Shown: piece by piece, positions 1 to 64,000 of the stretch
Position numbering within the stretch: position 1 is the first letter of the stretch
Layout: every line of letters begins with the position of its first letter
Assembly (NCBI RefSeq): GCF_022045235.1
Contig: NW_027266275.1
Span: 41,168,001 to 41,232,000, forward strand
Source: Haliotis cracherodii
Taxonomy: Eukaryota
DNA length: 64,000 nucleotides
Direction: 5' to 3'
Program-made: the position numbers and the translations under genes
The notes under the pieces: generated by a model
Database searches by the model: none
Told to the model about the DNA's origin: nothing
What the model saw: the letters and a program-made list of their open reading frames with translations, nothing else

Positions 1-2180
1 TCATCTACATTCAAAAAATCTATAATATCATTAATATACTATGAAAAAAGTAATGGAGATAGTTGGCATCCCTGTTTCACACCGTTTAAACAGTTGAAAA
101 AATCAGTAAAACCATCCTGCAGTGAAATACATGACTGAACATTGGAATACATATTTCTAATAAGGCGAAAACACTTCCTTTTATGTTGTACAACCAAATC
201 TTATATAACATACTTTTTCTATTAATTGAATCAAATGCAGCTTTAAGGTCAATAAAACAACAATATAGTCGACCTTTATACAAAGCAAAGTATTTAGCGA
301 TCAATGTATCTAAAACAAAGATGTTGTGCAGTGTTTGAAATCCATGTCTAAAACCAGCTTGTTCAGGGATAAGAATATCATTAGTTTCAACAAATTTGGT
401 CAGTCTTTCACATATAATTTTAGCAAATATTTTACCAGAAACTTCCAATAAAGTTATGGGGCGATAATTTTTAGGATTGTTAACATTTCCTTTTTTTATG
501 AATTGGAAGAATTGCACCAAGTGACCACTGTTTTGGATAGATGCCAGTTCTCAATACTGCATTGTATAAAGTCAGTAATAGGTTAACGCAAGCAAATGGA
601 GCATTTTTGAAAAAGTCGATTGGTATACCACTATATCCTGGAGCTTTGCCCTTTTTCATACCTGAAATAGCAGCAGTAATTTCATCATAACTAATATCTC
701 TATCTAAATCATTCGTATTTACAGTTGTATCTATCAAATCATCGGTGATTGAGTCAATAAAGTCCATTATGCTTTCAATAAAGGATTGTTCATCGGGTGA
801 AGTGCTTATACTATTAAAGTGGCTTTCAAAATGTCTTATCCACTCAGCAGGTGTAATAACTGGGTTAGTGAATTGTCGTTTTCCCTTTAGAATTGACCAG
901 AATAGTTTGTTGTCCCTATTAAGAATGCTCTCCTGAAGTTTTTCCTTTTTCATATTGAGAGCACGTGTACATTTCAGGTGACATAAATGTTTGTATGATT
1001 TCCATGCTTCGATATAGGTGAGGCGGTCGCGTGTACAGTTAGTTGCATGAAATGCGCGAAGTTTACGGCGTGCGTCACACCTGGCTTGGTAGCATTCCGC
1101 ATCCCACCAGTTATGTCCCTTGTTGACTGTGGATACTGACGATTTCTTGAAGTCCTTTGAACATGACGGTAGCAAATCGTGGAATGTTTCAGCCACTTCC
1201 TCGACACGCCCACATGCTGCTATTGTTGTTATTTCTTGGATAGAATGTTCCGATATTAAATTCCAATTTTCAGTGTATTTTACCATTTTGTTTTCGTTCC
1301 AGACATATCTTGACTTTTTAGATAATGTATCGTTGGTATCGTTAGGTGATCTATATCCCTTGAACAAGACAGAGTATGTGATAGGAAAGTGTGTGGATTC
1401 AACTTCGTTACAAATATCGAAACTGGTAAACTGGTGAAATATGTTGTTTGAGCACAAAACATAATCTACAACGCTTTGGCCCTCATTCACAACACAAGTT
1501 ATTTTCCCAATGTCTTTATCTTGAAACAAACGACCATTGCAGATACGGAGTTCATTTTTCTTGCAAAAGTCTAACAATGACTTTCCCCTTTTGTTTACAT
1601 TTTTGTCTTGAGATATTCTTGGGGCGGGTTCATCCATTATATAGTTTATATTTTCGTCAATTGGCAAATAGGTGGTATTATCATTTTCTTAATAGTCTGC
1701 TAAATTCCCAGTTCTGGCGTTAAAGTCACCATGTAGAATGAATTCACAATTAGGAAAAGAACTTCGAAACGTATCAATATCCTCTTCTAGAATATCAAAC
1801 AATTGTTCCTTTGAGTGTGGGCTGGTTGATCCTTCTGGAGAGTAATACACAGTGCCTATCACCACAGTAATGTTTAATTGAAGTTTTATCCACTGGACAT
1901 TATCTGTTTTAGTACAGCCATGTAATGCACAGACGTTAGATGAAATGTCTTGATTCACGAATGTGAGTATCCCGCCTGAGTTTCTAATAGCACCACTTGC
2001 TTTAGTTCTGGTGTTGCTGTATGTATTATATCCATTAATGTCTACTTTATCTTCTTAATTCAACCAAGATTCCACGAAACATGCTATATGATGTTTATTG
2101 ATAAAATCTAAAGAAAGACTCTTTTGTAGTAATCTCTTGAAACCTTCACAGTTCCACACTGACAGTTTTAGGCTGATATC
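1..2180 (-). pseudogene. LINE ORF2 (endonuclease-reverse transcriptase), disrupted
   Basis: ORFs 1689-1958, 480-1667 and 86-520 are consecutive pieces of one APE-RT reading frame broken by a stop and frameshifts. Confidence 0.9.
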
Positions 2181-2207
2181 TGTGCATAATGGACGTTGGC
2201 CACACCC

Positions 2208-2915
2208 CTAATCATCATCATTCGTATCTGTTGCTTCCGCTGATTCCGTCACTGCTGCTGCCTTGTTTATACCACTCCCAGTGACTGGTGATAATGTCTT
2301 TATGTGTATTAGGTTTTCATTTATGTGATCAAGTCTGTACAGTTTGTTATCAATTTGAATCTTATCATATCTCAGTACTGCATACTTCATTTCACCTCTT
2401 GCCTTATCTAGAAACGTTTTCAACTTACGTCGGGTTTGTCGTACTTTTTCTGGAAAATCCTGAGAGATACCAAACTTCGATCCTTTCAGTTTGCTTGATC
2501 CTTTCAATATCGATTTTCTGTCAAGTGATTTTCTAATAGTCACGAGTACAGGTCTGGGTCCCAGTGATTTGGTAGGAAGTCGTCTGATGTCATCATATAC
2601 AAAGTCTGTGGGTCTCAGTTCCATTTTGGTGATAACTTCTTTAAGTTTATTTTCGATTTCGCTTGTGGTTTCGCCAGTAGATTCTTCAATATTATAGAAT
2701 ATCAGATTATCTCTCTTGCTAAGTCCCTCCAGATATTCCACTTTATTTGATAGATTATTCACAGTGTCTTTCAGTTCTTTGTTTTCCTCCATCACCAATT
2801 GCATATCTCTTTCAACAGATTCAATTTTTCGATTAAGTTTATCAAAGTTCCCATTTATTTCCTGGCGCATTTCTTTCAGTTCTTTTAGGACTTCAGAAGC
2901 AGAAAACTCTCCCAC
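2208..2915 (-). CDS. LINE ORF1 protein (coiled coil plus RRM-like, L1 transposase-22-like)
   Basis: 235 aa with an N-terminal heptad coiled coil followed by KRDNLIFYNIEE, RPVLV and ISQDFP motifs. Lies directly upstream of the APE-RT ORF2. Confidence 0.85.
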   Translation of the reverse strand: MGEFSASEVLKELKEMRQEINGNFDKLNRKIESVERDMQLVMEENKELKDTVNNLSNKVEYLEGLSKRDNLIFYNIEESTGETTSEIENKLKEVITKMELRPTDFVYDDIRRLPTKSLGPRPVLVTIRKSLDRKSILKGSSKLKGSKFGISQDFPEKVRQTRRKLKTFLDKARGEMKYAVLRYDKIQIDNKLYRLDHINENLIHIKTLSPVTGSGINKAAAVTESAEATDTNDDD

Positions 2916-3411
2916 AATCGTCAGTTGGCGTGTTTTTGGCGGGCCTGGGTTGGACTCAACATCGTTGTGTCAACGTCAACACAGACACAAACAAACAGAG
3001 ACGCAGAAGTAACCTGGTGTTCTTCGGCACGCGCAGCACGTGCGGCCTCATGGCTGCTCGTCTAGCTCTTTTGAACATGAAGTTGATAAAGATTGAGTGA
3101 AAACAGCCGATTATGGCTGTATAATCTGCATTTTCACAGCTCATCTTCTAGACGTTGTTGATATGAGGAACTTCTCAAAATGTTACTTTTGGTGGTAGAT
3201 TGGTTTTGACGTTATTTCATTTTTTTTTCTCAGAGCGACATTTCTCTGCTGCTGCACTACACACCGCTAGGTGGCGCCCCCCGCTAAAGCTACTACCCTT
3301 TATGGTATGTTATATTGTTAGACAATTTCGCGCTGTATAAACAATAATTTTAACAGTTTCAACGAGACACCTTCACAGCGTTTGCAGCGTCCACAGCGTC
3401 GTTCACAGCGT

Positions 3412-5160
3412 TTACACAAGTCCATCAGCATTGTTTTTGCATTTCTCCTGAGCCCCACAAGAACATAATTCAACGCATGTCAAATTATTTTGTCTGCATT
3501 TGCATCTGGTGTGACAGATACCACGTAAACAGTGGCACACAAGGCTCTCAAACAGCTCTGATGCAGATTGCCCTTCAAAGAAGTTTGGTACAAGCGACAT
3601 GTTCACAGTTCTTGTCCACCCAAAGTCTAGAGGACTTCCAAGGTCAGGCAGTGCTTCACGTGACTTCATCCAAATTTGTGTTTGCCACATCGCACGTTTT
3701 ACGTGCTGTTCAAAGCTGGACTCACAAGGAGGAAGGCAAGAGACGTCTGCATTTTTTCTCATGCACATCCTAGCTCTCATGAGGTCGAGGCCATGGTGAA
3801 TGGGTTTCATACTTTCTTTGGGGTCATACAAATGTGCAGTAAGGCGTCTTGCAGCATTAGCAGCAGGTGTGATTTCATTCCCACCCAGGTGGTGCATCTC
3901 TGAATAGACATCAGGGTTAGCCTTCAAAGCATTGTACACAGTCTTCTTCCCAATTCTGTAGAAGGCTGAAGTAGAGTCACACCCAGTAAGAGCATGTACT
4001 GCTGGCAGAGCTTTGCAAAAGCTGAGCTGGACCTGTCTGCATATATCATGAACGGGGATCAACCTTCGTCTGTCTGTACTTCTTGATGCCATACCACCCT
4101 CAATCCAGAGCTCACAAACGTTGGTGAGGCTTTAAAAGTAATGTATGCACAAAAGGGAAAGGAAAGGAAAGGAAGTACATGCAATGTAGAGTTTATTTCA
4201 TCATTGAGCTTTAGGGATCAGTCATTACATCGCGGTACGTCAGTGCTTTCTGCCTTTGACTTATCTGTACATTGAAACACAACCCTTGCCATTGAATGGA
4301 AAATATTTTTCCCATTCACTGTTTCACAGTTAATATCCACATTGTCATCACCCTCTTGTATAAGCAATCCACCATCTGCAGGTGAGACAATGCCACTTGG
4401 TTTATAGATGCCATCTCTGATTCTGTGTAACTCCGACTCAGCGTAACTTGTCATGAACATTCTCAATTCAGAGTAACTTACACAGAGTCGATAGGAGTGC
4501 AGCGTATCTATTATGCTACGAGATCCAAATTCATGGTGCATTTGAATGGCTAGACCCAAATGAAAAGGGGTTGTTGTGTTTGTTGAGGCATAAACTAAAC
4601 ACTCTGCAGGAGCAACTGCCTTTCGATGTATGTCATCTGACGGCGTGTATAAAGCTGCATTCAACTCGGAAACTTTTCTGTCTATCAACCATAGTACAAA
4701 CTGCAACAAACTGTCAGGAACAAGCTGTTTGGACGCCTCATGAGAAACTCCACTGGAGGCTGGATAAGAATCCTTCTTTTTGACTTGCATTATGTTGTGT
4801 CTCAAAATCGTGACTGCATTTCTAAGAGTTAACATTTTGTTTTCCTCATTGAAAGCCTACCCATCATCATCATCACCACCATCAAACCTTGACAAGTGAA
4901 GCCACAGATTAAACAAGACGACGCGTTTGTACTTACAGTCGCCTGAGAAACAGTTTTTGGGAGTATTGCCTGTGTTGCATATTTGACATTTGTTTACTGG
5001 TGTAGGATTTGAAACAAGATCTATGGTATGATAATGTCAGTGAATCATCATGCTTGACGTTAATGATGCGACGCAATACTTCATCTTGACGACTGTGTGC
5101 AGCTGAGACTACACTTTTTGAACCATGGATTGTTCCTAATGTGATGTCGCCCACAAATCA
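3412..5160 (-). mobile_element. Internally deleted Academ (AcademX-type) DNA transposon: transposase fragments, XPG-like nuclease and Cys-rich tail
   Basis: 4933-5154 has YHRSCFKSYT. 4218-4835 has LAIQMHHEFGSRSIIDTLH..CVSYSE and DDNVDINCETVNGKNIFH. 3412-4092 has HALTGCDSTSAF (H3TH-like), LPPC..HVKRA..Q..W, FGW and an 8-Cys tail. Family assignment is from recalled domain architecture; termini not resolved. Confidence 0.7.
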
Positions 5161-5797
5161 GACACTGTTCGTGTACATCATTAAAAGAGAACTTTGAGTT
5201 TTTAGTTACTGATGCCAGCTTTAGAGGGCTGGGGTAGCTTGAATTGCAAGGTACCTTCATTAATCTGTAAATAAATCATAAGTCTGTGCTTGTGTTTTTC
5301 TTACAGAAAATATTCAACTTGCTTTCTTTGTGCGTTCTGCTATTAGAACGTGTAAAGCGACAGACGCCTTTGTAATCATTATTAGCGAGGAGGAAAGCAG
5401 TATTAACCTTTGGCAGCCCTCTCACGGTGTACGCCGTGTCTAGGCCTAATTCATACCACTAGCACTTTTGTTTTTGGTCTCATTAAATCAGAAATATATA
5501 TATATTACACAACGGTTGTCGTCATTACGATCATTTAGCCAAACTATTCAATTTATCCTACTATTTAATAAAGATGCACATGGCAAGTGGCACGCTGCTA
5601 TCAATGAAATGTATGGGTCGGCGTTTCCCGAAGCATATTCACTGTATATTTTAATAAATCTTTATAATTTGAATTTATATTCGCTACAATACCAACGTTA
5701 ACTGTGTGATATGTCTTGCATGAGCAGTATTTACCTCATTAATTATTTCCTGTGACCATTGTGCGTTTGTGTTTACGTTTAGTGCCAACAAGGGAGA

Positions 5798-6200
5798 TCA
5801 CTCCCAGCTGAGGATGTATGGACAACTACTTTTATATATACAGACATGTCGGCGTTTTCCGATGCATATTTTCTTCCAAATTTCTAGATTAACGTCCATG
5901 TTGGAACGGAGACGTCGGATCACAGTGTCCCGGCTAATGTGTCGATTATGTGTTCCTATGGCCTGTCGAGCACTTTCACTTGCAGTTAGGAACTTATGTC
6001 GCTGGTGTTGACGGGTAATCTGCCGATCTTGTCGAGGTGTGGTGACCTTAGGACGACAGCTCCGAGGAAGGTCATCTGTGGTCTGTGTAGCATTGTATCG
6101 ATGTAGGAGACGGTAAATTGTGGTTATGTTAACATTGAAATGACGGGCAACATCAGGGACAGACTCTCCAGCTTCCAAACGTCCGATAGCCGTATCAATT
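5798..6200 (-). mobile_element. Tc1/mariner transposase N-terminal fragment (paired-like HTH)
   Basis: VARHFNVNITTIYRL...DLPRSCRPKVTTPRQDRQI...ISRDTVIRRL; truncated before the DDE domain. Confidence 0.85.
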
Positions 6201-8644
6201 TATGGTTCCGTGTTTGTTACCTATTTGCTTAAAAACACTTGCGTTTCGTTTGCGTGGGAGTATATGTTTTACATATATACATGTGCGTGTGACGCTCTAC
6301 AAATTCATATAGACTCAATATACTACTGCCATAAGTACTACGGTAATACTAGGAGATATATTCCCGGCTGTCGAACAGCGGGGGGCACTGTGGGTCGTGC
6401 GTTAGCTCGTCACGTACAGGTTTCGAGTTTGACATTTTGTGAAACTGTATTTATTGCCAGAGATTCCAATGTTATCCCCAAGAACACACCAAAAAATGGG
6501 CCTCACACATTGTACCCGCGTGGAGAAGTCACGTAAGCGTAAGGCTTAAAAACGCTGTTATATTTATTTACTCCCGAAATGGAGCAAAGTTAATATACAT
6601 GTATTTTCACTATAATAAGATTATATGAAAGGTTCACACTAACAAATATAGTTTGAGTCATGTCAAACGCCTGTATTTCATGAAAACGTTGCAATGACTC
6701 CCTCAATAGAATCAGACCTCGGTAGCTAATGTCGGAAAAGTCCATGATATGCACAGGTGGTAGTATACAAATGATACAAAGGTATATCAAATACAGCCCA
6801 TGCAAGTCTATAACGTTTGGCAAGTCTAGAGTACTGCATCTGAAAATGATGTGAGTCTCTCGGCTCCCTTTTATTTTATTTTTATTAAGATAATTGAACA
6901 ACTGTGTTTTTTCTGTACGATATGTTCATTTCAAAGACTAGATGTTAGTCTACACAGGTGGGTATTTCCCGCATATTCCCGCAATATCCTCTCTTCAATA
7001 ACCTGAACGTTTTCTCCCAAACCGATTGTCATATCTCTCCAAATTTTGGATGGTATCTAAATTCATGTCATTCATCACCACCGCCCCACCCTGAATCTCT
7101 CATTGCTCACCCCTGAACCCCGAATACTATTAAACACAAAAATCAAAATTGTAATGTACCTACAAAATGGTGAGATGTGATAATATATCAGCAAAAAAAT
7201 ACATAAAGGAAATGTTTACATTGACCAAACGGAAGGACCATTGTCAATTCTACACATTGTTATTTTGTAAATGTTGAATCTGAATAACCAAATACGATCT
7301 TATATTTACTTCCCGCGTACCACATGTACACTGATAGTTCCGAGGACCCTCTAAAATTGTTTGTTACTATTATTGTTAGTTACATGGTCCCTCGCCTCAA
7401 TCCTACATTCACGAAAGCTCCAACGCTTGAACAAAAAACAACAAATACATTTCACTTAACAATACATCGGATCGTCCAATCGAAAGATGCAAAGTTAGTT
7501 TATATTGACAACAGCACTATTTTTAGAATGATACGTTACCCTCATTTTTCTGGATATCTTCAACCAAAGCATATTTTACTTCCGTGTGTGTGATCTAAAG
7601 TGCATTTGCAATCTTATTTAAATTCTACATTTATTGGGAAAAGCACATTTCGGCTGCTGTGGAATGATAAAAATTTACTTCCGATCATGCGCAGAGGGAA
7701 TATTGAAAAGAAAACACGGAAATATTAGACGGTGTAGGTTGGTTCGATGTAAGCAACTGTTTTCGTGTTTTTCTTTTATTTATGTACCAGTTTTTGTTGA
7801 TATTGTTATTATTTGGGTTGTGTTGAATCATGCAGATAGGATACCAGGAGCCATATGTATGATATATATGTGATGGAAGGTCAGAAACGTCACGGCTCAG
7901 TGCTTTCTCGTATCTAGGGAGTGACATGTCCGGTTTTCGTTATACAAGTTGGCTCAAAGCTCCTACCATGTATCATTATATAAAGAATAATTCAGCCGTT
8001 TGACGTGTGAATATACTACCCTAATTCTGAAACAAAGGTGGACGTTTTATTTGGGAGGTTGGTATTCACTACCCGTAATATCTACATGCTGATGACCTGG
8101 AGGACTGACACGATTGTCTATCGAATGTCATAATCTTGCTGTCGTCAGGACTATAAAAGAAAAAAACATATTTTCGTCTTTTGTACTTCCTGTTGATATT
8201 CTTGACATATTTCCTCCATTAATTTGATGATGTTATAGCAATATTGCCATCAAATGTATATGATGGGCCAAGCTATGGATGCTCAGGGACCATTATCCAT
8301 CAATGGCATGCACAGGAACTCGATGATAGCGTGTAAAGCATAATATATTCATATAGAAAAAAAATCACACCCGTACATATAGACAAGGAGTGACACCCGC
8401 CGTCTTAGTCCATATTCAAGATTTCGGACTCTGTTTGAATCACAGCTTGATATCGCATGAAATATGAAGTCACTTATTTCAACCCATTGGTACTTGCTAA
8501 ACAAACCATAGGTTACATAATCATCTTTATCTGTGGTCACTTTGCCTCATAATTATTTTAAAACAACCATCAAATCTCAACCCTAAGCTTTGCCGCCGAG
8601 GTAAACAAGAAAAAGGTGGTCGGAAATTGAGGTGCTACACAGGT

Positions 8645-8863
8645 TTGAGCTCAGCGAACGTTTCTGAAATATTAGGACACGGTGAAGGGAGGGAAATTAA
8701 AAACCGTCAATGGTAAGCCTGTTTTCAAAATGTTGGGGTTGATAACAGCATAATTAAACGTTTCGAAGCAGGTTATCATTGACGGTCTTGAATTTCCCTC
8801 CCTGCACCATGTGCTAATATTATACTACAGATTTTAACCAATCAGAAACGTTTGCCGAGTTCA
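8645..8863. repeat. Foldback (hairpin) element, MITE-like
   Basis: Imperfect inverted arms, e.g. aatattaggacacggtgaagggagggaaatt versus aatttccctccctgcaccatgtgctaatatt, with outer gaacgtttctga/tcagaaacgttt. Confidence 0.7.
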
Positions 8864-9482
8864 AGAGTTGAGAATAAAATAAAGCAATTCCAGTCAAGGG
8901 TTAAGAACTGTGTAAGTCCAAAGTCACCATGGAAACTCCTTCACAACACAGACAGCTGTACTCTGCTATGTGATCTACAATACATCCAGGATGTGTATGT
9001 TCTCAATCCCATCTACATGATCTAAGGCTAATAAAAGATAAGGTGACAAAATAATTTGAAAAGCACTTTTTTATTATGTAAAATGCAATGTTCTGTTCTG
9101 ACTAATCTCTAAAAATTGTCTGCAACTTTAGCAACTTGTCTGAAGCCCTATGATGTAAACATCTGTTCTATCCAGTAAGCTTAACTAATAATATTATAGT
9201 CTGTATGATATTATAATAATAACAATAAAATCTGTGGAAAATTAGGCTAAATTCCTTTATAGTAGTAAACTAATAAAGTCAAAAGTGTTTGGTACAGACT
9301 GCTTACCATCTCACAGAGCATAAAAACGACTATTCACCCATGTCCATGATCCTGTAGTAGTATCCATGACAACAGACCATGCTTATATTTGATAATGCAG
9401 CCTGAATGATGAGATGTTCATTTCAAATTTTATGATGATGTTTTTTTAAAACAGGTTGAAGGAATCCTAAGACAAACACAAG

Positions 9483-9589
9483 ATGGACTACAATCGGCAG
9501 GTTTCCCGACTCACTACTGTCAGTGCCCCACCCATGAGAATGAACAGTTCAATGGATCAAGGCGGCACTAAGATGCAGAGGTTTGGGAG
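9483..9589 (+). CDS. RHBDF1: iRhom coding exon 1 (MDYNRQ...; exon acceptor at 9454)
   Basis: acAG at 9453-9454, ATG at 9483, donor AG|GTAAGG; phase 2 joins in frame to 12316. Confidence 0.7.
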
Positions 9590-12500
9590 GTAAGGCACAC
9601 AGGTTCATATCCTCCGTAGAATTCCCCGACAATTTGCCGTTTTTATGAGGATGTCCTCTGGTCTATATTCAGAGTATGTAATGTTCTCTAAGGTAGTATA
9701 ACATTTAGATGATTTAATGTCTAACTTTCAAACTGAAGAAAACCATGGGGTTAGTGTTCATTTTATTGCATTAGACACACTTATAAACTAAGTTAACTTC
9801 AAATAACACTTTTGTGTAGAGACATATACATGATAACACTCAAAGTCTTAACCATTTTGACAGTTCTGCATTAAAGTGTGATTAATCAGCTAATAGTATT
9901 AGAAGTAACTTGAAAGATTTAGTAACTTGAAGAACAAATTTAATCTTTTGTAGATAAACATACATCTAAAAGAAAACAATAATTTCTACTGGCTATTAGC
10001 ATGATTAGCATGATTAGTATTTTGCTACATTTTTAGCAAATAAATAAATGTGTATGGTTTTATGAGGGGCAGTGGGGTAGTGTAGTCAAACTGAAGACCT
10101 AGGTTTTGTTGCCTCTGTACAATGTGACAGTGTGAAGCCAATGTTTGGGTGACCCCTATATCATGTATTTTGTAAGCATATCAATCTCATTAAAATGAGA
10201 TCTTGTTATCGATATTGCTAAACAAATATCTGATGACATCACTTTACAGGTCACGGCAGACCGACCTTTTGCTAACTTGCTAACTTTGGCCAACAAATGG
10301 AATGACTGACAAGAAGTTGACATTAGCCAACGGTACTAGTTTCAAAGTGGCAAAGTGCTTCGAAACATATTTCCACAAATTCTTGATAAAAAATTTGAAA
10401 ACTGAACAAAGGAACATTCTGGAATGGCTAATAGATAGCCTAGATTGTATGGATTCTGTCATAAAACCTGTAACTGTGGTTCGAAATACCCAGAGTTAAA
10501 TCTTTTGAGGTTGCATGATTAGAAAATATATTCCGACTGTCACTTTCCTGATCTGGTAAGCCACGCTCTGATAGTCAGATGAAAGGTCGTTCTGATGGGA
10601 CCTGAACTGGGATGTCCTCAGTTCTTTGTTTAGCTATAGTGAGACCTAGGATCTGATTTTAAGGCCATATGGTAAGGCCACAATAAACTGAATGGAAATC
10701 AGATACAGTTTTGTATGCCCACCTGTTCATCCCTGCACCATGATTCTTCTAGACAGGAGAAGGTGGCTGGGGAAAGGTGTTCAGCTCGTGTAGGTTGAAA
10801 AGTGTACATGACCCAGATGCTTGATGGGAGGCCCATGGTAATGTGAGATGTGTTCAGGTGAATTGTTTTAGAAGCTGGAAATCTTTATTTAAGCATTTTT
10901 CCACTTAAGATAGAAAGAACAATGAGAAATGCATCGTGTGAGATAGGATAAGTATTATAAATACTGGAAATCTTGAAATTAATGTGAGGGGTGTTTGTTT
11001 GCATTAACTAAACTTCTCATTAATGTCTCCATAATGACTATCAACAATAAGATGGCCTCATTGCCGGTTTAGAAACCAGAAAACCAACTTGAATAAAAAC
11101 ACAAACAACTACCGTATTCGACGAAATAAGCGCCCAGCTCCAATAAGCGCCCACGGCGATATTTGTTAATATATTGGCAAGTGAACAATCCCAATTAGCA
11201 CCCCTTCCAACTGATCAGTGTACACAAGACTTATTTATTCGTGTATGATACACACTCGTGTGTTATATGAACTCTGAATTATGGGCAATTTAATTCTGGA
11301 AAATATATCTGTCGTACATAAACATTTCAGGTTGTCAGCTTAAACCACAAAATTTATCTTTCAACTCTGTTTTTTTCCACCAAAACAATATTCTAATAAG
11401 AGCCCCCTATTCCTAATTTTGAGAGCGCCCTGGGCGCTTATTACGTCGAATACGGTATATATTCCACATCACGGTTTATTGAGCAGCAATTGTAACAAGT
11501 ATATAACAATGTCATTCAAAGAATAGATATTACACAATGGGCGTCCAGTGAGTTATCTCAGCTGGGGTCAAGAATTCTACTCACTCGTGTCCAGCAGTCC
11601 AGACACATTCTACTCACTTGTGTCCAGCACGCCACACACATAACACTGCGTCAAAGGCCAACACAACCCAAAGTGCACCGATAGGCTTCATCACACTTAT
11701 CTACAGATCTACAGCCTTTGTCCTGTCGTCTGCCTTCAAGTGTGTTGACACCTTCGACGCATGCCAATCAGTGAACTGTTGTTGGTTCAATTATTTTATT
11801 GCCTTTCAACTTCCTTAATGCCAGATAGACACAATTTTTATGGATAACAACTTCTTTAATACTGTAAAAAGCGACGTTTCGGTATAGATCCTTATACCGT
11901 TGTCAAGCAAGACTGAATGAGGGACATAGTGCAGAATATATATAGCAAGTGGAGGATTAACAGTAGAGGATTAACAGTAACAACAAGGGCATACATGAGT
12001 GGGATAACATAGGTAGGTGTTCGATGAGTTCATAGTAGGCGGATGGGATGAAATAGCCTTGATCTCTGTTGATTGATGGATATATATCATTCCACTGGAA
12101 ATGGGGGTTGGGTGGAGTAGCATTAATATCAAGACGCATTTTGGGTTTGGGGTCGGCAGTCATATTAATTTGGAGACACATTAATTTCAAGATTTACAGT
12201 ATACAATTTATTGTAAAATTTACAATTCATGTTTGACATGCTTGACAATTTTACTTACAATGAAACCAAACTGTCTTTTTAATAATATACTTTTTATGAT
12301 ATTGATTTACACCAGGTATATGAAATCAAGCATTGCTGATTTCTTTGGTGTTGGAGAGGATTCAGAGGAATCTAAAGTCAAGTGGGACAACCGCTGCAAG
12401 AGGTACGCTGGCTCTATAGGGAAGCTGAAGAAGACAGCAGAGGATGACATTGATGGGTCACGACTTCCCCACATCATTGACCCCCTCCGACATCCGGACC

Positions 12501-15500
12501 GGGCATCTCGGCGCAGCACACCCATGTCCAGCATCAGTACCTACTATCGGAGTACTCAGGGACTGCCACGCAAGACGACAAGGAAAGACTCAGTCGTGAA
12601 GATGACACTGAAGGGCCTCACAACCCTAGCTGTAAGTATTGTAGCCTGTAAGGATGCCAGGTAGAATAGATGCTTCATGCTTGTTGTAAGAGCCTTTGTC
12701 GTGAGGAGTGGGTAGTTACTAGGGGATGGCTATTGGATGATTAAAGTGTAGCACAGTATTTTACAATGCACAAAGCTGTATTGCAATTCTATCACAATAT
12801 ATGGTATAATTCAAAATTTTGACCAGTCATCTAAGGCGCCGCAATTTGCTGTGCAGAGTTGCATCCCTTGGGCACGCCAGAAACCTATGAATGTGGGTTC
12901 GAATCCCGGTTTCCCCCGATTATGTTTCCAGGTTTGTCAGCACCATACCCTTGCTCGTGGGCTTCACCGAAGTGGTAAACATCTTAGACCTGCATCACTT
13001 CGGGCTTTTCTCCCACATTAAGCTGACACGCCGCGATATAATTGGAATATTGTTAAAAGCGGCATAAAACCAAACTCACTCACTCACTCACTCAAAATTT
13101 TGAATTCAGAAGCAATCTGAATCATCAATGCAGAAATTGAAGTTTCTTGGAACAAAACAAGATGTTGGAACAACATAATGTTCGCTCATTCAATAAATAC
13201 GCAAGTATGCACGCTCTTGGCCAGCGATGACTTGGTGTTACACAACTGCCACAGAGGAACTTGCACTTTGGAATTATGGAAACATTTTGAAGCTACATGT
13301 TTGTAGCATTAAACACATGATAAAAATCACAATTTGAAATCACCTGAGGTGCAGAGCTTTTTAAACATGACATTGTGATAAGTATCATGGATCAGTTTAC
13401 TGATATACCGGTAATATCAGGCACCCTTAGTAGTTACAATGTGTGATCAGGTTGAGTGTATGTTAGCATACACTGTTGTGTTTATCATTGCTCATGCTAT
13501 CAATCACTGGTTTGCCTGCCCCAGGTGTTGGTATTTGCATGTAGTTTTGCCAGTTATAGGTGGAATGTTGCAGTGTTAAACATGTAATTGATGGCTTTGG
13601 GAAGGACAACTACCTCTACCAATTACAAAGTGACATGGCTTCTGAAACTGCTTCTGATTTGACAAACTCCAATCAAAGTAATTATGGACAAGTCTTTAAG
13701 ATAAGTTTGTAGATAAAATATATGTCTAAATAGACAGTAAAACCTCAGACTTAACACTTTGTGTTTGATGCTTTTTCTGCGTTTCCAGCCTCATATTGCA
13801 GACTTCCTTGCTATGCTGAAGTAGTGCTAATCGAGTTTTATCTTAAGTTGTTTTCGTCATACACATTGACTCGGTCAGTTCATTTACTTTCCTTTAGGGA
13901 GCTCGCAGAAATCTCCGTACAAAGAAAGGCATGAAAAATCGAAGTTACGCCCCAGCAAGCATGGCTGAGGATATGATGGATGCGTCCAGCTACACCCCAT
14001 CCCAGGTATATGTAGGTCATCAGTCTTTCTCTGCATGCTGTACAGGCCTGGAAATGCATGCAGGACCACACACATAGCCTTGTGGTGACTGATGGGCAGA
14101 TTAGGTCATGCTTGTTGTTAGATCATTGGATGCTCACAATGTTTGACATTCTTCTGATTTGGGGCCTTGCTATCAGCCACTGGTTTGCTGAACTTGATTA
14201 TCAATACACCATGTATGCCATCATGATATAACTAGAATACTAGGACATTATATGACATTGACTTACCCCATGGGGACCCAGGTTAGAATAGGTCCCCAGT
14301 TTGCTCTCTGTTGCTTATCCTAAGGGCAACTAACATGGATCAGGTTGTACAGCTTGGTGAATGGGTTGATTCTGTGTTATACCCTGATGGCACTGGACTA
14401 GCTATTAATATCGGCCACTAGTCGGGTGTCCCAGTCTATTTATATGCAGCCGTATATACCATGTATACTGAGGGTTTGTACAGGCTTGAAAAAGTTTTGA
14501 ATTTTAAGGTCCCTCTTGAAAATACCTTGATTATTAATGTCAACCTGGAACAGACTAGAAAGTCACCAAAATAGCTTGAAAAGCCTTGAATTTGTACAGA
14601 ATGACATATAGTTGTTGATCAGAGTAATAAAGCACCCACAAATATGTACAAAGATGTTTTAGTGAGATTTATCACAGACCTAATTTAATATTTCAGTTGG
14701 CTGAAAAATAAATCTTGTTGGAAAATGTGTGATGGTCATACTGCTTTTTAGCTACAGTAATACATAGTATGGTGGATTTAATAGAATATTGACAGACCAA
14801 GGCTAATAAACCCAACTTAAAAAACCTTGAAAATAACAGTTGGCAGCCTTGAAAAGCCTTACAAAAGCCTTGAAGTGTTCCATATCTGTATGAACCTGTC
14901 ACATGTGATCAACTTGCATGCCTATCAGTACCCACTTGTGCCATCCAGAGATTACCCAAGTTCTATGTCCTCTGCAGCCCATGACTGAGGACCACTTCAG
15001 CCTGGAGGACGATGTGTTCTATGACGAACCCGTGTCAGACATAGAGCCTTCCAAACTGGACCGAATTCGGGAGGAGTCAGATGTTGCTGATGCCAAAGCT
15101 GCCCGGGATATTGGGTAATGATGGATGCATGGTAGCACTGTTCGTGATGAGCTGTAGCTGGTTAGCTCACCTGGACAGAATGGGAGTATATGTCATGGCT
15201 CGTTGTCGTCCATTGTCCAGCCTTGCATCCATCCATTAGCACTGAGCTTAAAATGTTCAAAATGGCCAACATATAAGTACATTTAAGTGAAAAATATTCT
15301 GAAATCTCACATAGGATATTTATTACTCATAGAGTTAGAAATAACAGTTCATAAAACGTGTATGTGCACTTGTGCAAATACTAATCACATTTAGTGTTTA
15401 CGTCATCTGGACAGCATTGTTGACGACATTGGAATTTTATTGTGACTTAAGGTCTGAATGAAGTCACACTAGAAACGGTGTCAATGCTGAATACTGTTCA

Positions 15501-18500
15501 TGTCTTTCAAAAATTGAGGTTTTCTAAGACAGCGGTCATGATCAGTGCAGGGGAACTCAAAAGAATTAAGAAATAATGGGTAATAAAGAAATTATTATAC
15601 TCGCATGTGTGTGATACTTATTTTACAAAATTGGTGTAGGAAGTCAGGTATTACCCTCACTTTCACTCGGGAAGGACAAGAAGTTTGACACTTGTTTCAT
15701 AAAATCAATTGATACCCATGCTAGTATAATAATTTATATATAAAAAATGCCTTGGAGAGCAGGAAATACAATTTAAATGGTAAATCATCATGTCTAGTAA
15801 TGTTTTATATCAAATTTCATACTTTTATTGACCAAGTTTGTTATACCTGTTTATTCACCTGAATTTGCTGAAGGGATATCATGTGTTTTTTTGAAAGCGC
15901 ATATTAATATATATGAATTATTTTACACTATGAATCATAAACAATTTCTATTCTAATCTTTTTTTAAACTCTGAAACTTCAACGTAGATTATGTTAGGTA
16001 GGCATAGCATGTATACTGTTTTGTTAAATCACTGAACATCTATAACGCTCATCAATTATTTGGCCCCCGAAGGTAGTGTTGTAGCGAAGGATCACTGTAC
16101 CATGATTCCATTTGTATGTGTTCTTAAATGCTGACCTGTAACTATTCCAGTAGCATTTTATATAAGTGTTGACAACAACTCTCATGGTGACACAACATTT
16201 ACAACATCTTGACCTTCAGACCTGCTGCAGGGTGGCGTCGAACCCCGCCCCAAGCCTACCCCTCCACACCAGGGACGGGCATGGATGAGGTAGACTTTGG
16301 AATGGGTCAGATTACACAGAAGGTGATGGACTCAATACTGGAGAGGAACAAGCGTAATGTTGGGATGGGATTTGTGGGTCGCCTCATGAATCGGAGCTTC
16401 AGGAGTGACCGACAGACAGAGGATGTCAAGCATCAGATCGATGAGATGGATGATCACAGGTAGGCAGCAGATTAGGCCACACATTCCTTTTCAGATTAAA
16501 TCCTCCATGGGGCACTTATTGCATTTTCCTTGCTCAAGAAAATCTACTTGACATAGTTGTAACCATTTTTCCTTAATAAAAAATGTTACCACACAAAAAA
16601 CTTCGTTTTTGTATGATATACGACCACCTTTACAGTGCCTCACCCTCCATGGCGCCCCGCACAGGGGGAGTAACTCTCACCCAAATCACTTTCCTTTATG
16701 TCATTCGACTGTCAAGAGGTTTGAAATTTTCAAGAAAGTTTCAAAGAGGAACCTAATCGTTCACTAAGAGACCATGACTGACCAAACTGTATGTATGGTA
16801 CATTTCTTTCCTTGCAAAGGCGTAAGACCTCGCATTGTAAAGTTATAGTGTTGTAATTCTAATAGGAGAAACGCCCCGAGCACGGTACATTTGAATTCAA
16901 ATGGCTGTAATGGCGTCCATTGTGTAGTTCCACTGTCTGACACATGCAACACCAAGGCCATCAAAACGGCTTGGTTTTTTGTTATATCATACAGAATTGA
17001 ACTACAGGTTTTCCTTTACATAAACCCAAGGTGGTGTGCTATATTATAACTACACTTACCTTTTTTACGGGTTTTACACCTTAGCGTGTAACACGCCCCT
17101 TTGGTGTTAAAATTATACTACTGACATTGGCTATTAGTATCACGTTACAAATTGCATTCTACATTACGCCTTTGCTTCTGTTTTCACAATTTTGCATGTA
17201 TCTTTCCGATCTTTATATCGCTCTGATACACTATTACCCCCGCCCAACTCAGAATATATGGTCTTTTTTATAGACCTTCAAACTTTGTTCGGGATGTGGG
17301 TCGAACATCCCACCCCAGGACCAGCATTCAAGCTGCCTGGAGTGTTTGGTAGAAAGGGGGCAAAAAGGGAGTTTACCCCTAGGACTATGAAGCGTCGGCA
17401 CACCGACCTCATCCACTTTAAGGGTTACACCCAAGAAGGCCATTCCCCCCCCCCCCCCCCCTCCCCCCCCCCCTGTCTAAAAAGGGTAAAAATAAGGCAA
17501 AATCTACGCCTTCTGCTAAAGTCTCCTCCGCCCCCTCTCTGAGGGCCGGTGGAGAGGGCTCTAGGGTCCCCAAGGTTCCTACACCTGCACCCTCTTTGAC
17601 AGACATTTTTCTGATTTACTTAAGTCGCAGATGGCGTCGATGATGGAGGTGGTTAAGTCCCAACTCCGAGAGGAGCTACGGGCTGGGCCTTCCCCGTTGT
17701 CGGCACCGGACGAGGCCTCGAGGCCCTGTGGAATGCCCGGCGTCGGCCGAGGTAGGCCACTTGGCCTCGGGGACGATCCGAGACCGGGCTTCGGCTCCGG
17801 CTCGAGGTCGCTCCCCAGCGGAGGGGTGGCAGGCGCTGGCTCGTTAACTTCCTCCGCACCTTTTTCCCTAGCGGAGCCAGATGCCTTCTCCAAGGCCGAG
17901 GCTTCCACTAGTGGATCTGTGGCCCAGAGCCAGCCATGAACCCTCGGGACCGGGACTCGGCTTAGGGCCGGGGGCAGCCCGGGTATGCGAAGGCCCAGGC
18001 CTTTGGGTGTCCTCTTCCTATCTTGTCCGCTTACTCTCTCGAGGATGAGTCAATTATGGTCGGCTTGGAATCGAGAGAGGAGGAGTGGTTGGAGGAGGGA
18101 GGGGATGACTCGGAGGCTTCGGGGACATTCTCCTTTGTATCCTCGTTGAGGCACGTACGGGACAAGATCGTCCAGGTACTGCCTCAGGTGGCTGCGCCCA
18201 TGCCCGCGTCGGATCCGACTGAGTTCCACCTTCCGGGGGATGCCTTTGCTCCTAGCAAAGCGCCCAAGGTGCGGCTCCACATTTTGTCCAGCTTGGCGCA
18301 CGAGGTCATTGATCCTCTGCTTTCGGTGCCCACAGGAAGTTTGACCTGCCTGAACTTATTAAGCGGTACCCCTTAGCAGAGGACGGTGATTTCGAGGTTC
18401 CAGTGGTCAACAAATGCATCTGGACTTCTGTTGCCCCCCTTTCCCATGTTCGGTGCAGAGCTGAAGGCTGCATACGTTTGCTTCGAAGAGCAATACCATA

Positions 18501-21500
18501 ATGCATGCCAACAGCTTCGCGTCTCCATACACTCCGCCTATCTGTCTGCAGTACAGAAGGGGTGGGGGGGGGGGGGGGGGGGGGGGGGGGTTCGAGTTCT
18601 GGAATTGTGAATAAGCCACACATCACTGGCTATTTCATAGTATATGGTCAACCGCGCCCTGTCTCTAGCCCCCGCCTCTCGACGGTGGTGCCTCACGATA
18701 AGGTTGGTTCCATTTATTGAACTCTTTTTTTTATTAATTGAAATAATCTGAATACGATGTATTTATTTAAGCTTGTTGCGGACGGATGCCACTTCCTAGA
18801 TTATCTTTAGGAGTCTGTCTTGATGCGATAAGTGCCCCAAGGAGGATTTAATCTGAAAGAGAATTTTACAAACCTGTAGAGGTTATGAATTCTCTGATGA
18901 AATCCTCCTTGGGGCACTGCCACCCACCTCCCCACATTCCGTCAGCATTAGACATATGGAAAGGAATTTGGGTGAGAGTTACTCCCCCTGGTGCGGGGGC
19001 GCCGTGGAGGGTGAGGCACTGTAAAGGTGGTTGTATATCATACAAAAACGTTTTTTTTGTGTTGTAACATTTTTTATTAAGGAAAAATGGTTACAACTAT
19101 GTCATGTAGATTTTCTTGAGCAAGGAAAATGCAATAAGTGCCCCAAGGAGGATTTCATCAGAGAATTCATAACGGTTAACCTCTACAGGTTTGTAAAAGT
19201 TTGTGTCATATTTCTGAAGGTTCTTGTTGAATGTGCAGTAAAGACAAAATTTAACATGTAACATGTTTTCAGAATTCCATTTTGGTTGAAAAAAAAGTTG
19301 GTTTTGAAGTTAAACAATAAGAAAAACAAATGGATAGTTATCAGCAAATTTTCCAAACAATCATGATGATGAGGATTCCTATTTTGTTTGTTTTGGATTT
19401 TTGTTTATTTTTTAAGACATCCACAAACAATGGAAAAAAGAAACTTTGTCTTCAAACAAATTTGTAGGGGAAATTCTCTGTACAGCTTATAGTTGTTACT
19501 TATTTGTAGAGATACAGTTCGATGACTTGTCTTCCTATTTATGAAAGTGTGTGGCTTGTGCAGCCTGAAGCTGGTGCTGAGATCTACAGCTTGTTTCAGA
19601 CCCTACTTCACCTACTGGGTCACCTTCGTCCAGATTGTTGTCTTCATTGTGTCTGTTGCTGTCTATGGCATCGCTCCTATCGGCATCAGTGAGACTGTCT
19701 ACTCTGAAACTGTAAGTTCAAGAAAATGATCTATTTAAGTAGAGATATTCCTCAGTAAGTCCTGAAACTGTTCACCAATGCACCTATATATAAGCCTCAA
19801 CAGTTTGATATGTTCCATTCTGTGTCTATGCCCATATTTCTTTATTGCAATTACAACGCACGGAATGTAAGCATGGGCAGTACAACACAGAACATGTAAA
19901 GATGGGCACTACAAAAACATAGGCCATGCTTATATGCCCTTGTTGTACTACCCATACTTAAATGCCCTTTGTTGTACATGTTGTACTTTCCATGCTTACA
20001 TGCCCTGTGTTAAACTGTCCATACTTACATGCCCTGTGTTGTACATGTTGTACTGTCCATACTTACATGCCCTGTGTTGTACTGTCCATACCTACATGCC
20101 ATTTGTTGTACTGTCCATGCTTACATGCCCTGTGTTGTACATGTTGTACTGTCCATACCTACATGCCATTTGTTGTACTGTCCATGCTTACATGCCCTGT
20201 GTTGTACATGTTGTACTGTCCATACTTACATGCCCTGTGTTGTACTGTCCATACTTACATGCCCTGTGTTGTACATGTTGTACTGTCCATACTTACATGC
20301 CCTGTGTTGTACTGCCCATACTTACATGCCCTGTGTTGTACATGTTGTACTGTCCATACTTACATGCCCTGTGTTGTACTGTCCATACTTACATGCCCTG
20401 TGTTGTACATGTTGCACTGTCCATACTTACATGCCCTGTGTTGTACTGTCCATGCTTACATGCCCTGTGTTGTACATGTTGTACTGTCCATACTTACATG
20501 CCCTGTTTTGTACTGTCCATACTTACATGCCCTGTGTTGTACATGTTGTACTGCCCATACTTACATGCCCTGTGTTGTACTGCCCATACTTACATGCCCT
20601 GTGTTGTACTGTCCATACTTACATGCCCTGTGTTGTACATGTTGTACTGTCCATACTTACATGCCCTGTGTTGTACTGTCCACACTTACAGTTACATGCC
20701 CTGTGTTGTACATGTTGTACTGCCCATACTTAAATGCCCTGTGTGGTACTGTCCATACTTTCATGCCCTGTGTTGTACTGTACACACTTACATGCCCTGT
20801 GTTGTACTGCCCATACTTACATGCCCCGTGTTGTACATGTACTGTCCATGCCTACATGCCCTGTGTTGTAGCTCATACTCACATGCCCTGTGTTGTACTG
20901 CTCATGCCTACATGTCCTATGTTATTGGTGTGCATGCCTACATGCCCTGTGTTGTACTGCTCATGCCTACATGCCCTGTGTTGTACTGCTCAAGCCTACA
21001 TGCCTTGTGTTGTAGGTGCGCATGCCTACATGCCCTGTGTTGTACTGCTCAAGCCTACATGCCTTGTGTTGTAGGTGCGCATGCCTACATGCCCTGTGTT
21101 GTACTGCTCATGCCTATATGCCCTGTGTTGTACTGCTCAAGCCTACATGCCTTGTGTTGTAGGTGTGCATACCTACATGCCCTGTGTTGTACATGTACTG
21201 TCCATACTCACATGCCCTGTGTTGTACTGCTCATGCCTACATGCCTTGTATTGTAGGTGCGCATGCCCAACCTTGCCATGCAGCTGGAGCATCACCGGGA
21301 GAGAGACAATCTGTGGATTGGGCCCAGACAGGTCTGTAATGGATAAAGCAACTGCAAAGTTATAATATAAAAATATAGACTGTTTTGTGTCAGGTTTCTG
21401 AATTAGTTCTTTCTTTTACTGTGTTTGCCACCTTGTTTCAGAAATTTGATTCAGAAACACATGTACAGAATTCACATGTTATGTTCAACAAATGTAGCAC

Positions 21501-24500
21501 AGCCTACCTTGTTCTTCATTCAAAACAGAACCTTTATGTTCCCGTTCAACTGTGAAGAAATCATACATGTAACCCCTAATGTTTCTCTTACTAATACCGA
21601 GAATGCCTCAACCAGTTCCTTGCAAAGTTCACCCCATGTTAACTTCTATAGATGGTTTGTCCAATCTTGACAGAGAAATGTATCGAATCAGAATAAGAGA
21701 GATGATGCTCGTCTTCACTGACCATAACTAATTTATCATATGTCAAGGTGTAATCTCTGTAGCTGAGTCATTCTGGGAGATGTTTGATTGTCACAGGTTT
21801 TATGGCCAGGCTACAGCAGTGTGGTTTCTTGATAACTTTGACAATATTGATGGATGGAGACCTTTTGTGTTCACTCAGTTGTGATGGTGCAGATACTGGC
21901 AAGTTCATCAAGTATGTTGAGTACAGTTCACAAATACTTCTGTAGTACCACTGATTGTGTGTTGCCTTCTACCAGGCTGACTTGATCCACCTGGGGGCCA
22001 AGTACGCTCCGTGTATGCGGTGGGACGAAACGCTGAACCGAGCCTTGGAGCTGGATACAGATGAGGAGAAGACATCGGCCTGCTGTGTGAGGAACGACGG
22101 CTCAGGATGTGCTCAGATGACAGAGAAGAGATGCAGTGTATGTAGATATTTTGTGGATGTTCCCTTCATCAAGTAGAATTAGGTATTGATAGGACAAGTA
22201 GGAAATCCACTTATATATATACATTGCAACATTATGCCTAGATTCTTGCTGTGATTTATTCCTCGTCTGATTTCAAAGTAGCAGTCACAGGGCATTCACA
22301 TCCTCTCCGCCATCCACCATCCACAAACCCCCACCATCCATCCACCCCAACTCTTGCATCCTGCAACCTGTTGATGGCTGTATTTATTTTCCAGAGTTTA
22401 TTATCTACATTCCTCAAGTGGGACAGTAACACCCCTGGGGCTGGCAACAGAACATCAGGATCAGTGTGTGGCCAGGACCCTCAGTAAGCACTATAATTAT
22501 ATATCATATTAACCCCCACAGTTCACTGTGAGTCCCTTAGGCGTTCAAGAATCACATGGTCGTAGGTTCTAATGTTTCGCCATGGTGATCATTCTTGGTT
22601 TGCCAGTACAATACACATGCTCATGAGTTTCACCAACGGTAACACTTACATCCCTTCAGGTGTTCACTCACTCACTATTATAAACAGTGGTAGGGAAGCT
22701 GCTGCAAACCAAACTAAGCAGGAACTGATGACCTTTTAAGGTATAATTCAATCTTGTTGCATAGAAACCAATGAGTAGAAAAAAATGATACTTTTGCTTG
22801 AGCTTGACTGCTTCCTTTTTTATTTCTCATCGTTTGCAAACAGATAACTAGAAATAGAACATTTCCTTGGTCCAACAACTCATAAATCAGAAAGCTTCTT
22901 GGTAACTGGAGTTAACTAGATGGACAATATCTATGTGGTGGCCGCACTACTGAAATACTGTTGAAGGCAATGTTAAGCCCAACTTATTGGTAATTTGATT
23001 TAGTTAATTCCATGTACATGACAAAGGCATGTGAAGTGTATGAATTAAATGCCCCCGTTAATTCCCTGTGTGTTCTTCCTGTAGACTCTGCACTGACCCT
23101 GCCTCTGTTCCTCCATTTGAGTGGGAGGATGACATCACCAAGTGGCCGGTAAGCATATATCACATATGACAATTTCTAGTATTCTCAATATCAAAAAGAC
23201 CAGCCTAAATGATATGTAGTTTTGAAATACTGCCATATGCATTATAACCTCATTATGGACGCCATTAATCTGGAAATCCCTCATTCAGGACAATTTCTGC
23301 TGCAAATGCTTACATGGATACAAAAACATTATTCCATACCCATGGTCCGTATTCTGGAAATATGTTAATCAGGACAATTTCACTGGGACCATATTGTCCA
23401 GATTTACAGTCTTGCACAGCATGTTTAAGTGTTCCCAGTGAGGCAATCCAGTTGTTTGATTTACAGCTTTGCAAGACAACAACCCCACTGAACCAAACCA
23501 AAGCAAGTAGTGAAAATCGGCACATGACCTGTGAGTTGGTAGGTCATCCCTGTTGCCATGGTATCCAAGGAGAGTGTTTCATCACAACTAGAGAACATTG
23601 TAATCTGAAGCGAGGCTACTACCATGAAGAAGCATTCCTATGTTCACAGGTAACGTGCTGGCTTGAACTTTGTCGCAGTACCATCTAGTGAATGGACCAT
23701 GCACATATTCCATTTCATCTGTAGCAGCTATGTTATTTAACAGTAGTTGTACTCTTAGTCAAAAAGAGGAGACAGGAGACATTTTTTTCTGTTGAAGGCA
23801 TCTGTGTGTTTAAGTTTCAGTGGATTGATTCACATGAAGCATGCAGGTTTGTCATTTTGTTATAGTCAGTCAGTTTATTGTTTTTCAAACCAAGTCAGCG
23901 AGTGTGACCACCTGATCTTGTAATTCGCCTCTTACGACAAGCATAGTCGCCTTTTACTGCAAGCATGGGTTGCTGAAGACTATTCTACCCTGGATCTTCT
24001 CGGGTTGACCGATATTTCATACCTGTATATCATACAGTTATATTACATTGCACATGCATCATGGTATTGCATTACATTTCCGTTCTAATTTTAAATACAA
24101 TATACATATATTTTGACAGGTGAAATATATTCTCAAGTATTTCACAAATAATTAAAGACATCATATTGTGGGCTTGGTTGTTTGTTAAGACTTGACATGA
24201 GTATGTGCATCGGTATACAGAGGACATACCAAACAAACATGCTTTTCAACTGCTGGACATTTACAGTGCGAGCAGAGAGTCTTCATCACCTACATGGCAT
24301 TTACCTTTACGTATGGTTTGAACACCAAAGGTATTATATCCACTTCCAATTTTTTGTTAGGTTTGTTAGGACTATGTAATGCTATATAATGAATTTCTTT
24401 TGGACGGCAACACGTAGAGATTCTCTTCATCTGTAGGTGAGTGGGGACAGTAGAAAGATGTGGGGCTGGATGTATGGTAGTGAGATGGGTAGGAATGAAA

Positions 24501-27500
24501 TTCTCAATATTTAAACTTATCCTATCTCACACTTTGCATTTCTCCCTTCTTCTTTGATCCTATGTGGGAACGTGCTTGAATCATGTTTCCAGCTTCTGAA
24601 ATAAAGATAGCCACACAAGCCCCCCTGCATCTCCATGGCTACATCCAAAAGCTAGGTCAATTAAATGCCTCTCATGCACACCGTGCCTGCTTGAACTGAC
24701 CACGTGTACACCGTGCCTGCTTGAACTGACCACATGCACACCCTGCCTGCTTGAACTGACCACATGCACACCCTGCCTGCTTGAACTGACCACTTGTACA
24801 CCGTGCCTGCTTGAACTGACCACATGCACACCGTGCCTGCTTGAACTGACCACATGCACACCGTGCCTGCTTGAACTGACCACATGCACACCGTGCCTGC
24901 TTGAACTGAACACATGCACACCGTGCCTGCTTGAACTGACCACATGCACACCGTGCCTGCTTGAACTGACCACATGCACACCCTGCCTGCTTGAACTGAC
25001 CACATGCACACCGTGCCTGCTTGAACTGACCACATGCACACCGGGCCTGCTTGAACTGACCACATGCACACCCTGCCTGCTTGAACTGACCACATGCACA
25101 CCCTGCCTGCTTGAATTGACCACATGCACACCGTGCCTGCTTGAATTGACCACATGCACACCCTGCCTGCTTGAACTGACCACATGCGCACCCTGCCTGC
25201 TTGAACTGACCACATGCACACCCTGCCTGCTTGAACTGACCACATGCACACCCTGCCTGCTTGAACTGACCACATGCACACCCTGCCTGCTTGAACTGAC
25301 CACATGCACACCGTGCCTGCTTGAACTGACCACATGCACACCGTGCCTGCTTGAACTGACCACATGCACACCGTGCCTGCTTGAACTGACCACATGCACA
25401 CCGTGCCTGCTTGAACTGACCACATACACACCCTGCCTGCTTGAATTGACCACATGCACTGCGTGCCTGCTTGAATTGACCACATGCACACCCTGCCTGC
25501 TTGAACTGACCACATGCGCACCGTGCCTGCTTGAACTGACCACATGCGCACCGTGCCTGCTTGAACTGACCACATGCACACCGGGCTTGCTTGAACTGAC
25601 CACATGCACACCCTGCCTGCTTGAACTGACCACATGCACACCCTGCCTGCTTGAACTGACCACATGCACACCCTGCCTGCTTGAACTGACCACGTGTACA
25701 CCTCTACCAAATCATTCCCTTTCTCATCGCCACCGTGTGGTGACGTGTTTGTAATATCAGAGAATATTGTTTGTCCTTCGCCAAGTTGTCAAGTATCCTA
25801 CGGCCTATAAATATGGGAAAAAAGGACAAACAATGTCCTGCTTGTAAACAATGCAGATGTACTTATTCCGCGTCCGATCCCGACTCATTATGTTGTGACA
25901 TAAATGTAGTGTTATAATTAATAAGATGTATACATAGTTCCTTTCCATGCTTGTGTTTTAGGTGAAGTGTATGCAGCAGATCTGTGGAATGATCGTGTTC
26001 TTCCACCCCGACCACCCAGACCAGTTCTACAGACTCTGGACATCTCTCTTCCTCCATGGCGGGTCAGTCACATACATGCTACATCATATAGAATAGGTCC
26101 AGCAACATCAGTCACATCCTCCAACTCAAGACAGGGCTTGTATCAGTATACATATGGTGTTCCCATGTGTATCCTTGTATGCAGTGAGGCAGTGTCAGAA
26201 ATAACTGCCTGCCTGCCTGCCCGTAGCTGGTAACTTTTCTGTCAGGCTGCATGAAATTTTCCTCCACCTGCCCGAGTCTCGGGCAGATAATTTTAAGACT
26301 ACTTACTCAGTATTCAGTTTTATAACTCCTTGTAGATTCTCAAGTAATTGTTTGCATTATTTCAACTGAATCAAGACGTTATTTGTCTCTTAGTTTTTGT
26401 GATTTTTCCATATTCATAATGTTTGAATGTGGGCATGTAACTTTGAAGATGGGCAGGCAACAGTTATGAGTCACCTGCCTGACTGTCTTGTTTGGTTTTG
26501 TAATTATTTCAAACACTACAGTGGGGTAGCACCATGGTGAAGGTGATTCCCCACTTGGATGCAATGTTCCTTGCTGTGATGTGGGAATATTGCTCAAAGC
26601 CATGTAAATCCCTCCTCACAGTCACTTATGGATGTTTTCTTGTCCTACTTATGTGATGTGAATTCCAGGGATTGGTGGAGCCTGAGGGCTCTCAAGCGTT
26701 ATTTCATTGTTTGGGGAGGGTTGGGGGTGGTGGGGTCTGACATAAAAACATACTGGGGACATAAGGCACACTAACTTCCAAATCTCTTGATGACATAAAA
26801 GCAACACTTAGCATAGTGCTTGCCCTGAAACCTTACACAAATTGTAAATTTATGATCAATGAAGAAATTGGATGTTATATATAATGACTATTCACCTCTT
26901 CTCTCAGGTTGATTCACCTGTAATATATACTGACTAATCACCTCTTCTCTCAGGTTGATTCACCTGTGATATATTCTGACAATTCACCTCTTCTCTCCAG
27001 GTTGATTCACCTGTGATATACAATGACTATTCACTGCTTCTCTCCAGGTTGATTCACCTGTGAAATATTCTGACTATTCACCTCTTCTCTCCAGGTTGAT
27101 TCACCTGTAATATATACTGCCTATTCACCTCTTCTCTCCAGGTTGATTCACCTGTAATATATACTGACTATTCACCTTTTCTCTCCAGGTTGATTCACCT
27201 GTGACATATACTGACTATTCACCTCTTCTCTCCAGGTTGATTCACCTGTAAAATATCCATGACTATTCACCTCTTCTCTCCAGGTTGATTCACCTGTGAT
27301 ATATACTGACTATTCACCGCTTCTCTCCAGGTTGATTCACCTGTAAAATATCCATGACTATTCACCTCTTCTCTCCAGGTTGATTCACCTGTGATATATA
27401 CTGACTATTCACCACTTCTCTGCAGGTTGATTCACCTGTGATATATACTGACTGTTCACCTCTTCTTTCCAGGTTGATTTACCTTTGATAAATAATGACT

Positions 27501-29052
27501 ATTCAACTCTTCTCCAGGTTGATTCACCTGTTATATATAATGACTATTCGCCTCTTCTCCAGGTTGATTCACCTGTTATATGTAATGACTATTCGCCTCT
27601 TCTCTGCAGGTTGATTCACCTGTGATATATACTGACTATTCACCTCCTCTTTCCAGGTTGATTCACCTGTGATATATAATGACTATTCACCTCTTCTCTG
27701 CAGGTTGATTCACCTGGTCATCACAGTGGGGTTCCAGGTCCTAGTGATGAGGGACATGGAGAAGCTGACGGGTGCTATTCGTATGGCTATCATCTACCTA
27801 GGCACCGGCATCTGTGGCAACCTTGCCAGCAGTGTCTTCCTGCCGTATGTTGTAGAGGTGAGATCATCTTTCACAGCTCACCTTAAACAACCCCTACTTA
27901 TTGCAGCCTGAGTTGCCTTCATCCTAGGAATAGGCCCTTTCCAAGATTTGAAAGCAATTCCAATTATTGACCATTAGTTTCAGTATCAGATGTGTGGGTC
28001 ATTTTTTGTATAAGATTGACAAGACGATGGTATTTTCTGACCCTGGTAATACGTATTTGGCAAATTCCTTTTCAGTGAGTAGTTTCAGAGATGAACAAAA
28101 TTAAATTCAACTGAATGGAACTAAGAACCCCAATCAGAAAATAAAAAAAAAAATAGGTCAGATGTATTTTTGTTTGCATGACTGCCCTATCTTTGATAGA
28201 TAAGATAACAAAGATACAGCAGAAACAGTCATATGAAACTATGAATGTTTTAAGCTATGATTAATCACATGTATTGTATGCAGCCTCTGGCCACTGCTGA
28301 CCTCGAAAAAACAGAACAAAACTTTCAGAAGTAGACATTGTGAATATATATGCATGTTGCTGTAATATACTTCACCTCTTTGCCTTGAACAAAATATTTA
28401 GCATATATGTTTTCCCACTATGCTGACCGACCAAATGCCAAATGAAATAGGAAGACTATTGAGCTACACAAAAGTTTTTTCTTATTTTTATATCAACTAA
28501 CACAATTTGGTAAAAAGTTTTTAGAAAAGTGCACCCTTATTGTGAAAGTTTTCAATCCATGCATGCCGTTTCTATGGTAATCCTGTGCTGACAATGGTGT
28601 GTCTATTCCAGGCTGGCCCGTCCGGCTCCCAGTTCGGCATCCTGGCCTGCCTGCTGGTGGAGGTGCTACAGAGTTGGCCCAGGTACAAGAAGCCAGCCAT
28701 TGCCGTGCTCAAACTCGTTGTTCCGATCGTCATACTTTTCCTCCTGGGACTTTTACCGTGGTTTGACAACTGGGCTCACTTGTTTGGCTTCTTCTTTGGC
28801 TTCCTCCTCGCGTTTGCATTTTTGCCGTACGTGGCATTCGGAAAACTGGACCGGCGACGGAAGATTATCACTATTGTCATCACACTGTGCTTGTCTGTCG
28901 GCATCTTTGTCCTGCTCGTCATCTTGTTTTATGTAGTCCCACTCACAAACTGTCCTGGGTGCCAGTATTTCAACTGTATTCCTTTTACAGCCGATTTCTG
29001 TAAAAACATGGGCGTCACCATCAAGAGAAATTCTACGTATAGCACATTTTAG
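9483..29052 (+). CDS. RHBDF1: Inactive rhomboid protein (iRhom / RHBDF1-2 ortholog), 14 coding exons, ~762 aa
   Basis: Exons 9483-9589, 12316-12631, 13898-14005, 14978-15114, 16220-16459, 19600-19711, 21257-21331, 21976-22137, 22395-22483, 23085-23148, 23467-23649, 25962-26062, 27704-27857, 28612-29052. All GT-AG with matching phases, 2289 nt. Motifs [79 protein letters not shown]. Confidence 0.95.
10182..10662. mobile_element. MITE, same family as 56130-56625 (degraded copy)
   Basis: Begins caatctcattaaaat; the internal sequence aligns by eye with 56130-56625. Confidence 0.8.
11112..11455. mobile_element. Tc1/mariner(pogo)-type MITE with TA TSD
   Basis: TIR ccgtattcgacg(a/t)aataagcgccca at both ends, flanked by TA/TA. 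A second partial copy lies at 36049-36355. Confidence 0.88.
11833..12085 (-). mobile_element. Penelope-like retroelement 3' remnant with a minimal hammerhead-like motif
   Basis: Minus-strand [19 protein letters not shown] resembles the C-terminus of PLE GIY-YIG ORFs, followed by TTGACAA-C-GGTATA(loop)TATACC-GAAACGTC at 11908-11871. Confidence 0.7.
12316..12631 (+). CDS. RHBDF1: iRhom coding exon 2
   Basis: [12 protein letters not shown]...GKLKK...RKDSVVKM; cAG and GTAAGT boundaries. Confidence 0.9.
12720..13429. mobile_element. hAT-like MITE (8-bp TSD gtagttac) with a nested SINE
   Basis: TAGGG...CCCTTA termini; gtagttac at 12712-12719 and 13430-13437. Confidence 0.7.
12823..13092 (+). mobile_element. 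tRNA-derived SINE (5'-truncated) with (ACTC)n tail
   Basis: B box GGTTCGAATCCC, tail aaagcggcataaaaccaaactcactcactc, flanking repeat caaaattttga on both sides; closely similar to 54730-55009. Confidence 0.9.
13898..14005 (+). CDS. RHBDF1: iRhom coding exon 3
   Basis: [25 protein letters not shown]...; polypyrimidine-tAG acceptor and CAG|GTATAT donor; phase 0/0. Confidence 0.85.
14470..14898. mobile_element. Degraded MITE-like element with repeated (A/C)CTTGAA motifs
   Basis: Termini agggtttgtacag ... ctgtatgaacctg are imperfect inverted repeats; internal ccttgaa repeats. Confidence 0.55.
14978..15114 (+). CDS. RHBDF1: iRhom coding exon 4
   Basis: [18 protein letters not shown]...; tgcAG / GTAATG. 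Confidence 0.85.
16220..16459 (+). CDS. RHBDF1: iRhom coding exon 5
   Basis: ...[14 protein letters not shown]...[12 protein letters not shown]; ttcAG / GTAGGC. Confidence 0.92.
16484..19198 (+). mobile_element. Non-autonomous DIRS1-like (tyrosine recombinase retrotransposon) element: ITRs plus internal complementary region (ICR)
   Basis: ~190-bp inverted repeats at 16497-16686 and 18966-19155. ICR 18827-18917 is complementary to the joined right end plus left end. GC-rich interior with no intact RT/YR. Confidence 0.8.
19600..19711 (+). CDS. RHBDF1: iRhom coding exon 6 (TM1)
   Basis: [28 protein letters not shown]. Confidence 0.95.
19930..21267 (+). repeat. Minisatellite (~29/39-bp units, catacttacatgccctgtgttgtactgtc) merging into the iRhom exon 7 acceptor
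   Basis: Direct tandem repeat; the Cys-rich ORFs here are repeat translations. Confidence 0.95.
21257..21331 (+). CDS. RHBDF1: iRhom coding exon 7
   Basis: [25 protein letters not shown]; 75 nt, phase 0/0; the acceptor is the last unit of the upstream minisatellite. Confidence 0.88.
21976..22137 (+). CDS. RHBDF1: iRhom coding exon 8 (iRhom homology domain)
   Basis: [15 protein letters not shown]...[13 protein letters not shown]. Confidence 0.95.
22395..22483 (+). CDS. RHBDF1: iRhom coding exon 9
   Basis: SLLSTFLKW...[11 protein letters not shown]. Confidence 0.93.
23085..23148 (+). CDS. RHBDF1: iRhom coding exon 10
   Basis: [21 protein letters not shown]. Confidence 0.93.
23467..23649 (+). 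CDS. RHBDF1: iRhom coding exon 11
   Basis: [27 protein letters not shown]...[12 protein letters not shown]. Confidence 0.95.
24672..25702 (+). repeat. 30-bp minisatellite (cacatgcacaccgtgcctgcttgaactgac), ~34 copies
   Basis: Exact 30-bp period visible line to line. Confidence 0.97.
25962..26062 (+). CDS. RHBDF1: iRhom coding exon 12
   Basis: [34 protein letters not shown]. Confidence 0.95.
26190..26518 (+). mobile_element. hAT-like MITE (TIR CAGTGT..GAAATAA, 8-bp TSD)
   Basis: TSD cagtgagg/cagtgggg; an inverted homologous copy lies at 46849-47172. Confidence 0.82.
26875..27716 (+). repeat. 47-bp minisatellite whose unit is the iRhom exon 13 3' splice site (18 units)
   Basis: Unit tgactattcacctcttctctccAG|GTTGATTCACCTGtgatatatac; the last unit is the real acceptor (AG 27702-27703). 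Confidence 0.95.
27704..27857 (+). CDS. RHBDF1: iRhom coding exon 13
   Basis: [51 protein letters not shown]; the acceptor is the last unit of the 47-bp array. Confidence 0.95.
28612..29052 (+). CDS. RHBDF1: iRhom terminal coding exon 14
   Basis: [17 protein letters not shown]...[18 protein letters not shown]...[14 protein letters not shown], stop TAG. Confidence 0.96.
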   Translation, partial: AGPSGSQFGILACLLVEVLQSWPRYKKPAIAVLKLVVPIVILFLLGLLPWFDNWAHLFGFFFGFLLAFAFLPYVAFGKLDRRRKIITIVITLCLSVGIFVLLVILFYVVPLTNCPGCQYFNCIPFTADFCKNMGVTIKRNSTYSTF

Positions 29053-30049
29053 TTGAAGCTGTCTGTAAGATCTATTTTTATTTGCTCAATATGAAAGATG
29101 TTACAGTATCAAGCATGTTGTGATCAGACAAACCAGTGTTTGACTAATTAACTGCCACCAGTGTCTACCGATGACATTGCATAATATGGTATGTGTTAGT
29201 TTCTAGGCAACATAGTTGGTTCTCAGGCAAAGAAATCATGGACAGATAGATGGTGTTTTGTGAGTGAAATTGGTTTCAATCTGGTGGCCTGTTTTTGTCT
29301 GATAGCAAACTAAACATGGCACTGATGACTGAGAATTTATAGTTCTTCCTTATTGTTTCACAGATCTGTATCCTCATTGTAATCAAAAACATGTACTGTG
29401 AGAAATAACATAAAGAAATCTTTTTAATTTTCTTATCAGAAGAAAAATTTACGTTCGAATTAACTTATTTTTGTATAAGATTGCAGTTTGTTATTAGATT
29501 AAGCCAGTTTAGGTAAGATGTTTGCCTGAGAATATCACAAAGATATATTGTTGACAAATTAGGTAATGAGAAAAGTATCTTCTCTTTTATAGATGATGCA
29601 GAAGACACAATTAACACTGTTTCACCGGTACATTATCTATAAATGTTGGTGATTGTATTACCCAATCATGCAGCTTCATCTTTGGCAGCACTTCCTGACA
29701 CAGATAACCACAACAGACTACCAACAGGAACATATTTCTGTAAAGCAGTGTGTTTGTGTAATGCATGTTTTTGTCAATCCAAATATAAGATGTCATCTTA
29801 CAAGTATAACATTGCTTCCTTGATGTGATTTAAAGTGCTGTCCAATTCTTTAAATTGTTCCACATTCCTGATTAATGTATTTCAACATGGGTTATGTCTA
29901 TGATGTTGATTGATGGTTAAGATTATTTTGCCTCACTAATCAAGATACAATTCGAATACAATGTGCCTTTCTTTGTACCAATTATCTTTCTACTAGGACT
30001 TGAGAATCATTCCATTATTATTCAATGTGGAGGCTGTCATCTCACTGGT

Positions 30050-31055
30050 AGACTAGTGTGATTACTGATCAACTGGTTTAATTAATGATAGACTAATATG
30101 GTTACTGATGGACTGGTATAATTACTGATGGACTTGTTTGATTATTGATGGACTAGTGTGATTACTGATTGACAAATATGGTTACTGATGAACTAATTTG
30201 ATTACCAATGGACTAGTGTGATTACTGATGGATTAATTTAATTACTGATGGACTTGTGTGATTACTGATAGACTAGTATAATTACTGATAGATTTCTGTG
30301 ATTACTGATGGATGAGTATGATTACCTATTGATTAGTGTAATTATTGATGGACTAGTATGATTACTGATAGACAAATATGGTTACTGATGGACTAATTTG
30401 ATTACCAATGGACGAGTGTGATTACTGATGGATTAATTTAATTACTGATGGACTTGTGTGATTACTGATAGACTAGTATAATTACTGATAGATTTCTGTG
30501 ATTACTGATGGATGAGTATGATTACCTATTGACTAGTGTAATTATTGATGGACTAGTGTGATAACTGATGGACTAGTATGATAACTGATGGATTAATATG
30601 ATTACTGATGGACTAGTGTGATTTCTGATGGATTAATATGATTACTGATTGATTAATATGATTACTGAAGGACTAGTATAATTGCTGATGGGCAAGTGTG
30701 ATTATTGATGGACTAATATGATTGCCAATGGACTAGTGTGATTACTGACCGATTAATATGATTACTGATGTACTAGTGTGATTACTGATGGATTAGTATG
30801 AATACCGATGGACTATTGTAATTACTAATGGACTATTGTGATTACTGGACTACTGATTTACTAGTGTGATTACTGATGGACTAGTATAATTAGTGAGGGA
30901 CTTGTGTGATTACTGGTGGACTAGTGTGGTTATTGATGGATTAATATGATTACTGATGGACTAGTGTGATTACTGATGGATTAATATGATTATTGATGGA
31001 CTAGTGTGATTACTGATGGACTAGTATAATTACTGATGGACTGGTATGAGTACTA
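30050..31055 (+). repeat. 20-bp minisatellite (attactgatggactagtgtg) downstream of the iRhom stop, possibly in the 3' UTR
   Basis: ~50 diverged 20-bp units, including a ~190-bp higher-order duplication. Confidence 0.93.
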
Positions 31056-32579
31056 GTAGGATATAACCTAATATCTCTGTCTCAGCTTGCCAGTCATTTA
31101 CTATTCGCAAAAGTTTTTAAAATTGATTTAATAACATGAATGTTTATAGGTAGTGTTTTACTCTTCCTAACGAGTCTGTAACAAAGTTTGTTACAACAAA
31201 AAAACTCTGAAGAAGAAAATCCATATGGGCAGGGAAGTAGCTCTTACTTTTGAATCAAAGAAATGCTTTTCTTACATTGTTTTACATTATTTCATCCTAG
31301 CATATATAAATTTAAGATACCATTTAAAATCGTACTTCTACCACCATGCCCATGGTCTTTTTTTATTTAATATCTATTGCATCACATGTAATTGGTTTAT
31401 GTGCATCCAAAACTTTTGTGGAGATTGTCTTCTCATACATATGCAACTTCATTCCCCATGTACAACTGTAGATTACCATTGGAGTTATTTATGTACCATT
31501 CCCACTTTATGCAGGCTATGTTACAACTGTCTTATAACACTCCTGTGTGCCTTCCACATGATCTACACTGATGCTGGTGCATCATCAAAGCAACATCATT
31601 TTGTAAGTATATTATTTTCAGTATGGTTTAAGTATTTTTATAAACTGCTGGTCATAGCATGATATGATAAGAGAATAGCTGTAGAGTATGAACGTAAGGA
31701 AAGGGTTTGGGAAATCTTTCATTCTATGCATAATTTTGTTCACTTTTGATATGGTATACATTTATTCCACACCAGACTTAGTAGTGTGTGTGTGTCTCCA
31801 TCAACAGTCTTACAGATGAAGGATGGAGCATTGTACTGATACAACTCAAGTCTCAGTTTTTATATATTTATTACTACAAATACCTACTGATCATTATTCA
31901 TAAGTCAGTATTTTTCATGAGGCAATAAATTGCAAAAAGACCACAGAAACTGAGTATTACTATTTTCATGGTATTAAAAAATATTTATTTATATGCCTTG
32001 TCAAATAGTTTGCAATAATTGTCATGTTCTTCAGACTCAGGAGCTTATCACTATTGTACCCATTGCCTCAAACCATGCTGCAAGTCTGAGTGTTCTAAGT
32101 GCTTTAATTTATGCTTTAGGTCCAACTGTAACAGTTGTACTAGTGAACAATTGTGATATTGAATTATAATTGATTCTGACAATGAAAGTCCCTTCCTCAA
32201 TATGTTTGGTTTTCACAGGATATTAATCACGGGGAAGACTAGGTACCACATGCTTGTCATTAAGGGCAGACAAATGAGGATCAGTTCGTCACAATGGCTG
32301 CTCATTATGCACAGTATTTGAATACATGACCAAATGGGTGATATTTATTCATAGTCGTGACCATTTGTGCAGAATTGTCTCCCTTAGCTCTTTTAGGATC
32401 TGCTGGTCACAGGTTCCTAGATTTTCTGATTATGATCCTTGGTCTTGCAGCAACATGTCCATGTTTGTGGGTCTCACCAAAGTGTGTGACAGGTGTTCAC
32501 TATTGTTTGTCACAGGTGTTCATATCTGTGAATCACCTGTCTTACAATAGAAGTGGCATGTGCCCAGGTACTCATTTAC

Positions 32580-32742
32580 ACATGCCTGACTTGGTTGATG
32601 CATGTCATTGTATCCCAATTGTGTGGATTGATGCTCATGATGTCAATCACTGGATTGTCTGGTCCAGACACGATTATTTACAGACTGCCGACACATAGCT
32701 GGAATATTGCTGAGCGCGGCGTTAAACATCAAACAAAACAAA
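32580..32742 (+). mobile_element. SINE body/tail fragment (second SINE family)
   Basis: gatgctcatgatgtcaatcactggattgtctggtccagac...gctggaatattgctgagcgcggcgttaaacatcaaacaaaac; related copies at 34470-34680 (-), 35250-35382 (+) and 47270-47440 (-). Confidence 0.8.
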
Positions 32743-32817
32743 ATATTTTCACATGCAAACCGGTAGGTAACTGTTTAATAAGCTTTCTAGTAGTTGGGGA
32801 GTAAATAAGAAAATGTA

Positions 32818-32998
32818 CAACTTTATGTATAACTACTTCTGTTTTATTGCATATAGCAACGTTTTGATGTAGATTCTTGTAGATTGTAAATTCCATTTAG
32901 ATTCTTACACCGTTATTGCTCCAGCTTGATAACGGTGTCAGAATCTACATCGAAACATTGCTTCATGCAATACACCCAAATTTGTTATCCACAAAGTT
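32818..32998. mobile_element. Inverted pair of Penelope-like terminal repeats with degenerate hammerhead-like motifs
   Basis: Palindromic arrangement; plus strand agc-TTGATAA-c-ggtgt..acatc-GAAA-catt-gct at 32923-32962, homologous to 11871-11908. Confidence 0.6.
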
Positions 32999-33204
32999 AA
33001 ACGTTTTCTTTAGGTGTTCAAACAGATGAAACAATTTTGCATGTACTCCGTTCATCTAACTTGAACCTCAAGGTGAAGGTTGCCATGGTTCCCCTGCTCC
33101 AGACTTGACCCCTGCCCCTCCTAATACTGATTATAGCGTACAAGGACAGGGAGCATGCTTGGCCCAGTTGTGTGAGGCACTATGATTCACTGCCCCTCAT
33201 ATAC

Positions 33205-33414
33205 ATGACAGGGACCTAGGACTGTTGCTTCTAATCCCAGTTTTTCCCCAATTATATTTCTTGGTTTGTCAGCCCCATACCTGTGCTCATGGGTTTCGCC
33301 AAAGTGGTAAAAGGCTGAGATCTGCATCACTCTGGGCTTTCCTCCCACATCACATGTCGTGATGTAACTGAAATACTGTTCAAAACGGTGTTAAACCCAA
33401 CTCACTCACTCACT
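33205..33414 (+). mobile_element. tRNA-derived SINE, diverged copy
   Basis: Aligns with the 54730-55009 body; ends ggtgttaaacccaactcactcactcactc. Confidence 0.85.
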
Positions 33415-34469
33415 CTACTTGACAGAAGTGTCACCGGGGAGGAACAGAGCACAGTATTCATGAGCACATTTCTACATGCTGATACCTTTTGAATGTTTCG
33501 TTGTAAATATCTACCAAAATACTGTCATACCCTCAATGAAGTTTCATGTCATTATACATTGGTTCTGTGATCTCTGTCAGAGATCTCTTCAATAATATTA
33601 TCTTCATGCATTTCAGCTTGTTTATCTGAAATCACTGATGCTTTGTTGTGGAATAATAGTGGAAGCTTAGCAATCAAAAGCCATTGCAGCCGTTGTTAAT
33701 TTTGAAATACAATTGTTATATGGCATTTTGGTGGCATAATGCCTGTCTTAATAATAATTTTATTCAAAGTTGATTTTATAAATCTCAAATGCCTTCACAA
33801 CCAGACCTTTTTTTAATTTTACAAATGAACCTGCCCAAATTTTAAAAATCTTTTGAGATTATGAATCCGAAATATGAGAATATTATTTTTGTATTTAATG
33901 TTTTTTTCTTTTCACACATTAATGGTTTATTTGTTTAATTCTTATGGAAAAATTGGTCTGGTCGAAGATGATTTCATTCAAACTTAAATTGCTTTTAACA
34001 TTTTTAATGAATATTTATATTTAATTATTGCTTATAGAGAGTGTACATACTGTACTTTGTTATGTTGTTGATAGTTTATGAATGACTGTAACCGTGGCGC
34101 TGAAGGGACATATAGTCTTGTCACTGTCATATACTGACTTACATGTGTTGTTCATTTGAATGGATTTTATACTGATGTTTTACATACTAAATATTTATGT
34201 TTGCTTCAATGATTTGTAGAAAATAAACTTGATTTCCCAATGGAATTATTAATATTTCACCTATGCTTGCAATGAGGATACAGATCTGTGTAAATTTAAG
34301 GTGAGTCACAAAGCATTCAGCCCTAGCAGGTTGAACATGGAAACATTTCTTCATGTGTGTTTTAGTGTTTGTCAAAGCTATTTGGTCACTTGAGACAACC
34401 TGTCATATTCCTGTGGTCTGTGGGGATGCCATGTTACAATATGTCCCCACTATCCCATGCTTGTCAAGA

Positions 34470-34682
34470 GTTTGTTTGTTTAACACTGCACTCTGCAATA
34501 TTCGAGCTATATGACGGCAGTCTGTAAATAATCGCATCTGGGCCAGCCAATCTAGTGATTGACATCATGAGCATCAATCGACTCAATAGGGATACGATGA
34601 CATGCATCGACCAAGTCAGCAAGCCTGACTACCCGCCTCTTACAAGAAGCATAGTCACCTTTTACGACAAGCATGGGTTGCT
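34470..34682 (-). mobile_element. SINE fragment (second family)
   Basis: Reverse complement of the 32580-32742 type sequence. Confidence 0.75.
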
Positions 34683-34799
34683 ATTATTTACAGACTACTG
34701 TGATAGAGGTGGAATGTTTGTGACTTGCATCAAACAAGAAACAAATCGTCAAATTCCAGGTCCTGCAGGTGGCGTGTGTGCTCCACAACTGAAGACATT

Positions 34800-35243
34800 A
34801 TTGGACCAAAGGAGCAGATCATAACTGGAAGAATGACATGGGATATGTCACGTTCTTCTTGGGAGTGCCTGGATCAGTTTGTGCCGGTTGGCTGGAGGAC
34901 GTGGTTGCTGTTAAACACCACCATCCATGACGTCCCAGAGGTGTTCTGTGGGGGACATGTCTTGGGAGCGTGCAGGCCACGGCAACACGTTGTATTTGTT
35001 TGCTGCAAGGAAGTTCTGTACCTTTCGGGCTGTATGGGGTCTGACGTTGTCATGCTGATAAAGGATACCACGTGGCAGCTGTTGTAGAAATGGTAGGACA
35101 ATCGGACAAAGAATGTCTTCTATGTAACGCTGAGCTGCCAAATTTCCATTAACGATGACCATGGGTGTTCTCTCCTGCCCACAAATTCCTCCCCACACCA
35201 TAACACACCCTCCACCATACAGCCAATCTCCTGAATGCAACAT
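34800..35243 (-). mobile_element. Tc1 transposase C-terminal DDE fragment
   Basis: GGGCVMVWGGI, YQHDNVRPH and WPARSQDMSPTEHLW motifs. Confidence 0.9.
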
Positions 35244-36048
35244 GCCACTCGTTGATGCATGTCATTGTGTCCCAACTGCGTAGATCGATGTTCATGATGT
35301 CAATCAATGGATTATCTGGTCCAGACCACCATCATAAAGCTGGAATATTGCTAAGTGCGGCATTAAACAACAAACAAACAAAACCTCCTCACTCATTGGC
35401 CTGTGTTATAGGGTGGGAACGAGGGAGGAAGCTGCGGTTATCTGTCAAGCTGGGCATTTCACTCAATGCAAAGTAACTTCAAGAACCACAAACAATTAAC
35501 TACAACGCAATCCTCATTATCAACATATTTATTTGAAAATTGGATGATAATTTCATAACCCATCATTATCAAAATATATACCACATAGTGTTTATTGTTG
35601 TGATATCACCACATAATAGCATCAACATGAAGATGTAGAATCCACATAATACATGCAGACACAGCTCTCATGTACATTACACAACTAGATGCAGAACATC
35701 AAGAAGCTACAACACAAAGCACTATTAGATACAGGAAGTCACCTTTACTGCACAAAACATGTAATATGCACATAATACATGACCTTGGATCTTGCCTCAA
35801 CATTCATTGTCTTCAATGATCCTAACATTCGACCTGGCAATATTTTCTTTGGTTTTATACAATGCATAACTGCTGTTCTACTTCCACAAAGAGATCTTAG
35901 CACTATGAAAACCATATCACAATGAGAACTTAGCACTATGAAAACCATATCACCCAGATCTTAGCATTCTGAACATCAATGAAAGAGACAACGTTTATCG
36001 CTTGAACACAAACATATATCTGACATAGACAAGACAAACATCCAAGTA

Positions 36049-36355
36049 CCGTATTCGACGAAATAAGCGCCAAGGGCGCTCTCAAAATTAGAAATAGGGG
36101 GCTCTTATTAGAATATATTTTTGGTGAAAGAGTTGAGAGATCGTAAAATTTGTGGTTTAAGCCGACAGCCTGAAATGATACAAAAGAAAGGTCGATGCGT
36201 ATTTTCACGACAGATATATTTTTTTCCAGAATTTAATTGCCCGTAATTAAGGGTGCATATAACACAGGAGTGCGTATTATACACGAATAAATATGTCCTG
36301 TGTACATTGATGAATCGGAAGGGTGCTAATTGGGATTGTTCACTAGCAAATATCA
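36049..36355 (-). mobile_element. Partial copy of the TA-TSD MITE at 11112-11455
   Basis: ta-ccgtattcgacgaaataagcgcc terminus; the interior is the reverse complement of 11160-11455. Confidence 0.85.
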
Positions 36356-37229
36356 TCACTTAACTTGAGGTGGCCACAAACGAGTTACCACGAGCTCACT
36401 TCACGTTCACTGTCAGGTGAGCTAAAAGTTCAGGTTCATTTCTGAAATCAGTTAGTTGACCAGTGATCTTGTCAAGGATTTTGTACCCTTTTCTACAGAC
36501 AATATGAAGAGGAATTAAGAACATTTGAAAGAGGGATATATTACGTCCTCTGAATTCATCTGTAATCCCATGAACCACCCCTGGATGTGCCACTAAATCT
36601 GTGTCGACAGAGAGGAAAGATTGTGTTGTCCACAATCAAACATGGTGAAACAAAGCCTTTCACCAGTATAGTATTATGAAGCAAAGCATCCACATCATAT
36701 CAACAAACTATTCCTTTCATCTCATTGATCTGCCAAGAAGATAAGAGAAGAGATAACCATTTATCAAGCATAAATGACAAACAATTCCAATAAAAGACAA
36801 TGCCATAATCAATAGCAATGGAATTTCTACATATATAAATAGGAGAAACATTATACTCACACAATCAGATTCCAATCTAGAATATAAACGTTATCACATC
36901 CACAGATAACAAATTTCCATTGATGGATCTGTGATGTTTTCAATTTTTTTCTATCAGATAAACACAACATATGTCCAGTATTGGTAAAGAAACTGTTGTC
37001 TTTTGCTATCTACAGAGACAAAGTGCAACTTGGACGTAACTAAATTCAAAGCTTATCTACATATGCTCCACCTTCCATTGAAAAACAGTTAGTGATGGAA
37101 CAAGAAGATATGATACACAATGCAAGACTGCTAAATTAACAGTTATGAAGAACATCACCGAGTCAGTGATATACCCAAAGTCATATCATAGGCTACACCT
37201 CTCACATTGAGCACATTGCTTGGGAGATC

Positions 37230-37515
37230 TGAGTGAGTGAGTGAGTGAGTTGGGTTAAACGCCGCTTTTAACAGTATACCAGTTATATCGGGGCATGTCA
37301 GCTTAATGTGCGAGGAAAGCCCGAAGTGATGCTGATCTCAGACGTTTACCACTTCGGTGAAACCCATGAGCACGGGTGTGGTGCTGACAAACCTAGAAAC
37401 AATTGGGGCGAACTGTGATTCGAACCCACAATCATAGGTTTCTGGCGTGCCCAAGGGACGCAACTCTGCACAGCGAATCACAGCGCCATAGACGACTGGA
37501 CCCCCCCGAGCCCCC
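37230..37515 (-). mobile_element. tRNA-derived SINE, full length
   Basis: Reverse complement of 54730-55009; (GAGT)n tail; flanking repeat tgggagat(c/t)tg. Confidence 0.9.
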
Positions 37516-38166
37516 TGGGAGATTTGGAAATGTCTTTGTGCAACATACAACTAGCAAGGGCTGACAAGATGGAGTCTTCTACCATGGCAATCTATTCTTA
37601 CATGTTGAATATTCAAAGGTGTGAGACCATTCTTTTACTTGGAAATACTCAATTTTGGACATTTTAAAGGTATTTTCAGAAATTAAGTAATATTTTGTTA
37701 TTAATTCTTTAATTCTGAAATAGAGTTTTACATTATCATGAACCCTCTTTCACTCATGTATCCCAACAATGTTTGTGTCACATTTGTGTGTGTACATGCT
37801 GTTCCACATAGAAAATATCTAGAAAACTAGTTGTGTCATGTGCTGCAATATAAGGACGTAATGGAGCCTTTATCTTGGAGATGCAACATATCTATAACAG
37901 AGTGATAAGATGTCATCTGTCGATGACGTTTTCTGATAAATCTATTTTAGAGGATACTTACACAGGGAGTGCACTGAATATGTAAACGGGCAAGTGAATG
38001 TATTGGCAAGTTGACACACACCTTATATTTCATACATCTATCTATGTATTTCAAGTCTTAATTCGGATCCTATTTGAAATGATTGGATGTGTCCTATAAT
38101 TGCACCAATTTAGGAACTTTCAACTGTTACCTGACTGCCAGTAATAAAGTGAAGAAATATACAATT

Positions 38167-38400
38167 TAATAAAAATCAGATCTTAGTTCTCGCTACCGCT
38201 AAACAAAGATCTGAGGACATCCCATTACGGGTCATATTAGACAGACCTTTCGCAAACTTTGAAAGACCAATGGAATGACGGACAAGAGGTTGACAATAGC
38301 CAATCAGAAGGCAGCTTAATCAAGCATTACGGCATGAGTTTCAAACAGGCGACCAAGCTTCGAAACATATTTTGACATATTCTTGATTAAAAAAATAAAT
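38167..38400. mobile_element. Half copy of the 56130-56625 MITE family
   Basis: aaaatcagatcttagttctcgctaccgctaaacaaagatctgaggacatccc matches the TIR. Confidence 0.8.
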
Positions 38401-38414
38401 AAAATTAAAACTAA

Positions 38415-39335
38415 TACTACAGGGGTCTCCATACACAACAGGCATTGATGCCCAGCTACAAAGTGAGGAAACAGTTCTACCCGTGGTCTCCATACACGAC
38501 AGGCATTGATTCCCAACTACAAAGTGAGGAAACAGTTCTACAGGAGTTTCTTTCTAGGACAGGCATTGATGCCCAGCTACAAAGTGAGGAAACAGTTCTA
38601 CAGGGGATCTCTATACACAACAGGCACTGATGCCTACCTACAAAGTGAGGAAACGGTTCTACAGGGGATCTCTATACACAACAGGCACTGATGCCTACCT
38701 ACAAAGTGAGGAAACAGTTCTACAGGGATCTCTATACACAACAGGCACTGATGCCTACCTACAAAGTGAGGAAACAGTTCTACAGGGATCTCTATACACA
38801 ACAGGCACTGATGCCTACCTACAAAGTGAGGAAACAGTTCTACAGGGATCTCTATACACAACAGGCACTGATGCCTACCTACAAAGTGAGGAAACAGTTC
38901 TACAGGGATCTCTATACACAACAGGCACTGATGCCTACCTACAAAGTGAGGAAACAGTTCTACAGGGATCTCTATACACAACAGGCACTGATGCCTACCT
39001 ACAAAGTGAGGAAACAGTTCTACAGGGATCTCTATACACAACAGGTACTGATGTCCACCTACAAAGTGAGGAAACAGTTCTACCCGTGGTCTCCATAGAT
39101 GACAGGCATTGATTCCCAACTACAAAGTGAGGAAACAGTTCTACAGGAGTTTCTTTCTAGGACAGGCATTGATGCCCAGCTACAAAAAGAGGAAACATTT
39201 CTACTGGGGCCTCTATTCACAACCAGCACTTATGCCCACCTACAAAAAGAGGAAACAGTTCTACAGGGATCTCTATACACAACAGGCACTTATGCCCACC
39301 TACAAAGTGAGGAAACAGTTCTACAGGGGATCTCA
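38415..39335 (+). repeat. 60/61-bp minisatellite (acaaagtgaggaaacagttctacagggatctctatacacaacaggcactgatgcctacct)
   Basis: ~15 units, with a run of identical central units. Confidence 0.95.
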
Positions 39336-40832
39336 ATTATCAAATGGGATGGTAACAAAACATCATCACAATTACATATCTTTCATAATTTGACAAAAAT
39401 GGAAATGACTACATTTTCAAATCAGTGTAATGGGCTGTTTTATTGACCCTTTATTTCAACATTTGACACAAATATATACAACAAACTTGATGAATTGGCA
39501 GATACAAAAAAGTCCATGGATAAAGCATGCAACATGGAAAAAACTTTAATACACAGATATAACATCCATCACTGTACACACACATATAACAGTCAACACT
39601 ATACAAACACATATATAACATTTGACACTGAATACACATAACATTTGACACAGTACACACATATATTACATTACTTTTATAACATTTATTGAAGGTTAAG
39701 GTCCTTAAAAACACCTCTTGAAAATAAATATTAGCAAAAAGTGAAACAACCGTTCTGTAAACACATTTTGAATCAAATCGCAATGATTATTATTATTTTG
39801 TTACTTTTGCCAAATCAGGAAAGGTTAGCCTGAGTAATGTGAAAAAACAGAGACCTGTCCTGAACATGAGTAAGTGCATTCTGGGAGAACTCACCCACAA
39901 CACATGTCAAATGAAGCAAGGGCAACATGTTAATGAATCTAGCTCTCCTGTATATGAAGTCAGTGAGTGGATACCCTGACCATGTGTCTGTCAGCAGCAG
40001 ACTTCCCACAGATGACAACACTGTACAATGGACATACAGTCTGGTATTTAAAAACATCTTCATTTTAAAACACTACACTCACACACAAAACATTTTGTAC
40101 AGACTTCTTACAAGAAGTGATATATACATGTTTCTTGGAATGGTTCAGTAGCCTAGAGGTTAAAAAGTTGGCCCCATACACCCTGAATCCTAAGTTGGAA
40201 TACAATGTATGAAACCAGCTATTGGTGGTCCCCGCCACGATATGCCTGTACTATTGCTGTAAGTGGTGAAAGACTCAAACCTTTCTTCAACAGTAACTAA
40301 ATCATGTAGCACCTTGACACTTGCCGTTCTACTGTCCTTGTAGCGCCGACACACTAAGACTATCAAACTATCTGGACAGTATTTCAAAAGGGGTGGGGGT
40401 AGTCGAACAGAATGAACCCTGACTCCCCAGGTCCGCCTTACTTAAGGTAAAGACTTTATTGACAAATGTTTGACTGAAAACAACACCTGCAGTTTCAACA
40501 TTTATTGTTTATTGTGGGATGTCCTTTCTTGACAAACCCTGTACATCCCGACACCACAGCTCAATCATTGAACCCCAGGATGGCTCATACACCTAACACT
40601 GGATACATGGATTTATCCAATAACCACCTTGAGAAACATACATATTAACAAGTGAATCAACAAGAGTTCACATGGGTTTGGGTTTGGGTTTTTTCTGGGC
40701 TGATAAATACTGTGGTCGTCAATCAGGTCAAGTATGAACCAAGAAAACTATCCCTGTAAATGACCTGTTAACTCCCTCAGATATCTGTCCTAGTTGGTGA
40801 TGTAACTGAACACTGTGGGAAATACTGCTGTG

Positions 40833-41019
40833 TTACAAGAAGCGTTGGTTGTTCCTCCAGGACATGTAGAAGTGTTTAGCCTGCTGTAATGGGGTGAAGT
40901 AGAGTGACGCGTAGAAGAAGAAGTCACACACCAGCCTGGGAATAATGGGCCATACAATTGATGTTAGAAACACAGTCAATAGCGTCTTGCCAAAGTCCTT
41001 TACGTTCTTCAATGTGGAG
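40833..41019 (-). CDS. BFAR: BFAR terminal coding exon 7
   Basis: STLKNVKDFGKTLL...VWPIIPRLVCDFFFYASLYFTP...RFL*. Confidence 0.92.
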
Positions 41020-44000
41020 CTGGAAAAGGCAACATAATTATATATTTTACTTTGAATTGTATATTTATATCCTTATCCTATCGCACATTATGCCCATTTC
41101 ATACAATGCATTTCTTCCTTTTTCTTTCGATTCTATGTCCAAAATGTGCTTAAACAAGGCCATAGTGACCGAGACTAACATGTCCACCAAGTCCCACAAT
41201 GTAGTCATAGTGAAAAGTCCAACATGTCCAGCATGCCCCACAACGTAGCCATAGTAAGAAAGCCCTATACGTCCACCAAGTAACACAATGTAACCATAGT
41301 GACCAAGACTAACATGTCCACCAAGTCCCACAATGTAGTCATAGTGAAAAGTCCAACATGTCCAGCATGCCCCACAACGTAGCCATAGTAAGAAAGCCCT
41401 AAATGTCCACCAAGTAACACAATGTAACCATAGTGACCAAGACTAACATGTCCACCAAGTCCCACAATGTAGTCATAGTGAAAAGTCCAACATGTCCAGC
41501 ATGCCCCACAACGTAGCCATAGTAAGAAAGCCCTATACGTCCACCAAGTAACACAATGTAACCATAGTGACAAAGTTCAACATGTCCATCAACACACTCA
41601 TCAAGACACCTGTACAGCTACTCTTTCACTCACCCTGTAACTCACCCATCCCCACAGTAACTCTTTCACCTACCCAGAAACTCACCCATCCACACAGTAA
41701 CTCTTTCACCTACCCAGCAACTCACCCATCCACACAGTAACTCTTTCACCAACCCAGCAACTCACCCATCCACACAGTAACCCTTTCACCAACCCAGCAA
41801 TTCACCCATCCAGACAGTAACTCTTTCACCAACCCATCAACTCACCCATCAAGACAGTCAGTCTTTCACCCACTCAGCAACTCACCCATCCAGACAGTAA
41901 CCCTTTCACCAACCAAGCAATTCACCTATCCAGACAGTAACTCTTTCACCAACCCATCAACTCACCCATCCAGATTGTAACTCTTTTTACCAACCCGGCA
42001 ACTCACCCATCCAGACAGTGAGTCTTTCGCCCACTCAGCAACTCACCCATCCAGACTGTAACTCTTTCACCAACCCAGAAACTCACCCATCCAGACAGTA
42101 ACTCTTTCACCAACCAAGCAACTCACCCATCCAGACAGTAACTCTTTCAACCACCCAGCAACTCACCCACCCAGACAGTAACTCTTTCGCCCAACCAGGA
42201 ACTCACCCATCCAGACTAACTCTTTCACCAACCCAGCAACTCACCCACCAGACAGTAACTCTTTCACCAACCAAGGAACTCACCCAACCAGGCAGTAACT
42301 CTTTCACCTACCCAGCAACTCACCCATCCAGGCAGTAACTCTTTCAACTCTTTCTACCGGAGCAGGATCCAATGAATAAGTAAGGAAGCCTCTACCATTG
42401 AGCAACTCACCGAACTGCCGGAGCAGGATCCAATGAATAAGTAAGGAAGCCTCTACCATTGAGCAACTTACCAGAACTGCCGGAGCAGGATCCAATGAAT
42501 AAGTAAGGAAGCCTCTACCATTGAGCAACTTACCCTAACTGCCGGAGCAGGATCCAATAAATAAGTAAGGAAGCCTCTACCATTGAGCAACTCACCGAAC
42601 TACCAGAGCAGGATCCAATGAATAAGTAAGGAAGCCTCTACCATTGAGCAACTTACCCGAACTGTCCGAGCAGGATCCAATGAATAAGTAAGGAAGCCTG
42701 TACCATTGAGCAACTTACCCGAACTTCCGGAGCAGGATCCAATGAATAAGTAAGGAAGCTTCTACTCTTGAGCAACTTACCCGAACTTCCGGAGCAGGAT
42801 CCAATGAATAAGTAAGGAAGCCTCTACCATTGAGCAACTTACCCAAACTGCCAGAGCAGGATCCAATGAATAAGTAAGAAAGCCTCTACCATTGAGCAAC
42901 TTACCCGAACTGTCCGAGCAGGATCCAATGAATAAGTAAGGAAGCCTCTACCATTGAGCAACTTACCCGAACTTCCGGAGCAGGATCCAATGAATAAGTA
43001 AGGAAGCTTCTACTCTTGAGCAACTTACCCGAACTGCCGGAGCAGGATCCAATGAATAAGTAAGGAAGCCTCTACCATTGAGCAACTTACCCAAACTGCC
43101 AGAGCAGGATCCAACGAATAAGTAAGAAAGCCTCTACCATTGAGCAACTTACCCAAACTGCCGGAGCAGGATCCAATGAATAAGTAAGAAAGCCTCTACC
43201 ATTGAGCAACTTACCCAAACTGCCGGAGCAGGATCCAATGAATAAGTAAGAAAGCCTCTACCATTGAGCAACTTACCCGAACTGCCGGAGCAGGATCTAA
43301 TGAATAAGTAAGGAAGCCTGTACCATTGAGCAACTTACCCGAACTGCCGGAGCAGGATCTAATGAATAAGTAAGGAAGCCTCTACCATTGAGCAACTTAC
43401 CCGAACTGCCGGAGCAGGATCCAATGAATAAGTAAGGAAGCCTCTACCATTGAGCAACTTACCCGAACTGCCGGAGCAGGATCCAATGAATAAGTAAGGA
43501 AGCCTCTCCCAGTGAGCAACTCACCCGAACTGCCGCAGCAGGATCCACTGTTTAAGTAAGGAAGCCTCTTGCATGGAGAGGAAGGCACAGCTGAAGAGGA
43601 CAAAAAAAGAGGTCCAGAACTGCCCACTGAACAGGGCCCACGTCAGCTTGGCAATTAGCCAGTAGGGGAGGAGAACTGCATTACTCAGAAATACCACCCA
43701 CTGCTGCTTAGTTGGGGAAGGAATCTGAAATCAGATGACCTTCTCATTACTTACAGGAAAGACTGGAACACATTTCCAGGAATGATGAAAAACACCTAAA
43801 AGCCTTACCATCAAGAACAGCAAAAAGGCTTGCCCTCATCTGGTATGGGAGCAAGACGTACCTGAGACCACCGGAAGGGGATGTCTTCGTCCTGTGCTGG
43901 TGTTGTGAGATGGAGGAAGGGCAGGAAGATTTCCTCATGGTAGAACAGGAACAGATACAGCAGTGTTGTACGAGGGAAGTCCTTCATGCCATACAGCAGG

Positions 44001-47000
44001 AACAGACAGCGACCAGGGTACAGCGCCTGGTAACAGTCACAATGTCAACATGACTTCTGCAAGCTTCATAAATATTCTTTATTCTCTGGCATTGGTGCAT
44101 GTATTCTGCATTTTTCCAGTTCCGTGTGCACTGGAAACTTTGCATGTGCAGATATACTAGGGATATGTCGATCTTACTTGTGGGAAGGCTTGACAGGGGA
44201 GTGAGTGAACTTAGTGTAACCCATCAGTCACAATTGTCCTGACACAGTGGCCTGCAGATAATCATGTCTGTTCCAGCAGATCAGTGACTATAAACAACAA
44301 TACCATACCATAGGGCTATGATGACTAGTCAAGTCACAGAGACTGACTCCCTGATCACAAGCATGAGCTCTGGGAACCTATTCCAAACCAGAATACCCAC
44401 TTGGGCCTCCGAGTAGAAGTAGTGCACTTCATCAGCAACTGCTGGTACACGACATAATGTGCCAACCTGCTGTCTACTCAGCCAGAATGTCTAAATTTGT
44501 AGTCTCTCCTCCATACCTTATATTCCCAGAGTGTCGAAGGCATCTTGACCCCTTTCAGGCGTACATCCTCTATAGCAATGACCAGTGCCCTCTCATGGAG
44601 GTGATTCGTCACATTCAGGACCTCACCAATATTCTCCTCGTCCAGGGAGAGCAGCACTGCACCATCTGTGGGAAGAGATGATATCATTTACACACACAGA
44701 AGTTCACATCAGAAGATGACTGCTGCAATAAGCTTGTAACTAACAGCATTCATAACCATCACAAAAAAAACTAAGCTTAAGTGAAAAAAAATAACATCTC
44801 ATAAGGATGACTGGCATATCATGGAAGATGCCGCCTGTCAAACTCTACATCTGCATAACATCTCAATACTGTCATGAAAACTTTCAAGCTATCATTGTGA
44901 AGTTGCTTTGTTGGTGGCAAGCGTTTAACTTGATTTGCCCCTAAATCATACATTCTAATCAGCCAAATCAGCAATCATACCAACTACCCCCTGTACCCTG
45001 TACCAACTACCCCCTGTACCCTGTACCAATAACTGCCTGTACCCTATACCAGCAACTCCCTGTACCCTATACCAGCAACTCCCTGTACCCTGTATCAACA
45101 ACTCCCTGTACCCTATACCAGCAACTCCCTGTACCCTATACCAGCAACTCCCTGTACCCTACACCAGCAACTCCCTGTACCCTATACCAACTACCCCCTG
45201 TACCCTATACCAACTACTCCCTGTACCCTATACCAACTACCCCCTGTACCCTATACCAACTACCCCCTGTACCCAATACCAACTACCCCCTGTACCCAAT
45301 ACCAACTACCCCCTGTACCCCATACCAACTACCCCCTGTACCCTATACCAACTACCCCCTGTACCCTATACCAACTATCCCCTGTACCCTATACCAACTA
45401 CCCCCTGTACCCTATACCAACTACCCCCTGTACCCTATACCAACTACCCCCTGTACCCTATACCAACTACCCCCTGTACCCCATACCAACTACCCCCTGT
45501 ACCCTATACCAACTACCCCCTGTACCCTATACCAACTATCCCCTGTACCCTATACCAACTATCCCCTGTACCCTATACCAACTATCCCCTGTACCCTGTA
45601 CCAACTACTCCCTGTACCCTATACCTATACCTAAACCCTGCTTAAACTGAATGTGTGTGAGTTGATGAATTCTGCAACCAGAACTTTGAACCAATCAACT
45701 TGTTATCATGGATAATTAAAAAGTACAGCTACTAAGATACAGGCCTATTACCTTATCACTGACATCTATCATTGTTTCTTTGTTTGAATTAGATCAAAAT
45801 GCAGCAAAACAATGATCTGAAAATACTTCCTTCACTATTAAATTCAGTTTGGTATTGAAGGTCATTTCAAGGCAGTCATACATATATTCTTGGACCTAGA
45901 TAAGATGTCAGCCTTATCACTGACTGCAAGCATAGCAATGAATGGGTTAGTGTAACAGGACACAGACCTACAGCCCATGTGGATAGTGGCACTAACTCTC
46001 CCACCTACCAATGCCCTTCTGGTGGACGGCATCAGCATAGCCCTCTGCCCAGCCCATGTGTGTCAGCCATGCTGCCACGTCGTCTGGCTTCCACCTCACA
46101 ACAGGCTTGTGTATCAGGAGATCATCGTCACTGTGCCTCCAAAACCAAACCAAGTATGCTATCTAGACAAACACATACAAAGTGTAAGTTGCCCATATCT
46201 TTTGCCACTGTTTTATTATGCATTCAGAATTTAATTCATACAAAAATAAAACAAAATTCAAGGTAGCCATATTGAAAGTCAAAAGGGGATAATATAAGCA
46301 AACTTAATTTTAGCAACCTAACTGATCAATGTAGACTCTGAGGGGCCCAGTGGTAATTTGTTGATCAGAATTACATCCCTCAGCCATGCCAGGATCTGCT
46401 GATAGTGAGTTCCAATCCCAATTTTGTTCTGATTATGGTCATGGATGTCAATTCAGTGGTAAACGTCTACAACCTAAGTCACTGTGGACTAAGTACTACT
46501 GTACTTGGAATATCCCTCACCAGAATAACCCCTAGGGTCATGACGATCCCCTTACAGAACTCCCCCGGGTTTACTCTCTGTAGGTGGCTCCCTGTGCCGG
46601 AAAGACGCCGGTCAAATTCCTGCACCTTGCCTACATTCTCTAAATTCAATACTTCCTCTTCTCTTTCCATCATTCTGTCTTTGTACATCTTCTTCATCAT
46701 ATTTCTGAAAACATTCAGATGATTGTCATAATCATAAAACTGATCATTTTTTTCTCATAGATGAAACATTCTTGATCAGTGAATGGTTGGTCATGAGCAT
46801 GGAGGCTGTATTATTCCACAGTGAGCAATATTCTAGCTATTTCACACCCAGTGTTTGAAATAATTATAAAACCCAACAAGACAGTCAGGCAGGTGACCCC
46901 GAAATATTGCCTGCCCATCTTCAAACTTACCTGCCCATGTTCCGACATTATAAACATTGAAAATTTGCGAAAAATAAGAGACAAATCACGTCATTATTCA

Positions 47001-47707
47001 GTTGAAATAATACAAACAATTACTTGAGCATCTACGAGGAGTTATGATAAAACTGAATACATAAGTAGTCTTAAAATTCTCTGCCAGACAGTCGGGCAGG
47101 TGGAGGAAAATTTCATGCAGCCAGACTGAAAAGGCAGGCAGGCAGGCAGGCAGGCAGTTATTTCTTACACTGTTCACAGCAGCCTGTAAATAAATCAAAT
47201 CTGTACACGACAAATCCTAAGTATAACACCCATCATTTCAGATGACTCTTACACCACTGAAAGAGTGAGTAATTCCAATATTCCAATGACATAACGGAAG
47301 GCTGTAAACAATAAGTCTGGACCAGACAAACCAGTGACTGAAAGCATGAGCAACAATCAAAGCCATCGTGATACGATGACATGCAAGAAGTCATACCACC
47401 AGATCCTCATTAGATGACTCTTACAACAAACATAGAATACTGGGGACCATGTTATTTCAAGGTGCTGGAGCCAGGTCTAACCCTTCTAATCGTCCTACCT
47501 GAGTGCTGTGTTAATCTTGGGGTGTCCCTGCCACTCCTGGCGACACGTAGGGCACTCTTTCTTGTTGGATGTGAGGAACCAACGTGACAGGCACACCCGG
47601 CAGAAGTTGTGGCCGCACACTAGCGTCGTCGGATCCACCATCAGCTCATAGCAGCAGCTGCACATAAAGTCACTATCCGAGTCAGTCCTAGACAGTGTAG
47701 CCATCAT
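40833..47707 (-). CDS. BFAR: Bifunctional apoptosis regulator (RING finger, SAM domain, multi-TM ER E3 ligase), 7 coding exons, ~415 aa
   Basis: Exons 47707-47499, 46704-46521, 46162-46009, 44665-44517, 44026-43862, 43724-43525, 41019-40833. GT-AG with consistent phases, 1248 nt. Motifs CSCCYELMVDPTTLVCGHNFC..C..W..ECPTCRQEW, DLLIHKPVVRW, GVKMPSTLWEYK, PGRCLFLLYGMKDFPR, LLPYWLIA, WPIIPRLVCDFFFY. Confidence 0.93.
41160..41590. repeat. 134-bp higher-order tandem repeat (three ~45-bp subunits), ~3.2 copies
   Basis: catagtgac recurs at 41161, 41295, 41429 and 41563. Confidence 0.9.
41615..42350 (-). repeat. ~40-bp minisatellite carrying a GG|GTGAGTTGCT donor-like motif (minus strand)
   Basis: Plus-strand unit actctttcaccaacccagcaactcacccatccagacagta, ~18 copies. 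Confidence 0.93.
42357..43570 (-). repeat. 62-bp minisatellite whose unit is the 3' end of BFAR exon 6 plus its 5' splice site (~19 units)
   Basis: Minus-strand unit AGGCTTCCTTACTTATTCATTGGATCCTGCTCCGGCAGTTCGG|gtaagttgctcaatggtag; the first unit is the real exon end. Confidence 0.95.
43525..43724 (-). CDS. BFAR: BFAR coding exon 6
   Basis: IPSPTKQQWVVFLSNAVLLPYWLIAK...FWTS...WILLRQFG; donor GG|GTGAGT. Confidence 0.9.
43862..44026 (-). CDS. BFAR: BFAR coding exon 5
   Basis: ALYPGRCLFLLYGMKDFPRTTLLYLFLFYHEEIFLPFLH... Confidence 0.92.
44517..44665 (-). CDS. BFAR: BFAR coding exon 4 (SAM)
   Basis: DGAVLLSLDEE...GVKMPSTLWEYK. Confidence 0.92.
44975..45628. repeat. 21/22-bp minisatellite (accaactaccccctgtaccctat), G-rich on the minus strand
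   Basis: ~29 tandem units in BFAR intron 3. Confidence 0.95.
46009..46162 (-). CDS. BFAR: BFAR coding exon 3 (TM / SAM start)
   Basis: IAYLVWFWRHSDDDLLIHKPVVRWKPDDVAAWL... Confidence 0.9.
46521..46704 (-). CDS. BFAR: BFAR coding exon 2
   Basis: NMMKKMY...GEFCKGIVMTLGVIL; tttcAG / GTGAGG. Confidence 0.88.
46849..47172 (-). mobile_element. hAT-like MITE (same family as 26190-26518)
   Basis: TIR cagtgtttgaaataa / ttatttcttacactg; TSD ttcacacc/ttcacagc. Confidence 0.82.
47499..47707 (-). CDS. BFAR: BFAR coding exon 1 (RING-HC); the exon extends to an acceptor at ~47836
   Basis: C3HC4 RING; in-frame TGA immediately before the ATG; donor AG|GTAGGA. Confidence 0.93.
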
Positions 47708-48324
47708 TCAGATCCTCAAGAACAAGAGGAAACTTGATTTGGAGTTCAAACAGTGATGAGAGTAGGTCTGTGGTGGTGGAGTCTCCTCGCAGCTGGCATC
47801 AACATCCGAACTGCAGTCCCATCCATTCACAGTCACTGCATAAAGATGTTTTTAATCAATATAAGGTGGCTACGCAATAAATTGCAAAGAACAATAAAGA
47901 ACGAAGCATGGTTTATTTCACAATAAAACATTGTTCTATTAAGACGTCATTTATGTAGATTCGAATTTGATGACGTCGTAAATTGGATGATGTTATTTTT
48001 GAGAGGGAAGTGTCTAGTGAGTTCTTTCCCGTAGATGTAGCTGGGCAGCGTAGATAAACAATGGCCTAATGATCGCATCCAAAAGTGGGAGCGATATGAC
48101 AATCGGCATTGGAAGAAAATATACAGATAATTGATGTACAAATTGTGTGAATATGCAGGAAATACCAAATTAAATGACCTGTTCATAAAAAAGATTTGTC
48201 CTGCATTGACAAGGCTGGAGTCCATTCAGGGAGTCATCATTATTTAAATACGGGTGAATATTTTTAAAGCTTGTACATTTTTTTAACATTCTTAAAGAAG
48301 CTGTACATAATGTTGATATCTCAA

Positions 48325-48470
48325 ATAAGAAATGAATGCCTTGTTGTCGTTGTTTATCTTACAAAACAACACTGCAGGCAGAAAAAACCTTGAGGCGACC
48401 CTGATGGTTTATTCTCCCTGCAGTGTTTTAATGTATAATAAACAACGACAATGAGTCATTCATTTCTTTA
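48325..48470. repeat. ~145-bp foldback palindrome
   Basis: aagaaatgaatg..ttgtcgttgtttat..acactgcagg versus cctgcagtgt..ataaacaacgacaa..attcatttctt. Confidence 0.75.
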
Positions 48471-48579
48471 TTAAAATCAGACAAGACACACTGAGTCTAA
48501 GTTGACCAAACTATAAGGCTTTTCAAAGCCAACATATCCTAACAAGTTAACTACCTATTTCACACTGTAGTATGGGAAT

Positions 48580-48987
48580 TAGGGCTGGGACGAGTCCAAA
48601 TTTACTACACAGATACCCAACCCCCTATTGGTCTACCATACTCTGGTATTTGCTGTAGTTCTCAAGAGATGGGTACAAAATGTCCAATTGGGAATAGTTT
48701 AACTGTAGCCTTGGCAAAATGTATTTAGATACACTCATAAAACGATCATGCATTCACTGAAGTTGCTATATTTTTATTCAAACATAAAAAAGTCAGAAGG
48801 AATGCGTTCATATAAAAAAGAATTGCGAATATCAGTGACTTGTAGTGTAACCATAGAGTTCTAGATCATTTTTGTCATTAAACAATATATCACATGACTA
48901 ACCACAGGTCCTGGTAATCCTGTGGGTACCCGGGTCCTACTCAGTACCCACCCGACCTGAGTACCCGAGTTACCCATCCCAGCTCAA
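48580..48987. mobile_element. Degraded hAT-like MITE (TAGGGCTGGG terminus)
   Basis: tagggctgggacg ... catcccagctcaa with subterminal tacccg repeats. Confidence 0.55.
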
Positions 48988-50329
48988 ATAGGAATAATTT
49001 CTTTAATTAATAATTATTTGACATACAACTACTCTGCACTTATAAAGGTCTCAGCATTTTGAAAGTATAAGTATAGTGTTCTATGCCTTTATAAAGATAA
49101 GATGTTGAGAATTCCTTCCTTGTACGATATCTATATTGTAATCATGTCTTCATTACAACAGTTGAATAGGATAAGAGCCCATCCTTGGAAACTTTTACTG
49201 TACTGCTGTAATAATTTAAACATAAATAAAACACAGTATGATGGTGCAGCTGTTACAACATCTCACTTTCAGTTTCACTTTGCGGGGACAATCCTCACAT
49301 GCAGGACACAGGTTCCATGACCATGGTATTTTTTATGGTATTTATAACTCTCTGATGAAGAAAGTTACTCTGTGTTGGGACAATACTATAAGTTACTATA
49401 TGTGCCAAGAGCATATCATTTTACCTGGGTTCCAGGTAATGACATCATATTACATATATGCCATTGTGTCATAGTAACCTATGCACGGTTAAAAGTCGAA
49501 CCTACATCATTAATAAATGGAACGAGATATTGCACATACCTGTAACTAGATAAGTAATATTTTCATATTGACATAATTTCAAAACAAAACCTTATTCTTA
49601 GTTGAATTCCGGTGCTGCTGATTATAAATTCCCACTGACAATATGTCTGTGAGGTAGATTTGACACCCACAGTTCGGTATCTCTAAATTCTGATGAGTAT
49701 GTACCTTGTTTCACTGTCGTGTCATGCCCCTCGACGATAATCTGTATGTAATCTGTGACGTGAACATGCAGTTGTTTTCTTTCCCATGATTGGTCGCGTG
49801 CTACAAAGATAAAAAAAAAAAAAAATTTAAATTCTGAACCATTTTTAACCATACTTAGTTTCGGTCATCGTCATCTATTATAACGTAGTGTTTGTTGGCA
49901 CAAAATACCGCAAATCTCTGAAGCTGATATTTGTACACATCGTAAGAGACACCCAATTTAATGGTTAACCGTGCCAGCCTTTAATCCAATCGAACAGGCC
50001 ATCGAGGTAAATAATGCATACCGACGACAATCAATGTATGTATGTGGTGGTGGCAACATACACTTCATGTGAACTTCACTATTTAACATCTTTTCTATCC
50101 GTGTATGTTGAAAGTGGTCAGTCTAACATGGATATGTTGTATAAAACAACCGCGTATCTACCCTTTAAAACGAACACACTCTTTCTTGATAGCAATTGTG
50201 GATGCAGTTGAGGACTGGAGAATCGCATATCGGACTGACTGTTAGATATTCTAGAGGGCGTGTGAGCTGTCAGTCCGTCTGTCTGTCTGTCTGGTGAGGG
50301 GTTGGGGTGGAATGGCCACTGATTGTTAC

Positions 50330-52306
50330 AGCCGGGTGACAGACCAAGCATATACCATCATGGCCACTGGTTGTATTGCTGGGTGACAGTTCAAGCATAT
50401 ACCAACATGGCCTCTGATTGTATAGGTGGCTGACAGTCCAAGCATATACCAACATGACCACTGGTTGTATTGCTGGCTGACAGTCCAAGCATATACCATC
50501 ATGGCCACTGGTTGTATTGCTGGCTGACAGTCCAAGCATATACCAACATGGCCTCTGGTTGTATAGGTGGCTGACAGACCAAGCATATACCATCATGGCC
50601 ACTGGTTGTATTGCTGGGTGACAGTTCAAGCATATACCAACATGGCCTCTGGTTGTATAGGTGGCTGACAGTCCAAGCATATACCAGCATGGCCACTGGT
50701 TGTATAGGTGGCTGACAGTCCAAGCATATACCAGCATGGCCACTGGTTGTATTGCTGGCTGACAGTCCAAGCATATACCAACATGGCCTCTGGTTGTATA
50801 GGTGGCTGACAGTCCAAGCATATACCAACATGACCACTGGTTGTATTGCTGGCTGACAGTCCAAGCATATACCAGCATGGCCACTGGTTGTATAGGTGGC
50901 TGACAGTCCAAGCATATACCAGCATGGCCACTGGTTGTATAGGTGGCTGACAGTCCAAGCATATACCAACATGGCCTCTGGTTGTATTGCTGGCTGACAG
51001 TCCAAGCATATACCAACATGGCCACTGGTTGTATAGGTGGCTGACAGTCCAAGCATATACCAACATGACCACTGGTTGTATTGCTGGCTGACAGTCCAAG
51101 CATATACCAACATGGCCACTGGTTGTATAGGTGGCTGACAGTCCAAGCATATACCAGCATGGCCACTGGTTGTATAGGTGGCTGACAGTCCAAGCATATA
51201 CCAACATGGCCTCTGGTTGTATTGCTGGCTGACAGTCCAAGCATATACCAACATGGCCTCTGGTTGTATTGCTGGCTGACAGACCAAGCATATACCAACA
51301 TGGCCTCTGGTTGTATTGCTGGCTGACAGTCCAAGCATATACCAACATGGCCTCTGGTTGTATTGCTGGCTGACAGTCCAAGCATATACCAACATGGCCT
51401 CTGGTTGTATTGCTGGCTGACAGTCCAAGCATATACCAACATGGCCTCTGGTTGTATTGCTGGCTGACAGTCCAAGCATATACCAACATGGCCTCTGGTT
51501 GTATTGCTGGCTGACAGTTCAAGCATATACCAACATGGCCACTGGTTGTATTGCTGGCTGACAGTCCAAGCATATACCAACATGGCCTCTGGTTGTATTG
51601 CTGGCTGACAGTCCAAGCATATACCAACATGGCCTCTGGTTGTATTGCTGGCTGACAGACCAAGCATATACCAACATGGCCACTGGTTGTATAGGTGGCT
51701 GACAGTCCAAGCATATACCAACATGGCCTCTGGTTGTATTGCTGGCTGACAGACCAAGCATATACCAACATGGCCTCTGGTTGTATAGGTGGCTGACAGT
51801 CCAAGCATATACCAACATGGCCTCTGGTTGTATTGCTGGCTGACAGTCCAAGCATATACCAACATGGCTTCTGGTTGTATAGGTGGCTGACAGTTCAAGC
51901 ATATACCAACATGGCCTCTGGTTGTATTGCTGGCTGACAGACCAAGCATATACCAACATGGCCACTGGTTGTATTGCTGGCTGACAGTCCAAGCATATAC
52001 CAACATGGCCTCTGGTTGTATTGCTGGCTGACAGTCCAAGCATATACCAACATGGCCTCTGGTTGTATAGGTGGCTGACAGTCCAAGCATATACCAACAT
52101 GGCCTCTGGTTGTATTGCTGGCTGACAGTCCAAGCATATACCAACATGGCCTCTGGTTGTATTGCTGGCTGACAGTCCAAGCATATACCAACATGGCCTC
52201 TGGTTGTATAGGTGGCTGACAGTCCAAGCATATACCAACATGGCCTCTGGTTGTATTGCTGGCTGACAGTCCAAGCATATACCAACATGGCCTCTGGTTG
52301 TATTGT
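50330..52306. repeat. 47-bp minisatellite (gctgacagtccaagcatataccaacatggcctctggttgtattgctg), ~42 copies, between the BFAR and PARN start codons
   Basis: Direct tandem repeat; the 683-aa and overlapping ORFs are repeat translations. Confidence 0.97.
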
Positions 52307-53159
52307 TTTGTGACAGATCAAGTAGATACCATATTACAAAGGGAGATGCACAAACACATATGGTTGTGAGTTGCAAAAATGTTTGCGTTACGAAGTTTCA
52401 CGATATCAGTTTTTCAAAGGACAACAATGTCATCTTTATCACATATTATTTTGCATCAATATGGATATGGTATTTTCAGGACTGATTGTATTCGAGATGA
52501 GGGCGATTAGGTAAATGTTCTGGCTGTATGTGGGTAGTGTTGTTGGCCGATTCTGTCTGAATTCACATCATCGTTATAATTTAATTTACACTTTTAGCCG
52601 CTTATATTCCATCTAGTACTAAGGGCATTTGATACTTAAATAATGTCAAAATGTTAACTGATCAATGTAGTCATTATTTCGATCGATTGTTTACATGATA
52701 AAAGGAACAATGGATTGAGATACGAAGTTGATCTATCGCTTAAAATTATAACATCTTTACGAATGTACATATATTTATAAAGAAAACAAACGGTTTTGAG
52801 TGAGCGATATTAATGTACTAGACATACGTTTCTCTATTTCACTTTATTTTCCTTTCTGTCATTTACTGTATTCATTGTAAATATGTACACGTGAAAAACT
52901 ATGAGAAAGGGTGATCTAAGGTGTGACACTCGAATTGAGACTTGTGTTGATCGAGATGTGTTGTTCTACAGTAGTATCATTTAGTTTCCCCTTACAACAA
53001 CAAAAATGGTAAGACCAGGAGGCAACGTGACATCTAAGTTACATAAAAAATATCCTTTATATTTGTTTTTTACAAATGAGTATAATATGACAGAAATAGA
53101 TTGATAATTATCACGAGTTCCTTGTTTGTGTTTGCTATAAGCATCTACACCAAAACAAG

Positions 53160-53178
53160 ATGGAGGTCACCAAAACGA
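53160..53178 (+). CDS. PARN: PARN coding exon 1 (MEVTKT)
   Basis: caagATGG context, donor A|GTGAGA; phase 1 completes AAC (N) with exon 2. Confidence 0.85.
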
Positions 53179-56100
53179 GTGAGAGCTTTATTTTTACTTT
53201 CGCTTTTACGAAACTTATTTCAAAAATACATTAGGTTCTCAAACTGTTCATCATAATTTGGTTGTTAATGTCATGTTAATTGTTTGGTATCTTGGACATT
53301 TTTTCGTTCGGTGTCAACCTCTGATATCCGTTACACATCATACATTTCGGAAAAGAAATCAAATTTCGCGGCATCTTACTTCGAATATACCACTGGGCCT
53401 ATTGTACATTTTGGCACATCATGTACCGGCCCCTCATACCGCTACACTTTGGCTATTACATCAAAATGTTACGTTGTTATCATCCATTACAAAACTAATC
53501 ACCACCATGACGAAAATACATGGAAGTTGAACGGGCAGTGGTAAATCTATACTACTTTTGTTCTAGATATATAGCCTGCAACCTCGGGGTATCGCGGTAC
53601 TTGTCATGTACGCTAAACAGAACAAAATGCACTCACTAACCTTTATGATTATTCGTGTTCTCTGTATCAGATATCATTCATTTTATCAAACAATGCATAT
53701 TTTACTGATAAAAGTTCATTATTCACATTAGTAGCTCCGAGTAAAAGCCGGGCCTCGCGCTCTGTTTGACAAGGGTGAGAACTCCATCGTATCGCAGTAC
53801 AGAGAAAAGTTATGTATGGAGGTCCGAATTGGACAAACAGAGGACATAATTCTACCAACCACTTGGTATGATCATGCATGACATCAGTGATTTGTCCAGA
53901 CAAGTGCAAAGACAGCACAAGTAAAATTCTAAATGTGTTATCAGCAATAGGTATTCAATGCATTTTTACCGAAAAGTAAGAGAAAAATATTTTTGTAAGT
54001 CAACAACAAAATATCAGAAATGATATTTTAAGATTGTTTAAAAAAAATTGGATGACAATAATTTATCACAAAATGGAAAAATGTTAAAAGTCAACAATAA
54101 ATATATAAAAATCACTCCTAGTATGCCCAAAGTATGTATTTATCTTTTGACTTCTAGTGAAGAACGTATTTCTAAGTTTGGCATTATGGCCCTTATGATC
54201 TCCCAATAGATTCTGGGCACAGAGCGGGAAAAAATGTGCGGACTACGTAACTTCCGTTACCTCATTAGTCGCCCTGAATATGCAGATGATCTAGTTCAGG
54301 TCGATCGAGAAAGTTTACTTGGGAACTGTGGGTTATATCGTTGGCCATTGATAGATGGGGGTAAGGCAATATTACAACAGATGCCAGAAATATATATTGA
54401 CGGATTAATAACTCCTTACTTATAGCAGACGGAACATTCCGAGGAAATTGAAATTGTTTACGAAGTGAGCACTTCCTGGTTACCGATTTGCATTAATAGA
54501 CAGCTGCTAAGAGGCGTGTCCCGCGTGAACTATCAGAAATCACAAATGCCGCGATACGATGAATGCCGCGGTACCATGGGGTGCGAGTATACTTATAACA
54601 CTATGACACTGGATTACACATTAGGCACATTAATGCACATTTCTACCAGGGACCACTTATTGTATAAAAAAAAAATCCTCAGTGGATACTTTATAACACT
54701 GCAGTTTACTGGGTGCACCTCAGAGTGAGTGGGGGGCACGGGTGGCCCAGTCGTCTAAGGCGCTGCGATTCGCTGTGCAGAGTTGCGTCCCTTGGGCACA
54801 CCAGAAACCTATGATTGTGGATTCGAATCCCGGTTCGCCCCGATTATGTTTCTGAGTTTGTCAGCACCATACCCGTGCTCGTGGGTTTCACCGAAGTGGT
54901 AAACGTCCGAGACCAGCATCACTTCGGGCTTTCCTCCCACATTAAGCTGACACGCCGCGATATAACTGGAATAATGTTAAAAGCGGCGTTAAACCAAACT
55001 CACTCACTCAGAGTGAGTGATAATTGGCTCACGCTGCAGGGTGTGACTATAGCATTTCTTACTTCACTGATCTTTCATGCCTTTATAATCCATAGGGTTA
55101 GCTGTGAGTTAGTGTGTTTATTAGCTAGCTCTTTTAACAAATAAATACAATGTAATTGGAGTAAAATCAGTCATGTTATCAAGTTTCAAGTTTCATAGAG
55201 GAAATGGCTACTGTGCATGTGCATAAAGGTATACAAACGGGTGCTGATGACTTAGTAAACATGCACTAATTATTTGCACGGGGTAGAGTGTGGGCTAATT
55301 AGGTACTTATTCTCCCCTTTCTTGTATTATGATATATAAGCTTAAAATACAAAGTTTTGTTTAAGCATGTATAGAATGTGAATGTTGCCCATGGTTAACT
55401 CTAAATAGACAAAGTTCTCATTATCATTGTTTCGCAGTGGAATGAAAATAAATGCTAAAGTTTTCTATTCACCTTTTAATTACATATTAAAAGACAGGAC
55501 AATTGAATGTAGAACACTACACAAAAATATTAGTATTTCCCTTACGAAATTATTCTGAATATGACTGAAAGTTAAACTATAAACAATGATGTCATACTGA
55601 CTATGATGAGCACTGTCAGTCTAAGTAACAATACATTCTTATGTCTAGTCACCACTATGGTTGAAGTTAGACTTCTTTAAAAACCAGCCGACATGCTTTT
55701 TTATATAACACAAACATTCAGGCAAAAGTATATGCATTTTAATGTTCTCTCAGCAAAATTGAATGTGTTTGCGACAAAGTCCATTTCCTGAAAACAAATA
55801 TATAAACAAACAGTTATCCTTAACATTCCTCCAATACACGTTGAAATCATGTGCACCGTAAAATTCAATCTGCAAAGTAGGTCACTATGTTCTTGTATTT
55901 TAACTAAACACACCAGACAATCCATGAACAGTTCTTCAGTCCAATCATAGTAGCATTAGATGACATCAGGAGTTAATTTCACTCATGTAGAATTATGTTC
56001 CAAGTTTCATTACCATTTCCCGTTTATGGAAAAGTCAAAAGTTCTCAAAGGGGACAAACAACCAATGTTGAACCATTGTGAAAACATGAACAGAGCCACT

Positions 56101-59100
56101 ATTATGAGATTACACACAGAGTATTAGTTCAATCTCATTAAAATCAGATCTTAATTCTTGCTACAGCTAAACAAAGATCAGAGGGCACCCTATTGTGGGT
56201 CACGTCAGACCGACCTTGCGCAAACTTTGACTTACCAATGGAATGACTGACAAGAAGTCGACATTATCCAATCAGAAGGCAGCTTTCTCATGCTTTATGG
56301 CACTAGTTTCAAATTGGTGACTTCGCTTCGAAACATATTTTGTCAAATTCTCGATTACAAATTTGAAACCTAAACAAAAGAACATTCTGGAATGGCTAAT
56401 AGATAGTCTAAATTGTATGGATTCAGTCGTTAAGCCCGTAACTAACATTCGGAATACCCCGTGTTAAAGTTTTTGAGGTTGCATGATCAGAAATCACTTT
56501 CATGATCCGGTAAGCGACGCTCTGATTGGTCGGATATAAGGTCATTCTAATGTGAGCCCTAATGGGATGTCCTCAGACTTTTGTTTAGCGGTAGCGAGAA
56601 CTAAGATTTGATTTTAATGAGATTGTGTATTAGTTATGCCAGTTATGAGGTAAAGTACACATTTGGTCGGGAGATTGATAAAATGTTGAACTCTGCATGA
56701 AATTGTTTAATTCCAAATTCAGTGCGCATTAACATGATTAAAACAGGTGTAGTACAGTATGTCTGCTGAGTGCTAATGTGTATACCACAGTGTAAACATG
56801 GTAAATTTACACTGGAAACAGGTGAGATTGATCTTTGTTGCCATGGGATGAAATGCTGAAATATGTACAGAGACATATCCAGGTGGTTTCAGAGACTTAT
56901 CTTCGTCCCCATGTCTGCAGTAAATTTTGGTGAAAATCAAAACATTGAAATTAAATATTTCCCAATTCAAGTTATTATGATTACATCTAATGTTAAATTT
57001 TTGTCAAGGTACTTTTTATTGCACTGATAAGTGGACCAATAAATAGTAAGATTTTGATATCATCTTCACAACATTGCTACTGGAGCAATGTCAGCATTCT
57101 TGAAATACATCGGAATGCAGCTGAAAGAAACTCTGGGCCTTCCACATTTTCCAAAACCTGTATATTGGGGGGAATACTGTTTCTTCCATATTTACCAGCC
57201 ACAGGCAGAGGTGCTTTGTGTAATATCTTAGATATTGCTTGAGCTACTTATGAAGCTCTGTATTATGATGATTGTTGTTATTTTATTACTTGTCTGTATT
57301 CATTGTGTTCAGGTTATTTTTATGAATTTGGCCAATTACAGACTTTAAGGAATGTCTCAGTCAAATCGAGGAAGCTATCAAAGAAGCAGACTTCCTTGCG
57401 ATTGATGGGGAATTTACAGGTAGGAAACACCATATGTATTATCAGCTGACCTTTGGCACATGTTGTAAAACTATACTTTCTGGAACCTTTCAGCATTTGT
57501 TCAGCCTTCAAAATATTTACTTAATATCAGTTAATTTTTGGTGTAGTTCTGCAGTGAAGACTAAAGTCTACACAGTAGAGTGACATCAGAATATAGAGAC
57601 ATCAGCATGATCAGAATAAAGCGACATCAGAATAGAGTGACATGAGAACAGAGCGACGTGAGAACAGAGCGATATCAGAAAAGAGTGACATCAAAATAGA
57701 GTGACATCATAAAAGAACAGCGTCGAAGTAGAGTAACATCAGCATGATCAGAATAGAGCAGCATCAAAATAGAATATTATTCAAATAGAGTGACATCGGA
57801 ATAGAGCGACATCGGAATTGAGTGACATCGGAATAGAGCGACATCAGAATTGAGTGACGTCGGAATTGAGTGACATCAGAATAGAGCGACATTAGAATAC
57901 AGATCTATCAGAATAGCCATATGGTGGACATAACACTTTCTCAGATGAATAAATCCAACTTTTCAAATTTCTTTTTGCATAAGTATAATCATGGTGCCTA
58001 CATCATCATGATCAAAGCCCCAAGTACCTACATCATCATGATCAAAGCCCCAAGTGCCTACATCATCATGATCATAGCCCCAAGTGCCTACATCATCATG
58101 ATCAAAGCCCCAAGTGCCTACATCATCATGATCATAGCCCCAAGTGCCTACATCATCATGATCATAGCCCCAAGTGCCTACATCATCATGATCAAAGCCC
58201 CAAGTGCCTACATCATCATGATCATAGCCCCAAGTGCCTACATCATCATGATCAAAGCCCCAAGTGCCTACATCATCATGATCATAGCCCCAAGTGCCTA
58301 CATCATCATGATCATAGCCCCAAGTGCCTACATCATCATGATCATAGCCCCAAGTGCCTACATCATCATGATCATAGCCCCAAGTGCCTACATCATCATG
58401 ATCATAGCCCCAAGTGCCTACATCATCATGATCATAGCCCCAAGTGCCTACATCATCATGATCATAGCCCCAAGTGCCTACATCATCATGATCATAGCCC
58501 CAAGTGCCTACATCATCATGATCATAGCCCCAAGTGCCTACATCATCATTATCATAGCCCCAAGTGCCTACATCATCATGATCATAGCCCCAAGTGCCTA
58601 CATCATCATGATCATAGCCCCAAGTGCCTACATCATCATGATCATAGCCCCAAGTGCCTACATCATCATGATCATAGCCCCAAGTGCCTACATCATCATG
58701 ATCAAAGCCCCAAGTGCCTTCATCATCATGATCATAGCCCCAAGTGCCTACATCATCATGATCATAGCCCAAGTGCTTACACCATCATGATCATAGCCCC
58801 AAGTGCCTACATCATCATGATCATAGCCCAAGTGCTTACACCATCATGATCATAGCCCCAAGTGCCTACACCATCATGATCATAGCCCCAAGTGCCTACA
58901 TCATCATGATCATAGCCCCAAGTGCCTACATCATCATGATCAAAGCCCCAAGTGCCTTCATCATCATGATCATAGCCCCAAGTGCCTACATCATCATGAT
59001 CAAAGCCCCAAGTGCCTACATCATCATGATCATAGCCCCAAGTGCCTACATCATCATGATCATAGCCCCAAGTGCCTACATCATCATGATCATAGCCCCA

Positions 59101-62100
59101 AGTGCCTACATCATCATGATCAAAGCCCCAAGTGCCTTCATCATCATGATCATAGCCCCAAGTGCCTACATCATCATGATCATAGCCCAAGTGCTTACAC
59201 CATCATGATCATAGCCCCAAGTGCCTACACCATCATGATCATAGCCCCAAGTGCCTACATCATCATGATCATAGCCCCAAGTGCCTTCATCATCATGATC
59301 ATAGCCCCAAGTGCCTACATCACCATGATCATAGCCCCAAGTGCCTTCATCATCATGATCATAGCCCCAAGTGCCTACATCATCATGATCATAGCCCCAA
59401 GTGCCTACACCATCATGATCATAGCCCCAAGTGCCTACATCATCATGATCAAAGCCCCAAGTGCCTTCATCATCATGATCATAGCCCCAAGTGCCTACAT
59501 CATCATGATCATAGCCCCAAGTGCCTACACCATCATGATCAAAGCCCCAAGTGCCTACATCACCATGATCATAGCCCCAAGTGCCTTCATCATCATGATC
59601 ATAGCCCCAAGTGCCTACATCATCATGATCATAGCCCCAAGTGCCTACACCATCATGATCATAGCCCCAAGTGCCTACATCATCATGATCAAAGCCCCAA
59701 GTGCCTTCATCATCATGATCATAACCCAAGTGCTTACACCATCATGATCATAGCCCCAAGTGCCTACATCATCATGATCATAACCCAAGTGCTTACATCA
59801 TCATGATCATATGGAAATTGTTGTATTGGAAAAGACAAATTAAAACGTTAGCTTATAACAGATGATATTAATTGTGTGTAATATGTTTAACATATTTTAT
59901 TTGGAATGCAATCAATATTATATTGATTGTCAGGACTTCATGCCAAGGATGCTGAGTCAATCGGATCATTTGATACCCCTGAAGAGAGATACCACAAGTT
60001 GAGGAAGGCAAGTGAAATGGACCAGTTTCTTGCCTGCATTGCAAATTTATGTCATGAGCATTAAAGGGATTATTTCAACTGCCAATTTCCATGGTTCCTT
60101 GAAAATGTTATCATCTGGAACAAGCATCCTAAAGTTTTAACTTTAAAACTTTAACCATACAGATTAATTTGCTTGTAGACTTAGTTGCACAATTTATGAT
60201 GACAACATCGCTGCACGTTCAGTACATGAAATATAACTTTTCAAATCTCAGTTTCAGGGCAAGCATGGCAAGTTTATGTTCAATGTTTGCATGTCCTGCA
60301 TATAATCTGTAGTTTTTTGTTTCAGGGTGCAGCACATTTTTTACTTGTACAGTTTGGCCTAGCAGCTTTTAAATATGATCCAGAGAAAAAAAGGTATGCA
60401 TGCATGATATATGCATGTAGTTCATCAACATTTAATGTCACTGATAGCCTTTCTAACATAAAGTCTTTTACGTTTTAACACAAGATGTACAAAGCAGTAA
60501 CTCAGATTGGTGACCTGCTTGAGGGGCACATTTTGGTTATGTAATGGGATTGAAGAGAGAGGGAATTGCAGAGGTTGTATTAGGATAAGAATGACATGTA
60601 TACATATATAATAAATATTATAATTTATATAACATAACTCTCCATCTCTGATCCTGTCCTCTAAAGTAATGTCATGTGCAATTGACAGTCATGGCCTGGT
60701 GTATTCTTTCAGTTACACATCCCGACCATTCAACATGTACATATTCCCACGTCCATTCAGTCGCCAGGCTCCAGATCTACGATTTCTCTGTCAGGTCAGT
60801 ACCTAGGAACCGTCATACGACTTTCCTCTCTTTGGAAATGTCTCTCACGAATCACTTAAGAGAGTACTATTGCTTGGATTCTTGAATGTAGGCTCTTGAT
60901 TCTCTCCCTCCAATTGTGTTTGGGCTACGATACCGTTTAGACCTTGACGTCATCAACGGCATGACTGTGAGCAGCTCTCCAAGTCCCGTGTCAATGATAG
61001 TGAAATGCAAACCTCTTGTACACATATATACTTGAGCGAAATTAATCAGCAGGTGTACACAGTTTGAGTAGCGAGTGGTTTCATTCAGAAATAATCATCA
61101 ATACTTTATGGATTTGTACATACTATGTTTCTCAAATCTTATTAAATTCAGATCTTGTACACTGATCTGTTGCCTCTCTCCATCAACATCTGACAAACCC
61201 TTTGTAGCAGGGCGTGTCAGCTGAACCCTGAACGACCTATGACCACCCAATCCACAGGAAGAAAGCATGGGGTTTTGAGATGTCTACTTTCGAAAACGGT
61301 TCACCTGCATTCTGATACTGGCAGCCTGGAACAACACTCTATGGGCAGATGTAGTCATGTTCTAAGTAGCAGAAATGAAACAGAAAAAAAGATTAAATAA
61401 ACATGACTGGAACGACATGATATAAAATATTTGCAGCACAGCACAGCACAAACATTATTATTCATCATTAGGATGTGTCAATTTATGATGATTTTAAAGA
61501 TGCAAACTAATGAGGTATGTTGTTGTGAAATGGTGAAGCTTCGCTGACTTGTATGGAGACGAGGAGTCTCCACACTAATTGGGCGTTGCGATCTGATGTA
61601 GAGGGTTTTGTCAGATATTGCTGGAGAGAGGCATCAAATTGAAGTCTTATTGATATAAATGAGATTGTGTATCCCTCCATCACACATGGATATGTTTGAC
61701 TGCCATGGTAATGTAAATCTTTAGTCAGCTGATACAATGAAGCATTGTCTAAATCACTGAATTCAAATCATTCTGTCTCAAATCTGTGAATCTTGAACAG
61801 AAACTTACTGATATAATCTGAGCATCCATTGGCCAGAGTACTCCCTGGCACACATCATACTGGAAGCACTTATTCATGTGAACGAACTACACTTCAAGCA
61901 TAGCCCAATGTGTCTACAGGGAGAAGGATGTAGTGTAAAGACAGCAGCCCAATGTGTCTACAGGGAGAAGGATGTAGTGTAAAGACAGCAGCCCAATGTA
62001 TGCACAGGGAGAAGGATGTAGTGTAAAGACAGCAGCCCAATGTATGCACAGGGAGAAGGATGTAGTGTAAAGACAGCAGCCCAATGTATGCACAGGGAGA

Positions 62101-63792
62101 AGGATGTGGTGTAAAGACAGCAGCCCAATGTATTCACAGGGAGAAGGATGTAGTGTAAAGACAGCAGCCCAATGTATGCACAGGGAGAAGGATGTAGTGT
62201 AAAGACAGCAGCCCAATGTATGCACAGGGAGAAGCATGCAGTGTGAAGGCAGCAGCCCAATGTATGCACAGGGAGAAGGATGTGGTGTAAAGACAGCAGC
62301 CCAATGTATTCACAGGGAGAAGGATGTAGTGTAAAGACAGCAGCCCAATGTATGCACAGGGAGAAGGATGTAGTGTAAAGACAGCAGCCCAATGTATGCA
62401 CAGGGAGAAGGATGTAGTGTAAAGACAGCAGCCCAATGTATTCACAGGTAGAAGGATGTAGTGTAAAGACAGCAGCCCAATGTATGCACAGGGAGAAGGA
62501 TGTAGTGTAAAGACAGCAGCCCAATGTATTCACAGGGAGAAGGATGTAGTGTAAAGACAGCAGCCCAATGTATTCACAGGGAGAAGGATGTAGTGTAAAG
62601 ACAGCAGCCCAATGTATTCACAGGTAGAAGGATGTAGTGTAAAGACAGCAGCCCAATGTATTCACAGGTAGAAGGATGTAGTGTAAAGACAGCAGCCCAA
62701 TGTATTCACAGGTAGAAGGATGTAGTGTAAAGACAGCAGCCCAATGTATTCACAGGGAGAAGGATGTAGTGTAAAGACAGCAGCCCAATGTATTCACAGG
62801 TAGAAGGATGTAGTGTAAAGGCAGCAGCCCAATGTATGCACAGGGAGAAGGATGTAGTGTATACATTCCCAGGATACTGATGATGTGGAGTGTGAGTGGA
62901 TGTTATGAATTTGAGTAGCTATGAAGTTTTACTCATGACATGAATCAGTTAATCACCTCCCCTTGCCTGTCCCGACTGTTGCAGGCTTCAAGTATTGACT
63001 TCCTCGTGTCACAGAATTTTGATTTCAACAAAGTGTTTAGAGACGGTAAGTGACCTTGTGATCGAGTGAATTAGGTGTATGGTTGTTTTGAGCAGTATCA
63101 TGTTTATATCACATTCCTGCTCCCTATGTTGACCTGGGTTAAACTAGTTTCTCACCTCTCTATTGCTTGTAATGGGCAGTAGACTACATTGGTTCAGGTG
63201 TCAGGCATGGTGACGTCATGCTTCAGGCTGCCATGACGTAGAGTGACGTTTGCTGTCTGCAGCATTAAACAACATTCACTCATGCATCTGGACAACGTTC
63301 CAGTGAATGTGTTCCAACAAGGCACTGACTGAGCAAGTGCCTCCACATGAGATCAGGAAACCTGTGCTTCTACATTTTCTACTTTCTACAAATGTAATAA
63401 AGAGAATAACCTACTCTCAACTTATCTGACACTCATGAAGTTATGTTGAAAGTCCCTCGACAAGCATGCAGGTTTATTCTCTAAATACATAACTGTCCTG
63501 GTTACACCAATGTCCTCATCTAGGGCACTCAGAGATTTTGGTATGTAGGTGGTTTCATTCTGTGACAGTCAGTATCTATCCTGCTGTGTGACATATGTTG
63601 AAACTGTCCAGGAATCCCATACTTGACCCCACCACAAGAAGAACGCCTGAAGGAGTCGATCAAGAAGAGGAATGCTGAACATGCCCAGTTGTCATCTCCA
63701 GCTTTCACGAGTCCCCATGGGGCCAGCGCTGGGCCCTACAAGGGGCCAGTAGAGGTCCCAGATGATCAGAAAGACTTCATTGACGATATCTG
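53160..63792 (+). CDS. PARN: Poly(A)-specific ribonuclease PARN (DEDD/CAF1 family), first 7 coding exons; partial, continues beyond the window
   Basis: Exons 53160-53178, 57342-57419, 59934-60007, 60326-60393, 60713-60794, 62985-63045, 63612-63792 splice in frame to MEVTKTNFKECLSQIEEAIKEADFLAIDGEFTG...FDTPEERYHKLRK...FLLVQFGL...FNMYIFPRPF...[29 protein letters not shown]. Confidence 0.95.
54730..55009 (+). mobile_element. tRNA-derived SINE, full length, with Pol III A and B boxes
   Basis: A box TGGCCCAGTCGTCTAAGG, B box GGATTCGAATCCC, tail gcggcgttaaaccaaactcactcactc, flanking repeat cagagtgagtg. Confidence 0.92.
56130..56625. mobile_element. MITE with long TIRs (caatctcattaaaatc...) and 8-9 bp TSD gtattagt(t)
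   Basis: TIR of about 90 bp; gtattagt at 56121-56128 and 56627-56634. Confidence 0.88.
57342..57419 (+). CDS. PARN: PARN coding exon 2 (catalytic D-x-E)
   Basis: FKECLSQIEEAIKEADFLAIDGEFT. Confidence 0.95.
57575..57912 (+). repeat. Degenerate ~17-bp tandem repeat (agagtgacatcagaat)
   Basis: Repeated gacatcagaatagag motifs. Confidence 0.8.
57993..59811 (+). repeat. 30-bp minisatellite (caagtgcctacatcatcatgatcatagccc), ~60 copies, PARN intron 2
   Basis: Exact 30-bp period; the ORFs are repeat translations. Confidence 0.97.
59934..60007 (+). CDS. PARN: PARN coding exon 3 (GC donor)
   Basis: LHAKDAESIGSFDTPEERYHKLRK; donor AAG|GCAAGT. Confidence 0.9.
60326..60393 (+). CDS. PARN: PARN coding exon 4
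   Basis: GAAHFLLVQFGLAAFKYDPEKK. Confidence 0.93.
60713..60794 (+). CDS. PARN: PARN coding exon 5
   Basis: YTSRPFNMYIFPRPFSRQAPDLRFLCQ. Confidence 0.93.
61900..62861 (+). repeat. 44-bp minisatellite (acagggagaaggatgtagtgtaaagacagcagcccaatgtatgc), ~22 copies, PARN intron 5
   Basis: Direct tandem repeat. Confidence 0.97.
62985..63045 (+). CDS. PARN: PARN coding exon 6
   Basis: [20 protein letters not shown]. Confidence 0.95.
63612..63792 (+). CDS. PARN: PARN coding exon 7
   Basis: IPYLTPPQEERLKE...VEVPDDQKDFIDDI; donor GTGAGC. Confidence 0.92.
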
Positions 63793-64000
63793 GTGAGCTG
63801 GCAGGTCTGCTAGGTAGTTGGAAGATGTGACCTTTACTAATCAGGTCTCTATTGTAATCAGAAATGTAGACTGAATCTTTTTAATTGGTGAAGCATATTT
63901 CATTCCAAGAGGAATTAGATGGACTGTGATGTTGTTTAAAGGTGATGAGGCTTCCAGTTTGATACTTTAAGACCCAGTCGGAAGCCAGAGTTTAGGTTCC

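Follow-up and report, generated by a model that had tools for sequence, protein, structure and literature searches.

When an exon's end and its splice donor are repeated eighteen times down the following intron, does the splicing machinery still choose the first donor, and does the array do anything for its gene? The question is raised by the last intron of a BFAR-like gene in the window, by which we mean the whole 64,000-nt stretch of abalone DNA analysed here. Positions are those of the window unless stated otherwise, and the features of the gene and its repeats are collected in Table 1.

The BFAR-like gene

The gene, one for an apoptosis regulator, is identified by P0001, which NCBI names as BFAR-like of Haliotis and which contains RING and SAM domains; P0001 maps to the window in seven coding exons (94-100% per segment) and is 100% identical to exon 6. 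A normal C-terminus is found in 5/5 clustered Haliotis proteins; these are annotations, and P0001 is possibly a model from the same genome and does not count as independent evidence.

The BFAR-like gene stands head to head with a second gene (57342-63792, + strand) that we take, from its peptide, to be PARN-like; the model of the latter contains a GC donor, AAG/GCAAGT, at 60005-60013 (+ strand). On primate chromosome 16, BFAR and PARN are listed together in one duplicated block in the portion of the study drawn on here (PMC7419210), and the head-to-head neighbourhood may therefore be very old.

Table 1. Positions of the BFAR-like gene features and of the tandem repeats in its last intron
Feature	Position	Strand	Remarks
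BFAR-like coding span	40833..47707	-	coding sequence in seven exons; protein with RING and SAM domains and a hydrophobic C-terminal part
Coding exon 6, 200 nt	43525..43724	-	AG/GT ends; P0001 match; an X3 contig spans 43525-43724 and continues into exon 5
Authentic donor CGG/GTGAGT, GT at 43524-43523	43519..43527	-	RNA-like contigs exit here to exon 7
In-frame TGA exposed by any downstream donor	43521..43523	-	GGG TGA past real donor
Unit 0: last 44 nt of exon 6 (EASLLKQWILLRQF-G) and first 18 nt of intron	43507..43568	-	holds real donor
18 full intronic units (16 of 62 bp, 2 of 61 bp), each with a donor copy	42393..43506	-	GT at 43462, 43400, ... 42410
Partial copy of exon end, 36 nt, ends before donor; likely seed duplication	42357..42392	-	present alone in organism E
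40-bp minisatellite, 18.2 units, 87% matches	41620..42346	-	16 GTGAG donor-like sites
134-bp tandem repeat (45-bp subunit)	41160..41592	.	no GTRAG site on gene strand
Exon 7 (last exon): acceptor AG 41021-41020 and coding part from 41019	40833..41021	-	contigs agree

Anatomy of the array

Tandem Repeats Finder places the array at 42357-43569 (period 62, 19.6 copies, 94% matches), and a reading of the units agrees with what a first-pass annotation had described, namely a 62-bp unit that joins the 3' end of exon 6 to its donor and recurs about 18 times in the intron. The same annotation had stated that most copies read GTAAGT, and 16/18 do; the remaining two read GTGAGT and both lie in 61-bp units, so that GTRAGT is kept in 18/18 full copies. 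Unit 0 differs from the copies at 4/30 places. A DNA search of the window's own genome with exon 6 and three units returned this locus only; the search skips common words, however, and a single-locus match therefore does not prove the 62-bp unit to be unique.

Beyond the 62-bp array the intron holds 17 further GTGAG donor-like sites that the first-pass annotation had missed. The neighbouring 40-bp array contributes 16 of these, and the intron as a whole holds 35 donor-like sites. The 40-bp array and the donor region share a 12-nt exact match, a length reached in 6/2000 shuffles, and with the 62-bp array excluded 24/29 letters are alike (0/2000 shuffles), over a join that was chosen post hoc. 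Judging from this resemblance, the 40-bp array may be an older wave of amplification from the same donor region.

Two candidate readings of the array were tried and rejected. Intron gain through new acceptors inside the array is not indicated, as the best acceptor score there is 3.8 against 8.7 for the real acceptor. Purifying selection on the copied donors is not indicated either: their nine columns hold 5 variant alleles against 13 in the 53 other columns, and the copied donor positions are conserved no better than the rest of the unit.

The locus in a close relative

The age of the array can be approached through organism E, represented by the DNA-like runs X19 and X21, which differs from the window at 11 places in 680 nt. 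In each run a single contig leads from exon 6 through the donor and the 36-nt partial copy to the letters that lie behind the array in the window, where they match 42327-42356 at 28 and 29 of 30 places. No full 62-bp unit was seen in either of the two organism E DNA runs, with the proviso that short-read contigs can mishandle repeats; full copies thus number 18 in the window and 0 in organism E, and the gap between the two is 1114 nt, exactly 18 units. The donor of organism E is GTGAGT, and at two intron positions this organism agrees with the window's copies. The organism E contigs then enter the first letters of the 40-bp array and end there, from which it follows that the 40-bp array may be common to both.

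As the 18 units are absent in organism E, the array is either young or was lost there, gain and loss being inseparable with a single outgroup. Among the units of the window, variant blocks recur (units 8-9-10 and 12-13-14; 5, 6, 7 and 11; 15 and 18), a pattern that fits unequal exchange among units.

Splice-site arrays elsewhere in the genome

Tandem arrays, counted here at a period of at least 15 and at least 4 copies, are abundant in this genome: the 664 kb around the window contain 103, which cover 12% of it. The frequency with which such arrays lie across exon edges was estimated in a further 800 kb, taken from eight other places around myosin genes and hence not a random sample. Exons were called with a finder built from the window's genes and from myosin matches (the reading frame of one training exon being wrong), which made 212 calls on real sequence against 26 on reversed-sequence decoys; it was used instead of first screens of array ends by motif and open frame, which were too noisy. 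In this sample 12/424 called exon edges were straddled by one of 140 arrays, against 4.4 expected at the deep-intron rate (P 0.002). Donors account for 9 of these (2.2 expected) and acceptors for 3 (2.2 expected), and a Myosin_head match was found in 5/12 straddled exons, two of the matches being weak. We conclude that the straddling layout is common in this genome. A preference of the arrays for splice sites as such cannot be claimed, since intron-interior starts at 0-100 nt are equally enriched (12.2 expected, 12 seen) and several of the straddled-edge calls are doubtful; were only 7 of the 12 genuine, the excess would lose significance (P 0.16).

Individual examples are found in the window and near it. 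In the iRhom-like gene, the acceptor at 27704 of a rhomboid-domain exon is spanned by a 47-bp x 18 array (26873-27716, + strand) with 15 upstream candidate acceptor copies; 13 of them have a higher score than the last copy, the one directly next to the complete exon. The first-pass annotation had described the BFAR array as mirroring this one; the likeness is real, but we reject a special pairing of the two, because such arrays are also present in the PARN-like gene, in a number of myosin genes and in a gene that is CCZ1-like. The acceptor of the next PARN-like exon, just past the window, lies in an 86-bp x 6 array with 5 acceptor copies (G000:C12:41232799-41233311, that is L049:799-1311, + strand), and a Pfam search of this array-bearing exon gave no match. 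In a clear further case, an exon that has an Intu_longin_2 match and whose gene is presumably CCZ1-like is followed by a 43-bp x 33 array (G000:C12:41430859-41432273, L088-L089, - strand) in which 29 donor copies are nearly identical. Donor- or acceptor-spanning arrays with 4 to 22 site copies each also lie in or beside myosin genes at L122, L131, L132, L142, L143 and L174.

Repeats of other kinds are present as well. A GC-rich stretch between poly-C and poly-G runs in the iRhom-like region (17300-18590) resembles a decayed mobile element, and a short interspersed repeat, recognized by eye, has two copies on opposite strands (37240-37510 and 54740-55020).

Donor choice and its alternatives

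Are the copies good enough to compete? The first-pass annotation had held them to be closer to the U1 consensus than the real donor, and the answer depends on the measure. By Watson-Crick matches to that consensus the claim stands, with 8 matches in 11/18 copies against 7 at the real site; by predicted U1 duplex energy it does not, as the best copy reaches -11.4 kcal/mol against -11.5 kcal/mol for the real site and 0/18 copies are better. Scoring of the sites, which had been proposed along with the claim, was carried out with a matrix made from 20 other donors of the same window, and it is divided too, placing 12/18 copies above the real site and 6/18 below. On sequence grounds, then, the copies are ordinary, usable-looking donors and are not clearly stronger than the real one.

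The outcome of using a copy can be predicted. The earlier reading that GGG TGA follows directly past the real donor, at the expense of the hydrophobic C-terminal stretch, agrees with ours: the product of any copy would end at residue 354 of 415, losing the last 61 residues and with them the hydrophobic stretch 367-385. Nonsense-mediated decay (NMD) is triggered by a stop more than 50-55 nt upstream of a junction. The exposed TGA lies 58 nt upstream of the junction that the first copy would form, and farther upstream for later copies, and a message that uses a copy would accordingly be a predicted NMD target.

One might suppose that the copies serve as donors at a low level or under regulation, that part of the BFAR message is sent to NMD in this way and that array length tunes BFAR dose. 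Every copy keeps its GT and exposes a stop at least 58 nt upstream of the new junction, 12/18 copies outscore the real donor and, in human CBS and 6-16, the nearest copies are used according to the part of the F7 report that we cite (PMC1557585). What weighs against this supposition is, in the first place, the assembled transcripts. None of the 22 runs listed is recorded as RNA; 18 were guessed to be RNA, and 7 runs were compared with the locus. The RNA-like status of these runs is a guess, but the contigs are spliced. The junction count that the first-pass annotation had called for was run on assembled contigs, with the following results: (i) X1 and X2 (organism A) and X11 (organism E) each gave one contig into exon 7 whose upstream letters are of the unit 0 type, with a further 10 loose ends and 54 pieces outside this count; (ii) contigs from exon 6 in X3 and X4 (organism A) exit at 43525 to exon 7 in 2/2 cases; (iii) contig depth on units 1-2 in X3 and X4 was 0; and (iv) no copy-type junction was seen in the four organism A contig sets, where contigs drop rare isoforms. 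The first donor is thus joined to exon 7 in 5/5 RNA-like contig sets, from organisms in which the array is maybe absent (organism A) or absent (organism E).

These counts describe the assembled message. X1-X4 come from one study of organism A, whose sequence is slightly different from the window; the array is known from the window assembly, and organism A may or may not carry it. X11 is from organism E, which is without the array, and it is therefore silent on the copies. NMD would lower copy-type isoforms beyond what is already dropped in contig assembly, and low-level use of the copies, hidden by NMD, is possible.

Further points against a dose-tuning array come from the comparisons above. 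Regulated unproductive splicing needs conservation of the array in related species, and the array was seen in 0/2 organism E DNA runs; the donor columns are unconserved; and an identical layout occurs in unrelated genes. The role that the first-pass reading implies for the copies, as competing decoys that feed NMD, is not supported in view of contigs that use the first donor, a relative without the 18 units and donor columns no better conserved than the remainder of the unit, and we consider control of BFAR dose by the array improbable.

U1 is known to protect introns, and the 35 donor-like sites might bind it, shield the last intron from early cleavage or aid exon 6 recognition, and be kept for that purpose. 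Donor-like sites do occupy two adjacent arrays, and the 40-bp array is maybe common to organism E; that organism nevertheless splices BFAR normally without the 62-bp units, and with no sign of constraint we regard this as very unlikely. Equally little credence is due to the notion that an error of assembly produced the array or the greater part of it, for although the only DNA runs compared are the two of organism E and neither shows the array, 18 variant alleles in recurring blocks are unlike copy errors of one unit and comparable arrays cover 12% of the region.

A working model

We favor the possibility, at a probability of roughly 85%, that the locus is a tandem repeat with its first unit across the exon 6 donor, that its growth was likely recent and began with a short duplication at the end of the exon, and that its copies are likely bypassed and neutral. 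In a first step, 36 nt of the exon end would have been copied 62 nt downstream; this seed state is present in the relative, and its place in the order of events is our inference. Misalignment of the exon end with its copy, by slippage or unequal crossing-over, may then have produced full, donor-bearing 62-bp units, and a +3 G-to-A change in an early copy would have spread to 16/18. As work on human F7 suggests, the spliceosome would take the first donor and yield the normal 415-aa protein. Any leak into a copy would meet a premature stop and, by prediction, NMD, and the array would consequently carry a low cost; it probably has no function of its own.

A broader proposal, which we put forward as tentative and on balance doubtful, is that an exon-end-biased process in abalone makes donor-spanning minisatellites at about 4% of donors (9/212 called exons, where 2.2 would be expected), and that two successive waves (40 bp, then 62 bp), together with the seed state, are recorded at the donor of BFAR exon 6. 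If such a process were at work, it would amount to thousands of natural splice-choice experiments per genome, and if the donor bias were genome-wide, long-read RNA from abalone would test the F7 rule that the most upstream donor wins at many non-mammal loci.

The BFAR locus taken singly matters little, as its arrangement is already known from humans and lancelets. What modest value it has lies in a before-and-after view of how an array starts, with the seed duplication in one species and 18 units in another, and in a first rough rate of such arrays for a mollusc. Gene predictors can be misled by arrays of this kind.

Comparison with known systems

The BFAR array belongs with the exon-intron boundary minisatellites of the F7 IVS7 or 'mirage' type: it is a head-to-tail repeat, its terminal unit lies across the boundary and the signal is kept. 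There is precedent for this arrangement in the human F7 IVS7 37-bp VNTR and its kin in CBS IVS13, 6-16 intron 2, lamin B2 and PDGF intron 4 (PMC1557585). According to the sections of that report drawn on here, the most upstream F7 site alone is used, even after the copies have been strengthened to a consensus value of 91; competition is seen with perfect copies, and splicing from the closest one or two copies also occurs in CBS and 6-16 (PMC1557585). As in the F7 type, the first BFAR monomer lies across the exon-intron boundary and the donor is repeated down the intron, and the copy number resembles that of PDGF (16-18 x 81 bp) and CBS (15-20). The most upstream F7 site gives the mature message, and in BFAR the first donor is the one seen in contigs, from organism A, which may or may not carry the array, and from organism E, which lacks it. 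The differences are that the BFAR unit is mostly exonic (44/62 nt), that position +3 of most copies departs from the real site, that the host is a mollusc and that a relative preserves what is likely the seed state; moreover, exclusive first-site use and allele length variation are described for F7, whereas BFAR is known from contigs and one array-bearing assembly.

Internal tandem repeats at exon-intron boundaries are also described as forming new introns, in what we draw from that study (PMC2812944). The BFAR array is like them in being a boundary repeat able to offer extra splice sites, and unlike them in that the contigs show neither a new intron nor an alternative transcript and the unit's best acceptor scores 3.8 against 8.7. 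For abalone or other molluscs, we found no report of a splice-site minisatellite in the openly licensed literature, supplements aside.

Among invertebrates, a parallel is provided by the lancelet 'mirage' minisatellites of Adh3, the globins BflGb6 and BflGb9, troponin C and PGBD5, which, in the portions of the two reports used here, leave splicing undisturbed (PMC3087553, PMC3902484). In lancelet and abalone alike, a single genome has boundary duplications in several genes, at donors as well as at acceptors, and the BFAR unit falls within the lancelet range of 10-160 bp. The abalone arrays differ in belonging to another phylum and in having a rough genome rate, measured here at 12/424 called exon edges.
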